64,000 bases of DNA, taken from positions 127,573 to 191,572 of the forward strand of contig DIYL01000059.1 of assembly GCA_002428985.1 (NCBI GenBank). Reading direction: 5' to 3'. Shown here one piece after another: positions 1 to 64,000 of this stretch. Positions within the stretch are counted from its first letter, which is position 1. Each line of letters opens with the position of its first letter. The stretch comes from Anaerolineales bacterium UBA6055 (GTDB lineage Bacteria; Chloroflexota; Anaerolineae; Aggregatilineales; Phototrophicaceae). A program made the translations under genes and the position numbers. The notes beneath the pieces were generated by a model, which did not search any database, was not told where the DNA came from, and was given only the letters and a program-made list of their open reading frames with translations.

Positions 1-15
1 AGCCAATCACGAATT

Positions 16-549
16 TTATGCATCAGAGCTTTCACCATTTATGATATACGAAATTGCAAGTTCCACATTATCCGCGTAATGTGTTGGAACAACATCAGCC
101 TGATAATCTCTTACAGCAATCGATTGACATCCTATTGTGTTTGCCAAAGTAATATCAGATTCAGAATCACCTATGAAATAAGACTTGGATAAATCAACAT
201 CATAGTTTAATAGGCACTGTTCGATCATCCCTATGCTTGGTTTATGGCATTGGCAGTCTATATCACGTGCATGTGGGCAAAAATAGGTTTGCTCAATCTT
301 GACGTTTGCCTGCTTCAACTGGGCTATGAAATCTTTATGTAATTTGCTAAAAGTATCATAAGAAATGATATTTTCACCAATAAGATATTGGTTTGTAACA
401 ATAAACAATGTGTAGCGGGATGGGATATTTTGAAGCGCTGGTACCGTATCAGAGAATATATCGAGACTCGTGACTTTTGCCCAATCATCATCGGGATAAT
501 CTGCTACTAGCGTACCATCTCGATCTAAAAATATAGCAGAAATACTCAT
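16..549 (-). CDS. HAD-IIIA phosphatase, GmhB-like (D,D-heptose 1,7-bisphosphate phosphatase family)
   Basis: 177-aa ORF. Has FLDRDGTL (motif I), VTNQ (motif II), a CPH..C.CHKP Zn-site-like insert and IGDSESD (motif IV). The ATG overlaps the upstream GNAT stop (ATGA at 546-549). Confidence 0.75.
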   Translation of the reverse strand: MSISAIFLDRDGTLVADYPDDDWAKVTSLDIFSDTVPALQNIPSRYTLFIVTNQYLIGENIISYDTFSKLHKDFIAQLKQANVKIEQTYFCPHARDIDCQCHKPSIGMIEQCLLNYDVDLSKSYFIGDSESDITLANTIGCQSIAVRDYQADVVPTHYADNVELAISYIINGESSDA

Positions 550-1094
550 GACCTATCCTTATGATCCTCACGTAAAATCGCACGAAAGTGCAGATCCATC
601 GGCACACCATCACGAATAGAATATTTGTAGAATGTGCCTTCGTGTTGCATCCCTGCTTTTTCCATCACCCGACCCGATGCTGGATTATCAATACGATACG
701 ACGCACCAACTCGATTCAGTTTGAGGTCATCAAAGCCAAATTGGATCACCCGTTTCAATGCCTCAGTCATGTACCCCTTGCCCCAAAACGGTACACCAAT
801 CCAATACCCAACCTCAGCCCGCAGGTGTTTCATTTCGGGACGCAAGCCAATCATCCCCATGAATATATCGTCTTCTTGACGGACAATAGCAAACGTAAAA
901 GACACATCGTTTTCCCAATTCTCACGAACAGTTTTGATAAAATCCTCAGCGACATCCGGTGGGTAAGGATGCGGGATATTCAGTGTCATTTTCGACACTT
1001 CATAATCCCCTGCCAAACGCACGATATGAGGCGCATCCTCTAGTGCGAGTTTGCGTAAAATTAATCGGTCAGTTTCTAGATTTGTGATCGCCAT
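546..1094 (-). CDS. GNAT family N-acetyltransferase (RimJ/RimL-like)
   Basis: 182-aa ORF with N-terminal TDRLILR and a WIGVPFWGKGYMTEAL acetyl-CoA-site-like segment. It lies 3 nt downstream of the htrA-like stop, so it is probably in the same operon. Confidence 0.8.
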   Translation of the reverse strand: MAITNLETDRLILRKLALEDAPHIVRLAGDYEVSKMTLNIPHPYPPDVAEDFIKTVRENWENDVSFTFAIVRQEDDIFMGMIGLRPEMKHLRAEVGYWIGVPFWGKGYMTEALKRVIQFGFDDLKLNRVGASYRIDNPASGRVMEKAGMQHEGTFYKYSIRDGVPMDLHFRAILREDHKDRS

Positions 1095-1097
1095 TTA

Positions 1098-2333
1098 CTA
1101 CTCCACATTTGTACTACAGTCAATAGTCTGGGTGTCGTTGGTCGTTGGACGACTCAGCAATGTTAACGGCACTTCGAATGTCTCCCCATTGCGGATGACA
1201 ATGAGTCGAATCACATCGCCAACCCGCGTATTTAAGACCAAATACGAGACAAGGTCATCCATGTTCTCCACGTAATAATCATTGACGGCAACGATAATAT
1301 CCCCACCAGAACATACTAATGTCCCGCGCACATCACTGATTTGTTGACCGCCGCGCAAACCAGCTTGTTCTGCTGGTGAGCCAACCGTGACACCACGTAA
1401 CAACACCCCGCGATTCACTGGTAAGCCAAGCGGTTCAGCTAAACCCGCCACGCCGAATCCATTATCTTCGGGCATAACCGAAATTCCCATCCACGGATAT
1501 TCAACCCGCCCATTCGCAATAATTTCAGGTACGACCCGCCGCACCGTATCAGCCGGAACAGCAAATCCGACCCCTTGGAACACACCTGTATCCGATCGAA
1601 TCGCCGTATTCACCCCAACCACTGCTCCATACGAATTCAATAACGGTCCACCAGAATTCCCCGGATTAATTGGCGTGTCAATTTGGATAATCGACGGGTT
1701 ATCAAAACCAGGCATAACCGTCGCATCAATCAATTCTGCCGAGCGCAAAGTCCGCCCAACACCGCTGACAATCCCAACCGTCATCGAGCTATTCAGCCCG
1801 AAAGGATTCCCAATCGCAATCGCACGTTGACCGGGACGAACAGCATTCGAGTCCCCTAATAACAATGGACGCAAGCGTTCCGGCGCAGTCTCAACTTTAA
1901 TAACTGCGAGGTCGCTAAATGTATCCAATCCGACCAAGCGCCCATTTGTCACATAGCCATCATGGAATGTCACACGGATTGTTTGCGTGTCTTTGGTGAC
2001 ATGCGCATTGGTGATAATATGCCCTGCACCATCATAGACAAAACCCGAACCGCGCGTCAGATCTGGAGTCAGGCCCTCACCATTTGGGATTTCGCCCTCA
2101 ATATTAACGATCGATGGTGTCGTCCGTTCGTAGATATTCGTGAGTACCAAATACTCAGCATCTGCTTCTTGTACAATCTCATTCGATACAGGTGTAGGAG
2201 GTAAGTCGCCTTGTTGACTGATATTTTGTATTGGCAATGCTTCAATCGGTGTGCTGACAATACCTTGCGGGGTTGCATCTTGTGCACAACCAACCAATAC
2301 CAATACAAGCAGCAGGCTAACCATCACGCGCAT
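1098..2333 (-). CDS. HtrA/DegP-family serine protease with C-terminal PDZ domain (lipoprotein-type signal)
   Basis: 411-aa ORF. LVLVGCAQ lipobox-like signal; trypsin-fold motifs TNAHV, DLAVIKV and GNSGGPLLN; PDZ-like C-terminus. GGGGA RBS upstream of the ATG. Confidence 0.9.
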   Translation of the reverse strand: MRVMVSLLLVLVLVGCAQDATPQGIVSTPIEALPIQNISQQGDLPPTPVSNEIVQEADAEYLVLTNIYERTTPSIVNIEGEIPNGEGLTPDLTRGSGFVYDGAGHIITNAHVTKDTQTIRVTFHDGYVTNGRLVGLDTFSDLAVIKVETAPERLRPLLLGDSNAVRPGQRAIAIGNPFGLNSSMTVGIVSGVGRTLRSAELIDATVMPGFDNPSIIQIDTPINPGNSGGPLLNSYGAVVGVNTAIRSDTGVFQGVGFAVPADTVRRVVPEIIANGRVEYPWMGISVMPEDNGFGVAGLAEPLGLPVNRGVLLRGVTVGSPAEQAGLRGGQQISDVRGTLVCSGGDIIVAVNDYYVENMDDLVSYLVLNTRVGDVIRLIVIRNGETFEVPLTLLSRPTTNDTQTIDCSTNVE

Positions 2334-2412
2334 GGAATTTCCCCTTGTGTCATGAGTTTAAGATACGGTCTTATTTTAACAGGTCATAGCATGTGTTCAA
2401 ATATCGTGCAAT

Positions 2413-3006
2413 TTATTCTGCCGGTTCATCATCCAACAGATCCAACTTTGCATATACGCTATTCAAGTCCAGCTTGCAGTCTATTGATGGAAGAAACATG
2501 ATATCATCGCCAAACGCCTTACTATATAACCAATCTCCGTTGTCCTGACGTAGAAATCTTTCAATTTTCTGTTTATCTTGAGAGACCAATACATACTCTT
2601 CAACAGATGGGAGTTGTGTATATTCCTCTAGCTTTTGATTTCTATCAATAATCTCTGTTGATGGTGACAAAACCTCTATAATAACAGTCGGATTCGTAAT
2701 CGTATCACGCCGATTTTCTAGGAATTCAATTTTGCCACATACCACAACTACATCTGGGTAACGATAGCTAATCTTAGCGTCAACTTTAATACGCGTTTCA
2801 CTCGCATTGACAATGCAATCTTTTTGCGCCAGTTGTACCGTCAGGCTACTACTAATATTATTGGCAATCGTATTGTGGCGGACAGTTGCTCCTGTCATTG
2901 CAATAACTTCACCATTTACATATTCATGGCGACTTGCACTCTTATCCTCAAATTCCAGATATTCAGCTTCCGTCATATGGTTTGGATTATACGGTTGTGC
3001 AGACAT
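2413..3006 (-). CDS. Uma2 (DUF820) family endonuclease
   Basis: 197-aa ORF. Has TEAEYLEFE, HEYVNGEVIAMTGAT, RYPDVVVVCG and NPTVIIEVLSPST (PD-(D/E)xK-like core). Close paralog of 52501-53091. Confidence 0.85.
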   Translation of the reverse strand: MSAQPYNPNHMTEAEYLEFEDKSASRHEYVNGEVIAMTGATVRHNTIANNISSSLTVQLAQKDCIVNASETRIKVDAKISYRYPDVVVVCGKIEFLENRRDTITNPTVIIEVLSPSTEIIDRNQKLEEYTQLPSVEEYVLVSQDKQKIERFLRQDNGDWLYSKAFGDDIMFLPSIDCKLDLNSVYAKLDLLDDEPAE

Positions 3007-3040
3007 GGCTATCCTCTCATGCAGTTAACAGAAACTCGTC

Positions 3041-3613
3041 TTATGCATCAAATTCAACATCTAGATAAACATCAACCATCGCCAAATCAACATTGAGAGC
3101 TTCTAATGGAATCGATTCAGTGCGCAAAGTGAATTGTTGTAAAAACCACCCACCATCTTGTCGCGTCGACAACTGTGCATAAAGCTGATTTTGATCAACA
3201 ACGAGGTAATGCTGTAGCGACTCCAAACTCCGATAAAAGTTGGCTTTGATACCCTTATCAAAACTTTCTGACGAAGCCGATGTAACCTCGACTATCAGTG
3301 TTGGATTTATAAGCGTGATATTTTTTTCATCGTCAAATTTAGCTTGACCACAAACAGCACTTACATCCGGATAAAAGTATTTTTTCTCAGCAACTTTTAC
3401 ACGCATCTCACTAGAATGTGTACGACAGCCTGAACCTTTGGTTGCTTGCCACAATGCGCCACCAATATTCAAAATGATTTTGCTATGGGATTCTGTCCCA
3501 CCAGACATTGCATAAATTTCGCCGTCCATATATTCGTGCTTAACATCAGACGCGTCATCAAAAGCGAGATAATCTTCAACTGTCCATTTTTGTATTGGGT
3601 TAGTCGCCATCAA
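3041..3613 (-). CDS. Uma2 (DUF820) family endonuclease
   Basis: 190-aa ORF. Has WTVEDYLAFDD, HEYMDGEIYAMSGGT, FYPDVSAVCG and NPTLIVEVTSASS. Paralog of the frameshifted copy at 28518-29091. Confidence 0.85.
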   Translation of the reverse strand: MMATNPIQKWTVEDYLAFDDASDVKHEYMDGEIYAMSGGTESHSKIILNIGGALWQATKGSGCRTHSSEMRVKVAEKKYFYPDVSAVCGQAKFDDEKNITLINPTLIVEVTSASSESFDKGIKANFYRSLESLQHYLVVDQNQLYAQLSTRQDGGWFLQQFTLRTESIPLEALNVDLAMVDVYLDVEFDA

Positions 3614-3644
3614 TAGCCCTCATCATATACCTATGCTGATTATA

Positions 3645-5201
3645 TCATTCTGTAGACTTTTTATCTTTTTCAACCGCATCATTCTTGAGTTTTTCTGGCT
3701 CAAGCGTCGGCAAAATCCGTTTGAGATACAGCCAAGAAGCATACAGCCCAAACGCCGTCAGAATGATACTAAATGCATATGCAGTGACATAACGCGGGAT
3801 ACGCCCCTGTGTCCACAGCAAAAACGGAAAGATAAACAACATCCCACTCCCAATCGCCACCAGCGCAATATTAAGGGCGACAGATCGAAAATTACGTAGG
3901 ATGTCCCACATGGCGCCAAGACTTAAAGGAATTGCAATGAATACAAAACATACTAAGCTCATTATTGCGGTCACAGTTGGTAGTGAATGTGATTTTGTTT
4001 CTGTGATTTCGGCAACTAGCACGATTAATATGAGAGCATATCCAATCCACCCACATGCCAAAAAAGAGGTAGACCAGCGTCCTGCGTTTTGTCGAATATA
4101 AGCCGTGGAAGTTGTAACCACTAAGAATGCGGTTGCCAGAGCTAGCCAGAGTTCTAAAAACAAACCCTGTTCAACACTGTCCCATCCATGCAATGGCTCT
4201 AGTCCATAGCCTCCAACATTAACCCATTCATAAATGCCAGCAGAGGTACGTACAAGTACACCATCCCACCCCATTGCAAAAATAATGTTTCCACTTTCGG
4301 GGTCAAATGTTGCGTCGAACGGCCCTGGATCATCATTTACCGCATTACTATTGCAATTGAATAGGCATTTCCTGGAGTGTCTCAAAACAGATCTGATTTC
4401 CTTTCGTATCTCAAATAAATCATATTCTGTGATCCAGTTCACACCGTCATGAGAAGTTTCAACAGTTTCTGCTGGAGACCATCTAATTTGTAACTCTGTT
4501 CCAGTAAGTTGTGAAGGAGTATCACATTTTTCAAGATCACTAATCTCTGTAGGCTGCCATGACAAACCACCATCTAGACTTTTATATTCCTTGTGTCCGG
4601 GTCCATTAGGATACTCCGCACCAAATAAAGTAGAGGTATAAAGAAAATTATAAATATCCGTATAGCATATTGCCCGCAAACCATAATCTGGGACTATGTG
4701 AGGCGGACTTGTTGCCAGCGTCCCCAATAATCCTAAACCTAATGCAACATACGCAAACGGCTTGAGTGACACCTTATCATCGCTAGCCTTTTGCCAGATA
4801 TATGCACTGATTATCAAAGCGGGCAATGTCAGTAAATCAGTCACATCGAGGCGCAGTTGCCCCTCCCATCCAACAATCGCATAGAGCGTTTCTGTCGTCA
4901 GATGATGCACAAATGGAATTATCTTCGCTGTCGCAAACCAGACCCCGATAAACCCGATTGACAGCCCACCAACAATGTCTGTATGGCGTTCCAATCGACG
5001 TGGGATAATCCATGCAAACACCAATCCAGCAATAAACGGCGCGAATACCAACCACATAAAATCACCAAGCTTGCCTGTCAGCCATGATGGATGTGCATAG
5101 CGCAACCAGTGATCATTAAAAAGCAGGAACATGATAGCCAATAACGACAGCGGGTGCGTCAGACTATGGAACGCTTTCCAGAAAGCATGATTGTAAGGCA
5201 T
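3645..5201 (-). CDS. Polytopic membrane protein with central Asp-box (BNR-like) ectodomain, tandem paralog B
   Basis: The ORF track extends to 5306, but homology to the upstream paralog starts at the ATG at 5201 (MPYNHAFWKAFHSL). Several hydrophobic helices lie at both ends. SLDGGLSWQ and SHDGVNW match the Asp-box pattern S-x-D-x-G-x-x-W. The start lies 1 nt after the paralog A stop. Confidence 0.7.
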   Translation of the reverse strand: MPYNHAFWKAFHSLTHPLSLLAIMFLLFNDHWLRYAHPSWLTGKLGDFMWLVFAPFIAGLVFAWIIPRRLERHTDIVGGLSIGFIGVWFATAKIIPFVHHLTTETLYAIVGWEGQLRLDVTDLLTLPALIISAYIWQKASDDKVSLKPFAYVALGLGLLGTLATSPPHIVPDYGLRAICYTDIYNFLYTSTLFGAEYPNGPGHKEYKSLDGGLSWQPTEISDLEKCDTPSQLTGTELQIRWSPAETVETSHDGVNWITEYDLFEIRKEIRSVLRHSRKCLFNCNSNAVNDDPGPFDATFDPESGNIIFAMGWDGVLVRTSAGIYEWVNVGGYGLEPLHGWDSVEQGLFLELWLALATAFLVVTTSTAYIRQNAGRWSTSFLACGWIGYALILIVLVAEITETKSHSLPTVTAIMSLVCFVFIAIPLSLGAMWDILRNFRSVALNIALVAIGSGMLFIFPFLLWTQGRIPRYVTAYAFSIILTAFGLYASWLYLKRILPTLEPEKLKNDAVEKDKKSTE

Positions 5202-5202
5202 A

Positions 5203-6744
5203 TCAGACCTCTTTCTTATCTTTTTCAACCGCATCATTCTTGAGTTTTTCTGGCTCGAGTGACGGCAAAATCCGTTTGAGATACAGCCACGACGCATACA
5301 GCCCAAACACCGTCAGCATGATGCTAAATGCATAGGCAGTGACATAACGCGGAATACGCCCCTGTGTCCATAACAAAAACGGAAAGATAAACAACATCCC
5401 ACTCCCAATCGCCGCCAGCGCAATATTAAGAGCGACAGATCGAAAATTACGTAGGATGTCCCACATGGCTCCAAGACTTAAAGGAATTGCAAAAATAAAC
5501 ATTGCACAAAAGCTAACCAACCCTGCAAAAACAGGTACTGAAACAGTCAAACTTCCACCGCTAGCGGATATTGGATCATGACGTTCGAGGATAACTAGTA
5601 TCATAATTAGAACGTAAACTATCCAACTAAAAGAAATTACCTTCTTTCGCCCCATTGAAATGTGATGACGAATATACCATGTTGAAGTGACTATAACTAG
5701 AAAAGCCGTTGCTATAGCAAGACAAAACTCAAGAAAAATCAAATTATGAAAATCAGTTAGCGAAGGGTTTTCAGGAAGATTATAGTGTCCTACTGTAGAC
5801 CAAACATATTTACCATCCGACTGACGAACGAGGACACCATCCCACCCCATTGCAAATATATAATTATCACTAGCTTCATCATATACAACACTATGCGGAC
5901 CAGGATCGTCGAATATTAAGCTAGGACTATAGATATGCAAACGTCGCTTGACATAGCGAGCTTCCTGACGCAAAACTCCAAGATCATAATCGACTTGCCA
6001 TGACTCTCCATTATCTTCTGAAATCTCGATTTTATCGGCATTTGACCAACGAAATTTTGAGGGTGCATTCTCATCTATTGATGAACCTACGCATTCTTTA
6101 TTGTTTTCTTCCCAGCGATCACGCCAATTCAATCCACCGTCGTAACTTTCATAAGTTGTTATATTTCCCCACATAGACTGGGTAGTGACGGATAAAAACT
6201 CACCGTTGTAGCAGATTTCACGAATACCATATTCAGCATATTGTGGACTATCACTCGCAAGTGTCCCCAACAGCCCCAGTCCCAGGGCTACATATGCGAA
6301 CGGCTTGAGCGACACCTTATCATCGCTAGCCTTTTGCCAGATATATACGCTAATTATCAGTGCAGGCAACGTCAGTAAATCAGTGACATCGAGGCGCAGT
6401 TGTCCTTCCCACCCAACAATCGTATAAAGCGTTTCTGTCGTCAGATGATGCACGAACGGAATCGTCTTCGATGTTGCAAACCAGACCCCGATAAATCCAA
6501 TCGACAGCCCACCGACAATATCGGTGTGGTATTCCAATCGGCGCGGGATAATCCATGCAAATACCAAACCAGCAATAAACGGCGCGAATACCAACCATGT
6601 AAAATCGCCAAGCTTACCTGTCAGCCATGACGGATGTGCATAACGCAACCAATGGTCGTTAAACAGCAACAGCATGATAGCAAGCAACGATAGCGGATGT
6701 GTTAGACTATGGAACGCTTTCCAGAAGGGACGATTATAGGACAT
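5203..6744 (-). CDS. Polytopic membrane protein with central Asp-box (BNR-like) ectodomain, tandem paralog A
   Basis: 513-aa ORF. The N-terminal ~165 aa and C-terminal ~95 aa are about 94% identical to paralog B by hand alignment. Central Asp-boxes are SYDGGLNW and SEDNGESW. Confidence 0.7.
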   Translation of the reverse strand: MSYNRPFWKAFHSLTHPLSLLAIMLLLFNDHWLRYAHPSWLTGKLGDFTWLVFAPFIAGLVFAWIIPRRLEYHTDIVGGLSIGFIGVWFATSKTIPFVHHLTTETLYTIVGWEGQLRLDVTDLLTLPALIISVYIWQKASDDKVSLKPFAYVALGLGLLGTLASDSPQYAEYGIREICYNGEFLSVTTQSMWGNITTYESYDGGLNWRDRWEENNKECVGSSIDENAPSKFRWSNADKIEISEDNGESWQVDYDLGVLRQEARYVKRRLHIYSPSLIFDDPGPHSVVYDEASDNYIFAMGWDGVLVRQSDGKYVWSTVGHYNLPENPSLTDFHNLIFLEFCLAIATAFLVIVTSTWYIRHHISMGRKKVISFSWIVYVLIMILVILERHDPISASGGSLTVSVPVFAGLVSFCAMFIFAIPLSLGAMWDILRNFRSVALNIALAAIGSGMLFIFPFLLWTQGRIPRYVTAYAFSIMLTVFGLYASWLYLKRILPSLEPEKLKNDAVEKDKKEV

Positions 6745-6850
6745 AGCATATACCTCGAATACAGATGTGTCATCTCCAGTATATACCTAATTTGTAGATT
6801 AATTCCTCAAAAATAGGCACGCATTGAATAACCGTAGGCAATTGGTATGG

Positions 6851-7315
6851 TTACAATGCCCCTAATTTAGGCAAGAAGCGCCCCGTCCGTAGGCGATATT
6901 GACCATAATCAGGATATTGTTGCATCAATAGTTCTTCTTCATATAAAGACTTATACGTCAACAACCCGACGAGGAAAATTGTCGCGGTCATCGTGACAAT
7001 ATGCGCATGCCAGATGGTAATCCCAAATGCGACCAGTAAAACACCTGTATAAATTGGATGGCGGATGCGCTTGTACAATCCACTTGTGATGAGTTCAGCA
7101 CTTTGATTTGGGGTCGGCAAAGCACTCGGTCCACCTCGATTTACCCGACCATGCTCAGTAATCGCCATTAGCGCGACAATAACACCGGCAAAAATCCCAA
7201 CTCCACCGATAACCCATTGGATAGCAATCTTATCCGTCGGGATTAAAATCGCCCCACCACCAATCACAGCAAATAAGATAAATTGAATAACAACCAGACC
7301 AAACGCTTTATTCAT
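6851..7315 (-). CDS. Isoprenylcysteine carboxyl methyltransferase (ICMT)-family membrane methyltransferase
   Basis: Four or five hydrophobic helices, then GLYKRIRHPIYTGVLL, typical of ICMT/PEMT-type enzymes. Start set at the ATG at 7315 (GGGGGA 4 nt upstream). The ORF is open to 7351. Confidence 0.7.
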   Translation of the reverse strand: MNKAFGLVVIQFILFAVIGGGAILIPTDKIAIQWVIGGVGIFAGVIVALMAITEHGRVNRGGPSALPTPNQSAELITSGLYKRIRHPIYTGVLLVAFGITIWHAHIVTMTATIFLVGLLTYKSLYEEELLMQQYPDYGQYRLRTGRFLPKLGAL

Positions 7316-7496
7316 GACATCCCCCATGATTATATTGTGCGCCCATATCATACCGAATAATCACGCCAAGCGACAGAAAATCTCGGCATAATCTTCAATT
7401 GCAACTAATATAAAGGCCTATGACAATCGGTCATATTCTATTAAGCAAGTCCATGTACAATACGCCTGTTATTTGCCTATTGGATTGGAAAACAAT

Positions 7497-8756
7497 ATGT
7501 TACATCGCCGTCTAGTCGCTCTAATATTGATAATTATCGTGTTTGCTATGCCCACATTCGCACAAGATGTAGAAGTATTATTTAGCGCGACATTCGATGA
7601 TGAGACGATTCCCGATGCCCTCAATATCCAATACGGCACATTCGATACTACAGACGGACAACTTGACTACACTGTGGAGGCAGGTGGCTTTATCGTGATT
7701 CCATCGGGTATTGATTGGACGGACTACGCCATCGAAACCGAACTCACAATTTTAGAGGGTAGTGTGTGGTTGCAAGCACGCACCGGAAGCGATTTATGTA
7801 GCGGCTATTATCTGACACTCAATCCAACCCGCTCAGTTGTCGATTTATCGGTATCTGATACGGAATGCAACTTTACCGTATTAGCAGAAACCGACACAGT
7901 GACGATCCCAACCGGGGCATTCACCGCACGCCTTGATGTTCAGGGAAATCAAATCAGTGCATACCTCAATGATGATCTGATTTTATCAGCAACCGACGAC
8001 CAATTTGTCTCGGGCTATCCAACCCTCAACATCTTCCCAACAGATGAAACTGCACGGGTACAATTTGATAGCATTCAAGTATTTACATTGCCCGATGCCC
8101 CAGCACAAACTGATGCAACACCAGAGGTTATCGAAGAAACCATAGCCCCAGAAACAACACCAGAACCACAACCACTAGTTGATATCGACTTACCACCAGT
8201 CAACGAAATTCCACTCGATGAAGATCCGAATCGCACGATTGAATCACTGGTTGAGCTAGGCTTAATCCCCAATACTGACGGTCAACTCTATACATCTGAT
8301 GCAGTTGTCATCGCTCGCATCGGCGCATGGTTCGAGCCACTGTTTGATGATGTGTCATCTCCCCAAGCCGTTATGTCGGGTAACATCTTCTTCCTGCCAA
8401 ATAACGAGAACGAGACCTGTTTGCTATCGGCACGGATCGAACGTGATGAGCGAGGTACAGCCCAACGTTATCTTGATGTCGGCATAAACGCACTTGATGA
8501 GGTCTTTATTGGTGAGACAGCCGATAACGGCGAATACAGCCTCGCAACACAAGAGGGTATGTTGACTGCATCCGGTGGCAATATCTTGTTCGTTAGTTAT
8601 GGCGACCGTCTCTCGGTTTATGTGAACGGACGCATCGCCTTCCAGAATATTGAAGTCACACGGCGCGATGGTAGCTTCGGCGTATCATCTAACGCGACCA
8701 CATCATTTACAGTCTGCCATGTGACCAATTTGTGGGTCTATACATTTGACGGTTAG
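7497..8756 (+). CDS. Secreted hypothetical protein: two jelly-roll-like modules joined by a Pro/Thr/Glu-rich linker
   Basis: Signal peptide LVALILIIIVFAMPTFAQD follows the ATG at 7497 (the track starts at a TTG at 7473). A PETTPEPQP linker sits mid-protein. The fold assignment is a guess. Confidence 0.55.
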   Translation: MLHRRLVALILIIIVFAMPTFAQDVEVLFSATFDDETIPDALNIQYGTFDTTDGQLDYTVEAGGFIVIPSGIDWTDYAIETELTILEGSVWLQARTGSDLCSGYYLTLNPTRSVVDLSVSDTECNFTVLAETDTVTIPTGAFTARLDVQGNQISAYLNDDLILSATDDQFVSGYPTLNIFPTDETARVQFDSIQVFTLPDAPAQTDATPEVIEETIAPETTPEPQPLVDIDLPPVNEIPLDEDPNRTIESLVELGLIPNTDGQLYTSDAVVIARIGAWFEPLFDDVSSPQAVMSGNIFFLPNNENETCLLSARIERDERGTAQRYLDVGINALDEVFIGETADNGEYSLATQEGMLTASGGNILFVSYGDRLSVYVNGRIAFQNIEVTRRDGSFGVSSNATTSFTVCHVTNLWVYTFDG

Positions 8757-9214
8757 CGATCAGGTGTTCCTAATTCAATCAGCACACCGTCTCTAGACCA
8801 ATCAACCATATCTTGTTCGAGGGTATATTCGCCTGTGCCCTCTAATAACACCATACCCGTCCCGCTGATAGCGGCTTGAATATTGATGCCTTGCATAACC
8901 ACAGCCATATCTTCACCAGAAATTACAGCACTTCCATCAAACCGCCGATAAGTATGCGTTGTATTGCCTCGTGTTGTCCGTTCATTATGGAAATAGCGTT
9001 TATTGCTCTCCACCTCAATCGACGTATCGCCACTACGATCAACAATAAATAACATACCCTTGCCCGTAATTGTGATCACCCCACTGCCACTCATTGCAAC
9101 TGTGCCATCACCCTCAGCCGTTATCGTGCCATGCATCGGGATAATATCTTGCGCTGAAAGTACCCCAACCCCGATTATTAGTACAATGACACTCACTACC
9201 CATTTGTGTAACAT
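8753..9214 (-). CDS. Small secreted hypothetical protein (Gly/Thr-rich beta-type repeats)
   Basis: 153-aa ORF with signal peptide VVSVIVLIIGVGVLSAQD. Its stop overlaps the convergent 7497-8756 stop (TTAG at 8753-8756). Confidence 0.5.
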   Translation of the reverse strand: MLHKWVVSVIVLIIGVGVLSAQDIIPMHGTITAEGDGTVAMSGSGVITITGKGMLFIVDRSGDTSIEVESNKRYFHNERTTRGNTTHTYRRFDGSAVISGEDMAVVMQGINIQAAISGTGMVLLEGTGEYTLEQDMVDWSRDGVLIELGTPDR

Positions 9215-9406
9215 CTATGTTCCCATCACGTTAGAATTCCGTTGCAATGATAATACGCACAAGATATTGGCAGGGTGTTGATGAAGTGCAAAAAAGTTGT
9301 AAAATTTGTATGCCATGTCATTTAAATTGCTGTTGATTAAAAGCCTCCAAATCGCCATTTCGATATATAATAGAGTTACACCAACTTAACATCACGACCT
9401 ACACCT

Positions 9407-10435
9407 ATGATTACTCAGCTCACACAAGCGCAACTCGATCAAATTAAAATATATACGAACAAGTGGAACGATCTGTCTACAACAACTACCCCAGCCAATC
9501 GCCCACAAGCAGAAGACGCGATTCGCCTCGCGTATAAATTAGCCAATTGCAAACAACCAGATCAAATCATCTGGTTTGATTCGCCGATGGCATTATGTGA
9601 TTATCGTACTACGCTAGACACACTCAACCTCCGCTTTAAACTGTTCACCATGATGCAATCCAAAGCAAAACAAGCGATTGCGAAACTGTTTACAGTTGAT
9701 CAATACAATACAATTCGAGTACCCGGCTGGAGTTTGTTTCAAGCAGCCAGTGACACGTTTCAATGGGATGTTGCCATAGCCATAAATAACAAGACCTCGC
9801 ATATGTTTAGCGGACAAATGGTAAGCCCACGAGATGATTCCTATTCAATGTGTCAATATGACTACTGCATCAACATGCTTGGTTTGACCGAGCTATCGCA
9901 ATTTGTGGGTGGTTTGATCGCAGTTGCAGAACATGCCGGATGGTGGTGTCCAACCGAGACAGTCTGCCTTGTTGCCGAACGTCCCTGCGCGGTTCGATAT
10001 GATGCAAACAATGCGATTCATAGTGACAACAGTTGTGCAATTGAATACCCTGATGGCTGGGGCATTTATATGTGGCGTGGTGTTGCCGTACCAGAGCATG
10101 TGATTTTACGCCCGCACGAGATCACACCCGATGAAATTATGTCAGAATGGAATGCCGAAGTCGCCCGTATCATGCTCGACCGCTATGGACAAGATAACTT
10201 CATCCGCAACGGCGGATTCACAATACAACAATCCGATGATTATGGGGATTTGTATCGCATCGAATTCGAGGAGCACGGCGATGAGCCAATCGTTGCTGTC
10301 CATGTTAAAGACCCAAGCACCGACCGTGAATACTTTTTATACGTACCACCACATATCCTCACCGCCCATGAAGGTGTCGCGTGGACATTCGGCTATGACA
10401 ACCCATCCGATTACAATCCACTCAAGGAAACATAA
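9407..10435 (+). CDS. Hypothetical protein, DUF6745-like (family name recalled from memory), tandem paralog 1
   Basis: 342-aa ORF. Has EYPDGWGIYMWRGVAVPEHVI and WNAEVARIMLDRYGQDNFI motifs. The last 93 codons are almost identical to the next gene. Confidence 0.65.
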   Translation: MITQLTQAQLDQIKIYTNKWNDLSTTTTPANRPQAEDAIRLAYKLANCKQPDQIIWFDSPMALCDYRTTLDTLNLRFKLFTMMQSKAKQAIAKLFTVDQYNTIRVPGWSLFQAASDTFQWDVAIAINNKTSHMFSGQMVSPRDDSYSMCQYDYCINMLGLTELSQFVGGLIAVAEHAGWWCPTETVCLVAERPCAVRYDANNAIHSDNSCAIEYPDGWGIYMWRGVAVPEHVILRPHEITPDEIMSEWNAEVARIMLDRYGQDNFIRNGGFTIQQSDDYGDLYRIEFEEHGDEPIVAVHVKDPSTDREYFLYVPPHILTAHEGVAWTFGYDNPSDYNPLKET

Positions 10436-10452
10436 ACAAAAAGCATAAGGTC

Positions 10453-11538
10453 ATGATTACAAAACTAACAATCAGCCAAATCAGTCAACTTAAAGCATAT
10501 GTCGAAAAGTGGCAAAATATGCAAATCCTGACTCAGTCAGCAGATCGCTATGCGACTGAATATAGTGTCTGGGTCGCGTATGCCAACGCTGGATTACCTC
10601 CACCTCAAAAAATTGTCTGGCTTCAGTCTCCTTATGAGATGTTAGAATCGATCAAAAAAGTGCTATCAAATGATCCGAAGCTATTCAAAAAATTGGCAGG
10701 GAAAAATGTTACTTCAAAAATTGAGCGGTCTATTTTTCAGGAATTTAATGATGTAATGCAAACATCTCTAGACAGTAAAATTCATAATGTCTTAAAAATG
10801 ATTTTTAGGTTAGTTACCCGTGACTCAACATACTTAACTACTGTCGACCATATTGATAGATCATTAGAGAGAACATTCCGGCGATATATACGTCAATCTG
10901 GTAAGCGTGTATATATCCCGTTTCCGTCCAATACACAAAGACTCTATCAACCACTCTATTGGCATTACGCACGCCACGAATTAGGTCTCTTAGAAGAAAC
11001 CAAAAATTTAGCAAACCTACACGCCATTCCTAAGAACGTAGACTATTGGTTATCTTTTGAAAATATATGTTTTTTATCAGAGCAACCTGAATACATCAGC
11101 TTAGATGAACATGGTAGATTACATTCTGAAAATCGAGCAGCCCTATCATATGCTGACGGTTGGGAGATATATGTATGGCACGGAGTGCTGGTTCCAGAGT
11201 ATGTGATTATGTATCCAGAAGATATTACACCAAATAGGATTATCGAGGAGCGCAATCGTGAAGTCGCCCGTATCATGCTCGAACGCTATGGACAAGATAA
11301 CTTCATCCGTAACGGCGGATTCACAATACAACAATCCGACGATTACGGGGATTTATATCGCATCGAATTCAAGAATCACCGCGATGAACCAATCGTTGCC
11401 GTCCATGTTAAAGACCCAAGCACCGACCGTGAATACTTTTTATACGTGCCACCACATATCCGCACCGCACATGAAGGTGTTGCATGGACATTCGGCTATG
11501 ACAATCCATCCGATTACAATCCGCTCAAGGAAACGTAG
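10453..11538 (+). CDS. Hypothetical protein, DUF6745-like, tandem paralog 2
   Basis: 361-aa ORF. Has SYADGWEIYVWHGVLVPEYVI and NREVARIMLERYGQDNFI. The N-terminal two thirds are AT-richer and only weakly similar to paralog 1. Confidence 0.65.
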   Translation: MITKLTISQISQLKAYVEKWQNMQILTQSADRYATEYSVWVAYANAGLPPPQKIVWLQSPYEMLESIKKVLSNDPKLFKKLAGKNVTSKIERSIFQEFNDVMQTSLDSKIHNVLKMIFRLVTRDSTYLTTVDHIDRSLERTFRRYIRQSGKRVYIPFPSNTQRLYQPLYWHYARHELGLLEETKNLANLHAIPKNVDYWLSFENICFLSEQPEYISLDEHGRLHSENRAALSYADGWEIYVWHGVLVPEYVIMYPEDITPNRIIEERNREVARIMLERYGQDNFIRNGGFTIQQSDDYGDLYRIEFKNHRDEPIVAVHVKDPSTDREYFLYVPPHIRTAHEGVAWTFGYDNPSDYNPLKET

Positions 11539-11742
11539 ATTAGGCTCTCCATCAAATATCCAATCTTATGACGTATCGTTTGTCATTTCTGCACATACTT
11601 CCACTACCAAACACTAAACCTATGGGTAGTTGATTATTCTTTGCCGATTCGTTACCATGAGGAAATATTAACAGCGTGTTGTTATTAATATGTTGTTTCT
11701 AACAAAGTATTGATACTCCCATAAGGCATATGCAAGAAGTGC

Positions 11743-11751
11743 TGGTATAAT
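11743..11751 (+). promoter_or_regulatory. Candidate extended -10 promoter element (TGgTATAAT) upstream of the clpC-like gene
   Basis: TG at 11743-11744 and TATAAT at 11746-11751, about 60 nt upstream of the start. No good -35 box was seen. Confidence 0.3.
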
Positions 11752-11811
11752 GGAGTATACGTATGAATTGTCGAAAGTGTCCTTAGGGACTACTGTTTGG
11801 AGGTATATACC

Positions 11812-14313
11812 GTGCCGAATAAAATGGAACGCTTTACACAGCGGGCGCGGCGCGTACTGAGCTTGGCGCAAGAAGAGGCAGAACGTTTACAGCACCATCA
11901 AATTGGGACTGAACATCTTCTCCTTGGACTTATGCGCGAAGAAGGTGGCGTAGCTGGTCGAGTTCTGCGTGATTTAGGCTTAGACCTTCGCCGTGTAGAA
12001 GAATTAGTCACCCGTCTATCAACCTCGGAAAATAAATCTACCAATACCCAACTGGATTTGTCACCCGGCACAAAAAAGGTGCTGGAACTTGCTGTTGATG
12101 AAGCCCGTCGTATGGGTCATCATTATATTGGCACCGAACACTTATTACTGGGGTTAGTCCGTCAACAGGAAGGCATTGCACTGGATGTATTGCGTCGTCT
12201 CGGCGTCAGTCCAGAGGAAGTGCGCCGTCAAACGCGTAAAGTCCTGCAAGAAAGTCCTGTTCAATCCACACAACAAAATAAAGAACGCCCACAGAATAAA
12301 CCACGTCAAAGTGGTGACAAGACACCGCTTGTCGATCAATTAGCAACCGACCTGACTGCCCTCGCACAAGATGGCAAGCTCGATCCTGTTGTTGGTCGTG
12401 AGATGGAAATTGAGCGTGTGATCCAAGTTCTCAGCCGTCGTCGTAAAAACAATCCAGCCCTCATCGGTGAACCCGGTGTTGGTAAAACTGCGATTGTCGA
12501 AGGATTGGCGCAACGTATTATCGAAGGCGACACACCAAAGCCATTGTTGAACAAACGTGTGCTTCAGTTGGATGTCGGCTCCTTGGTTGCTGGCACAATG
12601 TACCGTGGTCAGTTCGAAGAACGCCTCAAACGCGTGATTGAAGAACTCAAATCATCTGACACCATTCTCTTCATTGACGAAGTCCATATGCTCGTCGGTG
12701 CAGGGTCAGCTGGTAGCAGTGTTGATGCCGCTAACATTCTAAAACCCGCTCTCGCGCGTGGTGAATTGCAATGTATTGGTGCAACCACACTCGATGAATA
12801 CCGTAAACACATCGAAAGTGACGCAGCACTCGAACGTCGTTTCCAACAAATCCAAGTTGATGAACCGACCATCGAAGAAACCATCGAAATTTTACAGGGC
12901 ATTAAATACCCTTATCAAGATCATCACAATGTAGAAATTACAGACGAAGCAATCGAAGTCGCGGCAAACTTATCCGCCCGTTACATTCCAGATCGCTTCT
13001 TACCAGACAAAGCAATCGACCTGATTGATGAAGCGGCTGCTCGTCTGCGTATGTACAAAAGCCCAGAAGCTGCATCCGTCCGTCGAATCACTGACGAACT
13101 CGATGTACTCCGTGACGAAATCGAATTGGCAACCGAGGATGACGATCAAGAAGAAATCGAAAGCCTCAAAACCCGTGTCGAATCATTAGAAGCATCCCTC
13201 AACGATGTCCAAGCAAATTGGAATGACGAAACCGGTCAACCACGTCTCGTCGGCGAAGACATCAGCGAAGTTGTTGCTATGTGGACAGGCATTCCTGTTA
13301 CCCGCATCGCCAATGAAGAAAGCGAACGCTTAATGGAGATGGAATCCAAACTCCACGAGCGTATCGTCGGACAAGACGACGCGATTGTTGCCATTAGTAA
13401 AGCGGTTCGTCGAGCCCGCGCTGGTCTCAAAGACCCACGCCGTCCAATCGGTTCATTTATGTTCCTTGGCCCAACAGGTGTTGGTAAAACTGAATTGACG
13501 AAAGCACTTGCCGAATTCTTATTTGGTAGCGAAGACGCCTTAATTCAACTCGACATGAGTGAATTTATGGAACGTCACTCCGTTGCACGTCTCGTTGGTG
13601 CGCCTCCAGGATATGTCGGTTACGAAGACGCAGGTCAATTGACCGAAGCCGTTCGTCGCCGTCCATACAGCATCATCGTGTTTGACGAAATCGAAAAAGC
13701 CCATCCAGAAGCCTTCAATATGTTATTGCAGGTGATGGAAGAAGGTACATTGACGGATGCACGCGGTCGCCGTGTTGACTTCCGTAACGCAATGATTGTC
13801 ATGACCAGCAACGTCGGTGCAGACCTCATCAAACGCAACTCAGGTCTTGGGTTCACAACCCCGCTTGACGGCGAAAAACTCGACGACGAAGCCTACGAAG
13901 ATATGAGCAAGAACGTCATTGACCAATTGCGCCGTATGTTCCGTCCAGAGTTCTTGAACCGTGTTGATGCCAGCATTATCTTCCGCTCACTCAGTCGTGA
14001 AGAAATCAAGCAAATCGTTGACCTAGAACTAAACAAAGTTCGTGAACGCCTGCTTGAACATGCGATTACCCTCGAAGTTGCTGACGAAGCACTCAGCTGG
14101 TTAGCTGAAAATGGCTACGATGCCGAATTTGGTGCGCGTCCATTGCGCCGCTTGATTCAGCAAGAAGTTGAAGATGCCCTATCAGACGGTATTCTGTCCG
14201 GTGACTTCAGCCTAGCGAGTGTGATCCGTGCCGAAGTTGACGACGACGATAACATTGTCCTCCGCAACATAGAAGACGATGAAATCGCTGACGAGCTCGA
14301 AGCACAAGTCTAA
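11812..14313 (+). CDS. ClpC-class AAA+ ATPase (two Clp_N repeats, two AAA modules, short middle domain without a clear UVR signature)
   Basis: Clp_N repeats (GTEHLLLGL twice); Walker A GEPGVGKT and GPTGVGKT; Walker B ILFIDE and [14 protein letters not shown] at 11799-11803 favours the GTG at 11812; the ATG at 11824 (MERFTQRA) is the alternative. The track starts at a TTG at 11797. Confidence 0.9.
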
Positions 14314-14336
14314 GACTTAACACATCTGAAATTTCG

Positions 14337-14366
14337 AAAGGGCGTACCATACAGTGCGCCCTTTTT
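14337..14366. terminator. Hairpin terminator between convergent genes
   Basis: AAAGGGCGTAC / GTGCGCCCTTT stem of about 11 bp with a 6-nt loop. A T-run follows on the plus strand and TTT on the minus strand. Confidence 0.65.
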
Positions 14367-14399
14367 AATTTCAGCTATTCATATCATGTTTAAAGAATC

Positions 14400-16097
14400 T
14401 TATGTTATCGAGTTATCATCTGGGCCACTACTATTGGATTTCTTCAGACCAGAGACAGCCGTATCATCACCACCTGCACCGATATAATTCTGCTGTGAGG
14501 CAAACTGCTGTAGCATTGTATTGACTTCCTTCAACGGCTCCAGCAATACATCTTCTGTGATTTCTTCTGGTGCAAGAACAGTTGGTGCAGTCGGTATACC
14601 AACTTCTTCTGTCGGTGCGGTCGGGATTCCGGCAACTTCCTCATCACTGCGCCCTGTCGCTAGACTCGGACGCGCAAAATAGATAATCTCTGATAGTTCA
14701 GCCGGATCCGTTAGATCGTAGGTCTTACCGCGCACACGATTCCCCGAATTCCCCTCGATTGTATGGATAGTCTTTGTATCGGAGTCATATCTTTCGACTA
14801 GCGTTGTATGGCTTGCCCGCTTAAATTTACCTTTTACAGAATACACATTCGCATTGGCATACTTATCATTGCCATCTTTGGTGGAGTCACTACTGCGTAC
14901 ATCCATAATATCGCCTGCCTGCGGCGTAAAGCCTTGATCTTCAAAGAAGGTGTCGATCGTTTCTTTCTTCTGCTCAGCGTCATCCTTCAAATCTGCGATG
15001 TCACGTGTCAACTTATTGAGCTCAACCTTCTTCTTGAAGTTGGCTTTAGAATCATCATTTTTGCTACTTGTCCCGAGCATCCCACCACCATATTCTTCGC
15101 TCAGGTCATAATTCTTATATGTCTCGCCCTTTCGAGCAAATGTCCCGATAACTTTATAACCCGATGCTTGATGGAATTTTTTGATGCCTGTCAGTTTGCG
15201 ATAATTATACGTCGCAAACCACGCACACCAATTTGCACCGCTATTTTTACTGTAGGCTTCAATCATCTCCCCTTGGTTTTTATCGGTGGTCTCCCAATTC
15301 TTACCCCCCTCATGCAAAATCGAACCCAAGAAAAATTCCATACGAGCGATAGCCGCAGCCGCTTCACCAAGAATGCGCGTTTTCTCATCAGCAACGGGTG
15401 TTTCTTGCTGGACAAATGTATCCACCATGTCGGGATATGATGGCGATATATCGAGCAGACCACGCACCGTCTCAACCAGATTCATGGCAGCTGCTTGTCG
15501 CGCTTCTTCGCGCTCTTTGGCATTCTCAATACTTTCAGTGAGTTTAATCTTCTGGAGCGCAATCATTGTCTTGTGACGATAACGCGCTTTGACTGCCTCT
15601 TTTTTCTTATTACGCGCTTGCATATATCCACGTGGATTATCATCGGGATTTATACTTTCCAATTGTTCTGACCAATAAGCCACACGCGCATTATTCAATA
15701 GGCGCAGATTCGACGCTGCCCCCGTTAACCGCACTTCAGTTTTTTCGATTTCATCGGCTTCGAGGTAAGCTTCTATCGTTTCAATCTTACGATCAACTTC
15801 ATATATCGCGTAGCTATTTGCGGTCGATTCATTAATGGACTGATTCAAAATGGGTGCATCCGGATCCACAGGTGCACGTTGGATCAAGCGATTGACAAAG
15901 TGATTACCATGTGTCTGACTAAAAAGCCGGATAGCATGTGGATTAAGCTGAGTCGGATCATTGAGAGCCCGTTGCATGAGCGAAATATCCAATCCCGACA
16001 TCGTTGGAACTGATGATTTACCAAGCGAAGATAATGATTTTAGGGCTGTCGATTCGCATTTAGTAGAGGACTTATCCTGTGTTTGTTTGGCTGTCAC
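14400..16097 (-). CDS. Effector-like protein: N-terminal GNxxVxRLIQ leader, coiled-coil region, C-terminal CHAP/NlpC-P60-type cysteine hydrolase
   Basis: The ORF is open to 16190. I prefer the GTG at 16097 (weak GGGA 7 nt upstream); the ATG at 16001 is also possible. Leader LFSQTHGNHFVNRLIQR is encoded at 15876-15926. Catalytic-type segments are NWCAWFATYNYR, SHTTLVE and TIEGNSGN. Confidence 0.65.
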   Translation of the reverse strand: MTAKQTQDKSSTKCESTALKSLSSLGKSSVPTMSGLDISLMQRALNDPTQLNPHAIRLFSQTHGNHFVNRLIQRAPVDPDAPILNQSINESTANSYAIYEVDRKIETIEAYLEADEIEKTEVRLTGAASNLRLLNNARVAYWSEQLESINPDDNPRGYMQARNKKKEAVKARYRHKTMIALQKIKLTESIENAKEREEARQAAAMNLVETVRGLLDISPSYPDMVDTFVQQETPVADEKTRILGEAAAAIARMEFFLGSILHEGGKNWETTDKNQGEMIEAYSKNSGANWCAWFATYNYRKLTGIKKFHQASGYKVIGTFARKGETYKNYDLSEEYGGGMLGTSSKNDDSKANFKKKVELNKLTRDIADLKDDAEQKKETIDTFFEDQGFTPQAGDIMDVRSSDSTKDGNDKYANANVYSVKGKFKRASHTTLVERYDSDTKTIHTIEGNSGNRVRGKTYDLTDPAELSEIIYFARPSLATGRSDEEVAGIPTAPTEEVGIPTAPTVLAPEEITEDVLLEPLKEVNTMLQQFASQQNYIGAGGDDTAVSGLKKSNSSGPDDNSIT

Positions 16098-16274
16098 GCA
16101 ATCATCCCATCTCCCAAATCGTATGGTTTCATAATAACCGGAAACGAATATGATGTCACCTCTCCAAAGAGGGGTGCGCCGAGAATGCATCGTATTTCAT
16201 ATATAAGGCATGCCATCCTCTTCGGTTTTAGTGCCGTGTTATAATAGAGTCAATCATATAGGCGAGGACTAACT

Positions 16275-16829
16275 ATGGCGATTCAACCCATTACAAAAAT
16301 TACAGCCGAATCGTACTTTGAATTAGAGGACTATCAAACACATGACCTTATTCAACTCGTCAATGGTGAGGTAATTATTGGTATGCCACCTATTCCGAAC
16401 CACCAACGCATTGTGCGCGAAATCTTGGTTATGCTGACCTTACTGGCACGTAAAATTGGTGGTGAGGCATTCGACTCTCCTATTGAATTATATCTCGACG
16501 AACACAATGTCTTCGAACCCGATGTACTTTATATGTCACCAAACAGCAAATGTGAGGTGAAAGGTAAACGATTAGAAGGCGCACCCGAACTCATCGTCGA
16601 AGTCCTCTCACCAAGTACAGCCAAATATGACAAGCGTGAAAAATATGCCACCTACGAACAACATGGCGTACAAGAATACTGGATTGTTGACCCAGTCCAC
16701 GAATTAATTGATGTGTGGGCATTAGATGGTGGCAAGTTTGTACATCAAGGCGCATACAGCACTGACGACACATTCAAGTCACAAGTACTCAAGGCCGATG
16801 TCGAAGTAAAGACACTGTTTGATAGTTAG
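16275..16829 (+). CDS. Uma2 (DUF820) family endonuclease
   Basis: 184-aa ORF. Has AESYFELED, LVNGEVIIGMPP, EPDVLYMS and APELIVEVLSPST. Confidence 0.85.
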   Translation: MAIQPITKITAESYFELEDYQTHDLIQLVNGEVIIGMPPIPNHQRIVREILVMLTLLARKIGGEAFDSPIELYLDEHNVFEPDVLYMSPNSKCEVKGKRLEGAPELIVEVLSPSTAKYDKREKYATYEQHGVQEYWIVDPVHELIDVWALDGGKFVHQGAYSTDDTFKSQVLKADVEVKTLFDS

Positions 16830-17039
16830 AAATCGTCATTTAGACTATCGTCTGCCCAACGCGCAACATTTTCTTGGATATATCTACAAATCTCCACGAA
16901 ACATTTCTGGTTAAATAATACGATCGTGGTAGCGCATCGGTAAGGTTGTCTACGCGCTTATCAGTAAGCAGAGAATTATTTGGATGATAGTTAAATCTTT
17001 CTTTAAGCAAAACTCAGTTTACTAGTAATTTTTAAAACC

Positions 17040-17699
17040 TTAAAACTTGATCTTAAGCAATTCATTTAGATCACTAATCGTATAATCAGGGGAAAATCCA
17101 AGGCTATCTGACCAAGTAAAGTTCTTTTGTATCCAGACCGATGTCATACTAACCTTATGAGCTCCTATAATATCCGTATTCGGATTATCCCCGATGAACA
17201 CACAATCTTTAGCGTCAACATTTAGGCGGTGTGTAGCGCGCCAATAAATCTCTGAATCGGGTTTATGAACCCCTTCTTCACCAGACACTAAAATCGTGTC
17301 CACTAAATCTGCAAAAGGAGTGCTATCAATCTTTGCTCGTTGTGATTGGCTTGACCCATTGGTAAGAATCCCTAGTTTGTAACCTCGAATTCGAAGATGC
17401 TTGAGGGTGTCTTCAGCATTGGGTGACATCTGACACTGCACCCACGCAGTACTATGAAAATCTAAAATGAGGTCGTCAACAGATAGTGGTAAATCAAACT
17501 AAGACTTGAGTGCTGTAAACATCTCTTGTTTGTCCGCGTAGCCATTTTTATCTAGTGTCATAAACCGACTGCGATAGGTCTCATACAGATAGTGTTTGTC
17601 TAACCCAAACCGTTTATATTGTTCTTTAACAAAGTGTTCTACAGTTGCTGTTCGGTCAGTCAAGGTATCATCGAGGTCAAATATAAATGCTTGTGGCAT
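17040..17699 (-). pseudogene. HAD-IA hydrolase interrupted by a single in-frame TAG
   Basis: ORFs 17499-17699 (FIFDLDDTLTDR, motif I) and 17040-17441 (ILTNGSS, FIGDNPNTDIIGA) are in the same frame. My hand translation across the gap reads ALKS*FDLPLSVDDLILDFHSTAWVQCQMSP, with only the TAG at 17499-17501 interrupting. Confidence 0.7.
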
Positions 17700-17780
17700 A
17701 TTTTTTGTCCTTTATATTCTTTAAGGCTACTTTCAGTATCTTTCACACGAATTCAATTATCATTTTGATGTTCGTACTAT

Positions 17781-19970
17781 CTACTCGTCAAACGGACCAA
17801 AGTAATAATACTCCAGAATCTGGCGCGTGAGCGGGGCGGCAATCGCTGAACCATCACCAGCGTTTTCGACCATCGTCACGATTGCAATTTGCGGATCGTC
17901 AGCAGGCGCATACGCGATAAACCAACTATGTGGTTGTGCGCCTTCACCCGGGGCTTGGGCGGTTCCGGTTTTACCACACACACCTATATCGAGTAGTGGT
18001 GAATTACGGAAAATATGTGAGGCAGTCCCTGTACGTGTCGAGATGACATCGCACATACCGCCTCGAATAACATTAAGCGTATCGGCGCTAACTTCTGTAT
18101 CTTTGATCACATCGCGTTCAGCCACAATCGTTCGTTGATCGAGGATACCACGTTGACGCACCAATTGTGGCCGGAGCAAATACCCCCCATTCACAACCGC
18201 AGCATACATGCGTACCATCTGCAACGGCGATGCCTGCACCTCGCCCTGACCAATCGACAAGTTCACAGCAAAGGCATACGACCATGGCAAACCTGATGTT
18301 TGCAATACATTATCTGGTGTCGGGATATTTCCGGGAGATTCTTCAATATCGGTTAATCCCGTAAAGTCCCCGAGTCCCATCAGCAACGCATATTTCGAGA
18401 GCAAATACGGATCTTCGGCATTTAATCTAAAGCCAACTTCATAATAAAACGGGTTGCAACTATTCGTGACAGCCGATTGTACCGTCATCCGACCATGACC
18501 ACCCGCTAACCAGTCATAACGAAAATCCCCATTATGATTCCAGATCCCGTTACAAAAATACGCTGTCTCATCAATATAGACACCGCTTTCCAAGGCAGCT
18601 ACCGAACTCATGATTTTCATGACCGAGCCTGTCGGATAAACACCCTGCGTCGGGCGATTAAGCTGTGGCACACGATCATCTTCTGCCAGATCTTCCAACA
18701 CAAGGTCAGCGACTTCACGCCCGACAGCGGGGAATGGATTTTGTGCGTTGCCCTCAAATGTCGGATAGCTCGCCATCGCTAAAATTTCGCCATTATTGAC
18801 ATCCATCACAACAACCGAAGAGCCCGCCGACGTAGCCCCCCATGTGCCAGAATTTTCGATATAGGCTTCGCCAAGAACACGCAACGCATATTCCTGCAAG
18901 CCAGAGTCAATCGTCAACCAGAGGCTTTCGGGGATTTGTGAGCGCACTTCAGCAAGTGTCCGGAGGCGTTCACCTGTCGGCGAGACAATCACCAAACGCC
19001 CCCCCGGTTGACCCGCTAATGTATCATTCCAGCTTTCTTCAATGCCCGCTTTACCGATAATTGTCTCGGCATTAAAGCCAATCGCTTCCAGATCATCAAT
19101 TTCGTCTTCATCCGGATAGCCAACATGTCCGATCACATGAGGCATCAATGACCCACGCAGATAACGACGTGTCGCTTGTTGGCGGAATTCAGCACCACAT
19201 TTTTCTTCAACTTCTGCATTGCGTTGGAGGAACACAGCTGGCTCCATCACCCCTGCATCGACTTCCCAGTTCACACCAGACCGCACATCAAACAGATCAA
19301 CGATTTCTTCAAAGTCTTTATCGACCGTCTCACTCAAAACTTGGAAACATGCCGGACGGTCGGGAATATCTTCATTACTCACAAAGACACGCACAACCCG
19401 TCCATTTTGGTCGGCAAGTACTTCACCATCGCGGTCATAAATATTGGCACGACTCGGAATTTGTGGCTCGAAAACGAGTGTCGCACCATTACCCATTTCT
19501 CTAAAAATATCAGCTAATGACCATGCAACCCGCCATTCACCATTTTCAGGGTCAATCACCATCCGCAACTCGCGGTCAGTATCTGTAAATTGTCCCAGAA
19601 TCCGCGTATCGAAGGTCATATCATAATTAAACACAACAATCCGCACACCCTCACGTAACAGCGACTTAGCTGTATAGTGAATTGAACGGAACGTCATTGT
19701 TGTTTGAGCTTGGTCGTACAAACTGCGGAATGTCTCTAGAGGTGTTGATTCTTGGTTGCGGAATGTAAGCAAGCTGTGCATTGCGTCAAAATCTTGTCGT
19801 CGCCACGCATCCAAATACAACCGCGCAACCCGATCTGCCGCTTCGAGATCAGCAGGCGATGTCGGACTGGGTTGAATCGTTGGCAAGGGTTCAGCTTGGT
19901 GGGCGACCTGCGGGCGGCATCCAACCAAGACAATAAGAATAACAAAGGCGATAATTCCAAAACGACGCAC
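17781..19970 (-). CDS. Penicillin-binding protein 2-type transpeptidase with N-terminal extension
   Basis: 729-aa ORF. Lipoprotein-like signal LIVLVGCRPQ; SVMK (SxxK), SCN (SxN) and KTGTA motifs in the correct order. Confidence 0.85.
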   Translation of the reverse strand: MRRFGIIAFVILIVLVGCRPQVAHQAEPLPTIQPSPTSPADLEAADRVARLYLDAWRRQDFDAMHSLLTFRNQESTPLETFRSLYDQAQTTMTFRSIHYTAKSLLREGVRIVVFNYDMTFDTRILGQFTDTDRELRMVIDPENGEWRVAWSLADIFREMGNGATLVFEPQIPSRANIYDRDGEVLADQNGRVVRVFVSNEDIPDRPACFQVLSETVDKDFEEIVDLFDVRSGVNWEVDAGVMEPAVFLQRNAEVEEKCGAEFRQQATRRYLRGSLMPHVIGHVGYPDEDEIDDLEAIGFNAETIIGKAGIEESWNDTLAGQPGGRLVIVSPTGERLRTLAEVRSQIPESLWLTIDSGLQEYALRVLGEAYIENSGTWGATSAGSSVVVMDVNNGEILAMASYPTFEGNAQNPFPAVGREVADLVLEDLAEDDRVPQLNRPTQGVYPTGSVMKIMSSVAALESGVYIDETAYFCNGIWNHNGDFRYDWLAGGHGRMTVQSAVTNSCNPFYYEVGFRLNAEDPYLLSKYALLMGLGDFTGLTDIEESPGNIPTPDNVLQTSGLPWSYAFAVNLSIGQGEVQASPLQMVRMYAAVVNGGYLLRPQLVRQRGILDQRTIVAERDVIKDTEVSADTLNVIRGGMCDVISTRTGTASHIFRNSPLLDIGVCGKTGTAQAPGEGAQPHSWFIAYAPADDPQIAIVTMVENAGDGSAIAAPLTRQILEYYYFGPFDE

Positions 19971-20163
19971 ACTAACCTGCTTTTTTCATGATGAATCTAC
20001 ATACGGTCTATTATACCCGAAACCCGTTTTGAAGCGACTCACACCTGCTTAACGTTTGTCACGCACATACTCAGCAGCAAGCAAACCCGCCTTGACATGA
20101 TAAGCAATCAAGTCGCGTATCGGTACAATGCGATAATTCAGCTTATTTTCGATACTTTCCCAA

Positions 20164-21060
20164 TTACGACGAGTAATTATCCCCAAACACACTCACGAGT
20201 AATTCTGCCAATTTTTCACGATCCGGTACCCGTACCGACCCCGTTGTTGACCCATAGAAAAAACTATATTGCTCATTGAGCGAGCCAAACTGTAAATTTT
20301 CCTCACTGATATTCATCAAAGACAAACCAACATAAACAGCATCTTGTGGTTTGAGGTTACTGACAACGTTATTCGAAAATTGCGCCCAGATATTAGGGGC
20401 TTCGCTAATGACAAACTGCAAGACAGATGGATCAGCCAAGCGATCACGAATCGCACGAATCACCTGTAGTTGACGCTCAACCCGCAAATAATCATTATCG
20501 GCATGACGGGTACGTGCAAACCGTAGCGCATCATAGCCATCAAGGAGATGTGTACCAATCGGCAAATAAAATGGATCATAGCCAAAGTTCATATCTGGAT
20601 AAGTCGTATCATTGATTGGATAAGTCGTTGTAATTTCAACCCCACCTATCGAATCAACCAGCCCGATAAATCCGTTAAAATCAACAAGCACATACGCATC
20701 AATATACATACCGAGATTATGCTGGATGACCTGCCGTGTGAGTTCGGGTCCAAACCCTTCTTGACGTAATTCGCCTCGCACCAATAAGGTATGTACCGAA
20801 ACCAGTTCACCATTTTCTGGCAATGCTAGATGAATCGTACGCGGTATACTCAAAACACCAGCACGATTCGAAAGCGGATCAATACTTGCTATCATGATCG
20901 TATCGGAGCGGAATGTTAGTGAGCCACCCTCAGATGGACGACGATCAATTCCCATGATCAGAACCGTATAGCGGTCGATTCCATTCCAATTAAATTCGTC
21001 TTGTGCATGTACAACGGGCAAAGAAAACAAAATGCAGAGGATGATGACTAGTCGTTTCAT
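20164..21060 (-). CDS. LytR-CpsA-Psr (LCP) family cell-wall glycopolymer ligase
   Basis: 298-aa ORF with a signal/anchor. Has IMGIDRR, SDTIMIASID, VDFNGFIGLVDSIGGVEI and RTRHADNDYLRVERQ. Confidence 0.85.
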   Translation of the reverse strand: MKRLVIILCILFSLPVVHAQDEFNWNGIDRYTVLIMGIDRRPSEGGSLTFRSDTIMIASIDPLSNRAGVLSIPRTIHLALPENGELVSVHTLLVRGELRQEGFGPELTRQVIQHNLGMYIDAYVLVDFNGFIGLVDSIGGVEITTTYPINDTTYPDMNFGYDPFYLPIGTHLLDGYDALRFARTRHADNDYLRVERQLQVIRAIRDRLADPSVLQFVISEAPNIWAQFSNNVVSNLKPQDAVYVGLSLMNISEENLQFGSLNEQYSFFYGSTTGSVRVPDREKLAELLVSVFGDNYSS

Positions 21061-21143
21061 AAGATACTCGCAGATGATTACAGGCTGGATATGGTTTCAG
21101 CATATCACAAAACCTGCAATCATAACCTGACGCAATCTATACG

Positions 21144-22385
21144 TTACGCACTCATCCCATTGAGCAGATTTAACAAAGTGTGCAACATCACATTTGCCCC
21201 GTTAATGCAATCCGCATCGTTGGTATATTCAGCCGGATTATGACTAATGCCATCAACCGACGGCACAAAGAACATCGCAGATGGTGCGATCGTTGCCATT
21301 GTCTGTGTATCGTGTCCAGCAAAACTAAGCAGACGACCGTGCGTTAAATTGAGCGCATCCGATGCGGATTCTATCGCAGTCATGACAGTCTCACTCATCA
21401 ATGCAGGGTGAACATGAGGGGTCGCTTCGTAGCTCACATCAAGGTCAAATTCTTTCGCGCATTCGTCAAGCAAATTGAGTAAATCTGTCTGCATCCGCTC
21501 AAGCTCTGCTGTAGACCCATGACGAAATTCTAACGCACAATACACCTCAGCGGGGACGATATTAAACGCTCCGGGTTTTGCTGAAATTTTGCCAACGTTA
21601 CACACCCCCGGGGTATAATTGTCCATAATGTATTGCTTCGCCTTGAGCACAAATTGTGCCGCACCCCACAGTGCATCTTTACGCATGGTCATCGGCTTTG
21701 TACCCGCATGCGCAGCTTCACCTTTGAATGTCACATGAAATGCCCGCATCCCGACAATCGCATTCACCACACCAATGTTCATACCAGCGTCCTCTAAACG
21801 CGATCCCTGTTCAATATGAAGTTCCACCCAAGCCATCACATCATCACGTTTAGCCGACAACATCGATTCGCGGGTCAGCTCAGCATTTTTAAGGCGTTGC
21901 TCCAAGTCATCGACACCGATCTTTGTATGAGAGAAATCACTTTCACTTAATTGCCCAACCACAGCCCGACTCCCCAACAACCCCATGATTGCACCTTCTT
22001 CGTCGGTGAAGTTGATCGTTTCTAAGGTGATTGCAGGCGTGATGCCATTGTCTTTCATTGTGCGGAGCGCTTCAAATACAACCAGCACACCCAATGGGCC
22101 ATCATATCGCCCACCATTGGGCACACTATCCAGATGTGAGCCAGCTAAAATGCGCTTTTCAGTTTTTGGATTGCTATACAGAATCGCTGACTGATTCCCC
22201 GCACCATCAATCGCATAATCTAGTCCTGCTTCTGCAACTTTATTTTTGAACCACTCGCGCCCTTCAATATCTGCAAGCGTTAATGCTGACCGAGAGACAC
22301 CGCCATCTGCTGTCGCACCAATTTTTGCAAGTTCATTCAAGTCACTCATGAGACGTTCTTCGTTAATCTTGAGCATAAGATTCAC
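21144..22385 (-). CDS. M20-family amidohydrolase (allantoate amidohydrolase / N-carbamoyl-L-amino-acid hydrolase type)
   Basis: 413-aa ORF. Has GGVSRSALTLAD, GSHLDSVPNGGRYDGPLGV, INFTDEEG and GHDT motifs. Confidence 0.8.
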   Translation of the reverse strand: MNLMLKINEERLMSDLNELAKIGATADGGVSRSALTLADIEGREWFKNKVAEAGLDYAIDGAGNQSAILYSNPKTEKRILAGSHLDSVPNGGRYDGPLGVLVVFEALRTMKDNGITPAITLETINFTDEEGAIMGLLGSRAVVGQLSESDFSHTKIGVDDLEQRLKNAELTRESMLSAKRDDVMAWVELHIEQGSRLEDAGMNIGVVNAIVGMRAFHVTFKGEAAHAGTKPMTMRKDALWGAAQFVLKAKQYIMDNYTPGVCNVGKISAKPGAFNIVPAEVYCALEFRHGSTAELERMQTDLLNLLDECAKEFDLDVSYEATPHVHPALMSETVMTAIESASDALNLTHGRLLSFAGHDTQTMATIAPSAMFFVPSVDGISHNPAEYTNDADCINGANVMLHTLLNLLNGMSA

Positions 22386-22527
22386 TTTCTATGTGATAGT
22401 CATTATGCGTCAAAGGGTAACCCATTCTAGTACCTCGAGCAAGAATCGCTATCTCAAATTCACGATAACGATGGGTTCCTCCATCTTATCTTTGTGTCCT
22501 CTGTGCCTCTGTGGTTATTATATGCTT

Positions 22528-23892
22528 TTAATTTTCAACAGGCGCTACACCCTTCAAAATGTAGAATCCAGCCACCCCTGCGATGAACGATGCCAGCAAA
22601 ATCCCGACCTTAGCAATATCTGCCGTATGATGATCTGTCACATAAGCAAGCTCCGTCACAAACAGCGACACCGTAAAACCAATCCCTGCAAGTAAGCTTG
22701 CCCCATGAATATGTCGCCATGTCAGCCCCTTTGGCAACTCACACAACTTAAATCTCACCATTAGATAGGCAAATAGCGTGATCCCAACTTGCTTACCAAC
22801 CAACAACCCGAAGATAATCCCCAAGCTGACAGGATGTGTAATCGTCTCAATGATATTGCCAGATAATGTCACCCCTGCATTTGATAGTGCAAACACAGGC
22901 ATAACCACAAAGGTGACCCATGGTTGTAAGTTATGCTCTAACTGCACTAGTGGTGGCTCAACATCATGAATCGCTTCTTCAATCTCAATCACTGCTTTGG
23001 CTTTATCATGCTCACTGAGCAATTCACGTCCATGATGATCGCCTGCTTCCAAACGCGGCAGTTTATCGTAAAGCAAATCGAGAAAACGGTCAGGATCGAT
23101 CAAAGAATGCGCAGGGATAACCAATGCCACCAGCACCCCACCAATCGTCGCATGGATACCCGATGCCGCAAAGCCGAACCAAACACCAATGGATAACACA
23201 AAATAGATAAACGGTGTATAGATACCAAGTCGGCTCATCACCAACATCACAAACCAGAATACAAACGCGATCACCAATCCGAGCACAACAATCTGTTCCG
23301 TGTAAAAGACCGCAATCACAAAGATCGCACCAAGGTCATCCGCAATTGCTAATGCCGCCAGAAAGACTTTGAGACTTAATGGAATACGCTTACCCAGCAA
23401 CGCAAGAATTCCCAACGCAAACGCAATATCCGTAGACATCGGGATACCCCATCCGGCAATGCCATCAGTGCCAAAGTTAAATGCCGCAAATATCGCTGCT
23501 GGAACAATCATGCCACCCAGTGCGGCTGATACCGGCAGTAATGCTTGTCGAGGTGTAGATAATTCACCGACGAGCACTTGCTGTTTAATCTCTAATCCCA
23601 CCAATAAGAAGAAGGACATCATCAACCCTTCATTCACCCACTGGTGTAAGGTTAATGCCAGTGTCTCTTCACCAATCGTAATGCTAAGTACTGTACCCCA
23701 GAGATCATGGTAAACATGTGCGAACGGAGAATTAGCCCAAATAAGTGCGATGATCGCACATACTAACAACAATACACTCCCAACAACTTGTGAGCGTATA
23801 AACATGTGAAAACTATGTAACGCTTGTTCAATGGGCTCAGGACGAGCTCTGCCTGCGATGAGATGACGAATAATCGTAGGAGTCTGTGCCAT
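22528..23892 (-). CDS. nhaA: Na+/H+ antiporter NhaA
   Basis: GLEIK, GWGIPMSTDIAFALG and ALAIADDLGAI motifs, about 11-12 TM helices. Start set at the ATG at 23892; the track starts at a TTG at 23925. Confidence 0.9.
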   Translation of the reverse strand: MAQTPTIIRHLIAGRARPEPIEQALHSFHMFIRSQVVGSVLLLVCAIIALIWANSPFAHVYHDLWGTVLSITIGEETLALTLHQWVNEGLMMSFFLLVGLEIKQQVLVGELSTPRQALLPVSAALGGMIVPAAIFAAFNFGTDGIAGWGIPMSTDIAFALGILALLGKRIPLSLKVFLAALAIADDLGAIFVIAVFYTEQIVVLGLVIAFVFWFVMLVMSRLGIYTPFIYFVLSIGVWFGFAASGIHATIGGVLVALVIPAHSLIDPDRFLDLLYDKLPRLEAGDHHGRELLSEHDKAKAVIEIEEAIHDVEPPLVQLEHNLQPWVTFVVMPVFALSNAGVTLSGNIIETITHPVSLGIIFGLLVGKQVGITLFAYLMVRFKLCELPKGLTWRHIHGASLLAGIGFTVSLFVTELAYVTDHHTADIAKVGILLASFIAGVAGFYILKGVAPVEN

Positions 23893-24115
23893 ATCACACC
23901 ACCAATCTGAGTAAAGATGAATCAATTTCAGTGTAACCGAGTTTAATATTATGCATAGATAACAAATGTCATCGTTTGAAACTGCGAACGCAATTTTTCA
24001 GTGTATGCTCAGATTCTTTGATTTCGGCAAAAACTTATACCCTTAGTTTGTTAGCAAATAATTTGTTTGATAAAATCATTTACATTTACTCATGCAATTA
24101 ACGAAAGGCCTAATA

Positions 24116-26239
24116 ATGTCAGGGAATTGGTATAGTGGACTTTATCAGCGCATAACTGATGATACACAGCGTTATATCCTAGAAGGAAAAGACCTTGCGT
24201 TACATTATGCAGATTTATTGCGTAATTATGACAATATTGAAATTATAAGTGATAAAAATGTACCAGATGAACGTAAATTTAATTACGCCAAAATTGACGA
24301 ATTATATAATCGTGTTCGCTCTGATATGATTAAAATAGCAGTATGTGGTGCATTTTCATCTGGCAAGAGTTTCTTAATTAGTGGTCTGCTAAACCATTTA
24401 CAATATGCACCCAAACCGAGCGAATTGAACCCTGCTGAAATTGATGATGATTGGGTTGTTCTCTTACCCGTCGCAGCAGAACATACCACGAATTGTACTG
24501 TGAAGATTTTCGCATTACCTGAAGGAAATGAAACACCATACCTTAAATTACGGTTTAAAGAATCCGATAAATGGCATCGTGTGACGGATGAGAATGCAAC
24601 TATAGAAGATGTTCGTATTGAATTGCTCAAGTATGTAACAACTATTAAAGAGCATCGCGAACTACGAGACCTAATGTTTCGTAATTATAGCACTGTCGAA
24701 GCACATGTGTATCTAAATAATATGGAATTCCCAGCAATTATATATGATTTGCCTGGTTTAGGCGGCATTAACACTGACGGGCGACAAGAAGAATATGACA
24801 AAATCTTTAAGAAACGTGTTAACGAAGCAGATTGTATCATTTATGTAACTAGTGCAATACGTGAATTAACAAATCGCGAATTAGATTTATTGCGTGAACT
24901 TGAAAACAGTATTCACCGTAATCCATTACAACACACATTTTTTATTGTGTCTCAAATTGATCGAGCTCCACGTGATTATCAACGGATTGTTGATATTAAC
25001 AAAAACTATCTGATGAAAAATTTTGAGACAGATGGAGTGCCGAATGAACGATTTATTGGAGATAACTTTATTCCTGTCTCACCTGCACAGGAATCAAAGA
25101 CCCACTATAGACTTGAACATGACGAAATAAAACAAGAGCATGCTGATATTGCAATAAACAAGAGTGGTATGCCAGATTTGAGAGACCGCTTAAGAAATTA
25201 CCTATGGAGAATTTCCGGGCCTAAACACCAAAAAGAAATACTTGAAGAATACATTGAATTTTTATCAGCATTATATGAAGATGCAAATGCGCCTATTACG
25301 GCTTACTCAGAACCCATTGAGGATGGTGAAAAGAAATTGGCAGAAATTCAACAAGAACGCGAATTTCTCAAACAGCAACGTCAAGATATGGAAACCATAT
25401 TAGACTCGACTTATGCGCCACATATTGCAGAAGTCTTTGGAGAAGATTTTTCCAGTCAACTTGCAGACTATCTTGAACATAAGCTTGAGGCTGTTCTCAC
25501 CAAAAAAGATGTTACTAAGCCAGAAGTTCGCAATGAGCTTTTACGATCTCAACGCCGATATGCGGAAGACTGGTTTATGGTAGAAAACGGTTTGCATGAC
25601 AAAATGCAACGTGCCATTGAAGAATATGATGCAGATATGAGTTACCAGTTTGATAAGATGGTCAAAAAACATGAAGAGAAATACAACGTACAATTTTGGA
25701 AGGTGATTAGTAACTTTCAATCAGCAAATTCGATTGTTACTGGATCCGATTCTAAAGCAATCGCTGATCATGCTGTAAATGTTGCAGCTTTATTGTTTGG
25801 TGGGGGCGGTGGTTTGACAGGTCTCAGCGCATGGGGTTTACTAGGTACGACCGCCTTACCCATTGCGATTAGTCTTGCTGTCGTACTGACAGGTGTGAGT
25901 ATTTTTCAGCGAGGTCGCCGCCTCGAGCAAATTGAACTTGCTCGTGAAGAATTTCGCCAAGAAATACGAAAATATGCTACAGAATTTATCAATGCATCAC
26001 GTAAACAGCTCGAAAATACACTCGCGAAAGAGTATAAAGGTATCTGGATGAAAACACTTAACAATTATATTACAAACAATCGTAATGAGGCACAAACACT
26101 CAAAAATCGCATGAAATCAGGTGATTTGAGCATTAATAAAGAGCGCGTTGAAGCATTCGAGCACACACAAGCAAAACTACAACGCCAAATTGAGAATATT
26201 ATGCGTCAGATTGCTTTGATTGATGAGGTTCTACCATAA
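24116..26239 (+). CDS. Bacterial dynamin-like large GTPase with predicted membrane hairpin
   Basis: G1 is GAFSSGKS, G3 is DLPGLGG and the G4-like motif is SQID. Long helical stalk. Gly-rich hydrophobic hairpin LLFGGGGGLTGLSAWGLLGTTALPIAISLAVVLTGVSIF. AAAGG lies 7 nt upstream of the ATG at 24116; the ORF is open from 24092. Confidence 0.7.
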   Translation: MSGNWYSGLYQRITDDTQRYILEGKDLALHYADLLRNYDNIEIISDKNVPDERKFNYAKIDELYNRVRSDMIKIAVCGAFSSGKSFLISGLLNHLQYAPKPSELNPAEIDDDWVVLLPVAAEHTTNCTVKIFALPEGNETPYLKLRFKESDKWHRVTDENATIEDVRIELLKYVTTIKEHRELRDLMFRNYSTVEAHVYLNNMEFPAIIYDLPGLGGINTDGRQEEYDKIFKKRVNEADCIIYVTSAIRELTNRELDLLRELENSIHRNPLQHTFFIVSQIDRAPRDYQRIVDINKNYLMKNFETDGVPNERFIGDNFIPVSPAQESKTHYRLEHDEIKQEHADIAINKSGMPDLRDRLRNYLWRISGPKHQKEILEEYIEFLSALYEDANAPITAYSEPIEDGEKKLAEIQQEREFLKQQRQDMETILDSTYAPHIAEVFGEDFSSQLADYLEHKLEAVLTKKDVTKPEVRNELLRSQRRYAEDWFMVENGLHDKMQRAIEEYDADMSYQFDKMVKKHEEKYNVQFWKVISNFQSANSIVTGSDSKAIADHAVNVAALLFGGGGGLTGLSAWGLLGTTALPIAISLAVVLTGVSIFQRGRRLEQIELAREEFRQEIRKYATEFINASRKQLENTLAKEYKGIWMKTLNNYITNNRNEAQTLKNRMKSGDLSINKERVEAFEHTQAKLQRQIENIMRQIALIDEVLP

Positions 26240-26270
26240 TGATAAGATAGATTTAGTGGAGAATATAAAA

Positions 26271-27038
26271 ATGAAATTCTATTCATGGAATGTGAATGGC
26301 ATCCGTGCCGCCCAGAAAAAAGGCTTTTTGGATTGGCTACATAGCGAAAAACCGGATGTTCTCAGTGTACAAGAAACCAAAGCTCACCCTGACCAACTTG
26401 GCGAAGAGCTAAAAAATCCAGACGGCTATCATACCTATTTCGTCAGTGCCGAGAAAAAAGGATACAGCGGGGTTGCACTCTATAGCAGAGTCGAACCAGA
26501 TGATATTCAATTAGGTCTTGGGATAGAGAAATTTGATAGCGAAGGACGCACCATCATCGCCCACTATGGCGACCTTGTGTTCATGTCCGCATATTTCCCG
26601 AACGGTAGCCGCGATCATAGCCGTGTGCCGTATAAGATGGAATACAAAGACGAATTCTTGAAGTATGCCAACAACCTCCGCGCAGATGGTAAACAAGTTG
26701 TTTTCGCTGGTGACATCAACACCGCCCACAACGAAATTGATCTCGCACGTCCAAAGCAAAATCAAAAAACCACCGGCTTCTTGCGCGAAGAACGGGATTG
26801 GATTGATAAAGTCGTTGAAGAAGGCTACATCGACATCTACCGCGACCTAAACCCTGATCAAGAGGGCGCGTATTCTTGGTGGTCATATCGTGGTGGTGCA
26901 CGCGCAAAAAATGTCGGCTGGAGGATTGATATGTTTTTCATCTCACCAGACGTGCGCGATCAAGTCGAAACTGCCGAGATTCACGCCGATGTTATGGGCA
27001 GTGACCATTGCCCAATTAGTTTGTCGCTCAAAGATTAA
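26271..27038 (+). CDS. xth: Exodeoxyribonuclease III
   Basis: MKFYSWNVNGIRA, LSVQETK, GDINTAHNEIDL and SDHCPISL motifs. GTGGAG RBS upstream of the ATG at 26271. Confidence 0.9.
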   Translation: MKFYSWNVNGIRAAQKKGFLDWLHSEKPDVLSVQETKAHPDQLGEELKNPDGYHTYFVSAEKKGYSGVALYSRVEPDDIQLGLGIEKFDSEGRTIIAHYGDLVFMSAYFPNGSRDHSRVPYKMEYKDEFLKYANNLRADGKQVVFAGDINTAHNEIDLARPKQNQKTTGFLREERDWIDKVVEEGYIDIYRDLNPDQEGAYSWWSYRGGARAKNVGWRIDMFFISPDVRDQVETAEIHADVMGSDHCPISLSLKD

Positions 27039-27156
27039 AGCACTATATTTGAGACTTGTTGAAAATAGCTGGTATACACAAATCCCTATTGTGTCCTCAC
27101 CTCCCAAGCCGTTCTCGTACAATCAGGAGTGTATAAGGTTATTCGGGGTTTTAAAG

Positions 27157-27188
27157 TCCCTCTCCCGCGCATCAAATTGGGAGAGGGA
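27157..27188 (+). terminator. Perfect 10-bp GC-rich hairpin, candidate xth terminator or structured element
   Basis: TCCCTCTCCC (27157-27166) pairs with GGGAGAGGGA (27179-27188) and is followed by TTT. It lies about 120 nt after the xth stop. Confidence 0.35.
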
Positions 27189-27310
27189 TTTAGGGGCGAC
27201 ATGATGCTGATTATCTAAAATCACATTATTTTTCAACAACATCTATCTGTGCCATGCGTACAGATGACATTTATCACACCTATCGGCAACCGAGTAAAGC
27301 ATAACCTTAA

Positions 27311-28474
27311 ATGCACATCCTTCATGTAACCTCATATTATCGTCCAGCCTATGCCTTTGGTGGTGTTGTCCGCGCAGTCGAAGGTATGGCAACATCATTA
27401 GTAGCACGTGGACACCAAGTCACCGTGTTAACAACCGATGCCCTCGACCAACAATCACGTATCATAGACCCTGCTGAGGAAATCATAGACGGTGTACGTA
27501 TAATTCGCTGTCCCAATGTATCGCCCTCACTACGTGGAAAACTCAACCTCTCGACCCCACGTAGGATGCGTAAAATCGCCGAATCAATTATGCCCGATAT
27601 AGATATAGTCCATATCCATGAATTTCGCACAGTTGAAAATTTACTGGTCACACCTGTCGCATTCGACCACAATAAACCAATTGTGCTATCCCCGCATGGA
27701 ACAATCAATCTCACGACAGGTCGCAGTCAATTAAAAGCATGGTGGGACAAATTATTGAGTGCAAGTGTTGCCTTACGCATCGACCATATACTCGCCCTTG
27801 TTCAACCCGAATTAGACGATTGCCAAGCCCTCTGGGAGACATTCGGTCGCCGACAAATCCCGACCGAATTCAACATTATCCCCAATGGCATCAACCTCAA
27901 CGACTTGCACCCATTACCCGACGCCCGCGATTTTCGCGCAAAATATAATCTGGGAGATGCGCCAACTGTTCTGTTTATGGGGCGATTGCAAGCGCGAAAG
28001 GGCGTGGATATTCTGGTCAACGCCTTCAAACAAGCAGATATAGAAAATTCGCGTCTCTTAATTGTCGGGCCAGATGAAGGCATGATGGACACTGTGCGTG
28101 AACTTGCAGGGGATAATAAGCGTATTGTCATCACAGGCTATTTAGATGGGGAGGAACGCCTCCAAGCACTATCAGCTAGCGACATCTTTGCACTACCCGC
28201 AGTCGGAGAAGGATTATCAATGGCAATGCTTGAAGCAATGGGCGCAGGTTTACCTGTCATCTTGTCACTAGGATGCAACCTCGACCCACACGATGCCGGA
28301 TTTGTGGTGGATGTTGATCCAACCGCAATTGCAGACAAATTACGTTTGTTGCTGACCAATGGTGACTTACGCAACAATATGAGCCAATCAGCGCACGACC
28401 TTATCACGAACCACTATACATGGGGCAAAATCGCCGCGCAGTTGGAAGCCGTATATAGCTCATACATACAATAA
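27311..28474 (+). CDS. GT4-family (GT-B fold) glycosyltransferase
   Basis: 387-aa ORF. Has the YRPAYAFGGV N-terminus and the E-x7-E region EGLSMAMLEAMGAGLPVI. Confidence 0.85.
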   Translation: MHILHVTSYYRPAYAFGGVVRAVEGMATSLVARGHQVTVLTTDALDQQSRIIDPAEEIIDGVRIIRCPNVSPSLRGKLNLSTPRRMRKIAESIMPDIDIVHIHEFRTVENLLVTPVAFDHNKPIVLSPHGTINLTTGRSQLKAWWDKLLSASVALRIDHILALVQPELDDCQALWETFGRRQIPTEFNIIPNGINLNDLHPLPDARDFRAKYNLGDAPTVLFMGRLQARKGVDILVNAFKQADIENSRLLIVGPDEGMMDTVRELAGDNKRIVITGYLDGEERLQALSASDIFALPAVGEGLSMAMLEAMGAGLPVILSLGCNLDPHDAGFVVDVDPTAIADKLRLLLTNGDLRNNMSQSAHDLITNHYTWGKIAAQLEAVYSSYIQ

Positions 28475-28517
28475 CCTCTGCTATAATAGGCGTAAGAGAC
28501 GATGAGGAACACACACT

Positions 28518-29091
28518 ATGGCAACCAATCCGCTTGATCGCAAATGGACAGCCGAAGAATATTTAGCCTACGATGACGCATCCGATATTCGCCATGAATT
28601 TCTCAACGGTAAACTTATTGCAAAAATCTATGAAACATCCAATCATAGCATCATTGTTTCAAATACATCCGCTATATTGTGGCAACTAGCCCGCAAAAAT
28701 GCTTGTCGTGCCCGCCTATAATCAAATGCTAACTAAAATTAACAATGATACCTATTTCTATCCTGATGTGTTGGTAACATGTGGAAAATCAGAATATGAA
28801 ACTGAAAATAATACAATGCCCCTAAACCCAACCGTCGTCATTGAAGTTACCTCAAAATCATCGGAAACATTTGACAAGGGCTTAAAAGCTGAGCTATATC
28901 GCAGTATTGAATCAGTCAAAGTGTATCTCGTCATCGACCAGCATCGTGTCTTTGCCCAACTATCAACCCGTCAACACAATGGTTGGCTTTTGCAGGAATT
29001 CACAAAAATCCATCAAGCGATTCCATTGAGATCAATTAATGTCGATTTGCCTCTCAGTGATGTCTATCTCGATATAGAGTTTGAAAGTTAA
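28518..29091 (+). pseudogene. Uma2 family endonuclease, frameshifted
   Basis: ORFs 28518-28721 and 28699-29091 together align end-to-end with the 3041-3613 protein. The frame changes around 28705-28718. The AMSGGT-type segment is also degraded (IAKIYETSNH). Confidence 0.75.
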
Positions 29092-29102
29092 GACGGGAAG
29101 TA

Positions 29103-29480
29103 TTATCTGAGAGTTTTTGTTATACCAACACCCGTCCCAGCAAGGATTAGAGTTGTATCTTGAGGCAATTTGATTTTGTAGAGTTTGCGTCGAAATGGAG
29201 AGCCAATCAACTCATCATCACTACGATTATTGAAGTCCTCTAGTCTACGGGCAATCTCCAACATTTCTGAATCAGACCCGATTGAAAAATGAGCTCCATT
29301 CCATCGCTTATACAATTGACCTGAAAAATATTCAACTGACCCAAATATATAATAGAATTGCTTTTCGGGGTTTTCCAGATGTCGCAAATGAATACGTAGT
29401 TGACCATGCCCTTTGTTATAGTCGAAAATCTTGCATGTATATGACTCAGGATTTTTGAGATGCGGAAACTGATAATCCAT
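29103..29480 (-). CDS. Hypothetical protein
   Basis: 125-aa ORF with no recognisable motif. The alternative-frame ORF 29240-29509 was judged less protein-like. Confidence 0.4.
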   Translation of the reverse strand: MDYQFPHLKNPESYTCKIFDYNKGHGQLRIHLRHLENPEKQFYYIFGSVEYFSGQLYKRWNGAHFSIGSDSEMLEIARRLEDFNNRSDDELIGSPFRRKLYKIKLPQDTTLILAGTGVGITKTLR

Positions 29481-29549
29481 AGGGACTCCTGTGGTAAGTT
29501 TTCACCCAATATTATACAGTCGCCAAGATAGATTAACGTTAGTCGCAGA

Positions 29550-30104
29550 CTATTCTCTAGCTTTCAACCAAGCTTGCACCTGTTCCAACCAATCCTCTGC
29601 ATCATCAACTCCGCTGACATGCGTCAAAGCACGTTTCGCAAATACCGCATCCACATCCATCGTTCCCGCATCATACTCAACAACATCAATCAAATACTGC
29701 GCATAATCAAAGTCACCCATCGCTACCAAAAGTGTTGACCCCGCCGATACACGTAACTCGGCATTCGATTTGTCGTTAGCAATTTCCAGAAATTCAGCCG
29801 TCGTCTCCCATGCTTCGACCGTATTCATATCAGCACGTAGTGACTCTGCAAACGTCAGCCCCCACCGCTCTTGGATGAGGCTAAGACTTTCATCAACAAG
29901 GCGTTTCATAATGGGTTGAATCGCAGGTAATTTTTCATGTTCGCTATCATCGGCAATTGCCCGTGCCACAGCGATCATATCATTGGCAGTCAACGTGACA
30001 CCGTTATCAATCAATAGCCGTTTAAATTGGCTGAGTAACACGCGCATCAAATCAAAAAACGGGGCGCTACCTAATTTATCATCAGGGGTAGGTGGTAAAG
30101 TCAT
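29550..30104 (-). CDS. Hypothetical protein (all-helical, acidic)
   Basis: 184-aa ORF with coding-like composition and no recognisable motif. Confidence 0.5.
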   Translation of the reverse strand: MTLPPTPDDKLGSAPFFDLMRVLLSQFKRLLIDNGVTLTANDMIAVARAIADDSEHEKLPAIQPIMKRLVDESLSLIQERWGLTFAESLRADMNTVEAWETTAEFLEIANDKSNAELRVSAGSTLLVAMGDFDYAQYLIDVVEYDAGTMDVDAVFAKRALTHVSGVDDAEDWLEQVQAWLKARE

Positions 30105-30232
30105 GATTACTCCATTGAATTAACTTTTATTGATTGTACAAGACATCAGTAGTTTGCTTGAGGGTTTTCGGATTGGTTTAAATGAGCAATCTATGTGTAT
30201 ACTTATCATAGACATACAGTGAGGTTTACATT

Positions 30233-31237
30233 ATGACGAAATCTAAGCGCAAAAATGATGAGATATTACAGCCTACCTTTTTACGATTCGTCAAATACGT
30301 TATTCTTGTGTCTATTAGTCTTATCGTACCGTTAGCGTTGATGTTTTTTTGTTCAACTACTGTACTAATGATTAGCTCGCATACATCAGATTGTTTCATG
30401 AGTCCATGTCTTCCCGATTGGGACGACATGAACGATGTGGCGGATTATTATAATTTTTACATCCCATCCTCAGCAAGTAATATCAAGTATGTTAATGATG
30501 ATGCTGATGCATTCTTCGAAATCCATTTTGATCTACCTAAGAATGATTTTGATAGCATTAGGAATCGTACTTGCCAAGGTAACTTCCAAGCAGGATATGA
30601 TCCATCTCAAAGCAAACATCAATTTTCGAGCGAATACCCAACTATACTTATAAAATCCTTTGAGTATCCCTTTTACTCACACTCAGTTGATACACCAACT
30701 CATATCTTAGGTAAACTATGCCGTTGGGATTTAGCGATTCGTGTAGATACATCAAATCCTGATATATATAAAATCACTTATCAACGCTATGAATACACCA
30801 CAACAGCTTGCGAAGTTGAGTGTTTTACAACACAGCGTTTTATCAAACCAATTAATAATTCACTGTTTGCTGTAAGTGGATTGATAGAAAGAAATGATAC
30901 ATTTTACATAGAATTTAATACTTTATGTTTCGACAGCAAAATGTATCAAATTATCAATCCAACCAATCAATATCTACCTGCGTTTACACAAATCAACATC
31001 TCTATTGATGATATGTTCTTCCTACCTACAGGGATCGTAACTAAATATCATCGTTTAGTACGAGATTATATTCTTCTAGATGAGGAAGACCATGATTTAG
31101 CACGTTACCAACAGAGTCCACTTAATGAATTTTGTATCGAACATGATTGGGAGCAAGGTAAACATACCGTAAATGTTGAAATGATTTTGCCAGATGGCAT
31201 GATCGAAAATCACAGTTTTGATTTTTATGTCGATTAA
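30233..31237 (+). CDS. Hypothetical membrane-anchored protein
   Basis: 334-aa ORF with GAGG RBS. N-terminal TM VILVSISLIVPLALMFFCSTTVLMI, then a Cys-containing extracytoplasmic region. The gene is AT-rich. Confidence 0.5.
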   Translation: MTKSKRKNDEILQPTFLRFVKYVILVSISLIVPLALMFFCSTTVLMISSHTSDCFMSPCLPDWDDMNDVADYYNFYIPSSASNIKYVNDDADAFFEIHFDLPKNDFDSIRNRTCQGNFQAGYDPSQSKHQFSSEYPTILIKSFEYPFYSHSVDTPTHILGKLCRWDLAIRVDTSNPDIYKITYQRYEYTTTACEVECFTTQRFIKPINNSLFAVSGLIERNDTFYIEFNTLCFDSKMYQIINPTNQYLPAFTQINISIDDMFFLPTGIVTKYHRLVRDYILLDEEDHDLARYQQSPLNEFCIEHDWEQGKHTVNVEMILPDGMIENHSFDFYVD

Positions 31238-31442
31238 CCTACTAATCTCATCAGAGACAATCAAATTGTAGAACATTCATAACCAATAGATATTTATATT
31301 CTGGCAGATGCTATGTCATGTGTCCTATTTTTTATGCGATTAATACACTTCGCACAGCGGATTAAGATGCCAGAAACTACGGAACGCACTATAATAAGCG
31401 TGTTAAGTGTATTTGCTCAATCACGAATAGGAGATAACACGT

Positions 31443-31877
31443 ATGGCAACCAATATGCAAGAAGTTGATAGCCTCGTCGCAAATGAGTTTTCAGTTGAGG
31501 TTGATGGTAATGAAGTGCAAGGTGTGTTCAGTGTTGAAGGGTTGACATTGTTTCAACTGAGTGACGACGGAACACGCATGAATCCCGCATTGAAAATCAC
31601 CAAAATGGTACAACGCGATGCCAGCTTACCGTTCAATCAATGGCACAAAGAAACAATGGACAGCCGCGATTCGGATACCCGTCCAACCCGTACATTAGCT
31701 GTTGTTGCAATTGATGATGGTGTCGAGACCCGTCGCTGGACATTAAAAGATGCCTATATCACAAGCATTAGCTATTCTAATTATGACGCCGGCTCATCGG
31801 AAATGATTGAAGAACAATATACCATTGCCTACAACGATATTGAAGAAACTTGGACATTCGCGGATTCTAACGCGTAG
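31443..31877 (+). CDS. Contractile-tail tube-like protein (T4 gp19 / eCIS tube family pattern), orphan
   Basis: 144-aa ORF with GGAG 9 nt upstream. FSVEVDGNEVQGVFSVEGL, LPFNQWHKE and RRWTLKDAYITSISYSNYDAGSSEMIEEQYTIAYNDIE follow the conserved layout of tail-tube proteins as I recall it. Confidence 0.65.
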   Translation: MATNMQEVDSLVANEFSVEVDGNEVQGVFSVEGLTLFQLSDDGTRMNPALKITKMVQRDASLPFNQWHKETMDSRDSDTRPTRTLAVVAIDDGVETRRWTLKDAYITSISYSNYDAGSSEMIEEQYTIAYNDIEETWTFADSNA

Positions 31878-31890
31878 GATGATAAACATC

Positions 31891-31923
31891 TGTAGAGAAG
31901 GGAGACAGACTCTCTTCTCTACA
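31891..31923. terminator. Hairpin between convergent genes
   Basis: TGTAGAGAAGGGAG / CTCTCTTCTCTACA forms a 14-bp stem (one G-U) with a 5-nt loop. No strong T-run follows. Confidence 0.5.
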
Positions 31924-31940
31924 ATCCCTATTGAAGTCAA

Positions 31941-32660
31941 TTAGGCGCGGTCACCGAATAGATCGGGAGGACGTTGGGTAAACATATAGCCGACACCACG
32001 TTCGGTGCGGATATAGTGCGGATGGTGTGAATCCGACTCCAACTTACGACGTAAACGATGCATATGAACGCGCAGTGTATCTTCAAATACATCTTCAGAC
32101 GGCCAGACCCGCGCAATTAACATACGGTTCTCAACCACGCGCCCGGCATTACGTAACAACACGTGAAGTAAAATAGATTCAGTTGGAGTTAAGCCGATTG
32201 TCTTGCCGTTCACCACAATGCGATTATGTGCAAAATCAATGTTCAGATGTTCATCAACGCGAACAATGGGTTCACTCGCATAATCAAAGCTTGGCATACG
32301 CGCTAACACCACTTGTATACGAGCTTCTAATTCACGCAACTCAAATGGTTTTACAATAAAGTCTTCTGCATACTTTTTCAGACCTTGTACAATGGTTTCT
32401 TTATCACCTGTGGATGTCACAAAAATAATAGGGACATCTGCCATCGACTTAAGCTTATTCGCAAGTTCAAACCCGTGCATGCTCGGCAGAGATAAATCGA
32501 CGAGCGCAATATGTGGCAAACCGCGCTGGCGCACATATTCCAGTGCTTCGGGTCCATCACTAAATCCAGTAACATCATAACCAGTTTTTGTAAGATAATC
32601 TGTAATAAGCTTACTGACGTTTGTGTCGTCTTCAACCATCAGTACTTTTGATTTTTTCAT
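31941..32660 (-). CDS. OmpR/PhoB-family response regulator
   Basis: Receiver domain (VLMVEDD, ALVDLSLP, KPF) plus winged-helix output (LTPTESILLHVL, VHMHRLRRKL, GVGYMF). No histidine kinase gene is adjacent. Confidence 0.9.
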   Translation of the reverse strand: MKKSKVLMVEDDTNVSKLITDYLTKTGYDVTGFSDGPEALEYVRQRGLPHIALVDLSLPSMHGFELANKLKSMADVPIIFVTSTGDKETIVQGLKKYAEDFIVKPFELRELEARIQVVLARMPSFDYASEPIVRVDEHLNIDFAHNRIVVNGKTIGLTPTESILLHVLLRNAGRVVENRMLIARVWPSEDVFEDTLRVHMHRLRRKLESDSHHPHYIRTERGVGYMFTQRPPDLFGDRA

Positions 32661-32833
32661 TATACTATTACTCGCTTTCTGCGACTTTCGATTTTAGTGA
32701 ATTAAATGTTATTTGTAATGTAACAAATATACACTAATTGTAATACTAAGTCAAATATAAAAACAAATCGTATATAACTTTTTACATTATCTTTAGGGTA
32801 TTTGCTAAGCACTAATATAACACACCCTCAATC

Positions 32834-32860
32834 AAAAAAGCATAGTCGATTGACTATGCT
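32834..32860 (-). terminator. Rho-independent terminator of the NUDIX gene
   Basis: On the minus strand, AGCATAGTC-aatc-GACTATGCT is followed by TTTTTT, 27 nt after the stop. Confidence 0.7.
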
Positions 32861-32886
32861 CATCATCTTCGGGATAGTTATTAAAC

Positions 32887-33357
32887 TTATTGCATATCGC
32901 GCAGGTGATCTAGATTCTGTAGCATCCAGTCGCGCATCTCAGGTGTTTTAATATTTATCGTATGCAATGCAAAGGCATCGAGAGGAATTTCTTCAGGGAT
33001 AAATTCACCACGGGTTGGATCGTCGAACTCCGGCCCATGCCGTTTCGTTAGATCATAGCCATTGAGCTTGCAAATGAAGAAGTGTTCTTCTAGATATTTA
33101 CCCGCTTTTTCATGTTCAAGTATAAATGCCGTCTCTAGAACAGTCGCACTCGCACCCAACTCTTCACTAAGCTCACGATCTAATGTATCCAATAGACTGT
33201 GATCTTCATGTTCAACACCACCACCAGGAGCAACCCAATACGGTTGAGGTTTATGTGGTTTGACACGTTTAATAAACAATACCGAGTCATTACCAGTTAG
33301 CAAAATGGCACGTACACGGCGGTTTTTATTTTTCGCCTCGTCAGTGTTTGTTTTCAT
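32887..33357 (-). CDS. NUDIX hydrolase
   Basis: Nudix box GGGVEHEDHSLLDTLDRELSEELG. Confidence 0.85.
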   Translation of the reverse strand: MKTNTDEAKNKNRRVRAILLTGNDSVLFIKRVKPHKPQPYWVAPGGGVEHEDHSLLDTLDRELSEELGASATVLETAFILEHEKAGKYLEEHFFICKLNGYDLTKRHGPEFDDPTRGEFIPEEIPLDAFALHTINIKTPEMRDWMLQNLDHLRDMQ

Positions 33358-33487
33358 AGTCCCTCTAGCTTAAACGCAGATTAATGACGAATTTCACAAT
33401 CCACGTACTATCATAACAGGATTTTTGTAAATCTGCTGATAAGTTTTGATGAAATTTATTAAATTTTTATTGTTGGTTCTAAACAAT

Positions 33488-34177
33488 TCAGGATGGGTCA
33501 ACAACTTCAACAAGAATCGCAACAGCAATAGAATGACCAATAATGATCTCTTGATCATCGGCCATTTTGAGCGTAATCGGTCCTTCAAATGGATCACGAG
33601 CGCGGATTTCGAGTTCTGTTCCCATAACCATGCCACGTTCTTGTGTATGCTGTAGCATTTCAGGGTTATCCATAATAAAGCGACTAATTCGGGCTGGTGT
33701 ACCGAGGTCGAGTGTTGCCAATGGTTGCAGGTCACGTTTTGGCATCACCCCTTCTGCATCAGGGATCGGATCACCATGAGGGTCAAATTCAGGATGTCCT
33801 AACTTCGTTGCAATCGCATCAATAAAACGGTCAGACACCGTATGTTCAAGCGCTTCAGCATCATCATGAACTTGATGTAATTCATAATCTAGCTCTTGAA
33901 CCAAGTATAACTCCAGCAAACGATGACGGCGCAACATCTTAAGCGCAACCATTTCACCATTATCTGTCAAACGCACACCCTTATATTTACGATAGTCGAT
34001 TGTACCCTCTTCGACTAATCGTTGTGCCATATCGGTGACTGATGGTGCAGTGATATTTAATGCCGCAGCCAATGCATTAGTTGATACACGATCTTCGTCT
34101 TGTTGCAGTGTATAAACTGTCTTTAAAAAATCTTGCACTGCCTGAGATTTTGCTGATGTGTCTTCGCGTTTTACCAT
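33488..34177 (-). CDS. DtxR/MntR-family metal-dependent transcriptional regulator with C-terminal FeoA/SH3-like domain
   Basis: HTH segment STNALAAALNITAPSVTDMAQRLVEEG, dimerisation segment RHRLLELYL and a C-terminal SH3-like region. ATG at 34177 with GGAAAG RBS; the track starts at a TTG at 34210. Confidence 0.85.
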   Translation of the reverse strand: MVKREDTSAKSQAVQDFLKTVYTLQQDEDRVSTNALAAALNITAPSVTDMAQRLVEEGTIDYRKYKGVRLTDNGEMVALKMLRRHRLLELYLVQELDYELHQVHDDAEALEHTVSDRFIDAIATKLGHPEFDPHGDPIPDAEGVMPKRDLQPLATLDLGTPARISRFIMDNPEMLQHTQERGMVMGTELEIRARDPFEGPITLKMADDQEIIIGHSIAVAILVEVVDPS

Positions 34178-34346
34178 GTATACTTTCCGGTTATTATCAT
34201 CACGGATCAACCCATATCATATCACAAAATGTACATTTTCTAGCGACAAATCGCCCTGTATTAGTACAGTTAGTACAGTTCGGCAATAAGTGTGAGGTTC
34301 GGTACAATCAAGTCATCATCGCAAATAATTTTACAAGGATAACATT

Positions 34347-35294
34347 ATGACAGAAACGATTCGTGTCGCCGTTGCCCAAGTTTCATCGGTATTTGCAGAC
34401 AAACAAGCCTGCATCGACAAAACTCTTAACCTCATCAACGATGCCGGCAAACAAGGTGTCGATCTGATGCTCCTACCCGAGACAATGATTTCCGGCTACC
34501 CACGCGGATTTACTTATGGCGCATATGTTGGTAGTCGCTCTGATGCCGGACGTAAAGATTTTGAACGCTTCTGGAAAAGCTCGATGACCCTATCCGCTGA
34601 GGAGACAAAACCCCTGCGCGATGCTGCCAAAGCTAACAATATGACAGTCGTTATCGGTATCTCTGAACAAGGTGAAGCGGGCAATCGCGGCACACTCTAT
34701 AACAGCATGCTCTACATCGGCGCAAATGGTGATATTCTCGGCGTCCATCGCAAACTGATGCCTACCGGAACCGAACGTCTCATTTGGGGCAGTGGTGATG
34801 GCAGTACCCTCACAACAGTCGATACACCCTACGGCACTGTTGGTGGATTGATTTGCTGGGAGAATTATATGCCGTTAGCCCGCATGTCGATGTACGGCAA
34901 AGGCGTAAATATCTACCTCGCCCCAACAGCCGATGCACGCGATTCATGGCAATCGACGCTCCGGCACATCGCCTGTGAGGGACGCTGTTTTGTACTGGGT
35001 TGCAATCAATATTTTACCAAGTCGATGTATCCTAAAGACCTCGCCCTCTATGACGAACTCAAAGACCTACCCGACGAATTATGCCGAGGCGGTAGTGCAA
35101 TTGTTGATCCATTTGGAGAATATGTGTGTGAACCACTCTATGGCAAAGAAGGCGTTTTATACACCGAGTTAGACCTTAACAAAATCCATCAAGGGCATCT
35201 CGACTTTGATGTTGTCGGGCATTATCATCGCCCTGATGTTTTCAAATTCAGCGTGAACGAATCACCCAATCCGGCAGTGAATTACGATAGTTAA
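34347..35294 (+). CDS. Nitrilase (carbon-nitrogen hydrolase superfamily)
   Basis: The Glu-Lys-Cys triad context is LLPET, HRKLMPT and LICWENYMPLAR. Confidence 0.9.
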   Translation: MTETIRVAVAQVSSVFADKQACIDKTLNLINDAGKQGVDLMLLPETMISGYPRGFTYGAYVGSRSDAGRKDFERFWKSSMTLSAEETKPLRDAAKANNMTVVIGISEQGEAGNRGTLYNSMLYIGANGDILGVHRKLMPTGTERLIWGSGDGSTLTTVDTPYGTVGGLICWENYMPLARMSMYGKGVNIYLAPTADARDSWQSTLRHIACEGRCFVLGCNQYFTKSMYPKDLALYDELKDLPDELCRGGSAIVDPFGEYVCEPLYGKEGVLYTELDLNKIHQGHLDFDVVGHYHRPDVFKFSVNESPNPAVNYDS

Positions 35295-35420
35295 TTGTGA
35301 GGTTTTGAATAACATTAGAGAGTGTAGTTTACCTATCTCGCTCTCTATACTTGCATTTCAATTATTGCCAGATGCTAACTGAACCCGATTAATTGCAACT
35401 GTCCATGTTGTCGTTATTTG

Positions 35421-36041
35421 TTAATTCGCCCAAACTTTTTTAAATTTCAGACCTGTCAGATTATTCTCTTCGACGATTTGCTTGAAATCATCATTCACAT
35501 ATATCCCACTACGCCTTTGCTCCTTTAATTTAAATATGGTTGTGTTATTCGTACAATCTGGCTCAAACGAATACTTTAGAATTTTTGAAATTGTTCCACT
35601 TTTCAGATACTGGAATTCTGAATTATTATGATCAAGGCAATCAACTATCTCTACAGGATTTATAATATAGTATATTGTCTCTGTATTAATAGTATCTTCG
35701 TCTGTATAATAGACTAGGGGTAGGAATTCAATAGAGCTACCAACTACTTCCTGAATAATCACTTTGGTTTTTGAATCACATACTGGAAATCCAGATAGAC
35801 TTATAAAATTAGGAATATTTTTCTCATTATCAAAATCATATGGGTCAAACCTTACATTCAATGGTTTCCAATCGTCCAATCTAGATGAACCATCTAAAAT
35901 AGGTATGATATCAACCCGCTCGTTTCGAGTTCCCAAATATTTGTAATTCTTAGTATCAACCTGCAAAAGCCACACCCTGGGCACAATTATCTCCTCCGAA
36001 TAATTATTAAAGTCGTGAAGTTTCTTAAATGTTGTGTTCAA
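35421..36041 (-). CDS. Hypothetical protein (immunity-protein-like, DUF1629/Imm-type by loose recollection); start uncertain
   Basis: 206-codon ORF with no ATG codon at all. It opens at a TTG at 36041 without an RBS. Strongly AT-rich. The C-terminal segment reads IYVNDDFKQIVEENNLTGLKFKKV. Confidence 0.4.
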   Translation of the reverse strand: MNTTFKKLHDFNNYSEEIIVPRVWLLQVDTKNYKYLGTRNERVDIIPILDGSSRLDDWKPLNVRFDPYDFDNEKNIPNFISLSGFPVCDSKTKVIIQEVVGSSIEFLPLVYYTDEDTINTETIYYIINPVEIVDCLDHNNSEFQYLKSGTISKILKYSFEPDCTNNTTIFKLKEQRRSGIYVNDDFKQIVEENNLTGLKFKKVWAN

Positions 36042-36220
36042 AATTAAACCAGATCGTCAGGATTGTCATATGTCAAGATGGCATCACTTATAGCCTCAAC
36101 ATAATCAAACTGTGAAGTAGTTCTATGTGGTTGTGTAAGCTCATGAACATTTGCCTCAATTTTTTTAAAATTTTCGATTATGGTTGATTCGCGTGATTAA
36201 ACTACCTGAAGGATTAGTTG

Positions 36221-38641
36221 TTATTCATCACCATCAATTGTAAAAGTCCCGAGCACAATCGTATTGTCTTGTGCACCTTCCACATTGGTTAACACATCAT
36301 AGCGTATCGCATCCGGTAACGCATACCATCCCGTCAACACCAGATAATCACCCGCAGGCAACTCACTAATATCCAGTGATAGGGTCTCGGTCCACTGTCC
36401 ATCACGTTCACCATCGCCGATATTATCATCAGCTTGTGCCACCAACCGTCGGTTTTCATCAAGGATATGGATGAATCGAATATCCGTCTGAGCCCGGGGA
36501 TTCTCTAGACGCCACCATAGACGCACAGCCGAATCTGAGGCGAAGTCCTCTGGCATGAAAAACGACGCCAACTCAATCCCATCTTCCAGCCGTATCGGGT
36601 CATAAATTGGGCCATCTGTAAACGATACGATTTCAATATCGCTGATCGTCACATCCCGACACACTAAAATCTCAGCGTTAAAGCGCACAGGGCATGGCGG
36701 ATCAAGTTCAATATGGAAAGTATTATACCCACGACGACCAATTGGTAATGGCACAGACAAGCGTTGTGTGCCATCAATCGTCCATGTATGAACCCGCTCA
36801 TCATTCAACAAAAGATGAATCGTCCGATTATCAGCGGTAAATGTCGCCGTATATTCGAGCCACCCCGGTTGTTCTTTGTAGATATAAGTAGTGTTCTGTC
36901 GTTCATCCGGCGTAACAGTATAAACACTATCCGGTTCAGCTGTCATAATTGGCGTTTCATAAATCGCATATCGATCATCTTCATAAATCGCTGCTCCAAG
37001 ATGAATCAAAGCACGATTCTGCAATGTCTCGAGCATATTCATCTGTGACGCACGTTGCTTATTGATAATCACAATATCGGCGCCTGCATCTGTCAATAAT
37101 GGCGTTTCCATCGTCGACAGCAATTCCAATCGCGCCGGATCAATCGGTGTTTCACGTGCGACTTGTCCAGCAATCAGCGCTTTATTATGAGCAGTCTGTA
37201 GAAAGAGAGCTTCTTTCGCCGACAGCAAATTATCATGGGGAACATTAAATACAGCCCGAATATCAGTACGATCAGCCAGTTCGTGAATCGCTTGAGGTAT
37301 CTGTGCAGTTTGCATCGGGAAAGACTCAAAGAATTGGTAATCACGAAAAATGAGCACCGCAAGCAAAATCACTGCCAGATAACGGACAAATTTTCTGGAA
37401 TTCCGTACCCATCCACTCGTCCAAATGAACGCCATACCATATCCAGCCATCATCGCAAACGCCAATGCGAATAAGAACATAAATCGCCCCGGCGTCCGTG
37501 CAAGCTCAAAAATAGGCAACTCCATAAATAGCGCATACGGTAATGGCACAATCGTCTCATATCCCGCGACACCTATCGTCACAGGTTGGTCGAGTACTTT
37601 GAGTACAGGACCTAACGCGAATATCCATGCGACAACTGCTACCAATAACCACCAGCGCGAGTTGCGATGACTCAACACACCGATCAATGCGAGGAACAGG
37701 CCAATTACGCCAACATAACTCGAGCCTTCAGCAATGTTCGTTCCTAAAACGAGCGATGAGTATTGGGTAATGTCCGACCAAAATGGATTCAAAAATGAGG
37801 GACTAGCCAGCCCTAATAAATCAATACTGAAACGGACAAACCCGCCAGATTCAACATATTGTGACGTCCCTAGCGTATCGCCAACTGTCGGGAAAAGATA
37901 AATCAGCAGCACCACACCACCGACCAACCCGACCGTCACAACCCGCGTGACCCCAATCCAAATGCGATTATACAACTGAGCAAACAGAAATAACGCCATC
38001 AGAGGCAACAATAAATAGATGACCTGTAACGCATGACCACTGGGTGACAAGACAAAGAAGATAACAGATAACCCGAACCAGCGTCGCCGCCCAGTATCGA
38101 TATATTGAAACAAGGCGTACACAAGCAATGGTACACCCCACTGCACCATCAACCCCGCATGACCATCAAACAGATGCCCCTGAAACACCGGAAAAATCAT
38201 AAAGATCAAACCCGCAATCAAAGCAGGCGTATGATGTTCATGTCCAAGGCGATGACGCGCAAGAAAATACATCGCCCATCCATTTAATGCCATCGTTAGC
38301 AATATTGTAATGTTGTACGCCGTAGCAATCGGCATCACGAACGTAAACACCCACATCGGGAAAAACTGTAACGGGTTCGCCCACAACGTCACACCCGAAA
38401 ATCCCTCAGGATACCCTAAGTTCGATTGCCAGAAGATGTCTTCACCAGTTTGGATTGCTGTTTTAAACCACCAGACATGCCGTGCCATCTCATAGGCATC
38501 ACTTGTATCCCCTCCAATAAACGCTGTCGAAAGCGAAGTCACCGCCGGATATGTCACTCCGATAGCAACCAATAAATAGAGCAGATAGACCAATACATGA
38601 TGGCGTGGAATCTGTTTGAGCACAGCAATTTCCTCATTCAC
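36221..38641 (-). CDS. Large polytopic membrane protein, GT-C-like (ArnT/PMT/YfhO-type) glycosyltransferase candidate with C-terminal extracytoplasmic domain
   Basis: 806-aa ORF. About 12 or more hydrophobic helices fill the first ~440 aa, followed by a soluble ~350-aa domain. No diagnostic motif was verified. Confidence 0.55.
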   Translation of the reverse strand: MNEEIAVLKQIPRHHVLVYLLYLLVAIGVTYPAVTSLSTAFIGGDTSDAYEMARHVWWFKTAIQTGEDIFWQSNLGYPEGFSGVTLWANPLQFFPMWVFTFVMPIATAYNITILLTMALNGWAMYFLARHRLGHEHHTPALIAGLIFMIFPVFQGHLFDGHAGLMVQWGVPLLVYALFQYIDTGRRRWFGLSVIFFVLSPSGHALQVIYLLLPLMALFLFAQLYNRIWIGVTRVVTVGLVGGVVLLIYLFPTVGDTLGTSQYVESGGFVRFSIDLLGLASPSFLNPFWSDITQYSSLVLGTNIAEGSSYVGVIGLFLALIGVLSHRNSRWWLLVAVVAWIFALGPVLKVLDQPVTIGVAGYETIVPLPYALFMELPIFELARTPGRFMFLFALAFAMMAGYGMAFIWTSGWVRNSRKFVRYLAVILLAVLIFRDYQFFESFPMQTAQIPQAIHELADRTDIRAVFNVPHDNLLSAKEALFLQTAHNKALIAGQVARETPIDPARLELLSTMETPLLTDAGADIVIINKQRASQMNMLETLQNRALIHLGAAIYEDDRYAIYETPIMTAEPDSVYTVTPDERQNTTYIYKEQPGWLEYTATFTADNRTIHLLLNDERVHTWTIDGTQRLSVPLPIGRRGYNTFHIELDPPCPVRFNAEILVCRDVTISDIEIVSFTDGPIYDPIRLEDGIELASFFMPEDFASDSAVRLWWRLENPRAQTDIRFIHILDENRRLVAQADDNIGDGERDGQWTETLSLDISELPAGDYLVLTGWYALPDAIRYDVLTNVEGAQDNTIVLGTFTIDGDE

Positions 38642-38728
38642 AGTAACTTAGACGCGAAATTGTACAGGGTGGCATGGGGTCTGTGTAGATGGTAATTCCA
38701 CCATCAGGTCTAAAGTCCTAAATTGGCA

Positions 38729-40048
38729 TTAATTGGAAAATCCAAGCGGTTTGATTGTATTTGTATCGAAAACAATCTCTCTCATAACCGCATTGGAAGC
38801 AGTTGTATCATAAATCGTAAGTCTTGCTGTCTCTGGATTACAATGATCGACAACAGCTAGATAATCACCAACAGACGATATGCGCACAGATAAAGGAATC
38901 ACACATGGAATCGTCGTAATAGGTACAATCAGATTCTTATCAAGGATTGGATTTACAATGTTATATACATCATCTTGGCGTATAAAAAACCAATCACCCA
39001 GCTTAGTGATCTGTCCTGACGTATCATCATGTTCAACTATCAACACTTCACTGTGCGTCTCTAGATCAATCCTGACAAGCCCCTGTGATGAATAAGACTG
39101 TGTTTGCTCTGGAGTTAGATAACCGAATGATATTGGCACGACTCTGCGATATGCGACAACTGTTTGTGCCGAAGTCCAAATAGGCGAATGATAAGTAGTC
39201 ACCCAGCTACCCATTGGGGAATTGAGATATAAGGGCGAAACAATTTCATCAATATATACCGTCTCTGTTGTTATTGTTTCCAATGGTTGTAAACTAAATG
39301 GGATAAACATCAAGTCTGTCGGATTCCCAATTCGTTCAAAACAACCTGTGTCTGATGCTAACCATGCCATATCAGATGACCAAATTAGACGGCATGTATT
39401 CCGCCCCGACGAGATTTGCCTAAAATTTTCACCATCAGGTGATATAAGTGCCGAACCAAACTGTGGTAAACCATCATCATTAAGTGACCACGCACCATAT
39501 AAAACAAGCCATTCACTATCCGGTGACCATGATGCGGGTGAGACTAATGATCGAATAATCGGTACATTTTCCGTCAGTAATTTTAAATCGTCATTTTCGA
39601 CATCATAGATATAAACTTCAGCTTGGTCGTCAATGCGACAGTCCATCGTCATCACACCTGTAAATGTCAAAAAACGTCCATCTGGTGACCACAGTAATGT
39701 ACCGGATTGACGATAATGCTCATCCCATAAAAATTCTTGGAACGGCTGACAAAGGTCAAATAATTTTATTTCTTTGGTCATGATATTAAAAAGGAACAAC
39801 TGACCATTGCTGTTAGCTCTAAATGCAATATGTAAATAATCTGGCGATACTGCATATGAGCCAAATGCTGGTATCTCTATACAATCTTCTTCCTCAGCAC
39901 CATTAAGCGCAAGCAAACAAATTGTTGAATAGTCTTCATCGGCATGGGCTACGGAATACCAGAAAGTGGTCTCGCTAGCCACAACTTGAGAGTATGTTGT
40001 GAGAGAAAAACATAACAAACAAAATAAGATTGTTATTAATTTATGCAT
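38729..40048 (-). CDS. Secreted TolB-like/PD40 beta-propeller repeat protein
   Basis: Signal peptide LFCLLCFSLTTYSQ. Repeated W-S-P-D-(G/S) units: LLWSPDGRFLTF, ASWSPDSEWLVL and LIWSSDMAWLAS. Confidence 0.7.
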   Translation of the reverse strand: MHKLITILFCLLCFSLTTYSQVVASETTFWYSVAHADEDYSTICLLALNGAEEEDCIEIPAFGSYAVSPDYLHIAFRANSNGQLFLFNIMTKEIKLFDLCQPFQEFLWDEHYRQSGTLLWSPDGRFLTFTGVMTMDCRIDDQAEVYIYDVENDDLKLLTENVPIIRSLVSPASWSPDSEWLVLYGAWSLNDDGLPQFGSALISPDGENFRQISSGRNTCRLIWSSDMAWLASDTGCFERIGNPTDLMFIPFSLQPLETITTETVYIDEIVSPLYLNSPMGSWVTTYHSPIWTSAQTVVAYRRVVPISFGYLTPEQTQSYSSQGLVRIDLETHSEVLIVEHDDTSGQITKLGDWFFIRQDDVYNIVNPILDKNLIVPITTIPCVIPLSVRISSVGDYLAVVDHCNPETARLTIYDTTASNAVMREIVFDTNTIKPLGFSN

Positions 40049-40329
40049 TCAAAATCCAAGTATTCTCAGTCAACTAACGACACGAATTATAGTGTCTTAC
40101 ATTAAATTTCTTGAACGTAGAGAGAGATTCTAACCAAAGCGTAGGGGTTGCGTAGGGCTTCCGTAGATTTAGAGTGGGGTAGATGTGTTAGAGTAAAGAC
40201 CGTCTAGGTTTAATGCCCCCACATCGAACCAGACATCTACAGGCTTCCCCGATATACCAAGCATCCCATTGTACAGTGGGATGTTTGGCGTTTATAGTCA
40301 TTCCTTGCATCACATAATATTAACTCAAC

Positions 40330-41697
40330 TTAGGATGACGGAATTGTCAGACGAGTACAATTATTTAAATCATCTGTCTCTTCAAATACAATCAAACAAT
40401 CCGTGAGCATATCCCCAACTTTGACGTGCCCTGCTGTACTCCAATGAATATCAGGATCAGGCGCATAATCATCCGCGACTAAATCTTCAAGCGGGTTCAA
40501 ATATGGGATACCCAACTCTTCGAATAATTGCACTGCACTCAAATAACGTGGTGTTAAAGCGGTGAGGTCTTCGCGACTAGGAATCAGCAAGATAAAGAAG
40601 TCAATCGCATTATCGTCCGCATAATCGCGCACCGTGATGAGGTGTTCCCGCGTGGCATCAATCTGTCTACCTAAACGAATCCCATTACTTTTATTAATCA
40701 TCTGCTGGATTGCATCGCCTGTATTTAAGACTAACGACCCAACCCGTGTTGTCCCCACAAAGCGATCTAACGCTGATGATGGCGGGTCAACTTGAAAGTA
40801 ACGGAAATATAAATCGGATTGTGAATCGAGCTTAGTCACATTGCCATTGTCATCGATCATATATTGCCGGATCGACAGCGGATAATTCGTATCATCAACC
40901 CCCATGAAGTAGCTATCATGTGGCATCATATTGTCTTCGAAATCATTGAGATAAAAACCGAGGATTGCAATTTGCGGGTCGAGCACTGGCGCATAAACTT
41001 CAAATGACGCACCCGCTTGATTTGTGCCAGCACCGGGGATGCCTGTATTCCATACGACTGCATCTGGCAAATTGGATTCAACCGTTTCAACAAATGAGCT
41101 ACCGATTTCAGCAGTGCCACCAAATGTGAACGAATCACCAAGCATCAACACCCGTAATTTATCGTCAAACGCATCATCATAGACAAAATCCTGACTATCA
41201 TGGAATCCCTGTTGATTAACCATACAGCGTCGTCCAGAAACTTCTTTGTTCTCACAGGCTTTGTTCATTTCGTCATAAACATAATGACAACCCGCTTCGT
41301 CACACGTCCACCAAGAAACTTCTGTCAGGAATGTATCAGGGATTTCCGTCGGATAGCGCGTCGGCATATTCACCACGCCTAACACCATCTCAATCATCAC
41401 CAAGGTAATCACAGTCAATAGCACACTAATGGCAAGATTTTTCAGTAAATTACCGAATATCGCCTGACGTAAAGACGCATTCCGTAACAACAACCCTGTG
41501 ACCGTAATGACAACCCCGCCAACAATCATCAAAATTTGCGGACCACTCAGACCGGGGCTTGTACCGGGTATCAAATCGAGCCCAATACCAACAGCAGTAA
41601 TCAGCAATCCGATGCCAGCTAATACTGTAAACAATAGGTCGAGGCGTTTTGAATGAAGCGATGGGGCAATTTTTGTCATAGTTATAAGATTCTTCAT
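40330..41697 (-). CDS. Membrane-anchored SGNH/GDSL-family hydrolase
   Basis: Three N-terminal TM helices. Block I is VLMLGDSFTFGG, and a late DIHWSTAGH segment is block-V-like (DxxH). Confidence 0.6.
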   Translation of the reverse strand: MKNLITMTKIAPSLHSKRLDLLFTVLAGIGLLITAVGIGLDLIPGTSPGLSGPQILMIVGGVVITVTGLLLRNASLRQAIFGNLLKNLAISVLLTVITLVMIEMVLGVVNMPTRYPTEIPDTFLTEVSWWTCDEAGCHYVYDEMNKACENKEVSGRRCMVNQQGFHDSQDFVYDDAFDDKLRVLMLGDSFTFGGTAEIGSSFVETVESNLPDAVVWNTGIPGAGTNQAGASFEVYAPVLDPQIAILGFYLNDFEDNMMPHDSYFMGVDDTNYPLSIRQYMIDDNGNVTKLDSQSDLYFRYFQVDPPSSALDRFVGTTRVGSLVLNTGDAIQQMINKSNGIRLGRQIDATREHLITVRDYADDNAIDFFILLIPSREDLTALTPRYLSAVQLFEELGIPYLNPLEDLVADDYAPDPDIHWSTAGHVKVGDMLTDCLIVFEETDDLNNCTRLTIPSS

Positions 41698-41822
41698 AAG
41701 CGTCTATAGATGAAGCCGTAGTGTATTAAATCGCCATCAAAAACACAAGATGTCCTGTAACACAAAAGACACCGCCATCATCAGCAGTGTCTTCTGAATT
41801 TGTATCTTATGTAGTTGAGCGA

Positions 41823-44414
41823 CTAATCGTATCGTTCGTAATTATCCTGATTATCTGACGATTCGTATCCGGTATAATCCAGTTCCTCATCATGAGACTG
41901 CGACGTTGAATACTCGGATTGTTCATATCCATCAAAGTCTTGTGGATAGTCATCTTGTATCTCCACAAAATCAGTTTGCTGGTCAAGATGACGGGTAAAC
42001 GACAATTCACCCTTCTTCTCATCAATCACGACCAGATCGCCTTGTACGAAATCACCTTTGAGCAATTGAATACTCAGCGGATTTTCTACATAACGTTGCA
42101 ATGCACGGCGTAGAGGTCGCGCACCAAATTGTGGATCATACCCTTGTTTTGCAATCCAATTACGAGCAGGTTCGGTCAGATGAATCGCCAGACCGGATTC
42201 TTGCAAGCGTTCTGCGAGACCGCGCAATTGCAAGTCAACCATTTGCTCAACCGCTTTCAGTGTCAGTGGTTCGAAAATGATAATCTCATCGATACGATTC
42301 AAGAATTCCGGACGGAAGGTATCACGCATCGCTTTTTCAATTTTCTGATGATCGGCGATAGCTTCTTGGTCACCGCCTTGGATAAACCCAAGTGCGCCAC
42401 CTTTTTTCGCGAATTCTGTCCCGAGGTTACTCGTCATAATCAGTACTGTATTGCGGAAGTCGACGACATGCCCCTGCCCATCAGTCATACGACCATCTTC
42501 AAGAACTTGTAGCAAGGCACTCCACACATCTGAGTGTGCTTTTTCAATCTCATCAAATAAGATGACACGATAAGGACGGCGACGTACAGCTTCTGTCAGT
42601 TGACCACCAGCTTCATATCCGACGTAGCCTGGAGGCGCACCAAACAAACGACTGACAGTATGTTTTTCACGATACTCACTCATATCGACACGCACCAGCG
42701 CATCTTCATCATCAAACATGAACTCAGCTAGCGATTTTGCAAGTTCGGTCTTACCAACACCACTCGACCCAAGGAAGATGAACGACCCAATTGGACGTTT
42801 CGGATCTTTAAGGCCACTACGCGCCCGACGAATCGCATCAGATAATGCCTCGACCGCTTTTTCCTGACCGATTACGCGTTCGTGTAAAACTTCTTCCATG
42901 CGCAGCAATTTCTCGGACTCAGTTTCCAGCATTTGATGCACCGGAATACCTGTCCACTGCTCAACAACCTGTGCAATATCATCGGCTGTCACCAGCTCAT
43001 CAAGTGTATTTTCTTGTCGCCAGATATACCGCTCCCGCTCAAATTCTTCTTCAAGCTGAATCCGTTGCATTTTGCAATCCGCAGCCCGTTCATAATCTCT
43101 CGATAAGCCAGCAGCTTCTTCTTCCATTGCCAACCGATCGACAGCTTCACGCATTTCTTTAAGTCGCGGTGGCATCGAAAATAACGCAACCCGCAATTTT
43201 GCAGCCGCTTCGTCTAACAAATCAATCGCTTTATCAGGGAGTTTACGTTCTGTGAGGTAACGCGCAGACAAACGTGCTGCCGCCTCGATCGCATCATCAG
43301 AAATCGTAACATTATGATGCGCTTCGTATCGATCACGAATCCCATAAAGCATTTCGACGGTATCTTCGACACTAGGTTCTTCGACAAAAATAGGCGCAAA
43401 ACGACGATCTAACGCACTATCTTTTTCGATATATTGGCGATATTCGTCCATCGTGGTCGCACCGACAGTCTGTAACTCACCGCGTGCCAATGCAGGCTTC
43501 ATCATATTACCCGCATCCATCGCGCCAGCGCCGGCACCGGCACCAACAACTTGATGCAACTCATCAATAAAGAGGATAATCTCGCCATCGGAACGTTGTA
43601 CCTCTTCAATAACCGCTTTGAGCCGTTCCTCAAATTCACCACGGAAGCGACTACCAGCCACCATACCACTCAGGTCAAGGCTGAGCACGCGCTTATTCAG
43701 CAAAATATCAGGCACATCAGCCGTCGCAATTTTTTGGGCTAAACCTTCGACAATTGCTGTTTTACCCACACCCGCTTCACCGATGAGAACAGGGTTATTT
43801 TTTGTACGGCGACTCAACACTTGAATCACGCGCAAAATTTCTGCATCGCGCCCAACCACAGGGTCAAGTTTACTTTCCATCGCCATACGCGTTAGGTCGC
43901 GGCTATATTTTTCTAGGGTACGGTAACGGCTTTCTGCCTGTGGGTCAGTCACCCGTTGTCCACCGCGAATATCTTTCACCGCATCGGAGACACGGTCGCG
44001 AGTAATATCATAATCCGCCATCAGCTTGGCTACCGCCGTATTACGCTCCGCTAAAATTGCGAGGAAAATATGCTCAGTGCTGATATATTCGTCGCGTAGT
44101 CGGCTGGCTTCTTCATTAGCACGGTCAATAATGCTCTTCAGGCGCGGGGTGATAAATACCTGATTCGTTCCCTGACCATAAATCGCCGCAGTCCGTGGGC
44201 TTTGGCGCAGAACATCATCAACGCGGGAACGCATACCACTCACATCTATATTGAGGCGTTCCAATACCTGTGGGATGACACCATCAGTCTGTTCAAGCAG
44301 AGCCAGCAAAATATGCTCAGTATCTACTTGATTATGTCCATATCGTTGTAAAATCTCATAGGCACGGGCAGCAGCATCTTGTGCGCGTTCCGTAAATCTG
44401 TCAAATCGTAGCAT
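41823..44414 (-). CDS. clpC: ClpC-class AAA+ ATPase with UVR-like middle domain and unusual acidic/Tyr-rich C-terminal tail
   Basis: Two Clp_N repeats; GEAGVGKT and GSSGVGKT Walker A motifs. The ~80-aa middle domain contains [11 protein letters not shown], which is UVR-like, so it is ClpC-type rather than ClpB-type. It has a ~45-aa tail, [43 protein letters not shown]. Confidence 0.85.
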
Positions 44415-44592
44415 TGTATTTCCTTACATCTGAGCGGCGACTGTGCCCTCATTGTATCTAACTTGATTGAAGTTTGCTCGAATTTCACTCAAATGGCATT
44501 ATGCCATGCTAATATAGTACGCCATGCGTGTAAGAATTTTATCTATGTTGTGTAAACAAAAGGTAGAAATAGTTAAAGCCTAGAGAGTTCAT

Positions 44593-45726
44593 ATGGACAT
44601 AAAGCTTATCAATAAAACATTTCATGAGATTCAACACAACTCAAACTTACCATTCGATCAAATTGATCAATGGACAAAAGAAGCTAAATTCGATGAACTA
44701 GTAGAAATAGCGAAACTGGTCGACAAAAACTGGAATGCTAGCCCATCACAAAATTGGCGTTACATTGGAACTTACCTTAGGATTATTGATAGTCTTTCCC
44801 TTACAAAAGATAAGCTATCAATACAAGGATTACTTGATGTAATCAAGATACGTCCACAATCTGGGGGCTACTTGTCACGTATAGCTGCATGTCTCGCCTC
44901 TACTCAAGATATGACAATACTTGATAGCTATGTCCAACTCACTGAGACTGAGTTCATAGATCTGTGGGCAAATCTAGTCCAAGAATTAGTGATTAGAGGA
45001 CACGATGTCCGTGATTATCCAAATCTTATAGCACTTTGGGACCGGCTCAAACGAGATAACTATCCGTTAACGACTTTACCATTAGAACTATTTGAGCCGG
45101 AAGCACAGATCCAACAGTATACTAGGTCATATAGTATTAGTGGATCGGGAACGTCACTCCCATTTGGTCCACTTACCGCAAACGATGATGTCAAATTTAC
45201 AATACCTCCGTTTGACTTTGCATCCATTGATCCATCCATTATTCACCAACATATATATCAAGCAGTTGAAAATTGGAGACTAGAATCCAACGGCAAAATA
45301 GAAGTGCGTCAATTTACAATGCAACCAGCTACCGAAGCACTAGCACATGATGAAATAAGTCTAATGTTTAAGCTGGGACTAGACTGTTTGCATGGTGTAT
45401 CCAGTCGAAGCTTATTTATTAAACACACCCAAGCAACTGATGCAGTAAATATCCTATTTTCAGCCGCTGCAAACGGCGGAGCATACAATCACGGTAGTGG
45501 TAATGCGTATGGTCGTCTGTACATGTGGCAATCACTAGCAGGATTGATGAATCTACCAGTGGGTACACCCATATCTACACTAGCCGGACAAGCCGCAAAA
45601 TCAAAATGGCTTATATTTGATGCTGAATCGAATTGGTTCTATCGAGTTGCATGGGATATTGGTATCGTCGCAATCAATCCAGATCGAAATGTAATCAGTG
45701 TCCTTGCTGCAACAGACACCGACTAA
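44593..45726 (+). CDS. Hypothetical protein (DUF6183-like by recollection; C-terminus LAATDTD)
   Basis: 377-aa AT-rich ORF. The C-terminal third reads AANGGAYNHGSGNAYGRLYMWQSLAGL ... WFYRVAWDIGIVAINPD ... VLAATDTD. Confidence 0.5.
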   Translation: MDIKLINKTFHEIQHNSNLPFDQIDQWTKEAKFDELVEIAKLVDKNWNASPSQNWRYIGTYLRIIDSLSLTKDKLSIQGLLDVIKIRPQSGGYLSRIAACLASTQDMTILDSYVQLTETEFIDLWANLVQELVIRGHDVRDYPNLIALWDRLKRDNYPLTTLPLELFEPEAQIQQYTRSYSISGSGTSLPFGPLTANDDVKFTIPPFDFASIDPSIIHQHIYQAVENWRLESNGKIEVRQFTMQPATEALAHDEISLMFKLGLDCLHGVSSRSLFIKHTQATDAVNILFSAAANGGAYNHGSGNAYGRLYMWQSLAGLMNLPVGTPISTLAGQAAKSKWLIFDAESNWFYRVAWDIGIVAINPDRNVISVLAATDTD

Positions 45727-45853
45727 TCAAATATCCAAAGAGAGTAAAGAATTAGACCATCAACTTTACAAACAACAACAGAATTGAGCTTTATGCTATC
45801 CGCGTGTATGCTGTTAATGAGTAGAAACATTTCAAAACTAGGACATGCTATCG

Positions 45854-46279
45854 ATGACTTGCACGATCAGTTGGTTTGGTGACACACAACGCATTATGCT
45901 GATGGAAATGCGTGAAAATTGGACATGGCAGGAATTTTATCCGGTTTTTACCCAACAACGGGAAATGATTGCGAAAGTCAGTCATCCACATCCCGTCCAC
46001 ACGATTATTGATATGCGTGATGCCCATCTTCACATCCCGACAAATACCATTGCAAACATGCGCAATATGGCTGGTAATCAAGTCGAAAATTCCGGCGTAA
46101 AAGTCATCGTCACCAGCAGTCGTCTGGTTCATGTCATGTTTGAAACAATTCGGCGCATCCTGCCCCACAAACGCAAAGCAATGTTCGAAAAATATTATAC
46201 GATCGTTCATACATGGGACGAGGCAATTGAATTCATCGATGCCATGATAGCCAAAGAAGATCAACAAACTGAAGATTAA
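45854..46279 (+). CDS. Hypothetical protein
   Basis: AGGA lies 10 nt upstream of the ATG at 45854; the ATG at 45845 is also in frame. Preferred over the fully overlapping antisense ORF 45848-46267 on composition. Confidence 0.4.
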   Translation: MTCTISWFGDTQRIMLMEMRENWTWQEFYPVFTQQREMIAKVSHPHPVHTIIDMRDAHLHIPTNTIANMRNMAGNQVENSGVKVIVTSSRLVHVMFETIRRILPHKRKAMFEKYYTIVHTWDEAIEFIDAMIAKEDQQTED

Positions 46280-46327
46280 GACTCATGGTCTTTGTAAGCA
46301 ATTGACTAAATAAAATAGGAGCATAAT

Positions 46328-47116
46328 ATGAGCTCAATCACAGGCAAAGTTGCCGTTGTTACAGGTGGTGGACGTGGTATCGGGCGTGCCATCGCACATG
46401 AATTGGCAAAACTCGGCACCAAAGTAGCCGTTCTCGCACGCAGTAGCAATGAAATCAATACTGTAGCGGTTGAACTGCGCGAATTAGGTGCCGAAGCCCT
46501 CGCCATCTCCCTCGATGTAACAGATCTAGACGCAATCAATAAGACAGTAGCAACAATTACAGACAAACTCGGCACAATCGAAATCCTCGTGAATAATGCT
46601 GGTGTGGTCAAACCGATTGGAGAATATACAAAAGTTGATGTGAAAGCGTGGAAATTTCCAATTGAAGTGAATTTATTCGGGACGCACTATCTTACCCATG
46701 CGGTGTTGCCCACTATGCTGGAAAACGGCTATGGTCGTATAGTGAATATTTCATCGTCTGCGGGGCGTCGTACAGGGGCGCCATGGTTAGGAGCGTATAG
46801 CGTCAGCAAAGCGGCAATCGATATGTACACGCGCAATCTCGCCCAAGAGATCGATGGTAGTGGCGTGACGATCAATGCAGTCGACCCCGGCCCAGTTGAT
46901 ACCGAGATGGTTAAGGATATTCGTAGCAAAGGTGAAGACGGTGGTGTTGTCGCACAACGCTTAGATCAAATGACCGAACAAGGAAAACTGATCCCACCAC
47001 AAACTACAGGCGAATTGACCGCAGGCTTGATTCTGAGTAACAAGCAAGGTGAAATTGTACCAGTCATGAACGAGGAGAAAACCTTACGTGCTTACCTTGA
47101 AGCAGCACAAGGGTAA
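46328..47116 (+). CDS. SDR-family oxidoreductase
   Basis: TGGGRGIGRAIA (TGxxxGxG), NNAG and YSVSKAA (YxxxK) motifs. TAGGAG RBS. Confidence 0.9.
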   Translation: MSSITGKVAVVTGGGRGIGRAIAHELAKLGTKVAVLARSSNEINTVAVELRELGAEALAISLDVTDLDAINKTVATITDKLGTIEILVNNAGVVKPIGEYTKVDVKAWKFPIEVNLFGTHYLTHAVLPTMLENGYGRIVNISSSAGRRTGAPWLGAYSVSKAAIDMYTRNLAQEIDGSGVTINAVDPGPVDTEMVKDIRSKGEDGGVVAQRLDQMTEQGKLIPPQTTGELTAGLILSNKQGEIVPVMNEEKTLRAYLEAAQG

Positions 47117-47192
47117 TATAGCGTTTTTACCATATTCTCCTAAATAGCAAAAAGAGCCCTATCGATTTTAATGACCAATAGGGCACGCTTTT

Positions 47193-47258
47193 TTACTTAT
47201 ATTTTATGGGTAAAGCATTCAAATTATGCAACACAATCGATAACCCACGTTGAACATT
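47193..47258 (-). pseudogene. Relic of a cytochrome P450 3' end (last ~22 codons plus stop)
   Basis: The minus-strand translation [21 protein letters not shown] compares with [21 protein letters not shown] at the end of the intact P450 (48399-48464). About 52 of 66 nt are identical by hand alignment, including a 25-nt perfect core. Confidence 0.6.
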
Positions 47259-47272
47259 GGTGGATTCGTCTC

Positions 47273-47680
47273 CTACACTACGAAAATAAAAGCAATAGCG
47301 ATTAAATTGGGTAAAATAAACATGAGAAACGATTGAATACTACCTGTGACTTTATTTTCGAGTAGACCTGTTTGCAAACCCGCAATCAGGTCAAAAATAT
47401 CCATCACGAGCCGAGCGACAAGTGCCGTAAAAATCGTTTCTGGTGTCCCAATTAACCAGATACCCACAATCATCGCAGCAGCTATGCCGATATAACGAGC
47501 AGCCGAGTTCTTCACAATAAAACTATCAGCAATTGAACTAACATCAAATTCAATTTTAAAAGCTTTAAACATAGCCTGTCCATTGATGAAGTTCCAACTG
47601 CCAAAGATAATACTCCAAATAGTTAGATACCCCGGTAGGAGATACCACCACCATTGCACACTTAATTCCGCTGGAAACAT
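47273..47680 (-). CDS. Small four-helix membrane protein (DUF4345-like guess)
   Basis: GGAGG lies 8 nt upstream of the ATG at 47680 (the ORF is open to 47713). There are four hydrophobic segments. Confidence 0.6.
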   Translation of the reverse strand: MFPAELSVQWWWYLLPGYLTIWSIIFGSWNFINGQAMFKAFKIEFDVSSIADSFIVKNSAARYIGIAAAMIVGIWLIGTPETIFTALVARLVMDIFDLIAGLQTGLLENKVTGSIQSFLMFILPNLIAIAFIFVV

Positions 47681-47704
47681 TGTAACTTCCTCCTTATATT
47701 TATA

Positions 47705-47723
47705 TGTAGCCATAACGACTACA
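47705..47723. promoter_or_regulatory. Palindrome TGTAG-N9-CTACA, copy 1 (candidate Rrf2 operator)
   Basis: ATATGTAGCCATAACGACTACAATT, 25 nt upstream of the membrane-protein start. Confidence 0.55.
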
Positions 47724-47800
47724 ATTCAGATCAAAAATTTTTTAAAACAATCTCTTTAACATAGATCCAAATGACCATGTTATTGTTATGTATGCATATA

Positions 47801-47819
47801 TGTAGTTTTCACGACTACA
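47801..47819. promoter_or_regulatory. Palindrome TGTAG-N9-CTACA, copy 2
   Basis: ATATGTAGTTTTCACGACTACAGTT, located between the Rrf2 stop and the membrane-protein gene. Confidence 0.55.
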
Positions 47820-47839
47820 GTTTAATATAAAAAAACTAA

Positions 47840-48259
47840 CTATTCATGATTTTTTGCTTTTTCCAATACATCAGCGATAGTTATTCCATCTAAAGCATCA
47901 ATCATCTTTTGATGAGCTTGAGAGTGTATTTGATCTAAGACGGGTTCAATATTTCGACTAACTAATCTACTTGAATCTATATTGTCAGGATGGAGTCCAA
48001 ATGGACTATCACCTTCCAACAAAAGATAAAGTTCTTTTAGTGTTATCTCTGATGGATGTTTAGCAAGTCTTGCACCACCAGATTTACCAGCCACTGTGAT
48101 AACTAACCCACAATGTTGCAATTTACCAATAGCTTTCCGAATTGTAACAGGATTAACACCAACACTCTTCGCAATTGAACTTGAAGAAATAGGCTCAACC
48201 TTGTCTGCCATTAATGTCAAAATATGAATTGTGGTTAGGTAACGACTGCTTGTGTTCAT
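47840..48259 (-). CDS. Rrf2-family transcriptional regulator
   Basis: 139-aa ORF. The N-terminal winged HTH reads YLTTIHILTLMADKVEPISSSSIAKSVGVNPVTIRKAIGKLQHCGLV. No Cys cluster for an Fe-S centre is evident. Confidence 0.85.
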   Translation of the reverse strand: MNTSSRYLTTIHILTLMADKVEPISSSSIAKSVGVNPVTIRKAIGKLQHCGLVITVAGKSGGARLAKHPSEITLKELYLLLEGDSPFGLHPDNIDSSRLVSRNIEPVLDQIHSQAHQKMIDALDGITIADVLEKAKNHE

Positions 48260-48260
48260 A

Positions 48261-48279
48261 TGTAGCCATCATAACTACA
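48261..48279. promoter_or_regulatory. Palindrome TGTAG-N9-CTACA, copy 3, abutting the Rrf2 start codon
   Basis: ATATGTAGCCATCATAACTACAGTT. The half-site begins 2 nt upstream of the ATG (48257-48259). Confidence 0.55.
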
Positions 48280-48398
48280 GTTTAGTATTTTGTCAAGGGA
48301 TTTGAGTTTACTAAATATCTCGACAGAATATCAATCTAAAATGATCTGAAGAGTTGGTGATCATTTTAGATATACCAACTCCAGATAAGACAGTTAAA

Positions 48399-49625
48399 CT
48401 ATTGGTATTTCATCGGCAGTACATTCAAATTATGCAACACAATCGACAATCCCCGTTGGACATTCGCGGGATCTACATTGAGTGCCATCTTCGGGAAGCG
48501 TTCCATCAGTTTAGAGATAGCGATTCGCCCTTCCATCCGTGCCAATGACGCACCGAGACAAAAATGAATCCCATGCCCGAAGGCAATATGTGGATTATTT
48601 TCACGCGTGATGTCAAACACATTCGGATTTTCAAATGTCGCAGGGTCGCGGTCAGCCGCTAGTAACAATGGAATCAGCACATCGCCAGCTTTGATAACCC
48701 GTCCATCATGCCATTCCATATCTTCACCAGCCCAACGATTTAACGTCGCATCCACCGGACCGTTGTAGCGCAACATTTCTTCAATCGCTTTGTCTGTTAA
48801 CGCAGGATTCGCTCGTAATTCCTCAAATTGGTCAGGATGTTGCAACAAATCCAGCATCCCATTCCCAATCAAATTGACAGTCGTTTCGTGTCCAGCGACC
48901 AATAACAAGAAAATCATGCTGAGCAATTCCATCCGGTCGAGTTTTTCGCCTTCATCCCGCGCACGCACCAGAGCACTTAAAATATCGCCAGTATCTTCTT
49001 TGGTGCGAATGTCAATCATTTTATTCATGTATTGCACGAATTCCATAATCATCGCCATCGAAGACATATCACCCGACAGAATCACATTAGTCCATGTGCG
49101 GAATCTATCGCGATCTTCAACCGGAATGCCTAGCATCTCAGCAATCACAGTAATCGGTAACGGCAACGCATAATCAGCAATTAAATCACCATCTGTTTTG
49201 CTATCCATTGCATCCAGCAATTCATCAGCCAATTGTTCGATGCGCGGTTGTAATTCACGCACACGGTTCGGTGTAAATGCCTTATGAACAATCGTACGTA
49301 AACGGGTATGATCGGGTGGATCTTGATTAAGCATATGCTGGTTAATCAATTCCCACGGCGATTCTCTGTCTATATCAGCCTCTATATCCACGCCAAAACG
49401 ATCTTTAAGCACATCTGGGGATAAGCTTTTACGTGGATTTTTTATAGAACGTTTATCGCGCAAAATCGATACGCTATCATCATATTTCGTAAAGAACCAC
49501 ACCGTCTGTCCCATGCCATCAACGACTTTATAGGTCGGGTCATTTTCGCGCATTTGACGATACAATTCATGTGGATTGTTGCGAGTTTTCTGACTCCAGA
49601 TATTGTATTTTGATGTTGATGTCAT
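48399..49625 (-). CDS. Cytochrome P450
   Basis: Heme-binding loop [21 protein letters not shown] (I-helix) and EMLR (ExxR). AGAGGA RBS upstream of the ATG at 49625; the track starts at a TTG at 49658. Confidence 0.9.
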
Positions 49626-49738
49626 GGTGTTATTATCCTCTTTAGCGACTCGAATCAACCTTGTTTTATCGATTTACATATTAGGGCGAGCAATAACTCA
49701 CCCTACGATAAGCTATACGTTTCGGTAGGCGAATAGTC

Positions 49739-50992
49739 TCAAAAGGCCCATTCACCCTGACGCATCACCGGCTCACGTTCACCATCAATCGTGATGCCAT
49801 CAATATCAACATCATGATTGCCAATCATGAAGTCCACATGCGTTTGACTCACATTACCGCCCGCCTCAACAAATTGATCTTCATCCATTTCAGTACCACC
49901 CTCAATCGTCTTAGCGTAAGCCCGTCCCAACGCAATATGACACGCCGCATTTTCATCATAGAGTGTGTTGAAGAACAAAATCCCTGACTGCGAAATCGGC
50001 GAACTATGTGGTACAAGCGCAACTTCACCCAGATGTTTCGCACCTTCATCTGTATCAATCAAACCTTGCAGGACATCACCTCCCGTTTTCGCTTCAAAAC
50101 CAGTCACGCGACCATCTTTAAATGTGAACGAGAAATCTTCAATAATATTGCCGTTGTAGCTAAGAGGCTTTGTCGCTTTGACAGTCCCATTCACACGGTC
50201 ACGATGCGGCATCGTAAAAATCTCTTCTGTCGGGATATTCGGTGCAAATCGTTTGCCCGAGCTATGATCAGACCCGCCACCCGACCAGACATGCCCCTTA
50301 GGCAATCCGATAGTAAAATCTGTGCCATCACCCTTGAGGTGTAACGCTGTATATTGTTTTTCAGTCATATATTTCCCACGATTAACAAGGTCTTGCTGAT
50401 GTGCTTTCCATGCAGCAACCGGATCATCTTCAGTCACACGCGTCGCAGCAAAAATCGCATCCCATAATTTCGGCACACGTTCATCGGCTGGCAAATCAGG
50501 GAAGACAACATCCGCCCACGGTTGGGTTGCAATCGCCGCCCCACACCACACATTCTCATCAATCAACTTAGGGACAAGATATGCTGTAGCAGCACGTCCT
50601 GCCCGTTGCATCGTCGTGACTTTGTTACTATCCAATCCGGCAAATAACTGCGGATCACGTCCAAATGTAACCAATCTTGCCACACCTGCTTCTGCATACG
50701 ATTCAACTTTTTTGATAAACCATTCCGGCACATAATCCAGCGTATCATCCGCCGCATGTAAAATCCGCAATTTAGAGGTAACTTCATCCGTCCACTGAAC
50801 ATCGACATACTTTGCACCCGCTTGATAAGCTGCTTCGACCGTATAATGCGCTAATTTACGGATATTCGGATCGTCAGTGACATTAACAGTAAAATGCAAA
50901 AGATCGCCTTCGGTGATGTTGACACCAATATGCACCAGTAAGTTGGCATATTTTCTTAAATTTGTGTCTAATGTTGTATCTGTCATAAGCAT
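49739..50992 (-). CDS. M29-family aminopeptidase (AmpS/PepS type)
   Basis: 417-aa ORF. Has KYANLLVHIGVNITEGD, AYQAGAKYVDVQW and the C-terminal HIALG ... HVDFMIG pattern. AAGGA RBS. Confidence 0.8.
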   Translation of the reverse strand: MLMTDTTLDTNLRKYANLLVHIGVNITEGDLLHFTVNVTDDPNIRKLAHYTVEAAYQAGAKYVDVQWTDEVTSKLRILHAADDTLDYVPEWFIKKVESYAEAGVARLVTFGRDPQLFAGLDSNKVTTMQRAGRAATAYLVPKLIDENVWCGAAIATQPWADVVFPDLPADERVPKLWDAIFAATRVTEDDPVAAWKAHQQDLVNRGKYMTEKQYTALHLKGDGTDFTIGLPKGHVWSGGGSDHSSGKRFAPNIPTEEIFTMPHRDRVNGTVKATKPLSYNGNIIEDFSFTFKDGRVTGFEAKTGGDVLQGLIDTDEGAKHLGEVALVPHSSPISQSGILFFNTLYDENAACHIALGRAYAKTIEGGTEMDEDQFVEAGGNVSQTHVDFMIGNHDVDIDGITIDGEREPVMRQGEWAF

Positions 50993-51047
50993 TCATATCC
51001 TTTAAAATGACAACTATCTAACGCCCAGTATAACAGAAAGTGCTCTT

Positions 51048-51863
51048 ATGCCTGAACAAACCACCATCGAGAAAACACCTGCACCCATTACAAAAAAATC
51101 CCTAATTTCAGATTTTAAGACGATCGGTCTCCACGCAGGCATTACCGTACTTGTCCACAGTAGCATGAGCAAAATCGGGTGGATTAGTGGTGGCGCACCA
51201 ACCGTAATCGAGGCGTTGATCGATGTACTCGGCGAAGACGGGACACTCATGATGCCAACACACTCCGCCCAAAATACCAACCCCGCCAATTGGCAAGCCC
51301 CGCCCGTCCCTGAATCATGGTGGCAAACCATCCGCGAGAATCGTCCAGCTTATGATCCACGCATCACACCAACCCGTGAAATGGGCGCCATTCCCGAAGC
51401 CTTCCGCACCTATCCCAATGTCATACGGAGCGCACATCCTGTCGGGTCATTTTCAGCGATTGGTAAACACGCAAACTATCTAACAAGCGATCATACATCA
51501 TTGGAGGAAATGTTCGGCGACGAATCCCCCATCGGCAAACTATACAAATTAGACGGGCATGTTTTGTTATTAGGGGTCGGACATGGCAATAACACATCGC
51601 TTCACTTAGCTGAATATCGCGCCAATCTACCTGCAAAGCCACCTATCCACGAAGGCAGTGCAATGTTAGTCGATGGTCAGCGCGAATGGGTCGAATATGA
51701 GATGTTTAGAATTGATGATGAGGACTTCCCACAAATCGGCGCGGCCTTCTCTCAGGCAAAAGGGCAGACTGACGGCATAGTCGGACTGGCTGCTACGATT
51801 TTAGTTAAGCAACGCCCACTCGTTGACTTTGCAATCAAATGGATGGAGACAAATCGCACTTAG
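51048..51863 (+). CDS. Aminoglycoside N3-acetyltransferase (AAC(3)/YokD-like) family protein
   Basis: 271-aa ORF. Has GLHAGITVLVHSSMSKIGWISGGAPTVIEAL, GTLMMPTHS and NTSLHLAEY. Confidence 0.8.
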   Translation: MPEQTTIEKTPAPITKKSLISDFKTIGLHAGITVLVHSSMSKIGWISGGAPTVIEALIDVLGEDGTLMMPTHSAQNTNPANWQAPPVPESWWQTIRENRPAYDPRITPTREMGAIPEAFRTYPNVIRSAHPVGSFSAIGKHANYLTSDHTSLEEMFGDESPIGKLYKLDGHVLLLGVGHGNNTSLHLAEYRANLPAKPPIHEGSAMLVDGQREWVEYEMFRIDDEDFPQIGAAFSQAKGQTDGIVGLAATILVKQRPLVDFAIKWMETNRT

Positions 51864-51879
51864 TATCATAATAGCCGAT

Positions 51880-52461
51880 TCAACTGTTTAATATGTTCTG
51901 GGGATGACTCCGCAGACTGCCTGCGAAAGCACTATCCGGCACATCGTCAATCAACTTGAGAACAACCTGTGCAACTTGAGCGGGATTTCTCGCATCGCAA
52001 GACAACAGCAGTTGTTCATCTGATAGTTGCAATACAGTTGTTAGCTCTTCCAGTGTCCAAGCGTCATCAGTATTATGCGAATTCGCAACAATAACATGGG
52101 GTTCAACACCAGAATCAGAGTTAATAATCGATCTCACACTGCGAAAAGCCGATGGGTCACTACTATCAAAGATCATAATTTGCCCTAGCAAAATCTCTTT
52201 AAAAGCTTGTCGCATGGGATCAAACCGTAACGCACCCGGCACTTCTAACACCAATAGATGCTTATCAGTCTCGATCTTATAGTCAACAAAATTGTTCTCT
52301 ATGACCTCAGTATTATAATAATAATCGACGTTGACGGGCATAGGAGATTGGTTCGTCAATGTTTGAATAAAGGTTGACTTGCCCGACTGATAAGCACCAG
52401 TCACCACAAGCACCCGCTGATGCCCCGTATCACGATTAATCAGTGTCTCTAATTTCAACAT
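51880..52461 (-). CDS. Small P-loop NTPase (Ras/MglA/CvnD-like) with degenerate G3/G4 motifs
   Basis: Walker A is GAYQSGKST. The expected DxxG is EVPGA and the NKxD is NSHN. Confidence 0.5.
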   Translation of the reverse strand: MLKLETLINRDTGHQRVLVVTGAYQSGKSTFIQTLTNQSPMPVNVDYYYNTEVIENNFVDYKIETDKHLLVLEVPGALRFDPMRQAFKEILLGQIMIFDSSDPSAFRSVRSIINSDSGVEPHVIVANSHNTDDAWTLEELTTVLQLSDEQLLLSCDARNPAQVAQVVLKLIDDVPDSAFAGSLRSHPQNILNS

Positions 52462-52500
52462 GTTATGATTGACTTGCTTATATATCCAGTTTGATGACCG

Positions 52501-53091
52501 CTATCCATCCAGCAAATCTAGTTTAGCGTAGACTGCTGATAGATCTAATTCGCAATCGATAGAAGGCAGTTTAATGATGCCATCCAACCCGCTAATCCGT
52601 GTATAAAGCCAATTGTCCGCATCTTGACGCAAAAATCGTTCAATCTTAAATTCATCCTGCGAGACAAGTACGTATTCTTCTAAAGATAACAGTTGGGTAT
52701 GTTCATCAAATTTCTGATTGCGATCAATCAGGGCAGTAGCTGGAGATAGCACCTCAATTAATACAGTAGGGTTGAGGATCGTGTCATTACGATTCTCCAT
52801 AAACTCAACTTTGCCACATACAACGATAATATCAGGAAAACGATAACTAATAGAGCTTTTCGAGTCTACTTGAACCCGCGTTTCATTTGTATTGATGACG
52901 CAATCTTTATTGCCGAGTTGATTACCAAGTGAGCGATCAATATTATGGATAATCGTATTATGTCGAACTGATGCACCAGTCATTGCAAGCACTTCGCCAT
53001 TGACGTATTCATAACGAATATCACTTTCATCGCATAAGTCAAAATATTCTTCTTGCGTCATATAGCGATTTTCATAGGGTGGTGCCGACAT
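52501..53091 (-). CDS. Uma2 (DUF820) family endonuclease
   Basis: 196-aa ORF. Roughly 65-70% identical by eye to the 2413-3006 protein (YEYVNGEVLAMTGAS, FPDIIVVCG, NPTVLIEVLSPAT). Confidence 0.85.
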   Translation of the reverse strand: MSAPPYENRYMTQEEYFDLCDESDIRYEYVNGEVLAMTGASVRHNTIIHNIDRSLGNQLGNKDCVINTNETRVQVDSKSSISYRFPDIIVVCGKVEFMENRNDTILNPTVLIEVLSPATALIDRNQKFDEHTQLLSLEEYVLVSQDEFKIERFLRQDADNWLYTRISGLDGIIKLPSIDCELDLSAVYAKLDLLDG

Positions 53092-53207
53092 AGTCCGCCC
53101 TTATTTACCTTGTCATGTATTATTCAATTATATCATGCTAGCCATCATAAATTCGGAAGTAATTGATCGAGTAGTGTCTGCTCATCAATCAAATAAGTGG
53201 GATTTGA

Positions 53208-53795
53208 CTATTCATCATATATATCTGAGTTAGAGTAGATTATCGACAAGAGTAACGTACAGTCAATCGACGATATATAGATTTCGTCATCAATATCAGT
53301 ACGAATACGATACAACCAATCGTCACTGTCGTGTCTAGAGTAATGTTCTACACAACAGTCATCTTCTGATATGAGCAGGTAATCCATCACTGATGGTGTG
53401 GACAGATACTCATGTAATTTATCTTGTCGATCGATTAAAGCAGTTTCAGGGGATACAATTTCAACCAGCATAATCGGATTCATAATGCAGTCATCACGAT
53501 CTTTATACAAATCAGGTTGCCATTTTGTCACTAGTACATCAGGAAACCGAAACGTATTAACAGGTGATAACCACACCCGAATTTGTGATCCTAATACTGC
53601 TAAATCAGATTGATTCTTTAAGGACATACCAAGTAATACCCCAACATTTGTTGAAATAATATTGTGATTCGCATTTTTCCCATGTCGCATATAAACGACG
53701 TCATATGCATACTCATTTGGGCGATCAACTAACGCTTCATATTCAAAATATTCTTCTTCAGTCATGCGTAGTGCATACTTTGGAATAAATGGCAT
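53208..53795 (-). CDS. Uma2 (DUF820) family endonuclease, divergent
   Basis: MTEEEYFEYE, FPDVLVTKW and NPIMLVEIVSPET motifs. GGAGAG lies 8 nt upstream of the ATG at 53795; the ORF is open to a GTG at 53819. Confidence 0.7.
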   Translation of the reverse strand: MPFIPKYALRMTEEEYFEYEALVDRPNEYAYDVVYMRHGKNANHNIISTNVGVLLGMSLKNQSDLAVLGSQIRVWLSPVNTFRFPDVLVTKWQPDLYKDRDDCIMNPIMLVEIVSPETALIDRQDKLHEYLSTPSVMDYLLISEDDCCVEHYSRHDSDDWLYRIRTDIDDEIYISSIDCTLLLSIIYSNSDIYDE

Positions 53796-53839
53796 ATCAG
53801 GCTCTCCGTATAATGACACGCCAATTATAGCAAATCGCC

Positions 53840-54460
53840 TTAGTCACTATCGCATAACACCACAATCAAACGATCAGCCGATATACGATACGACCATGCT
53901 TCGCCCTGCACAGTGAATGTAATAATATAGCCATTGGTACGGCGATCATAACGCGAATCAAGCTCTGCATCTTGCCGGCATCCAAGCATATAATCCTCAA
54001 ATTGACGTTCACTCCATGTCCATGGGATGTCGTTATGTGTAAATTGCATACCTAACCGACCATTTAAATCATGCAATGCATCAATCACTTGTGGCATCAC
54101 ACCATCGGGCACTGTCGGCAGTGCTTCACAACGAATCATTATATTTTCATCCATCGACACATGATAATGATAAGTCTCCCCCAGACGATAAATTCTAATA
54201 TCATAAAACACATCAGTTATCGGCAACAAATCACCTGACCGTACCCGACAACCTTCCGCAATATCTTCGCCAGCAACAACAGCCCAATCCCAATCAACAT
54301 TGACATCGCTCAAATCAATCGGCGTACGCAAGTATTCGTTTAAGCGGTCAACAACATTATTCGCGACAATCAACGCCCGTTCTTCATCAGCATAAGCTGT
54401 CATCGGTACAATCACAGCCAAGAACATTGCGATACTTAGTAATAGCATTTGTTTCATCAT
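53840..54460 (-). CDS. Secreted hypothetical protein with an internal two-fold repeat
   Basis: Signal peptide LLLSIAMFLAVIVPMTAYA. Two units follow W-x-W ... GC ... Y-x-Y-x-(V/I)-S-x-D ... C-(E/D). Confidence 0.5.
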   Translation of the reverse strand: MMKQMLLLSIAMFLAVIVPMTAYADEERALIVANNVVDRLNEYLRTPIDLSDVNVDWDWAVVAGEDIAEGCRVRSGDLLPITDVFYDIRIYRLGETYHYHVSMDENIMIRCEALPTVPDGVMPQVIDALHDLNGRLGMQFTHNDIPWTWSERQFEDYMLGCRQDAELDSRYDRRTNGYIITFTVQGEAWSYRISADRLIVVLCDSD

Positions 54461-54752
54461 CAGCAGCTCCCATCTTTTTGTTTCTATTGTGAGTGATTGA
54501 TGAATGTATTAATGGACGCATAACCGACGGCTAAACAACGCGTTATCAACGCCCAACAAGATATGACCCGTTAGGATGGTTTCTAAGCCGTTCATGACTT
54601 TTTTGTAGTCAATAGTAGGCAAAATGCACAACTTGTGTTATGGTTTGCAACGTGACTGTTATATATTTGGAAATTATTGATTTCTCCTTTGACTATATGA
54701 CAGCTATGGTTATAATTGAAACTTATACTATCAGCGCGAAACGGATGTAGAG

Positions 54753-56339
54753 ATGAGTCAAGAAGAACTAGGCAAGAACGAAGAAAACCATGAAGAAGCT
54801 TCGTCTGCCGAGTTGTCGCAATCAGAAACGGCTGACGCTGTAGACTCTACCGAGGATACAACGACAGAAAGTGGGACAACGGCAGAAGAAACAAACACCG
54901 AAGATACACCAGTAGTAAGCGAACATGAAGCAGAATCGACCGATTCTACTGATGATGAAGCAACTGTCGAAGCATCAGAAGATGAAAACGATGTGCAGGT
55001 GGATGATGCTGACCTCAAATATAAACGAGGACAGGTCTACAGAGGTACAATTGCAAGTACCACCCCGACCGCAGTTTATGTTGATCTTGGTGATGGCGAT
55101 CAAGGTGTTGTTCCAGGGCGTGAACTGGAACTAATGACCCGTAAAATGCTCGAATCATTAACCGAAGGTGCCGAGGTTGATGTATACGTAGTCAATCCAA
55201 GTAACCCACGCGGGGATATCATCCTCTCGATTAATCACGCATTGGAAGAATTGGATTGGCGACAAGCCGAAGAGTATGCGCAAACCAAAGATGTGTATGA
55301 TGCACAAATTGGTGGTTACAATAAAGGTGGCTTAATTGTCCGCTTCGGTCGTTTACGTGGATTTGTCCCACAAAGCCAACTGGCAGAAGAACGTACCCGT
55401 AACATGTCGGGCGACACACCAGAAGAACGCTATGGTCCGATGGTGAATGATCCGATTGGCGTAAAAGTCATGGAAGTCGATCGTAGCCGTAACCGTCTGA
55501 TTCTCTCAGAACGCGTTGCCATGCGCGAAGTTCGCCAGAAACGCAAAGAAGCCCTGATTGAAGATTTGGCTGTCGGTGAAGTCCGTACCGGTACTGTGGT
55601 GAGCCTAGAAAACTTTGGTGCATTCGTCGATATTGGCGGTGCAGAAGGTCTTGTCCACCTGACCGAATTAGATTGGGGTCATGTGACCCACCCACGCCAA
55701 AGCGTAAGCATCGGTCAAGAAGTCGAAGTTGAAGTCATCAGTATCGATCCAAAAGCAAAACGCATCGGTCTCAGCCGTCGTCGTCGCCTGAACGATCCAT
55801 GGGACGAAATTGCGACCTCAATGCGCCGTGGTCAACTAGTCAAAGGACAAGTGACAAAACTGACAAAATTTGGTGCATTTGCCAAACTTGTCGATAATCC
55901 AGCCGTTGAAGGATTAGTTCATATTTCCGAGCTATCCAGCGAACGCGTGACCCACCCACGTGAAGTCGTTAAACGTGGTGATGAGCTAGCATTGCGCATC
56001 GTCAAGATTGATGTCAAAGAACGTCGCCTTGGCTTGAGCTTGAAATCAGTCAACTCAACTGAATATCTCGACCTCGACTGGGAAATGGCAATTCAAGATT
56101 CCGCCAATCTACCAGACGAAGAATCTGTCGCAGAAGCTGAAGCACCTGTAGAGGAAGCACCAGCAGAAGAACCTGTCACTGAAGTCGAAGCTCCTGTAGA
56201 GGAAACTCCCGCAGAAGAACCTGTTGCTGAAGTCGAAGCTCCTGCAGAGGAAGCATCGGCAGAAGAACCTGTTGCTGAAGAAGCGCCTGCTGAGGAAACA
56301 CCAGCGGAAGAGCCTGTAGAAGAAGACAGCGACGACTAA
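54753..56339 (+). CDS. rpsA: Ribosomal protein S1-like protein (four S1 domains) with acidic N- and C-terminal extensions
   Basis: Four OB/S1 units: G.VYRGTI, G..V.G.V, GEVRTGTVVSLENFGAFVDIGG.EGLVH and GQLVKGQVTKLTKFGAFAKL...EGLVHISE. Confidence 0.8.
   Translation: MSQEELGKNEENHEEASSAELSQSETADAVDSTEDTTTESGTTAEETNTEDTPVVSEHEAESTDSTDDEATVEASEDENDVQVDDADLKYKRGQVYRGTIASTTPTAVYVDLGDGDQGVVPGRELELMTRKMLESLTEGAEVDVYVVNPSNPRGDIILSINHALEELDWRQAEEYAQTKDVYDAQIGGYNKGGLIVRFGRLRGFVPQSQLAEERTRNMSGDTPEERYGPMVNDPIGVKVMEVDRSRNRLILSERVAMREVRQKRKEALIEDLAVGEVRTGTVVSLENFGAFVDIGGAEGLVHLTELDWGHVTHPRQSVSIGQEVEVEVISIDPKAKRIGLSRRRRLNDPWDEIATSMRRGQLVKGQVTKLTKFGAFAKLVDNPAVEGLVHISELSSERVTHPREVVKRGDELALRIVKIDVKERRLGLSLKSVNSTEYLDLDWEMAIQDSANLPDEESVAEAEAPVEEAPAEEPVTEVEAPVEETPAEEPVAEVEAPAEEASAEEPVAEEAPAEETPAEEPVEEDSDD
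56139..56324 (+). repeat. Tandem 48-nt coding repeat (3 full units plus 1 partial) in the S1 C-terminal tail
   Basis: Units lie at 56139-56186, 56187-56234 and 56235-56282, with a partial unit to 56324. They encode EAPVEE(A/T)PAEEPV(T/A)EV. Confidence 0.85.
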
Positions 56340-56364
56340 TCTCTGTCCACATAAATGATTTTCC

Positions 56365-56392
56365 GAGAGACATCCACATGGGTGTCTCTTTT
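56365..56392 (+). terminator. Rho-independent terminator of the S1 gene
   Basis: AGAGACATCC-acat-GGGTGTCTCT stem followed by TTT, 26 nt after the stop. Confidence 0.65.
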
Positions 56393-56493
56393 GATTGGAT
56401 GGTAGTCGTCCTACAAAAATCCACTATAATTGAGAGTATTATAGTAAATCAAATTTTAATATTGACAATATATCTCGTCGCAGTTGTGTAGGC

Positions 56494-56509
56494 ACGAGGC
56501 ATGCCTCGT
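56494..56509. promoter_or_regulatory. Perfect 16-bp palindrome ACGAGGCATGCCTCGT
   Basis: Read directly. It lies about 70 nt upstream of the ATG at 56581 and downstream of a TTGACA hexamer (56462-56467). Additional CTCGTC/GACGAG copies are at 56474 and 56529. Confidence 0.4.
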
Positions 56510-56580
56510 CCTTACGGTATATATAGTTGACGAGTTTCGCATCAATTCTACAGGTCTGTAATGAAGGACATCACATCATC

Positions 56581-57123
56581 ATGCTGAAACGCCTAGCCAA
56601 CTGGTCAACACCCATCCTAACATTCCCTTATATTTTACGCACCCGTCGCAACCACGGCTTAGAACATGCCACCATTCATGTCCTGAGCAAACAACGCTAT
56701 AACTTATCCGGACGGAGCAACGATAGCGGGTTTGTGCTGATTGGTGATGCCCCGACCGAGAAAATCGAAGTTGCTGTACAAGAAGCGATCAACCGCATGA
56801 AACGAGGCGAACATCAGCTAGCGATTCATCCCAATTGTGGGACAAACTTAGTCACAGCCGGATTTCTAGCAACCTTGGTTGCATGGCTCGGATTTGGTGG
56901 AAGCAATCGCCGTGATAGCTACGAACGCTTCCCGACCGTGATGATATTTATGATGGGCGTGGTCTTGTTCTCAACACCCATTGGCATGGCATTACAAAAA
57001 TACTTCACCACCGAAGGCGATGTTGGCAATATGGAACTCATCAGTGTGACCAGAAGCACCGCCACCATTCCATTTACTGGGCGCACTGTCGTCACCCATC
57101 GTGTGACAACCCGACAGGACTAA
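56581..57123 (+). CDS. Hypothetical membrane protein (HGLEHATIH ... HPNCGTN motifs)
   Basis: ATG at 56581; the track starts at a TTG at 56527. Two or three hydrophobic segments. The conserved His/Cys pattern suggests a metal site. Family not identified. Confidence 0.5.
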   Translation: MLKRLANWSTPILTFPYILRTRRNHGLEHATIHVLSKQRYNLSGRSNDSGFVLIGDAPTEKIEVAVQEAINRMKRGEHQLAIHPNCGTNLVTAGFLATLVAWLGFGGSNRRDSYERFPTVMIFMMGVVLFSTPIGMALQKYFTTEGDVGNMELISVTRSTATIPFTGRTVVTHRVTTRQD

Positions 57124-57130
57124 AGACCAC

Positions 57131-58129
57131 ATGAGCGATTCGCCAACATTCTATATTTTTCACGGTGATGATGACATCAGCCTCGAAAACGCCCTAAATA
57201 AAATGCGGGACTCAATGGGTGCAGATGGCGATTTTAACACCTCAGAATTTGAAGGATCAGAGACCACTGTGCCGGACGTCTTAGGCGCAGTCAAGTCGAT
57301 GCCATTTTTAGCTGACAAACGCCTTGTCATTGTCAAAGGACTCATCAGCCATATCACGCGCAAAGGTGCAGGCGAAACCGGCAAAAAAGCCAGCGAACGT
57401 TTACTAGAAGATTTGCCCAATTTACCCGCCCATGCCCGTCTTGTCTTAGTCGAACGCGACACCTTATCCGATAAAAATAAAATCCTGCGTACGACCGAAA
57501 AAATGGGTAACGGATATATCAGTAAATTCGAAAAACCCAAAAACCTCACCACATGGATTATTAAACGGGCGAAATCTGAATATGATGTCGAAATTGTGCC
57601 ACAAGCTGCCCAAGCTATCGCCGATGTCGTCAATGATGATATGCGCCGTGCCGATAGTGAATTGTACAAATTAGTCTGTTACGTCGACGGTGATCATCCC
57701 ATCAACGAGCAAGATGTCGCCACCTTGACCCCATATGTGCCCGAAGCCAATGTATTTGATATGGTTGATGCGCTCGCACAAGGCAACGGTAACACAGCAT
57801 TACGCTTAATTCATCAGGCATTACATGATAACCCACGCGACCCCGGTTTCGGTTTATTCTCATTGATTGTCAGACAATTTCGCTTAATTTTAATGGTGCG
57901 TGAACACCTCAATAGTGGGGGTGGCTCGCAAAATCCAACCATTGCGAAAGCACTTGGTGTTCATCCATTTGTAGCGGGGAAAGTTTCACAGCAATCACGC
58001 GCCTTCAATACAGAACAACTAGATTCTATTCTCAAGCGACTACAAAAATACGATCAAGATATGAAAACCGGACGCATTGATCCACGGCTCGCGCTCGATT
58101 TACTAGTCACCAGCCTCACACGGAACTAG
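57131..58129 (+). CDS. holA: DNA polymerase III delta subunit
   Basis: 332-aa ORF. Has the FYIFHGDD N-terminus, KRLVIVKGL and a C-terminal helical domain of typical size and order. Confidence 0.8.
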   Translation: MSDSPTFYIFHGDDDISLENALNKMRDSMGADGDFNTSEFEGSETTVPDVLGAVKSMPFLADKRLVIVKGLISHITRKGAGETGKKASERLLEDLPNLPAHARLVLVERDTLSDKNKILRTTEKMGNGYISKFEKPKNLTTWIIKRAKSEYDVEIVPQAAQAIADVVNDDMRRADSELYKLVCYVDGDHPINEQDVATLTPYVPEANVFDMVDALAQGNGNTALRLIHQALHDNPRDPGFGLFSLIVRQFRLILMVREHLNSGGGSQNPTIAKALGVHPFVAGKVSQQSRAFNTEQLDSILKRLQKYDQDMKTGRIDPRLALDLLVTSLTRN

Positions 58130-60410
58130 AGAGATCATTTAAGACATCAAGCGCATAATCAACAGCCTCATTGAGTGACAGCATATATCCGGTATCATAT
58201 GCCTGTTGTAAACCACGATCATCTTGGCGTAAGGTATCTAAATGATCGAATGGCAAGATTAAATACTGGGTTTGAAATGGGAAGATACTCTGGCCAGTCG
58301 AATGCTCACGGGCACGCGCCGCACCAAACAGAACCATTGCTGCGTTAATCTGCTTGATCTCGACTAAAAGTACGATACACATCCAAAATAAATCGTGCAT
58401 ATGAAATGGAAATTCCAAGCGCTTACCAAGATCAAAGCTCTCATAAAATAGCTTGATCGCTTTATCATATTGCTGACGCAGTAGGGCAATCTCTGCTAAA
58501 CAACCAATCACAATCGCTTCGCGGCGTACTTCTTTTATCTGACGCGAAATATCAAGACATTCTTCAAATGCTTCAACAGCCTCATCATATGCCTGCGCTT
58601 CAGTCAGCAATAAACCCAGCACATTCAACATATTGGTCAATCCCGACATATCGTCGATGTCACGCATTAATGCTATTGTTTTGCGATTCGCCTGAATCCG
58701 AACATCAAGTGCATTCCCCACATCAATAGCTGGGAAATTTGAACTCCATGCAATACCCCGTCGATCACCTAATGATTGATATGTACTCAACGCCAATGCC
58801 CCATACGCCCGACAAGATTGTTTATCACCACGGAAGTAAGCCAAGTTTCCAGCAGTCAGATACAAATTTGCCCGATACGATGCATCTACATCATCTTGAT
58901 ATTCCATAGCTGCTTGTACCCATCGCCAGCTTTTATCGGCAATCCCTTGATACCACCAGTAATCACGCAACCCGGCAACAAGCCGCACGCCAGTTTCTGG
59001 CTCATATCCCGCCAGTGACCAGCTCATCGCTTTTGTCAAATTGTTATACTCTAAATCTAATTTCCGAAACCACCATGATTGATTTTGACTACGCAAATGT
59101 AACACCGCTTGTTCAACCAACCCCATAAAATATCGCGCATGCCGCGACTGTACTGCACGGTAGTCATCCATTCGCTCCAATTTTTCTCGGGCATAGGCTT
59201 GTAGTGTCATCAGCATGATAAAACGCGGTTCGTTCATTACATCATCAATCTGTAAAATCATACTCTTATCAAGCAAGGCACTCAGGTCATCAAACAAATT
59301 CTCGGTGTCATCATAGATCGCTTGTATAGCCGCTAACGATGCCCCACTTTGAAAAACACTCAACTGTACGAATAGTCGTTGCTCACGTTTAGATAAAAGC
59401 TGATAACTCCAATCAATCGTATTCGTTAAATTGCGGTGCCGTTCGGGTATATTCCGCTGACGACTCGATGGAATTGCCATATGTTGTGCTAGTTTTTCCC
59501 GTAATTGCTTTGGAGAAAACAACCGCACATGAACCGATAATAATTCAATAGCTAATGGTAAACCATCTACCAGCTGACATATTGTTTGAATATCATCACG
59601 ATTCGCGTCCGTGAGTTGAAAAGTGGCGCGTTGTTGCTGTGCCCGTTGCACAAATAACTCGACAGCTTCAGAGGCTATCCCTAAAAACGTTGCATCCAGC
59701 GATAATGGTGGCACATGATAGACATATTCCCCTTCCAGATTAAGGACTTCACGACTGGTTGTCAGGACCGTCAGATGTTTTGATTTGGACAATAAGTCAC
59801 CCACGATAGCACTACCGTCAACGACATGCTCAACATTATCCAATAACAAAAGAATCTGTTTAGATGACAAAAAATGAATAATATGTGCAACAATATCATC
59901 CATCTTGCCAGTTAACCCTAGACTCTCAGCAATCACCGTCGGAATATCATCAACATCAGTAATCTTTGTTAGATCAACAAAGTAAATCCCATCTGTGAAG
60001 ATATTTTGTGCATGATTCGCGATTTCAATACTGAGCCGTGTTTTCCCTGTCCCACCTGTTCCTAGCAATGTAATCAAGCGATGCTGTTGGATAAGCTTCA
60101 GAACCGCATCCAGATGAGACTGTCGTCCGACAAATGATGACAATCTTTGAGGCAAGTTATTGTGGTAAGTATCTACTATTTCAGAGGAGTTTTCACCTGA
60201 TTGATTTAATATCTCAAGCTCAATTGCCTTAGCAACAGCTTCCCGCCGTCCAGACACATGTAATTTAGAGTATATGTGGCGCGCATACCAGCGCACCGTC
60301 TCGACTCCAATCGTGAGCCGTTCAGCAATTTCTCGATTCGATAGTCTTTCTGCCATTAATTCGAGGATTTCAAGTTCACGGTCTTTCAGTGACGTATACA
60401 TTACTGACAT
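58116..60410 (-). CDS. LuxR-HTH / STAND (NB-ARC-like) ATPase / TPR transcriptional regulator
   Basis: N-terminal LuxR HTH (LKDRELEILELMAERLSNREIAERLTIGVETVRWYARHIYSKL), Walker A GTGGTGKTR, LLLDNVEH Walker B and GLPLAIEL (NB-ARC-like), followed by TPR-like helices. It overlaps the holA 3' end by 14 nt (convergent). Confidence 0.85.
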   Translation of the reverse strand: MSVMYTSLKDRELEILELMAERLSNREIAERLTIGVETVRWYARHIYSKLHVSGRREAVAKAIELEILNQSGENSSEIVDTYHNNLPQRLSSFVGRQSHLDAVLKLIQQHRLITLLGTGGTGKTRLSIEIANHAQNIFTDGIYFVDLTKITDVDDIPTVIAESLGLTGKMDDIVAHIIHFLSSKQILLLLDNVEHVVDGSAIVGDLLSKSKHLTVLTTSREVLNLEGEYVYHVPPLSLDATFLGIASEAVELFVQRAQQQRATFQLTDANRDDIQTICQLVDGLPLAIELLSVHVRLFSPKQLREKLAQHMAIPSSRQRNIPERHRNLTNTIDWSYQLLSKREQRLFVQLSVFQSGASLAAIQAIYDDTENLFDDLSALLDKSMILQIDDVMNEPRFIMLMTLQAYAREKLERMDDYRAVQSRHARYFMGLVEQAVLHLRSQNQSWWFRKLDLEYNNLTKAMSWSLAGYEPETGVRLVAGLRDYWWYQGIADKSWRWVQAAMEYQDDVDASYRANLYLTAGNLAYFRGDKQSCRAYGALALSTYQSLGDRRGIAWSSNFPAIDVGNALDVRIQANRKTIALMRDIDDMSGLTNMLNVLGLLLTEAQAYDEAVEAFEECLDISRQIKEVRREAIVIGCLAEIALLRQQYDKAIKLFYESFDLGKRLEFPFHMHDLFWMCIVLLVEIKQINAAMVLFGAARAREHSTGQSIFPFQTQYLILPFDHLDTLRQDDRGLQQAYDTGYMLSLNEAVDYALDVLNDLSSSV

Positions 60411-60560
60411 GCACCCAAGCTATTAATCACTCAATATCATTTATATGTCCACTCATTTCGGGTGGCGACTAAACAACACCTCATATTGCATTATATAACA
60501 GAATCTAACACAACTGTGTTTTTAGCACCTACACAATTAGGTTTATGTTGGCGTTACTTG

Positions 60561-60605
60561 TGTGCTGTGCACTGGGCTTTCGGCTAGTCAAGATTGCACA
60601 GCACA
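60561..60605. promoter_or_regulatory. 11-bp inverted repeat TGTGCTGTGCA-N23-TGCACAGCACA in the divergent intergenic region
   Basis: Read directly. It ends 22 nt upstream of the ATG at 60628. Confidence 0.45.
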
Positions 60606-60627
60606 TACTTGTCCAATTTATAATTAA

Positions 60628-62463
60628 ATGGGAGACATCATGCAGCCACAACGCAAACCCAAAAAACGTCGTCTACAACGTCGTCGCCGTAAACCCAGTG
60701 AAGAATTAGCATCAAACCAAATGCCACCAACCAATGCAGACACAATTCTCAATATGCAACAAACGCTCGGCAATCAGGCTGTCATGCGAATGCTACAAAA
60801 TACTGCTGCACCACCCAAGCCTAAATCCACATTTAACCCATCATCATTTAAAATTCAACGTATGCCATCCGTTAATGATGCGCAGACATTAATCTATGAT
60901 AGTGAACGGGGTAGTAGCCAACAGACAAAATCCGTCATTATCAATATGTTGCGCGAATACCATGAGATTATGAATGGTGGGTACGAAGAAAACTTCCCAT
61001 CTGCCGATGAAATACGCATGGAAAAAGCCGACAAATATACAGCAGATACAATTAGTCATCTACAAGCACTTGCAAAGACAATTTCTATAAAAGCAAATGA
61101 ATTAAAAGCAACCGCAGAAAACCGTGCTGGTGGAAAAACCTTTAAAAAAGACAAGTCAAAACATCGGCAACGTGCCGCAAATATGAATCAGTTTTTGAAC
61201 ATTAACGGTGGGATTGATAAATCTGCTAAAATCTCAAGAATTATTAAAGCCAGACATCATAGTGCATTAATGGCGAAGATGACTGGCGCACAAGATTTGA
61301 ACTTCCTAACAACTGACGATATTGTAGGAGATGTAGAAGACGATGCAATCGCTGGAGGTGTTCACAGTCTCGGCAAAGGTCAGATGCAAACAGAAGACGG
61401 CATCAAAACTGGATATATGAAACAAGATGAATCGTCTCCCGACGACGCTGGCGCTATGACCGACATTAGTCGACAAGATGGCAAGCAGGGGTTACGGGCT
61501 GTTGCCACATATCAAATTAGCGAACTTCTACAAATGGGGATCATTCCCTACACTGCCCTAACTAAAAGCGAAGACGAAGAAGGCAACGTCACCACAGGTC
61601 AATTCATGGAAGAAGCCAAAGGGTTTACTGGTCGTGGTAAAGCCGTCAAGGAAGCATTACCAGATGATAAGCAACAACAAGCCAAAGCACTGCTTGATGA
61701 ACTCAAAAGCGATGACACCACCTCAGACCGTAAAGGCGAAATTGAATCGGAAATCACAGATTTAGTCGGCTTTGCCAACAGTCAAATCGGTATTCAAGAA
61801 GGTAATGACGGCAGAATTTACCAACTCGAACATGCTGCCGCCGACATCGATTGGATGACACCAGTACTCCAAAAAGACCTCAGTACACTACAACTTTTTG
61901 ACATCATTATTGCTCACGCAGATCGCCATGCCGAAAACTATATAGTCGAAACAGGCGAAGACGGTTCAATCACTGGCGCAAAAGGCATCGATAATGATTC
62001 TGTCTGGGGCAAACGAGTTGATAAAGACATGATGGAAGACAAAGGAGATTGGGGCTTCAATAGAGTACTGAAAACACCCGATTTGCCACCCGTTATAGAC
62101 GCTGAAGTCGCGTTACGGGTTGTTTCAACCCACTGGAACTCAATCGAGCGTATTCTAGCACAATACACAATGAAGGGTGACGAAATTGACGCAGCCAGAG
62201 GTCGCTGGGATTATGTACAAGAAGGTGTCAAAGCCATGATTATGGGTAACAAACTCGCCACTATGACCCTAGATAATCATCAAGAAATGATGATGTATGC
62301 CCGGCTCTATACAGCGATCGGTGAAAATCCGCCACAGGGCATGTGGAATCGCCAAATGATGACGTGGGGTGAAGAGACTGAAGACCTCATGAGTGAGGGC
62401 AGTTATATCTCCGAGATCGAAAATAATTACAACAGAAAAGTTAACCCAGACGATTATGCATAA
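60628..62463 (+). CDS. Effector-like protein: N-terminal GNxAVxRMLQ leader plus C-terminal type-II-PI4-kinase-like (PI3/PI4-kinase superfamily) motifs
   Basis: Basic N-terminus, then MQQTLGNQAVMRMLQN. Downstream come LRAVATYQISELLQMGIIPYT, LFDIIIAHADRHAENYIVE and AKGIDND. An alternative ATG at 60640 has GGGAGA 4 nt upstream. Confidence 0.6.
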   Translation: MGDIMQPQRKPKKRRLQRRRRKPSEELASNQMPPTNADTILNMQQTLGNQAVMRMLQNTAAPPKPKSTFNPSSFKIQRMPSVNDAQTLIYDSERGSSQQTKSVIINMLREYHEIMNGGYEENFPSADEIRMEKADKYTADTISHLQALAKTISIKANELKATAENRAGGKTFKKDKSKHRQRAANMNQFLNINGGIDKSAKISRIIKARHHSALMAKMTGAQDLNFLTTDDIVGDVEDDAIAGGVHSLGKGQMQTEDGIKTGYMKQDESSPDDAGAMTDISRQDGKQGLRAVATYQISELLQMGIIPYTALTKSEDEEGNVTTGQFMEEAKGFTGRGKAVKEALPDDKQQQAKALLDELKSDDTTSDRKGEIESEITDLVGFANSQIGIQEGNDGRIYQLEHAAADIDWMTPVLQKDLSTLQLFDIIIAHADRHAENYIVETGEDGSITGAKGIDNDSVWGKRVDKDMMEDKGDWGFNRVLKTPDLPPVIDAEVALRVVSTHWNSIERILAQYTMKGDEIDAARGRWDYVQEGVKAMIMGNKLATMTLDNHQEMMMYARLYTAIGENPPQGMWNRQMMTWGEETEDLMSEGSYISEIENNYNRKVNPDDYA

Positions 62464-62476
62464 ATCATCAATAATA

Positions 62477-64000
62477 TTATTGTGATATCTGTTGCTCTGG
62501 TTCCCTAAATGCCAATGTATCAAGTAGAAAATCACTAGCATCATCCAGTGACATCGCATAACCAACGGCATAGGCTTCTTCAAATGTCACATCAGATGCC
62601 CTCAAGTGATCAAGATGAGCACCAAATTCTCGGACATATTGGAGTTGGTTAGGATACACCTTCTGACCACTCCGCTGTTCACGTGCTTGTGCTGCACCAT
62701 ACAACACCATCGCCGTATTAAACTCTTCCAAAGCCACCATCAACCAAACAGATGTCCAAACCAGATGATGCAATTCAAACCCAAAGTTTATATCCCGCCC
62801 TTTTCTTATAGATTCAGCGATTCGTTGGGCAGCAACATCATATCGTCCTTGACGAAATGCGAGATCACCCAGATTGCTCAGCACAGAATTTTGCTGACGG
62901 GCATTACCACCATCACCTGCAATCCGATAACCCTCAAGATAATGTTCTTCGGCTTTCTCATACATACCAACATCCATGTACAACAATGCAAACGAGTTAT
63001 GTTTGAGTGATATACCGATAGTATCATTCACCTGCTCTAATAATTTCAGGGATTCTTCGTAATTTTTGATGGTCTGTTCTAGTGATTGAACCCGCCCTAA
63101 TGTCGGCAACAAATAACACCACGCAATCCCATAATCATCCTCAAGAGCCGTATACAAAGCCAATGCCGACCGTCCCCACCGCATTGACGTCTCAGCATCT
63201 TGCCGAAAGTACGAAATAAACGCACCAGCCAACAAAAACTCAGCCCGTGTCGCATCAGAGACATCATTTAACTGATGTTCACCCCGTTCAAACCAGTGCC
63301 AGCCTTCACCATGTAACCCCTGATACCACCAATAATTACGTAAAGCAGCGATCATTTGGATACCAGGTTCCACAAACTGTCCATCTAATGCCCATGTCAA
63401 TACCTGCCGGATATTACCCTGTTCAATACCAAGGCGGGTAAACCAATATTCTTGCTTCGAAGCCATCAATTCCGGCGCAGCTTGTTGTGTCAAATGATGA
63501 TAGAACCCAACATAACGCTGTTGAATATCGTATCGACGATTAGCTTCATTTAACTGATTACGACCAAATGCTTTCAGCGTTTCCAGCATATAAAAACGGG
63601 GTTCTTCAAGTTGATCCTCATATTGCCGGATCATACTCTTATCAATTAACACCAGCAACAAGTCAAATAAATCAGTTTCGAGGTCATCGTCCACAATCGC
63701 TTCAATCGCATCAAGTGGTGCACCATCATTGAAAATTGATAAACACAAGAATAATTGTCGCTCCTCATCCGACAACAGTTGATAACTCCAATCAATCGTT
63801 TGATACAGTGTGCGGTGTCGATTAGGAATATCGAGTGCCCGATTTGCAAAACCAGTTATTCGTTTATCCATCCGCTTGAGGAGTGCGGAAGGCGACAAAA
63901 GCTTGATATGCGCGGCAACCAATTCAATCGCTAACGGTAACCCATCAAGCTGTTCACAAATGAGCAAAATATCATCAATATTATTATCGGTAACCTCAAA
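62477..64000 (-). CDS. LuxR-HTH / STAND ATPase / TPR regulator paralog (5' end beyond the window)
   Basis: The frame is open to the window edge. GLPLAIELVAAH and the whole TPR region align with residues ~275-764 of the 58116-60410 protein. Confidence 0.8.
   Translation of the reverse strand, partial: FEVTDNNIDDILLICEQLDGLPLAIELVAAHIKLLSPSALLKRMDKRITGFANRALDIPNRHRTLYQTIDWSYQLLSDEERQLFLCLSIFNDGAPLDAIEAIVDDDLETDLFDLLLVLIDKSMIRQYEDQLEEPRFYMLETLKAFGRNQLNEANRRYDIQQRYVGFYHHLTQQAAPELMASKQEYWFTRLGIEQGNIRQVLTWALDGQFVEPGIQMIAALRNYWWYQGLHGEGWHWFERGEHQLNDVSDATRAEFLLAGAFISYFRQDAETSMRWGRSALALYTALEDDYGIAWCYLLPTLGRVQSLEQTIKNYEESLKLLEQVNDTIGISLKHNSFALLYMDVGMYEKAEEHYLEGYRIAGDGGNARQQNSVLSNLGDLAFRQGRYDVAAQRIAESIRKGRDINFGFELHHLVWTSVWLMVALEEFNTAMVLYGAAQAREQRSGQKVYPNQLQYVREFGAHLDHLRASDVTFEEAYAVGYAMSLDDASDFLLDTLAFREPEQQISQ

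Follow-up and report, generated by a model that had tools for sequence, protein, structure and literature searches.

In the window analyzed here, a stretch of 64,000 nucleotides from contig DIYL01000059.1 of Anaerolineales bacterium UBA6055 (positions 127,573 to 191,572), we found on the minus strand, at 14400 to 16001, the coding sequence of a CHAP-type protein of 533 amino acids plus stop. The surrounding open reading frame, 14400-16190, reaches 596 amino acids in its longest form, counted from the first ATG. It is present as given in a preliminary description of this DNA, as are all the motifs quoted there, LFSQTHGNHFVNRLIQR, GANWCAWFATYNYR, QAGDIMDV, and SHTTLVERYDSDTKTIHTIEGNSGNRV, and the sole cysteine of the protein sits within GANWCAWFATYNYR. 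Upstream of 16001 there are two further in-frame starts, a GTG at 16097 and an ATG at 16190. The JGI gene call starts at 15977 and gives 525 amino acids (P0001), and the alignment with homologue P0053 begins at residue 63 of the long reading frame. N-terminal hydropathy did not discriminate among the options, and a promoter and terminator scan of the gene returned chance level only; 16190, 16097, 16001, and 15977 are all candidate start codons. Residues are numbered below in the 533-amino-acid form.

The gene has no codirectional neighbor. A ClpC gene converges on its 3' end and a Uma2 gene diverges from its 5' end, which agrees with the earlier remark that no immunity-like gene is adjacent; a missing immunity gene is typical of the eCIS/PVC toxin class (PMC3482391; PMC8213781). 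The genes around it are housekeeping genes (ClpC, PBP2, and LytR). The window and 10 kb on each side of it (84 kb) contain no gene for a sheath, a baseplate, a spike, a DUF4255 protein, or an ATPase of the CDC48 type, and the only structural gene of the contractile injection type there is a lone Phage_T4_gp19 tail-tube-like gene on the plus strand (31443 to 31877), about 15 kb from the target. The eCIS_core domain (DUF4157, HExxHxxQ) is absent from the window protein and its neighbors.

Behind an N-terminal leader, which is treated below, the protein has a variable, charged helical linker (15516 to 15875, residues 43 to 162), at the position of which relatives have eCIS_core/DUF4157, PG_binding_1, or other N-terminal modules. 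A conserved, family-specific helical extension then precedes the catalytic cysteine (15240 to 15515, residues 163 to 254, with conserved positions K207, G212, R220, E222, G226, G232, W236, E237, N242, and Y250). The charged N-terminal region of about 200 residues had been called helix-prone, and helices are indeed predicted there by AlphaFold2. The N-lobe of the CHAP domain begins with GANWCAWFATYNYR (15138 to 15239, residues 255 to 288); its W258-C259 pair is invariant, and the cysteine (codon 15225-15227) lies at the start of a predicted helix. The C-lobe (14652 to 14933, residues 357 to 450) contains PQAGD with G363 and D364, His398 (codon 14808-14810), E416-G417-N418 (14748-14756), and R444. 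Across 79 family members, there is no variation at W258, C259, G363, D364, H398, G417, N418, and R444, and E416 is conserved in at least 90%. A helical insert rich in Lys, Asp, and Glu splits the two lobes (14934 to 15137, residues 289 to 356); the Lys/Asp-rich insert reported between the Cys and His blocks is therefore real, with a length of 68 amino acids, including 11 K, 9 D, and 7 E. It is found family-wide, with L331, F352, and F353 conserved, and is not private to this gene. A second insert of 18 amino acids before the histidine (14823-14876, residues 376 to 393) is private to the window protein. Toward the C terminus there is a conserved amphipathic helix, EDVLLEPLKEVNTMLQQFASQQNYI (14481 to 14555, residues 483 to 507). 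All these features are on the minus strand.

The Cys and His blocks had been read as those of a CHAP/NlpC-P60 peptidoglycan amidase. This reading is supported, as both residues are invariant in the 79 homologues and 51 of the 79 match CHAP (Pfam PF05257, gathering score of 26 bits) at an E value of ≤0.01, mostly with scores slightly below the cutoff. The profile search suggested for the window protein itself had a divided outcome. The native sequence has no Pfam match at an E value of ≤10, CHAP included, but after the 68- and 18-amino-acid inserts were excised in silico, it scored 36.2 bits (E value of 8.6e-9), above the cutoff of 26. The excised construct covers positions 3 to 81 of the 81 positions of the CHAP profile, with the cysteine at about profile position 9, so that, once the inserts are removed in silico, the window protein qualifies as a predicted split CHAP domain. 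The NCBIfam model TIGR02594 gave the window protein 16.6 bits (E value of 0.007) against a required score of 70.55 bits, and weak matches were seen in 28 of the 79 relatives, the best at 1.8e-7; by profile score, the protein is related to TIGR02594 and is not a member of it.

Structure models built from eight sequences, with mean pLDDT values of 64 to 73, are also consistent with a papain-like fold. In the predicted topology, the cysteine forms the N terminus of a helix, the histidine starts a strand, and E-G-N ends the next strand. The best Foldseek matches are CHAP proteins, namely, Ly7917 (E value of 0.048, probability of 1.00) and a BFVD entry named "CHAP domain protein" (E value of 0.009, probability of 1.00). 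The top CHAP matches have probabilities of 0.99 to 1.00 and E values of 0.009 to 0.1, the remaining matches are papain-fold cysteine peptidases, and no Foldseek match of either kind has an E value of ≤0.001. Sequence-profile searches of the PDB with family alignments of 4 and 27 sequences gave chance matches only.

The family is small, with 211 representatives among 1.84 billion proteins. A word-indexed protein search returned four to six relatives, and an alignment of four sequences led to four loci in genomes (Anaerolineae, Anaerolineaceae, a MAG of a cyanobacterium, and an uncultured bacterium). Gene order around the homologues is not preserved. The N termini of the family are modular: besides the leader, they comprise PG_binding_1 (8 of 79) or eCIS_core/DUF4157, which takes the place of the leader in 12 of 79 members, and in P0029 and P0031, the leader is followed by eCIS_core. 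We found no signal peptide or transmembrane segment in the target, where the highest 19-residue Kyte-Doolittle mean is 1.29, and by this crude hydropathy measure an h-region is absent for all three start options considered. Among 96 full-length members, a single one has an N terminus that resembles a signal peptide. The claim that the protein lacks a classical export signal is thus upheld for the target and extends to its family. WXG100 and LXG domains are absent from the target (Pfam E value of ≤10) and from the 79 members (E value of ≤0.01). Sec/Tat export, a T7SS signal, a T9SS C-terminal domain, and a prophage lysis cassette were each considered and rejected, there being no matching domain or context.

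The leader, AIRLFSQTHGNHFVNRLIQR, is encoded at 15876 to 15935 on the minus strand (residues 23 to 42) and is a degenerate form of hhxLQRxhGNxAVxRLLQ(R). With profiles built without the target, it reached E values of 0.43, 0.07, and 0.018 and ranked second or third among 691 six-frame reading frames, while the leader of another window protein (60628-62463) gave about 1e-7 on the same profiles. The homologues of the target carry canonical leaders at the aligned position, and the assignment of the target N terminus as a putative leader rests mainly on this and on its own position. The "same leader motif" of the preliminary description is common to the target and the 60628-62463 protein, but the copy in the target is degenerate. 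This second leader protein (60640 to 62463, plus strand) has the canonical leader ILNMQQTLGNQAVMRMLQ at 60748-60798, and its C-terminal region is PI3/PI4-kinase-like and unrelated to the target. The canonical leader on an unrelated kinase-like protein shows, as judged from sequence, that in this genome the leader can be carried as an N-terminal tag by different proteins. Besides the target, at least two leader proteins are encoded nearby, adjoining GerE/NB-ARC regulators.

We investigated the distribution of the leader in metagenomes using a degenerate DNA pattern for QRxxGNxAVxRLLQ. The pattern gave 125 in-frame matches in at least 120 metagenomic genes, at a median offset of 39 amino acids from the start. 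Positions outside the pattern are also conserved, with L at -1 in 101 of 109 and L at -3 in 84 of 109. The eCIS_core domain is present in 24 of 68 full-length leader proteins, a strong association, and is the only domain enriched with the leader in this set; other full-length leader proteins have Peptidase_M15_4, Tlde1, endonuclease, HNH, OmpA, or PI3_PI4_kinase domains. Leader strings are also present in Dataset EV4 of Danov et al., which holds toxin predictions from eCIS loci, and the genes concerned lie 0 to 3 genes from eCIS core genes. A protein search with the leader alignment returned four tiny proteins only, and leader strings had only irrelevant matches in the supplements of Geller et al. 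In 8 million papers searched for the literal string, the motif hhxLQRxhGNxAVxRLLQ is not mentioned, and no conserved sequence in eCIS signals is reported in published work (PMC11297309).

No CIS structural genes were found beside homologues P0002, P0003, P0154, and P0080, around the L008 homologue, or, among 25 listed of the 86 matched families, in 16 long leader-bearing loci. Since no CIS families are listed in the leader loci or at L008, direct CIS adjacency is not the rule for leader genes in the sampled loci.

Taken together, we consider it slightly more likely than not that the protein is a peptidoglycan hydrolase that serves a contractile injection system (CIS) as an orphan effector without DUF4157. 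It would be a modular, toxin-type protein of about 525 to 565 amino acids, whose C-terminal two-thirds form a divergent CHAP domain (papain-fold Cys-His-Glu/Asn), most likely a peptidoglycan amidase or endopeptidase. The protein would exit without Sec or Tat by way of its hydrophilic N terminus with the degenerate leader motif. This N-terminal region would direct the protein, in unfolded form, to a phage-tail-like CIS encoded elsewhere in the genome, where the AAA+ ATPase of the CIS would load it, on the model of AlgoCIS and PVC. The enzyme would then be injected by this machine into a neighboring bacterium and cleave the wall there. The producer cytoplasm should offer the enzyme no substrate, so an adjacent immunity gene would not be needed. 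The peptidoglycan substrate, the loading and injection, and the CIS machine in this organism are what we infer from the observations above. Contractile injection, vesicles, and a T7-like route had all been proposed for this non-Sec cargo; only the first is supported, by association, because of the eCIS_core swaps, the 24 of 68 leader proteins with eCIS_core, and the leader strings in published eCIS toxin predictions, while the T7-like and vesicle routes are unsupported.

More tentatively, and with the odds rather against it, the motif hhxLQRxhGNxAVxRLLQ(R), of about 17 residues and located about 30 to 60 residues from the N terminus, could be a sequence-defined, DUF4157-independent cargo-loading element of one large CIS lineage. 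The motif itself may be the loading signal, as opposed to a disordered N terminus in general. In that case, the motif would be a marker of orphan effectors dispersed over genomes of Chloroflexota, Cyanobacteria, Actinobacteria, Bacteroidota, and Proteobacteria, of which the CHAP enzyme and the neighboring kinase-like proteins would be examples.

The absence of an export signal and of an immunity gene would also fit an enzyme that lyses its own producer, as an autolysin or lysis factor, and that remains in the cytoplasm until the wall is exposed by a holin-like event, by programmed lysis, or by a CIS that fires inside the cell. Such an enzyme would help to free injection particles or cell contents, and its leader would be vestigial or regulatory. 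Geller et al. suggest that eCIS toxins may take part in the lysis of producer cells (PMC8213781), and the protein is structurally similar to phage lysins. However, there are no holin, spanin, or phage genes nearby, the leader/eCIS_core modularity fits polymorphic toxins and not lysis cassettes, and some relatives have an overlapping small downstream gene that may encode an immunity protein, as with the candidate at L130. We regard this explanation as unlikely.

A delivered papain-fold effector could instead have protein and not peptidoglycan as its target, working as a protease, a deamidase, or an enzyme of the transglutaminase type. GtgE, AvrRpt2, phytochelatin synthase, and cathepsins are also among the Foldseek matches, a site for a protein substrate could be made by the large insert and extra helices, and the leader-bearing PI3/PI4-kinase-like neighbor looks eukaryote directed. 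We consider this quite unlikely, as it is CHAP and TIGR02594 specifically that the protein matches best in sequence and structure, and the same catalytic module is fused to a peptidoglycan-binding domain (PG_binding_1 or PG_binding_3) in 9 of 79 relatives.

The leader could also be the signal of another non-Sec route, such as a T7-like system, vesicles, or an unknown system, and have no role in CIS loading. Most leader genes and all examined family members are in housekeeping neighborhoods without CIS genes, and DUF4157 proteins also occur in places with no known CIS, for example, adjoining ripC in mycobacteria (PMC12067865). Against this, Pfam gave no WXG, LXG, or other T7 marker at an E value of ≤10, the sole leader-enriched domain is eCIS_core, leader strings occur within a few genes (0 to 3) of eCIS core genes, and orphan DUF4157 proteins of Halogeometricum are secreted in a CIS-dependent, sheath-dependent manner (PMC11566945); such a route is very unlikely in our view. 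A cytoplasmic housekeeping enzyme without delivery, for example, one of muropeptide recycling, would suit the ClpC, PBP2, and LytR neighbors and the missing export signal but is hardly credible for such a tiny and patchy family, with polymorphic N termini, fusions to eCIS_core and PG_binding domains, and variable synteny.

As an orphan CIS effector, the protein most likely adds one more ordinary member to a known class of injection-machine toxins. The nearest class is that of the eCIS-associated toxins (EATs), or PVC-type toxins, whose marker is DUF4157, also named eCIS_core or "PVC-metallopeptidase" (PMC3482391; PMC8213781; PMC11297309), with an odds ratio of 2614 as an eCIS toxin marker (PMC8213781). 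Like the target, EATs have a hydrophilic N terminus without a signal peptide, frequently lack an immunity gene, and end in a variable toxin domain. Papain-fold NlpC/P60 domains and peptidoglycan hydrolases are already on the list of the class, which includes NlpC/P60 toxins of the PVC type, whose immunity genes are commonly missing (PMC3482391), and EAT10, a predicted peptidoglycan hydrolase whose toxicity is 10^4-fold higher in the periplasm (PMC8213781). Many EATs carry the hhxLQRxhGNxAVxRLLQ leader, which is degenerate in the target, and relatives of the target's own catalytic module are fused to eCIS_core. Unlike EATs, the target has no eCIS_core and adjoins no CIS structural gene, and its CHAP domain belongs to a split subtype with extensions.

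[quoted passage not shown] For loading into AlgoCIS, a domain N-terminal to DUF4157 is necessary and DUF4157 is dispensable, and a DUF4157-less cargo is therefore plausible; there is no sequence conservation between systems, according to the same authors (bioRxiv 10.64898/2026.05.27.728243). However, the cgo genes are inside the AlgoCIS cluster, and no CIS cluster was found in the 84 kb that include the target.

The catalytic domain is matched best by TIGR02594 and by CHAP hydrolases, such as the Streptococcus phage lysin Ly7917 (PDB 5D74/5D76) and the hub CHAP of phage phi812 (PDB 9EUM). These share with the predicted target domain the cysteine at a helix N terminus, the histidine on the following sheet, and then a third residue, Glu or Asn. 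In contrast to ordinary CHAP domains, the target has the 68-amino-acid interlobe helical insert, an N-terminal helical extension of about 90 amino acids, and the conserved C-terminal helix; it lacks both a domain for cell wall binding and a phage context, and its native sequence does not reach the thresholds of Pfam and NCBIfam. The T6SS amidase effectors (Tae/Tse1-type) are NlpC/P60 peptidoglycan amidases with cognate periplasmic immunity proteins. As the target would be, they are small papain-fold wall amidases that are harmless in the producer cytoplasm and are injected into a competitor. Their delivery machine and targeting determinants are different, and apart from the fold, they have no relationship in sequence to the target.

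If the effector reading is right, CIS effectors could be found far from the machine genes and without the DUF4157 marker, and the environmental effector repertoire would be larger than cataloged, because toxin catalogs rely on machine proximity and DUF4157. The leader would provide a mutable sequence for tests of cargo recognition, with G32 and N33 as the obvious positions, and cargo recognition matters for the engineering of CISs as protein delivery tools. The split CHAP module would represent a distinct, unannotated subfamily of wall hydrolases of possible antibacterial interest. If the reading is wrong, the protein would be merely a divergent cytoplasmic CHAP protein.

A further feature is a Pro/Ala/Glu-rich linker on the minus strand at 14580 to 14642, for which a 30-nucleotide tandem duplication had been described at 14584-14643. 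Tandem Repeats Finder reported no repeat in the gene. The peptide repeat does exist, as diverged copies EEVAGIPTAPT and EEVGIPTAPT, encoded by 33 and 30 nucleotides at 14642-14580, which are about 80% identical and differ by a 3-nucleotide indel.

We analyzed the gene at 14400 to 16190 (minus strand), whose product had been read as a CHAP/NlpC-P60-type wall hydrolase without an export signal and as cargo of a non-Sec route or an antibacterial effector. This reading is supported and can be made more precise: the protein is plausibly an orphan effector of an injection system, and its CHAP domain is of a distinct, split kind. The open reading frame was borne out, with 596 aa counted from the first ATG, and all motifs quoted in the preliminary description were found in the protein. 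Residues are numbered from the ATG at 16001, which gives 533 aa; the JGI gene call of an identical protein (P0001) begins at 15977, eight codons downstream. The window corresponds to part of contig Cyano_1000023 (335 kb) of JGI metagenome 3300003272.

The native protein has no Pfam match and a sub-threshold match (16 bits) to NCBIfam TIGR02594. When 1.84 billion cluster representatives were searched with a profile, 211 proteins were retrieved at an E value of ≤1e-3 and 79 at ≤1e-30, the conserved part being residues ~165 to 525 of the target. Invariant in the alignment of the 79 members are W258, C259, G363, D364, H398, G417, N418, and R444, including the proposed Cys (the sole cysteine of the target) and His, and E416 is almost invariant. 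Scanned singly, 51 of the 79 members matched CHAP (best E value, 2.9e-7) and 28 matched TIGR02594. These matches are restricted to the His half of the profile because an insert of ~70 to 100 aa separates the Cys and His lobes in every family member. In the target it is the Lys/Asp-rich insert noticed earlier, here 68 aa (residues 289 to 356) and K/D/E-rich. We excised this insert and a window-specific 18-aa insert (376 to 393) in silico. The resulting sequence matched CHAP over positions 3 to 81 of 81 (E value, 8.6e-9; 36.2 bits, where the gathering cut-off is 26), with its Cys aligned to the N-terminal Cys region of the profile, and two relatives with inserts likewise excised also scored above the cut-off. 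The target thus has the CHAP catalytic residues but reaches the profile score only with the insert removed. With high confidence, we assign it to the CHAP-type cysteine hydrolases, as a split and extended form.

AlphaFold2 models were built from 8 sequences only (full length, pLDDT of 63.8; residues 165 to 510, pLDDT of 72.6 and pTM of 0.80). In both, C259 lies at a helix N terminus and H398 at a strand start, with E416/N418 ending the strand that follows. Foldseek returned no match at an E value of ≤0.001 with these models, but the ranking of the matches above that value is coherent. In BFVD, the matches were "CHAP domain protein" entries (E value, 0.009; probability, 1.00) and endolysins. 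Nine of the 79 relatives have PG_binding_1 or PG_binding_3 fused to the catalytic module, suggesting that the substrate is peptidoglycan, and we predict with moderate confidence that the target cleaves it. Such an enzyme could instead act in lysis of the producer, which we consider unlikely. In the PDB, the CHAP lysin Ly7917 came first (E value, 0.048; probability, 1.00) and was followed by the phi812 CHAP domain and then by GtgE, phytochelatin synthase, and cathepsins. A papain-fold toxin directed at proteins seems less likely still.

In line with the noted absence of a classical export signal, no hydrophobic N-terminal or transmembrane segment exists with any candidate start; the highest 19-residue Kyte-Doolittle mean (1.29) falls within the catalytic module. 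Among 96 full-length representatives of the family, a crude hydropathy test gave just 1 with an N terminus resembling a signal peptide, which is odd for wall hydrolases. A different non-Sec route from the injection system favored here is conceivable, with a probability that we rate as low. The N-terminal regions of the family are modular: a GNxxVxRLLQ-type leader occurs in about 23 of the 96 representatives, Pfam eCIS_core (PF13699, formerly DUF4157) in 12 of the 79 members, and PG_binding_1 in 8 of the 79, and in homologues P0029 and P0031 the leader is followed by eCIS_core. The target had been said to share its leader motif with another protein. A canonical copy is indeed present in an unrelated protein (60628 to 62463), but the target copy, AIRLFSQTHGNHFVNRLIQR, is degenerate. 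In searches of the window's 691 six-frame ORFs, it gave E values of 0.43 with a strict metagenome profile, 0.07 with a profile of 15 family members without the window sequence, and 0.018 with a combined profile, ranking 2 to 3, while the second leader protein scored ~1e-7. Its assignment therefore rests on position and on the canonical leaders at the aligned site in homologues P0003, P0005, and P0006.

Independently of the target family, we ran a degenerate DNA pattern for QRxxGNxAVxRLLQ over public contigs. It matched one IMG/VR contig, on which two leader genes lie side by side, and at least 120 stretches of metagenome sequence. Among the matches listed, all 125 are in frame within ORFs, and conservation extends to positions that the pattern leaves unspecified: of 109 unique segments, 101 have L at -1, 84 have L at -3, and 96 have V/I/L at -4. 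The leader lies a median of 39 aa from the chosen start (10th to 90th percentile, 29 to 59). Again among the matches listed, eCIS_core is present in 24 of 68 full-length leader proteins (best E value, 9e-35), and other domains include OmpA, PG_binding_1, Peptidase_M15_4, Tlde1, Endonuclea_NS_2, HNH, Aspzincin_M35, Reprolysin_4, and PI3_PI4_kinase (in one metagenomic protein), a variety that is the pattern of polymorphic toxins. Identical leader strings are found in Dataset EV4 of Danov et al., which holds genes predicted as toxins by position in eCIS loci, with Mucilaginibacter, Nostoc, Streptomyces, Lentzea (distance-from-last-core value of 3), and Pseudoxanthomonas among the examples. According to published analyses, eCIS signals have no conserved sequence (PMC11297309; bioRxiv 10.64898/2026.05.27.728243), and a literal-string search of a paper library found no mention of the motif. 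The leader, a sequence-conserved N-terminal motif common to eCIS_core toxins and DUF4157-less proteins, is the more novel by-product of this analysis; that it is a loading signal is a readily testable hypothesis. Adjacent leader-gene pairs were seen, and the same pair recurs on three contigs, one classed as viral (L009:1839-4400 from IMG/VR; L044 and L080 from metagenomes). Its first gene has a leader without eCIS_core; in its second, a Cys-rich segment separates the leader from eCIS_core, and OmpA comes last.

Toxins that phage-tail-like injection systems deliver are marked at the N terminus by DUF4157 (PVC-metallopeptidase); they include NlpC/P60-type and other wall-directed toxins, and immunity genes are often lacking (PMC3482391; PMC8213781). 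In AlgoCIS, loading via the AAA+ protein Alg15 needs a disordered N-terminal region upstream of DUF4157, which is itself dispensable (bioRxiv 10.64898/2026.05.27.728243). Secretion of DUF4157 proteins whose genes lie outside the cluster depends on the sheath in Halogeometricum (PMC11566945), and periplasmic location raises the toxicity of EAT10, an eCIS toxin predicted as a peptidoglycan hydrolase, 10^4-fold (PMC8213781). On this analogy, we lean toward the target being an orphan cargo without DUF4157, whose N terminus would steer its loading into a contractile injection system with genes elsewhere and whose CHAP module would cut the target cell's wall after delivery; loading, delivery, substrate, and the presence of the machine are what we infer. 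The producer's cytoplasm would hold no substrate for the enzyme, which would explain the missing immunity gene. The target would work like eCIS-associated or PVC-type polymorphic toxins and T6SS Tae amidases. Lacking two defining features of eCIS toxins, eCIS_core and CIS adjacency (window plus 10 kb each side), it can be filed only as a probable, atypical member of that already known class, in which it is a plausible orphan effector.

We surveyed the context with precomputed and fresh Pfam annotation of the window plus 10 kb each side. The neighbors of the target are a ClpC gene, which converges on it, and the Uma2 gene described earlier, which diverges from it, and no co-directional neighbor could serve as an immunity gene. 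Sheath, baseplate, spike, DUF4255, and CDC48-type ATPase genes were absent from this region. Of injection-type structural genes it holds just one, a solitary Phage_T4_gp19 tube (tail-tube/Hcp-like) gene (31443 to 31877, plus strand; 144 aa; E value, 9.2e-10, above the cut-off), between an uncharacterized membrane protein gene (30233 to 31237) and a response regulator gene and without further phage-tail or CIS genes in its vicinity. The second leader-bearing protein (plus strand; 607 aa by the JGI call, 60640 to 62463; leader at 60748 to 60798) has no significant Pfam match and a C-terminal region unrelated to the target with PI3/PI4-kinase-like catalytic motifs (HADRHAENY...GIDNDSVWG), and may be a eukaryote-directed effector. 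It sits between two divergent GerE + NB-ARC + TPR regulator genes (58116 to 60410 and 62477 to 63967, the latter continuing beyond the window end; both minus strand). About 1 kb past the window end is a third leader-bearing paralogue of 639 aa, ILHLQNTIGNQAVIQMM (L134:17920-19839, plus strand). A regulator divergent from a leader-bearing effector forms a repeated unit; GerE-type regulators are reportedly associated with eCIS (PMC8213781). Homologues P0002, P0003, P0154, and P0080 have housekeeping neighborhoods as well, and at 16 long leader-bearing loci no CIS structural family was among the 25 listed of 86 matching families; leader genes are thus commonly orphans. That the target itself is a cytoplasmic housekeeping enzyme is very improbable. 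Downstream of P0154 (L130, Bacteroidota-like MAG GCA_031415375.1), a 232-aa gene without a Pfam match (L130:11328-12026) overlaps the P0154 stop by 14 nt. This candidate immunity gene has no counterpart at the window locus; an Imm49 gene is also near P0154.

A tandem duplication of 30 nt had been described in the target gene. The paired repeat is real, but consists of 33 plus 30 nt (14642 to 14580) with copies ~80% identical at the DNA level, encoding EEVAGIPTAPT/EEVGIPTAPT in the variable Pro/Ala-rich linker; Tandem Repeats Finder did not report it. After the linker, nearly all family members have a conserved C-terminal amphipathic helix, LLEPLxxxNxxLQxFA (14481 to 14555, minus strand; pLDDT of ~85 in the target model), which could serve in autoinhibition or docking. 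Elsewhere in the window, an orphan Imm11 immunity-family gene (35421 to 36041, minus strand; E value, 1.5e-15) lies directly downstream of a gene for an 806-aa multi-pass membrane protein without a Pfam match (36221 to 38641, minus strand). Uma2-family endonuclease genes are unusually dense, with at least six in 64 kb, several as tandem pairs (2413 to 3006, 3041 to 3613, 16275 to 16829, about 28699 to 29091, 52501 to 53091, and 53208 to 53819). Tandem paralogue pairs encode membrane proteins with near-identical N termini, YNxxFWKAFHSLTHPLSLLAIM... (3645 to 5306 and 5203 to 6744, minus strand), and DUF6745 proteins (9407 to 10435 and 10453 to 11538, plus strand). A HAD-family hydrolase appears split into ORFs of 66 aa (17499 to 17699) and 133 aa (17040 to 17441), both on the minus strand, possibly by a frameshift or an interruption of the gene.

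Follow-up and report, generated by a model that had tools for sequence, protein, structure and literature searches.

Among the known effectors of contractile injection systems (CIS), the closest counterparts of the genes described here are the toxins that carry DUF4157, a marker of eCIS toxins (PMC8213781, PMC11297309, PMC3482391). In these proteins (eCIS_core, PF13699; also 'PVC-metallopeptidase' or EATs), a constant N-terminus precedes a C-terminal toxin part that varies. Loading in AlgoCIS requires the region that precedes DUF4157, whereas DUF4157 itself is dispensable (bioRxiv 10.64898/2026.05.27.728243). The AlgoCIS cargos Cgo1 and Cgo2 have a disordered N-terminus, an optional DUF4157 and a variable C-terminus (PMC8894135; bioRxiv 10.64898/2026.05.27.728243), and their N-terminal region is needed for loading into the tube lumen. 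The payload signals of the PVC system, which its Pvc15 AAA+ ATPase recognises, are transferable N-terminal stretches of ~50 residues on unrelated effectors (PMC11495950). In Halogeometricum, DUF4157 effectors are encoded far from the cluster, and their secretion is CIS-dependent (PMC11566945).

We found that two genes within the 64 kb stretch of DNA analysed here (the window), which we call A and B, carry the leader of the DUF4157 toxins; in B its distance from the start matches that in these toxins, and in A it may do so, depending on the start codon. The features concerned are the following.

14400..16097, minus strand: gene A, orphan leader-bearing gene for a predicted CHAP-type peptidase (ORF open up to 16190)
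14670..15260, minus strand: putative CHAP-like alpha/beta catalytic core of A, from conserved residues, relatives and model
31443..31877, plus strand: isolated tail-tube gene of the T4 gp19 / eCIS tube family (PF06841)
58116..60410, minus strand: GerE(LuxR)-NB-ARC-TPR regulator, divergent from gene B
60640..62463, plus strand: gene B, orphan leader-bearing gene (called product P0001, 607 aa)
61915..62001, plus strand: HADRHxEN ... GIDNDS stretch of B, candidate catalytic and metal-binding loops (invariant columns)
62477..64000, minus strand: second GerE-NB-ARC/AAA-TPR regulator, cut by the window end, divergent from P0004

The copy of the leader motif in gene B, ILNMQQTLGNQAVMRMLQ (60745..60798, plus strand), is canonical, and downstream of it lies an IQRM element (60853..60864, plus strand) that is invariant in the B-family alignment. 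The copy in gene A, IRLFSQTHGNHFVNRLIQR (15876..15932, minus strand), is a degenerate form of LQxxxGNxAVxRL(L/I)QR; the minus-strand translation of 15876-15926 reads LFSQTHGNHFVNRLIQR. In a six-frame translation of the window, the regular expression GN..[VLIMA].[RK][LMIV][LIMV] matched only at these two motifs. The pair by itself is not significant, because a BLASTP comparison of A with B did not report the motif (best alignment E 0.36, elsewhere in the proteins). We considered two profiles. A small HMM was built from 17 motif copies in relatives of the C-terminal domain of A, with A and its closest relative, P0027, left out; gene B was its top match (E 8.9e-6) and gene A reached only E 0.7, and the A copy of the motif is weak when taken alone. 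A large HMM, built from 91 copies in metagenome and genome loci unrelated to the window, ranked B first (E 1.6e-12) and A second (E 0.0053) among the 1070 six-frame ORFs of the window, the third-best ORF having an E value of 2.2. These window-independent profiles settle that the leader shared by A and B is real. A chance match of a short peptide, which the silent BLASTP and the poor score of A with the small profile might suggest, is extremely improbable: nothing else in the window falls below E 2 with the large profile, the position of the motif is kept in the B family, 13 relatives of A carry it, and A has the same variant copy as P0027 (LLLSRVHGNWFVTRLVQR). Chance similarity was rejected on the window-independent profile and this positional conservation. 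The sequence-only reading of this DNA had pointed to a short motif common to two genes 45 kb apart with completely different downstream domains. The ranking by the 91-copy profile bears out the first point, and the domain searches and the comparison of A with B bear out the second; the profile and regular-expression scans of the six-frame ORFs of the window singled out A and B alone.

The distance of 45-95 residues from the N-terminus given in that reading depends on the start codon chosen. The motif starts at residue 36 of the called product of B and residue 40 of its longest ORF; in A, it starts at residue 16 of the database call (P0012, beginning at 15977), residue 56 if translation begins at the GTG at 16097, and residue 87 of the longest ORF. 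We prefer the GTG at 16097, which is preceded by GGGAGA, as the probable start. The AlphaFold model of P0012 places the motif inside a helix (residues 13-34, pLDDT ~60-68).

Beyond the window, the motif forms the central part of an N-terminal leader that is widespread and has the signature h-L-x-L-Q-(R)-x-x-G-N-x-A-V-x-R-L-L with one or more xQR elements. The motif starts at a median of 39 residues past the first Met in a motif-first metagenome sample (interquartile range 36-45), with 74 of 76 copies at 28-65; the median in genome loci is 41 residues. PF13699 eCIS_core (formerly DUF4157) is present in half of the complete motif carriers in the motif-first metagenome scan (24/48), and the remaining carriers have varied, toxin-like domains (Tse3 muramidase, Peptidase_M15_4, AHH nuclease, ADP-ribosyltransferase, Peptidase_C70, Peptidase_C2, CHAP, OmpA, Het-C and RGS). 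A sample of 80 DUF4157 loci from many phyla contained the motif in 23 of 152 DUF4157 ORFs (15%) and in 11 of ~16,500 other ORFs (0.07%), which makes the motif roughly 200 times as frequent in DUF4157 ORFs as in the rest of these loci. In the DUF4157 ORFs it was N-terminal every time and, with one exception, preceded the domain, and IQR or xQR elements recur in the leaders of these proteins; several of the 11 other ORFs clearly adjoin a DUF4157 gene. Because a reversed-sequence control of the motif scan gave 1 match, a compositional artefact is disfavoured as the source of the profile matches. The most frequent neighbours of motif genes were eCIS_core (12), Baseplate_J (4) and Tail_P2_I (3), and gp19 tube genes lay within 10 kb in 32 of the 80 DUF4157 loci and in 7 of the 18 loci with the motif. 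The fixed N-terminal position and the tie to eCIS_core and toxin domains hold across the family. The link to DUF4157 and eCIS that the sequence-only reading had suggested is supported by these searches, but the taxonomic range it named (Actinobacteria, Cyanobacteria and Chloroflexi) was too narrow, as the leader also occurs in Acidobacteriota, Nitrospirota, Desulfobacter, a Gammaproteobacteria MAG and Methanosarcina.

Other searches returned little. A word-index search with a 51-residue leader profile recovered only short fragments that lacked Pfam data, with the motif on unrelated N-termini; searches for related loci with motif alignments gave no conserved stretch, or 1 confirmed locus of 38 candidates; and a strict canonical DNA pattern matched only 2 viral contigs, one of them by a wrong-frame chance match. 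In the short motif-first metagenome loci, jackhmmer found no tube genes, but such flanks are too short to be informative, given that CIS operons have their tube genes at the far end. We found no description of the motif, in any of its written forms, in the literature searched, and no database entry for the leader family as defined here.

The effector part of gene A is predicted to be a cysteine peptidase or amidase of a divergent CHAP type, with peptidoglycan as its probable substrate. Its core contains the conserved Cys of NWCAWF (15225-15227), the His of SHTTLV and an EGN triplet, as in the CHAP / NlpC-P60 hydrolase toxins (PF05257; TIGR02594; 'Tox-NLPC/P60', PMC3482391), and across 78 relatives, 46 of which match Pfam CHAP (PF05257; best E 2.2e-8), Cys251, His390 and E408-G409-N410 show 90% conservation or more. 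Unlike that family, A itself is below every Pfam threshold and has a helical domain of ~190 residues before the core and a helical segment inserted within it. Searches of Pfam, NCBIfam and PDB sequences gave nothing significant for A, and TIGR02594 matched weakly (E 0.0099). The predicted structure has a pLDDT of 84 and a pTM of 0.87, and a Foldseek search of the model against the PDB gave no significant match, a CHAP match having an E value of 1.1. A word-index protein search recovered only the shorter called product, P0012, whereas a full HMMER scan of a representative library recovered 131 relatives. Among these, 13 have the leader motif and 13 have DUF4157; the putative toxin domain of A recombines, in its relatives, with one or the other.

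Gene B is a member of a family that is very rare, with 11 clusters in 5.8 billion proteins. It contains no Pfam domain, and searches of Pfam, NCBIfam and PDB sequences gave no significant match. Throughout the family, DRHAEN and IDND are kept, within the invariant columns H426-N433 and G449-S454. TIGR03843 matches all 11 members weakly (best E 1.2e-3, far below the cut-off) and PI3_PI4_kinase (PF00454) matches one of 11 (E 0.11). DRHxEN and IDND might be read as the catalytic loop (D-x-H-x-x-N) and metal-binding Asp of a PI3/PI4-kinase-like or 'Tox-peptide kinase' (DxHxEN) protein, and B is possibly a kinase-like toxin. The predicted structure is poor (pLDDT 54), and the activity of B remains a guess because Foldseek found no significant match to the model in the PDB. 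The leader motif is present in all B homologues whose N-terminus is available, and in P0011 it lies upstream of a mis-called start. Just past the window end lies a paralogue, P0004, which is 49% identical to B and has the same leader.

The sequence-only reading had also placed these genes away from any apparatus genes. No CIS cluster was found in the window or in its visible 10 kb flanks, but the claim is not quite right, because a tube gene (31443..31877) lies between A and B. This gene, the sole apparatus-type gene of the window, scores 38.9 bits with PF06841 (E 9.2e-10; Pfam gathering cut-off 28.2), in agreement with the precomputed annotation. As a jackhmmer seed, its product recovered tubes beside DUF4157 genes in 32 of 80 loci, with only 21-25% identity to them. 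Scans of viral contigs with the window tube and with Chloroflexi- and Actinomycetota-type tubes gave no matches. B homologues in two other genomes, and likewise three other leader-bearing orphans, had no CIS genes nearby (within 10 kb for the B homologues). In the sense of Geller 2021 and Danov 2024, an EAT is encoded no more than about ten genes away from an eCIS operon, or its genome contains such an operon, a further criterion being that the particle physically takes up and delivers the protein. Neither A nor B matches PF13699 at E values up to 1, and no HExxH motif was seen by eye; unlike the DUF4157 toxins, they lack the HExxH domain and do not lie beside a CIS operon.

How might such leaders have come to stand on two otherwise unrelated proteins? 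Because toxin-like proteins tied to CIS carry the same leader at a fixed position, A and B are probably stray cargo genes of a phage-tail-like injection machine. We consider, with a probability of about 60%, that they encode modular effectors of the polymorphic-toxin kind (Aravind's 'PVC-type'), with the leader as the loading element and the genes as orphans. In this model, the N-terminus of a cargo would be a polar or basic, mostly disordered stretch, followed by a short helix with the leader signature, the xQR element or elements and a variable effector domain. The leader would be the recognition element through which the injection particle receives the protein and takes it into the tube lumen, probably with the help of the AAA+ ATPase of the system. 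That the motif is a loading signal, and that A and B are actually loaded, we infer by analogy with the N-terminal region upstream of DUF4157 in Cgo1 and Cgo2. This likeness of A and B to the Cgo proteins is one of architecture, and the Cgo genes, unlike A and B, lie inside their cluster. The PVC payloads, which lack DUF4157, have a similar layout, and no sequence similarity between them and the leader motif is known. The orphan DUF4157 effectors of haloarchaeal CIS/T6SS (PMC11566945) resemble A and B in lying far from the apparatus cluster; they differ from both in possessing DUF4157 and in having immunity partners encoded downstream. A and B, encoded away from an apparatus, would likewise be 'orphan' cargo, with B and its paralogue each under a divergent LuxR-type STAND regulator. 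Still more tentative is the idea that the LQxxxGNxAVxRLL helix, ~39 residues in, might be a docking signal common to the CIS of many phyla, bacterial and archaeal, and sufficient without DUF4157; we hold this to be possible rather than probable. The authors of the AlgoCIS work see no conservation of loading sequences between systems.

A and B are new members of an already known kind of protein. If the leader is a loading signal, CIS cargo could be found genome-wide by sequence, beyond the operon or DUF4157. Were it the docking signal of many phyla, a simple profile would find orphan cargo and new effector families, B among them, and the helix would be a portable, sequence-defined loading tag, in contrast to the current view of eCIS loading sequences as disordered and system-specific. 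The window would then yield two effectors, a CHAP-type hydrolase, likely antibacterial, and the rare protein B. A short motif at a fixed position could serve as a handle for engineering cargo loading and for probing recognition by the apparatus.

Two other explanations deserve weighing against orphan cargo. The leader might be a pro-region or processing site for the DUF4157 (PVC-type) metallopeptidase, the toxin being inactive until release; the peptidase could be part of the same protein or the product of an adjacent gene. DUF4157 has been suggested to serve as a releasing peptidase (Zhang et al. 2012, PMC3482391), in 23 ORFs the domain follows shortly after the motif, several carriers without DUF4157 adjoin a gene that has it, and the repeated xQR or LQRK of the leaders could be cleavage sites. 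We nevertheless regard processing as quite improbable, since DUF4157 is missing from roughly half of the motif proteins and is not found near A or B in the window, while AlgoCIS loading depends on the N-terminal region and not on DUF4157, and the toxicity of Cgo1 is independent of its HExxH motif.

A and B may instead be relics or repurposed genes, their leader having been inherited from CIS cargo ancestors in an organism that has no working apparatus. Such proteins could act in the producer, A for example as an autolysin, or could exit by lysis or another route. The lack of a CIS cluster near A, B, the paralogue or the B homologues would fit, as would the isolated and divergent tube gene, the drift of the A motif from the consensus and the lack of a visible immunity gene adjoining A. 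We consider this unlikely, however, because published CIS-dependent effectors often lie far from the cluster (PMC11566945), and the leader of the B family is kept across genomes of 44% to 68% G+C, which argues for selection on it. The ORFs are also intact, and B was duplicated along with its LuxR-type STAND regulator. The same regulator pairing is seen at P0003, a syntenic homologue of B, and GerE-type regulators have been associated with eCIS loci (PMC8213781).

Is the motif shared by genes A and B, some 45 kb apart, a genuine element or a chance resemblance? The copy in gene A, at 15876-15926 on the reverse strand within an enclosing ORF of 14400..16190, translates to LFSQTHGNHFVNRLIQR, and that in gene B, at 60745-60798 within the forward-strand ORF 60628..62463, reads ILNMQQTLGNQAVMRMLQ. 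In a six-frame translation of the 64-kb window, the regular expression GN..[VLIMA].[RK][LMIV][LIMV] matched only at these two sites. Because the motif was not among the alignments reported by BLASTP of A against B, the pair alone is no proof and outside evidence was needed. Motif profiles were built without the sequence being tested. The first, from 17 copies in relatives of A (excluding A and its nearest relative), put gene B at the top of the 1070 six-frame ORFs (E 8.9e-6) and gave A only E 0.7. The second, from 91 copies, all from loci unrelated to the window, ranked B first (E 1.6e-12) and A second (E 0.0053) among the 1070 window ORFs, with the next ORF at E 2.2. The shared motif of the sequence-only reading is thus borne out by window-independent profiles; judged by these scores, gene B carries a canonical copy and gene A a degenerate yet significant one.

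The same reading had linked such motifs to DUF4157 proteins (DUF4157 is the former name of Pfam eCIS_core, PF13699) and other proteins near eCIS loci of Actinobacteria, Cyanobacteria and Chloroflexi, and the searches back this association. An alignment of DUF4157 domains led to 13 'viral' contigs and, in named genomes spread over many phyla, to 80 loci. Of the 2553 ORFs in the viral contigs, five matched the motif profile: four DUF4157 ORFs, in which the motif precedes the domain, and one ORF that is the next gene along. The genome loci comprised 16,633 ORFs, 152 with DUF4157; at a cut-off of E < 0.1, 34 carried the motif, namely 23 DUF4157 ORFs and 11 others, several clearly adjoining a DUF4157 gene, and a reversed-sequence control of these loci gave one match. 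The carriers included Actinomycetota, Chloroflexi, cyanobacteria, Acidobacteriota, Nitrospirota, Desulfobacter, a Gammaproteobacteria MAG and Methanosarcina, a range that takes in all three groups of the sequence-only reading but is wider.

A motif-first scan, with a degenerate DNA pattern for I-L-x-h-Q-x-x-x-G-N-Q-A-V, matched more than 120 metagenome stretches. Among the matches listed, 89 in-frame copies lay in 80 loci, with one clear false positive noticed (locus L142); the motif started a median of 39 residues past the first Met (IQR 36-45; 28-65 in 74 of 76), and eCIS_core was present in 24 of the 48 complete carriers. Other carrier domains among these matches were Tse3 muramidase, Peptidase_M15_4, PG_binding_1, OmpA, Aspzincin_M35, Peptidase_C70, Peptidase_C2, AHH nuclease, CHAP, ADP-ribosyltransferase toxin, Het-C and RGS. 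The leaders fall into recognisable subfamilies; in loci L012-L025 and L108-L187, the elements xSGxxQAKL, LQRKCACGG (...C..C) and GDxYEQEADRVAxQVM often follow the motif, and MRTFAQKxKxxQQTT recurs at the extreme N-terminus. By this two-way sampling, the motif forms the core of an N-terminal leader of modular kind, common to DUF4157 toxins and to proteins that lack DUF4157, among them A and B. Leader-bearing genes also occur in side-by-side arrays of 2-5, with five in a Methanosarcina locus (L034).

What of the injection machinery itself? No contractile injection system (CIS) cluster emerged when all larger ORFs of the window were surveyed against Pfam; the sole apparatus-type gene there is the following:

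31443..31877, forward strand: gp19-family tail-tube gene, 144 aa, matching T4 gp19 / eCIS tube PF06841 above the gathering score

Its product has just 21-25% identity to the CIS tubes of Chloroflexi and Actinomycetota in the fetched loci, and the gene is flanked by those for an uncharacterised 334-aa membrane protein and a response regulator, with no further tail or CIS genes nearby. The earlier statement that the leader genes lie away from any apparatus genes therefore holds, within the window, as regards a cluster, but not for this isolated tube gene. The window also contains two AAA+ chaperone genes:

11797..14313, forward strand: Clp-type double-AAA+ chaperone gene (ClpC/ClpB-like)
41823..44414, reverse strand: Clp-type double-AAA+ chaperone gene (ClpC/ClpB-like)

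Both belong to the housekeeping Clp clade and are not of the eCIS-typical CDC48-like kind.

Elsewhere, jackhmmer, started from the tube-like protein of the window, located a gp19-type tube gene within 10 kb of a DUF4157 gene at 32 of the 80 genome loci and at 7 of the 18 motif-bearing loci. Among the matches listed for 133 neighbours of motif-first genes, eCIS_core (12), Baseplate_J (4) and Tail_P2_I (3) were commonest, the remainder being housekeeping. By these neighbourhoods, some leader genes lie in CIS clusters and many are orphans. The literature fits this picture: DUF4157 serves as a strong marker of eCIS (PMC8213781, PMC11297309, PMC3482391), and Halogeometricum has DUF4157 effectors whose genes lie far from the cluster and whose secretion depends on the apparatus (PMC11566945). 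The mechanism best supported, by analogy, is that the leader would act as the signal by which a protein is packaged or loaded into a contractile injection system; its rivals are that the leader is a processing pro-region, or that the leaders of A and B are relics in a genome without an apparatus. We found no published description of the motif in the literature searched, and a recent preprint reports no conservation of loading sequences between systems (bioRxiv 10.64898/2026.05.27.728243), so the motif-level generalisation may be new; the type of protein represented by A and B is already known.

A word-index protein search with gene A matched only its own called product (P0012, 525 aa), and 131 relatives came from a full HMMER search of 1.84 billion representatives; they have the C-terminal two-thirds in common with A and vary at the N-terminus. 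An alignment of 78 members shows a Trp-Cys, a His and an E-G-N triplet, each at least 90% conserved, and Pfam matches were to CHAP (46/78), eCIS_core (10/78) and PG_binding_1 (6/78); A itself has only a weak TIGR02594 match. The AlphaFold model from this alignment is confident (pLDDT 84, pTM 0.87) and runs from the motif helix through a helical domain to an alpha/beta core; Foldseek gave no significant placement for the whole model. Gene A is best read as encoding a divergent cysteine peptidase or amidase of the CHAP type, with peptidoglycan as its most likely target. The independent motif profile detected the canonical motif within the first 133 residues of 13 of the 131 relatives; another 13 have DUF4157, and the nearest relative has A's own variant, LLLSRVHGNWFVTRLVQR. 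Gene A is flanked by ClpC and an Uma2 gene in housekeeping surroundings, and a Pfam survey of flanking ORFs revealed no obvious immunity gene beside it. With the database start, at 15977, the motif falls at residue 16, which is outside the range of the family. An alternative GTG at 16097, preceded by GGGAGA, puts it at residue 56, giving a family-typical leader whose added residues (TAKQTQDKSSTK...) look like the polar starts of other leaders. We think that the database call removes most of the leader.

The called product of gene B (P0001, 607 aa, start 60640) belongs to a rare family, with only ten other protein clusters (40-59% identity) in a 5.8-billion-protein collection. Their alignment conserves an N-terminal IL-x-LQ-x-x-x-GN-x-AV followed by IQRM, whereas the surrounding residues vary freely. 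One homologue from a 68% G+C locus, P0011, is annotated without the leader, but the leader (DILGLQHAAGNRAVARLAAG...IQRMPS) lies in frame upstream of the called start (L009:9773-10001), which is therefore mis-called. No Pfam domain was found in the family; TIGR03843 gave a sub-threshold match in 11 of 11 members and PI3_PI4_kinase a match in one. The invariant HADRHxEN and GIDNDS look like the catalytic and metal loops of a kinase, and one of the catalogued PVC-type toxins is a 'Tox-peptide kinase' with DxHxEN (PMC3482391). Because the AlphaFold model of B is poor (pLDDT 54) and gave no Foldseek match, its predicted activity is a guess. A GerE-NB-ARC-TPR regulator is transcribed divergently from gene B, a pairing retained at a syntenic homologue. 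Just beyond the right window end (L001/L003) is the paralogue P0004 (639 aa, 49% identical, same leader), so that from 58116..64000 onwards a module of GerE-NB-ARC/AAA-TPR regulator (reverse strand) and leader-bearing effector (forward strand) occurs twice; the second regulator and P0004 after B make this a tandem duplication. In other assemblies, orphan leader-bearing small ORFs (L228, 14963..17920; L230, 6291..9052) lie near AAA_16/TPR/GerE STAND-type regulators, an arrangement that echoes that of gene B.

Several other genes of the window deserve mention, including one immunity-type gene:

35421..36041, reverse strand: Imm11-family polymorphic-toxin immunity protein (E 1.5e-15)

No recognisable toxin gene lies beside it; its neighbour, 36221..38641, encodes an 806-aa protein, apparently membrane-spanning (hydrophobic by eye), with no Pfam match. 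A region of Pfam-less ORFs and DUF6745 paralogues extends over 3645..6744 (reverse), 7473..8756 (forward) and 9407..11538 (forward), where two large ORFs that overlap each other (553 and 513 aa) and a third of 427 aa, all without a Pfam match, adjoin two tandem DUF6745 paralogues; the leader motif is absent from all of these. Uma2-family putative endonuclease genes number at least six (2413..3613, 16275..16829, 28518..29091, 52501..53819), and the division of one of them into overlapping ORFs, 28518..28721 and 28699..29091, suggests a frameshift.

Follow-up and report, generated by a model that had tools for sequence, protein, structure and literature searches.

The described proteins most like the one reported here are the tubes of eCIS, such as Cis1 of Streptomyces coelicolor (8bl4/9gts), Pvc1/Pvc5 (6j0b/6j0n) and Afp1/Afp5 (6rao/6rap). 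The genes of known tail-like machines occur in clusters, and those of the eCIS tubes lie with the genes for sheath, baseplate, spike, cap and ATPase. A related fold is found in Hcp of the T6SS (PF05638), also a small stand-alone protein, whose tube-fold hexamer is able to serve as a carrier ring or effector chaperone; orphan hcp genes serve a T6SS encoded elsewhere in the genome. Phage T4 gp19 and the tail tubes of myophages (PF06841, PHROG 4542) form a further group of relatives. To our knowledge, the well-known domestications of contractile tails (T6SS, tailocins, eCIS, MACs, and the thylakoid-anchored and cytoplasmic CIS) all retain the tube together with sheath and baseplate.

The gene under study lies within a window of 64,000 nucleotides, the whole stretch of DNA that was analysed (G000:C27:127573-191572), which belongs to an assembly of 8.5 Mb in 62 contigs from a coral metagenome. 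Its product of 144 aa is equal in size to the eCIS tubes (~145 aa) and, as modelled, alike in fold over the full length. Unlike the eCIS tube genes it never shares a cluster with genes for sheath or baseplate; unlike the orphan hcp genes it is carried mostly by genomes without any sheath; and unlike the phage tail tubes it is cellular, vertically inherited and placed in housekeeping contexts. The explanation favoured here, with a probability of about 0.65, is that of an exapted tail-tube protein, independent of sheath, baseplate and spike, which is likely a ring-forming scaffold or carrier in the cell.

The literature was searched both for CIS in Chloroflexota or Aggregatilineales and for tail-tube proteins described as orphan, stand-alone or exapted, and only cluster-based CIS work was found. 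CIS clusters have been reported in hot-spring Roseiflexus and Aggregatilineales MAGs (PMC12998442) and a metagenome-wide census of CIS has been published (PMC12210884), with no solitary tube family described in either, nor was one indicated by any other title or abstract listed. No description of a stand-alone, inherited family of tail-tube proteins was thus found in the literature searched.

The tube-like gene and its surroundings in the window

The features of the window to which reference is made are as follows:

31443 to 31877, plus strand: coding sequence of the solitary tube-fold protein, 144 aa, stop codon included (open reading frame, PF06841 match, model)
31367 to 31395, plus strand: promoter-like element ATGCCA, 17 nt, TATAAT (consensus scan, 10 of 12 matches; putative promoter)
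31430 to 31433, plus strand: GGAG ribosome-binding site, nine bases 5' of the ATG (read from the sequence)
31892 to 31922, no strand assigned: 13-bp stem-loop that separates the tube-like gene from the convergent response-regulator gene (RNA fold)
17781 to 19970: class B penicillin-binding protein (MecA_N-PBP_dimer-Transpeptidase), context gene
27311 to 28474: GT4 glycosyltransferase, context gene
41823 to 44414: ClpC-type double-AAA+ chaperone, context gene, not an eCIS-type ATPase

An earlier reading of this DNA, made from the sequence alone (the sequence-only reading), had described the ORF with its N-terminal, FNQW and C-terminal segments exactly as it is found, and its account of the surrounding signals also holds. 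The gene has its own GGAG ribosome-binding site, and the region around it (AATAGGAGATAA) is the same in locus L007. The TATAAT hexamer placed by that reading at 31390–31395 was recovered by the consensus scan, paired with ATGCCA at a spacing of 17 nt, and this −10 box with its flanking bases is kept upstream of the orthologues in L007 and G023, the two closest orthologous loci. The strong hairpin noted after the gene was likewise confirmed, with the fold of 31875–31945 having an energy of −26.8 kcal/mol (z = −4.4) and none of 200 shuffles being as stable. This hairpin has no T-run, and the terminator scan made no intrinsic-terminator call there; it is likely a bidirectional terminator or transcript-end structure. 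Due to its own promoter-like region, its ribosome-binding site and the 3' hairpin before the convergent regulator, the tube-like gene looks like an independent monocistronic unit.

The convergent gene downstream encodes a response regulator, as had been read, and is of the OmpR type. The only RNA run with any part of the region, a coral metatranscriptome of 2024, yielded a contig of 222 nt that covers the 5' part of this gene (window positions 32471–32692) with four mismatches, and nothing over the tube-like gene itself. The contig suggests transcriptional activity in coral samples, be it of the organism or of a close relative. The upstream neighbour, an ORF of 334 aa (30233–31237), is AT-rich as had been stated, at 34.6% GC vs 43.6% for the window, and gave no match to Pfam or to the PADLOC models. 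It looks like an insertion between the tube-like gene and a divergently transcribed neighbour of 184 aa. In L007 these two genes adjoin with a spacer of 226 bp, and the same slot in G023 holds an unrelated ORF, also of 334 aa, on the opposite strand. The GC content of the tube-like gene equals the genome average.

The statement that sheath, baseplate, spike and AAA+ genes are absent from the 64 kb stands for the structural genes of CIS, none of which was found, but not for AAA+ genes, given the ClpC-type chaperone. There were also no phage genes near the tube-like gene in the window. In several relatives, too, the tube-like gene has penicillin-binding protein or GT4 genes close by, apparently through lineage synteny and not through a functional link.

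Family membership, fold and motifs

The assignment of the protein to the tail-tube family of contractile tails, which had been proposed from its layout, was borne out by PF06841 (Phage_T4_gp19), with 38.9 bits against a gathering cut-off of 28.2 (E = 9.2e-10, residues 47–133). Judged by this profile match, the predicted membership is far beyond chance, and PF06841 is present in all 120 listed homologues. A match to a PHROG tail-tube family was also obtained (E = 3.6e-7). Of the two profiles which the sequence-only reading had proposed as a check, PF06841 was thus passed and TIGR02241 was not (35.2 vs 62.4). The other cut-offs of NCBIfam for eCIS tubes were not reached either, namely those of CIS1_fam (NF053769; 25.2 vs 220) and CIS5_fam (14.1 vs 260), and the Hcp model of Pfam also fell short (PF05638; 16.8 bits vs 23.5). 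No PADLOC defence-system model matched the protein.

The AlphaFold2 model (pLDDT 88.9, pTM 0.80) has the beta-sandwich with one flanking helix, of ~140 residues, which makes up the tube fold. When it was compared with the PDB using Foldseek, 75 matches had E <= 0.001 and the top 50 were all tube or Hcp proteins, the best being S. coelicolor Cis1, Pvc1/Pvc5, Afp1/Afp5, AlgoCIS and the Anabaena CIS, followed by Hcp. Against the eCIS tubes of known structure named above, TM values of 0.62–0.71 were obtained (Foldseek E of 2e-7 to 2e-5, identity 11–20%), and against Hcp values of ~0.5–0.59. On the strength of the model, the view that the protein would adopt a full-length tube fold closest to the eCIS tubes is sound. 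A profile built from 38 family members also matches the CIS tube sequence of S. coelicolor (8bl4/9gts) with E = 5.5e-11.

The family shares with the eCIS tubes the core motifs FxVxIDG...G.F..V.GL, a Trp-bearing helix, (R)W...aW and an E-rich strand at the C-terminus. It differs from them in being without the canonical PGRxKW...KRG motif and in being shorter by ~11–16 residues in the hairpin and pre-helix region. When the family was compared by hhalign with a profile of canonical Chloroflexota eCIS tubes, the two were colinear over 130 columns (60% probability, 17% identity), and GLGSE, PGRxKW, KRG and WxWR, all invariant in the alignment of the canonical tubes, were seen to be replaced or deleted. 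The near-invariant motifs of the family itself are VDSLVANEF, KMVQRD, FNxW, RPTR, AIDDGVETRRW and E124, and its members are acidic (pI 4.1–5.3). By position in the protein, the invariant residues of the family are D9–F16, K54–D59, N65, W67, D91–W99 and E124. An argument from unusually high conservation for a tube protein was dropped, as the canonical Chloroflexota eCIS tubes are equally conserved.

Around 150 close homologues were found, with 46–85% identity and lengths of ~140–190 aa throughout, those named being from MAGs of Chloroflexota, Anaerolineae, Aggregatilineales and Phototrophicaceae. A single-protein scan of genome contigs gave 14 named loci. Among 1.84 billion cluster representatives only 39 matches were obtained at E <= 0.001; two giant homologues from this search (P0125 and P0144) were rejected, being long repeat proteins whose matches are repeat artefacts. 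Apparent domain fusions, suggested by long open frames upstream of the gene in high-GC relatives, were also discarded as non-coding read-through, with the true starts lying 10–17 codons before the DSL motif. Genuine N-terminal extensions of 40–80 aa do occur in some sublineages and are of low complexity or disordered. An extension of 45 aa is found in P0031, P0033, P0039, P0064 and P0068; that of P0136 and host family f8 is Q/P-rich and that of P0137 is K/A-rich. One of the extended groups has a common acidic amphipathic segment, ILKPEEEAS..DF.AAL.AA.

Distribution, gene context and the eCIS of the same genome

To describe the distribution of the gene, 200 genomes from the order to which the window belongs, taken as one fixed sample, were searched with the family profile and two sheath models (PF04984 and PF17482). 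The gene was present in 120 of them, always as one copy, with one further case split over two contig ends. By host family the carriers number 55 of 79 (f1), 38 of 42 (f2), 9 of 10 (f6) and 18 of 19 (f8), and the gene was found in none of the 50 genomes of the other four families of the order nor in any of ~290 genomes from other orders of the class. The searches also returned no copy from 19 genomes sampled in the genus of the window or from three of a sister genus, and the gene is therefore dispensable in some lineages.

The sheath is patchy in its distribution, with 58–60 of the 200 genomes being positive. At least 75 of the 120 carriers gave no match to PF04984 or PF17482 (33 in f1, 30 in f2, 9 in f6 and 3 in f8), an absence which is defined by Pfam models and which, beyond five genomes in one or two contigs, concerns draft MAGs; conversely, 15 genomes are sheath-positive without the tube-like gene. 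The family does not track the presence of eCIS and is independent of that of the sheath. In the five carrier genomes that are assembled in one or two contigs, no match was found to sheath, gp25, spike OB domain, CIS_tube or Pvc16 cap, the negatives for CIS_tube and Pvc16_N being weaker as both matched 0 of 14 control genomes in those searches; by hmmscan the two models do recognise the proteins of G000 itself. The tube-like gene is the only PF06841 match in these five genomes, save for one extra canonical tube in G493.

The gene context was compared across 24 loci, in which the tube-like gene is flanked by ordinary genes of the chromosome (AspRS, class B penicillin-binding protein, YceI, TPR proteins, glycosyltransferase, RecO and DnaA). 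The only synteny detected is local to lineages, with AspRS upstream in four, the class B penicillin-binding protein adjacent in three and the GT4 glycosyltransferase nearby in five, and an all-against-all BLAST of the loci revealed no recurring partner gene. The divergently transcribed neighbour of 184 aa was considered as a partner and rejected, being confined to one host family and lying ~0.7–1.8 Mb away in the three genomes where both genes are on one contig.

These data bear on the possibility that the protein belongs to a so far unrecognised machine of a tail-like or tube-based kind, which would be non-contractile or highly divergent and have its other parts scattered in the genome, beyond the current Pfam models. 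Such a machine would fit with the retention of the full tube fold and of a highly conserved N-terminal arm, as expected of a protein that polymerises against partners, and no more than six CIS marker families were covered in the five one- or two-contig genomes. The lack of a recurring adjacent gene in the 24 loci nevertheless speaks against it, as does the restricted and mostly distant occurrence of the one conserved close neighbour, and known tail-like machines are clustered, unlike this solitary gene. This explanation is the best placed of the alternatives and is still considered unlikely.

The exaptation of a tube protein, favoured above, has also to be weighed against the eCIS of the window's own genome. 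Whole-genome searches of G000 placed its only matches to sheath, gp25, spike and Baseplate_J on contigs other than C27, the contig bearing the tube-like gene, on which no CIS gene was found. The orphan status which had been claimed for the gene is therefore correct locally. The genome as a whole, for which the sequence-only reading had suggested a scan for sheath, baseplate and spike genes, does hold all of these, in the form of exactly one complete eCIS that is split across the end of contig C54 and the start of C25:

C25:1-8961 (L021), minus strand: one half of the eCIS, with WHD+AAA ATPase, Pvc16-type cap, sheath, Afp1-like tube, an ORF of 122 aa, Afp5-like tube and a repeat-rich ORF running off the contig end
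C54:382487-388834 (L022): other half of the eCIS, with the rest of the repeat-rich ORF, then CIS_tube initiator, VgrG-like spike, gp25, Baseplate_J and FHA protein
G000:C25:93751-94179 (L023:5752-6177): third canonical tube gene, solitary, next to an AraC-family regulator and at a distance of ~88 kb from the eCIS

The assembly break falls inside the repeat-rich ORF, which exceeds 1,340 aa, has ESLSI-PP-VQR repeats in both halves and is possibly tape-measure-like. The third canonical tube has 79% identity to the Afp1-like tube of the cluster. A canonical solitary tube is also present in the single-contig genome G493 (C1:5596788), without sheath or gp25, and canonical tubes that occur alone may constitute a second phenomenon. 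It should also be noted that the 8.5 Mb of G000 is around twice the size of the sampled genomes of its genus (3.2–5.0 Mb), with the exception of G023 (6.6 Mb), and that G000 and G023 are the sole sampled members of the genus with both the tube-like gene and an eCIS. A mixture of two organisms was considered for the G000 assembly and rejected; as GC and tetranucleotide composition are unimodal, it appears to derive from one organism, and a genuine lineage with large genomes seems more plausible than a mixed bin.

A role in the eCIS of G000 itself, as a spare or specialised subunit of its tube (for instance a cargo adaptor or an alternative tube layer) encoded outside the cluster, would be in keeping with the completeness of that eCIS and with one host family in which 15 of 18 carriers are also sheath-positive. 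This is difficult to reconcile with the sheath-less carriers (at least 75 of the 120), with the five one- or two-contig genomes lacking the CIS parts searched for, and with the 15 sheath-positive genomes that do without the gene. The cluster, moreover, already encodes Afp1-like, Afp5-like and Afp7-like tubes; BLASTP of the window's protein against the three canonical tubes of G000 gave no significant match, and in a maximum-likelihood tree the family is set apart from them by a branch of ~9.6 substitutions per site. Such a role is accordingly held to be improbable, more so than that of a hidden machine, and the tube-like protein of G000 is probably not part of the eCIS on C54 and C25. Of the two explanations put forward by the sequence-only reading, the exapted tube protein is thus the one favoured, and a dispersed or reduced injection system is not, in view of the genome's own eCIS tubes elsewhere and the sheath-less carriers.

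Inheritance and proposed role

The maximum-likelihood tree, which included 37 orthologues, recovered the host families f1 (99/98), f8 (100/97) and f6 (89/91), with f2 being unresolved but compatible, and genomes of one genus came out as pairs. Relative to its two closest orthologues, the gene has a dN/dS of ~0.08, at dS values of 1.3–2.4 that are saturated. A tblastn search of 50,697 phage genomes gave no relatives, and neither did a search of the 2.9 million viral contigs of IMG/VR with the two most conserved motifs. The tube-like gene is shown by these analyses to be single-copy, vertically inherited, under purifying selection and solitary, and to represent a separate family restricted to the order. 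Decay, as a leftover of a prophage tail or of an eCIS cluster since lost, or recent transfer as a mobile gene would suit a solitary gene that in G000 adjoins an AT-rich, inserted-looking ORF, but is highly improbable given the intact frame, the low dN/dS with saturated dS, the single copy with a tree congruent with the host families, the conserved promoter-like region and ribosome-binding site, the GC content at the genome average and the lack of relatives in the viral collections searched; the degraded prophage remnant, named by the sequence-only reading as what would remove the novelty, is excluded by purifying selection and vertical inheritance.

As an exapted tube protein, the gene product would stand alone in the cytoplasm, be acidic and have the fold of the inner tube of contractile tails (gp19/Afp1/Hcp). 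Its family, distinct and deep-branching, would have become fixed in a common ancestor of four families within one order of Anaerolineae; since then the gene has descended vertically in single copy, as a monocistronic chromosomal unit under strong purifying selection, in genomes with or without a contractile injection system. By analogy with other tube and Hcp proteins, it would most likely self-assemble into hexameric rings and possibly into short sheath-less stacks, and the ring would serve some client in the cell as scaffold or carrier. Both suggestions are made because the full-length tube fold is retained and the pI is acidic (4.1–5.3). The N-terminal arm with VDSLVANEF and the KMVQRD, FNxW and AIDDGVETRRW motifs are, from their sequence conservation, candidate surfaces for assembly or for the binding of partners. 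The loss of residues around the hairpin and before the helix, and that of the PGRxKW...KRG motif, could impair the formation of rings or stacks. The claim that the tube protein was domesticated alone, with sheath-independent rings or tubes serving as scaffold, carrier or cytoskeletal element, and that this would be the first documented exaptation of the kind, is regarded as evenly balanced.

What sets this family apart is that the tube protein alone is conserved and vertically inherited in a bacterial order, mostly in genomes without a sheath. There is also a caution for annotation, as such genes are labelled 'phage tail protein' and may be miscounted as evidence of a prophage or of an eCIS, and the tube-like genes are neither cargo nor parts of the eCIS in the same genome. 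The 144-aa protein offers a small, soluble and defined target with which the function of sheath-less tube proteins could be addressed. If the favoured explanation is true, the tube/Hcp fold would be recruitable by itself for the biology of the host.

Follow-up and report, generated by a model that had tools for sequence, protein, structure and literature searches.

The window analysed here is a stretch of 64,000 nucleotides (C27:127573-191572) from an 8.5 Mb assembly of 62 contigs. It holds, on its plus strand, an open reading frame with an ATG start (31443..31877) that codes for a tube-fold protein of 144 amino acids. An earlier note on this DNA had described the frame as a tube-like gene of contractile tails standing by itself, and the frame and the sequence motifs quoted for it are present as reported. 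We refer to the gene as the orphan, and it is the founding example here of a PF06841 subfamily specific to the Phototrophicaceae, which are filamentous Chloroflexota (Anaerolineae, Aggregatilineales). Its expression signals, also pointed out in the note, are all in place. The best promoter-like site in the region, ATGCCA-17-TATAAT (31367..31395, plus strand, 10/12), carries its TATAAT -10 hexamer at 31390-31395, and a Shine-Dalgarno core GGAG (31430..31433, plus strand) lies 9 nt 5' of the start codon. A perfect 13-bp hairpin (31892..31922) follows the stop codon, in the space between the orphan and a convergent response-regulator gene. Its 71-nt fold reaches -26.8 kcal/mol (z = -4.4), a value that none of 200 shuffles equalled, and it is possibly a bidirectional terminator without a T tract. 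Because the T tract is missing, the hairpin was not called by a terminator scan, which found no canonical intrinsic terminator near the orphan; an Rfam search of positions 29000-33000 returned no known RNA family at E <= 1.

The promoter and ribosome-binding signals recur at orthologous loci. A perfect TATAAT or TATACT is found within -80..-20 in 50 of 65 such loci; the corresponding figures are 12.6% for the remaining genes of those loci and 1.8% for windows taken at random. The hexamer precedes the ATG by about 36-48 nt, the median distance from its end being 42.5 nt, and an SD-like core is present in 58 of the 65. Since the -10 box and the SD are conserved and the gene is under purifying selection, as described below, the orphan appears to be a self-contained transcription unit maintained across the Phototrophicaceae; we infer its transcription and translation from these signals together with the selection.

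Directly upstream of the orphan is a gene for a 334-aa hypothetical protein with an N-terminal hydrophobic segment (30233..31237, plus strand), and upstream of this a gene for a 184-aa protein of no known family (29550..30104, minus strand). On the other side, an OmpR-type response regulator (31941-32660) converges on the orphan. The hydrophobic hypothetical and the convergent regulator are the neighbours that the note had listed. Each of these genes was considered as a partner of the orphan and rejected. The 184-aa protein, 73-75% identical in loci L008 and L012, is present in 4 of 75 loci, and the 334-aa hypothetical, 45% identical to its counterpart beside the orphan in L012, in 2 of 75; both are lineage-specific neighbours, and a search of the two genes against Pfam and PADLOC gave no match. 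The response regulator is common only to the closest loci (L010 and L018). A search of the orphan and its unannotated neighbours against PADLOC-DB 2.0 likewise gave no match at E <= 0.01.

Further out, the window contains two ClpB paralogues (11797-14313 and 41823-44414) and two tandem DUF6745 paralogues (9407-10435 and 10453-11538). The latter pair had been taken for cargo-like proteins with a shared leader that might belong with the orphan. The two are 44% identical over their whole length, and as ordinary tandem paralogues they lend no support to such a link. The note's statement that no sheath, baseplate, spike, tape-measure or AAA+ gene occurs anywhere in the 64 kb stands for sheath and gp25, whose matches in this genome, like the further PF06841 matches, all lie outside the window, and the orphan is indeed detached from any gene of a contractile injection system (CIS). 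It does not stand for AAA+ genes, as the two ClpB paralogues are AAA+ proteins, though not CIS ATPases.

Tail-tube and Hcp proteins are parts of phage tails, tailocins, extracellular and cytoplasmic CISs and type VI secretion systems. Profile searches place the orphan in this group, at some distance from its well-described members. Against PF06841 (Phage_T4_gp19) it scores 38.9 bits, above the gathering threshold of 28.2 (E = 9.2e-10), with an alignment that spans only profile positions 50-133, the C-terminal two thirds of the profile. Of the two profiles proposed in the earlier note for checking the family, PF06841 is thus matched above its cutoff, but TIGR02241 is not (35.2 bits against 62.4). 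The scores for the NCBIfam model CIS1_fam (25.2 bits) and for CIS5_fam (14.1 bits) also fall under their cutoffs of 220 and 260, the former by a wide margin, and the T6SS Hcp family PF05638 remains below threshold (16.8 bits against 23.5, E = 0.0084). A PHROGs search returned a tail tube family (E = 3.6e-7), and the sole match to a PDB sequence was the CIS tube of Streptomyces coelicolor, 8bl4 (E = 1.4e-6).

Structure prediction points the same way. An AlphaFold2 model built from an alignment of 79 family members reached a pLDDT of 89.7 and a pTM of 0.81, and the predicted fold is that of a tube protein, with two beta-sheets, one flanking helix and a long inner hairpin. Searched with Foldseek, the model matched first the CIS tubes of Streptomyces, PVC, AFP, AlgoCIS and Anabaena (E from 4.5e-8 to about 1e-5, TM 0.56-0.70, probability 1.00) and then Hcp. 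When the orphan family was compared by hhalign with 23 canonical tubes of the Phototrophicaceae, the two aligned with a probability of 95.5% (E = 1.3e-8) over 133 columns at 16% identity. Because profile matches, a predicted CIS-tube fold and a full-length alignment to canonical tubes agree, the orphan is a genuine, strongly diverged homologue of the gp19/Afp1-type CIS inner tube proteins. The tail-tube assignment made in the note is upheld by the same three results.

The hhalign comparison also reveals where the divergence lies. The orphan family lacks 4 + 10 residues in the beta2-beta3 hairpin region of the canonical tubes, and KMVQRD occupies the position of the canonical LKRGIT, so that the P-G ... 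LKRGIT pattern is not found. The mean net charge is -10.3 in the orphans and -4.6 in the canonical tubes. Within the orphan family, mean column identity is 59% (79 sequences), unusually high for a tube protein; the canonical tubes of the same bacteria average 38%. The recurrent motifs of the orphan family are VDSLVANEF, KMVQRD, FNxW, RPTR, AIDDGVETRRWT and EMVEET.

Comparison with known systems gives a measure of what is shared. The best structural match is the tube of the cytoplasmic CIS of S. coelicolor (8bl4, 9gts, 9gtp; lineage IId; E = 4.5e-8, TM 0.68), which has a similar length and similar N-terminal D-x-L-V and C-terminal W-x-(L/F)-x-x-A motifs. The orphan is about 20% identical to it and shorter in the hairpin region and, unlike it, is located outside a CIS cluster and persists in genomes without sheath or baseplate genes. 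The eCIS tubes Afp1 and Pvc1 (6rap, 6j0b, 9qgn) have the same predicted fold (TM 0.65-0.70) and belong to the same Pfam family, PF06841, but the orphan is not accompanied by genes for a sheath, an Afp5/7-type tube, a spike or an ATPase, and it falls below the CIS1_fam and TIGR02241 cutoffs. Hcp structures resemble it less closely than CIS tubes do (TM 0.5-0.6). The orphan hcp genes of type VI secretion offer another likeness, in that they too encode a small tube-fold protein away from the main cluster. Orphan Hcp proteins, however, depend on a T6SS in the same genome, whereas the window-type gene is present in 57 sampled genomes in which no contractile system was detected.

The genome from which the window derives does encode a CIS elsewhere. 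At the start of contig C25, on the minus strand, are genes for a WHD-AAA ATPase, Pvc16_N, a sheath, a 146-aa tube, a 122-aa hypothetical, a 179-aa tube and an 886-aa gene that is open-ended and reaches the contig end. At the end of contig C54 are CIS_tube (PF19266), a VgrG-like spike, gp25, Baseplate_J and an FHA protein. The two ends would together make up one complete Afp/PVC-type cluster, interrupted by the contig break. The canonical tube genes of this cluster (C25:4013-4453 and C25:2702-3241, minus strand) belong to PF06841, and the canonical tubes of the genome score 105-123 bits on the profile on which the orphan scores 38.9. They are of similar length to the orphan, and BLAST finds nothing significant between it and the genome's own CIS tubes (E >= 0.46). 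A further canonical-type tube gene, detached from the cluster, lies at C25:93751-94179. It is 77% identical to the main tube of the cluster and is therefore a recent duplicate, unlike the orphan, whose lineage is as old as the Phototrophicaceae. One of the two explanations offered in the earlier note was a dispersed or reduced injection system. As a complete CIS with its own tubes is encoded elsewhere in the genome, and as 57 genomes without sheath and gp25 keep the orphan, this explanation is unsupported; the other, an exapted tube protein, is the one we favour.

An assembly of 8.5 Mb is large beside genomes labelled with the same genus (3.2-3.7 Mb), and a mixed bin was considered as the cause. 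Gross mixture is unlikely, because the tetranucleotide composition of contigs C27, C25 and C54 is similar, the orphan is single-copy in the assembly, the stated contamination is 5.6%, and the class B penicillin-binding protein (PBP) of the window finds its nearest counterparts (63-68%) in genomes assigned to that genus.

Homologues of the orphan form a compact group. A word-indexed search found 149 of them at 38-85% identity, all with PF06841, the few named ones coming from Chloroflexota. By their record titles, 70 genomic loci belong to Anaerolineae, Aggregatilineales or Phototrophicaceae, and nearly all are MAGs. An exhaustive search of 1.84 billion cluster representatives gave only 39 matches at E <= 1e-3 and 24 at E <= 1e-10. 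Representatives that matched in several stretches (P0125, P0144, P0149 and P0158) were discarded as artefacts, being repeat or low-complexity sequences with weak matches of 43-46 residues. In a maximum-likelihood tree, 40 orphans and 23 canonical tubes separate with support of 100/99. The stem of the orphan group measures 2.8 substitutions per site, and the branches within the group are short. One canonical tube joins near the orphan stem on a long branch, a placement flagged as unsafe.

Sampling by taxonomy gives the same picture of a narrow and dense distribution. In a class-wide sample of 301 genomes, the orphan was found in 8 of 8 members of its own GTDB family and in neither of two members of the sister family, with a single weak match among about 290 other genomes. 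In a family-wide sample of 120 further Phototrophicaceae genomes, it was found in 105, representing 40 of 42 genera, with one match per genome. The 15 genomes without it fall mainly into three genera with smaller genomes, and six of them carry the same genus label as the window genome. We read these absences as secondary loss. Since 15 genomes do without it, the orphan is not essential.

The gene is also well preserved. For the five closest orthologues, dN/dS is 0.07-0.11, an approximate value in view of dS of 1.3-2.7, close to saturation, which shows a gene under purifying selection. Among 22 loci with both genes, the orphan averages 53.4% pairwise identity and the neighbouring core PBP 52.6%, and the distances of the two correlate with a Spearman coefficient of 0.44 (22 loci, the pairs being non-independent), which fits vertical co-inheritance at a housekeeping-like rate. 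Frameshifts or stops are seldom met among the orthologues, an in-frame stop being included in the reported span of six of the 105 orphan matches.

These properties bear on the idea that the orphan is the last remnant of a decaying prophage or CIS cluster. Lone phage-tail-like genes are often remnants of this kind, and a few Phototrophicaceae genomes also carry detached canonical-type tube genes. Against this, the low dN/dS, the intact presence in 105 of 120 genomes and the conserved promoter and SD are those of a maintained gene, and its surroundings are housekeeping genes with no other phage genes close by. At every examined locus the orphan stands solitary among such genes, including those for PBPs, RecO, a ribosomal protein operon, PEP carboxylase and glycosyltransferases, and no CIS or phage gene was found within 8-10 kb of it at about 80 loci. 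A remnant is effectively excluded by these data. The note had named a degraded prophage just outside the neighbourhood as the finding that would deprive the gene of its novelty; purifying selection, vertical inheritance and the housekeeping neighbours all speak against one.

Presence of the orphan can next be set against presence of a CIS. Among the 120 Phototrophicaceae genomes, 48 have a sheath (PF04984) and 46 have gp25 (PF04965). All 48 sheath-bearing genomes carry the orphan. So do genomes without the machine: 57 of the 105 genomes with the orphan lack both sheath and gp25, an absence defined by two Pfam models in a sample where many MAGs are incomplete and from which very divergent contractile systems could escape. 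In 55 of these 57, the orphan is the only PF06841 match, and the 57 include seven closed or almost closed genomes (G330, G376, G389, G356, G399, G324 and G347). By sequence, the orphan is a single-copy core gene that is confined to the Phototrophicaceae and kept irrespective of whether a CIS is present; in these samples the independent markers agree on this.

An accessory role in a CIS should nonetheless be weighed. The orphan could supply a tube subunit to a CIS encoded elsewhere, in the manner of orphan hcp genes whose products equip a T6SS with alternative rings that carry cargo. The complete CIS of the window genome, the co-occurrence with sheath in 48 of 48 genomes, and the tube-like fold and predicted lateral interface are all what such a role would require. 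That co-occurrence, however, follows from the orphan being near-universal in the Phototrophicaceae, and the 57 genomes that keep it without sheath and gp25, several of them closed, would have no CIS for it to serve. It never adjoins CIS genes at the roughly 80 loci, it lacks the hairpin segment and the canonical motifs, and it scores far under the CIS1 and TIGR02241 cutoffs. We therefore consider an accessory subunit improbable as the main explanation; some use of the orphan by the CIS may still occur where a CIS is present.

Whether the orphan has kept the ability to form rings is a separate matter. A prediction of four copies in complex, made with the orphan family alignment, scored 0.50 (runs of 0.58, 0.46 and 0.50) against 0.01 for the best control. 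At least 91% of contacts are shared between the runs, and the partner pLDDT is at least 78. This score reached the mark of the tool, which in calibration was reached by 20 of 30 proteins solved as pairs of one chain and 1 of 23 solved as single chains, counts that hold only roughly here; four copies are outside the calibration, and the result may reflect what the model has learnt from the numerous tube and Hcp rings already solved, and so indicate likeness and not retained binding. In the predicted interface, residues 106-122 pair with residues 27-39 of the next copy, a lateral extension of the beta-sheet as in tube and Hcp rings. Hcp rings arise by the same lateral self-association that is predicted for the orphan. 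The shortened hairpin may weaken ring-on-ring stacking.

Two further explanations turn on this prediction. The first is that the fold was kept and the oligomer lost, leaving a monomeric or dimeric binding protein whose function is unrelated to rings or tubes. The long stem of the orphan group (2.8 substitutions per site), the loss of the canonical motifs and the strong acidity do indicate a large functional shift, and the oligomer is an in silico prediction. However, the predicted contact extends the beta-sheet laterally in the canonical way, with a score of 0.50 against a control of 0.01, and the strands involved rank with the best-conserved stretches of the family alignment. Such a non-oligomeric protein thus seems to us a doubtful account of the gene.

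The second is a decoy for defence, in which a host look-alike of a tube subunit poisons the assembly of incoming contractile phage tails or rival tailocins. Host and prophage proteins that block tail assembly are a known defence strategy, and a subunit with its lateral ring interface kept, as predicted, and its hairpin shortened could cap a growing tube. Yet the PADLOC search gave no match, and the orphan behaves as a core gene, being single-copy, vertically inherited, about as slow to change as the PBP, present in 40 of 42 genera and located outside variable islands. At 16% identity to the tubes of its own family of bacteria, its co-assembly with foreign tubes is also doubtful. A decoy is, if anything, slightly less probable than the two preceding alternatives, and all three are less likely than domestication.

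The one gene that does recur beside the orphan is a class B PBP. In related genomes, the sole recurrent neighbour is a gene for such a protein of about 730 aa, immediately upstream and on the opposite strand. This head-to-head pair was found at 23 of 75 fetched loci. By gene coordinates it can be traced in at least 31 of the 105 genomes that carry the orphan; about 16 genera are represented, and the smallest closed genomes that lack a CIS are among them. The outer flanks of the pair vary between loci. In the window, the orthologue of this neighbour (MecA_N + PBP_dimer + Transpeptidase; 17781..19970, minus strand) is still upstream of and divergent from the orphan, with 11.5 kb of other genes between them, and is preceded by an LCP-family gene (20164-21060). 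The PBP itself is present in 119 of 120 Phototrophicaceae genomes, including all of the genera that lack the orphan, and the possibility that its presence or absence tracks the orphan was rejected for want of any co-variation. The linkage may be functional or may be mere inherited gene order, which in the window is already broken by the 11.5 kb.

The reading we prefer, to which we give a probability of roughly 0.6, is that the orphan is a domesticated paralogue of a CIS inner tube that works independently of any CIS as a ring scaffold, with a possible link to the envelope. A CIS tube gene would have been duplicated at or before the origin of the Phototrophicaceae, and the orphan copy would have diverged in a burst before settling as a single-copy, vertically inherited and separately transcribed core gene. 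It would have lost about 14 residues of the beta2-beta3 hairpin, had its LKRGIT replaced and become far more acidic, but retained its tube fold and the sideways pairing of strands that joins tube or Hcp subunits in hexameric rings. The product would assemble in the cytoplasm into Hcp-like rings, as predicted in silico, or at most into short stacks without a sheath. Such rings most likely act as a scaffold or binding ring in the absence of sheath, baseplate and spike. A new cellular use is probable because nearly all members of the family keep the gene, even those without an injection machine. In the most speculative step, the ancestral and still frequent head-to-head position beside the PBP suggests co-regulation with envelope growth or septation in these filaments; synteny is the evidence for this link, and we hold it tentatively.

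A stronger form of the envelope link can be formulated, in which filamentous Phototrophicaceae would use a ring or tube without a sheath as a structural component of their envelope or septal machinery. It could serve, for instance, as a cytoplasmic scaffold that cooperates with the adjacent class B PBP or as an element of a conduit at cell-cell junctions. We think this form unlikely, on a par with the accessory subunit and the non-oligomeric binder.

Domestication, if it is the correct explanation, has consequences beyond this locus. A tube paralogue is fixed across a whole family of little-studied filamentous bacteria and survives repeated loss of the CIS, which would clearly exemplify how a structural module of viral origin can be recruited by its host. 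Should the envelope interpretation prove true, the cell would possess a cytoskeletal or structural element of a new sort, evolved from a phage tail tube and operating with no contractile apparatus. There is also a practical point for annotation, as the label 'phage tail protein' on such orphan genes is not evidence of a prophage or of an injection system.

The CISs described in Chloroflexota are assigned to lineage IId, which also holds the cytoplasmic system of Streptomyces, and clusters are noted in Aggregatilineales MAGs (bioRxiv 10.1101/2025.08.11.669294); detached tube paralogues are not mentioned in that paper. A search of the full-text literature, incomplete in its coverage, returned no case of a tube or Hcp protein being conserved where a contractile system is lacking. 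An abundant PF06841 protein is described in a secretome paper on granular sludge, where no link to Chloroflexota is given.

An organism for experiments is available. Phototrophicus methaneseepsis ZRK33 (CP051151) is filamentous and the only cultured member of the Phototrophicaceae (PMC8941918). It appears to be included in our sample as G347, a single contig of 5,631,885 bp, which carries the orphan at C1:1988858-1989238 and gave no match to sheath or gp25. RNA-seq data sets exist for this strain. The question of what the orphan does is therefore directly testable, since a cultured bacterium appears to carry the gene in a genome with no sheath or gp25 match and with RNA-seq data at hand. The same genome has a second tube gene, of canonical type, which stands alone between F420-ligase/DinB-like genes and an acyl-CoA dehydrogenase gene.

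The genome from which the window is drawn (G000) appears to carry a complete contractile injection system (CIS) of the Afp/PVC type, split by a contig break between two of its other contigs, C25 and C54. The first part (C25:1-8961; fetched as locus L015) holds an AAA+ ATPase, Pvc16_N, the sheath, two gp19-type tubes and a large open-ended gene, and the second (C54:381511-388834; L016:11511-18835) holds CIS_tube, a VgrG-like spike, gp25, Baseplate_J and an FHA-domain protein. Besides the 144-aa tube-fold gene of the window (the orphan), this genome has a second detached tube gene at C25:93751-94179 (L017:7752-8180), which shares 77% identity with the main tube of the CIS cluster and is a recent duplicate of it. 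There are no CIS genes close to it; the neighbouring genes code for an AraC-type regulator, an EamA transporter and a 1400-aa FtsK/SpoIIIE-like ATPase. A further canonical-type PF06841 gene, with a strong match of 130 bits, was found in another Phototrophicaceae genome, G347, which is probably P. methaneseepsis ZRK33 (L109:9759-10196, corresponding to G347:C1:5596759-5597196). This gene is solitary and surrounded by metabolic genes, and the closed genome gave no match to either sheath or gp25, so detached tube genes may be a recurrent trait of the family Phototrophicaceae.

In several genomes, proteins that join a TIR domain to NB-ARC/TPR, WD40, FHA or pentapeptide repeats are encoded within 10 kb of tube-like genes (loci L012:883-3447, L010:20091-20429, L013:13175-14383 and L109:13555-14880). 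Such genes are abundant in these genomes, and their proximity may be a coincidence.

Sizes differ widely under the same genus label, with 8.5 Mb in G000 versus 3.2-3.7 Mb in six other genomes (G326, G353, G374, G387, G397 and G405). The orphan, sheath and gp25 are all absent from these six small genomes, yet they supply the closest matches (63-68%) of the window's class B penicillin-binding protein (PBP), which points to either a very large spread of genome size inside the genus or some bin problem. Directly upstream of the PBP, on the same (-) strand, is an LCP-family (LytR_cpsA_psr) gene (20164-21060), and the 11.5-kb stretch between PBP and orphan includes a dynamin-like GTPase (24092-26239, +).

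Elsewhere in the window, the proteins described in the earlier note as cargo-like and sharing a leader proved to be tandem paralogues (9407-10435 and 10453-11538, both +), each with a C-terminal DUF6745 domain; their identity is 44% from end to end, and nothing was found that connects them to a CIS. An Imm11 (PF07791) immunity-protein match from precomputed annotation (35421-36041, -) adjoins a gene whose 800-aa product matches no Pfam family (36221-38641, -), and the two could form a toxin-immunity pair. Six dispersed copies of the Uma2 family (PF05685), putatively restriction-endonuclease-like, are found at 2413-3006, 3041-3613, 16275-16829, 28518-29091, 52501-53091 and 53208-53819; the fourth consists of two overlapping ORFs of 67 and 130 aa, a reading-frame arrangement that suggests a frameshift. 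Two ClpB-type AAA+ chaperone paralogues (11797-14313, +, and 41823-44414, -) share 48% identity and lie less than 30 kb apart.
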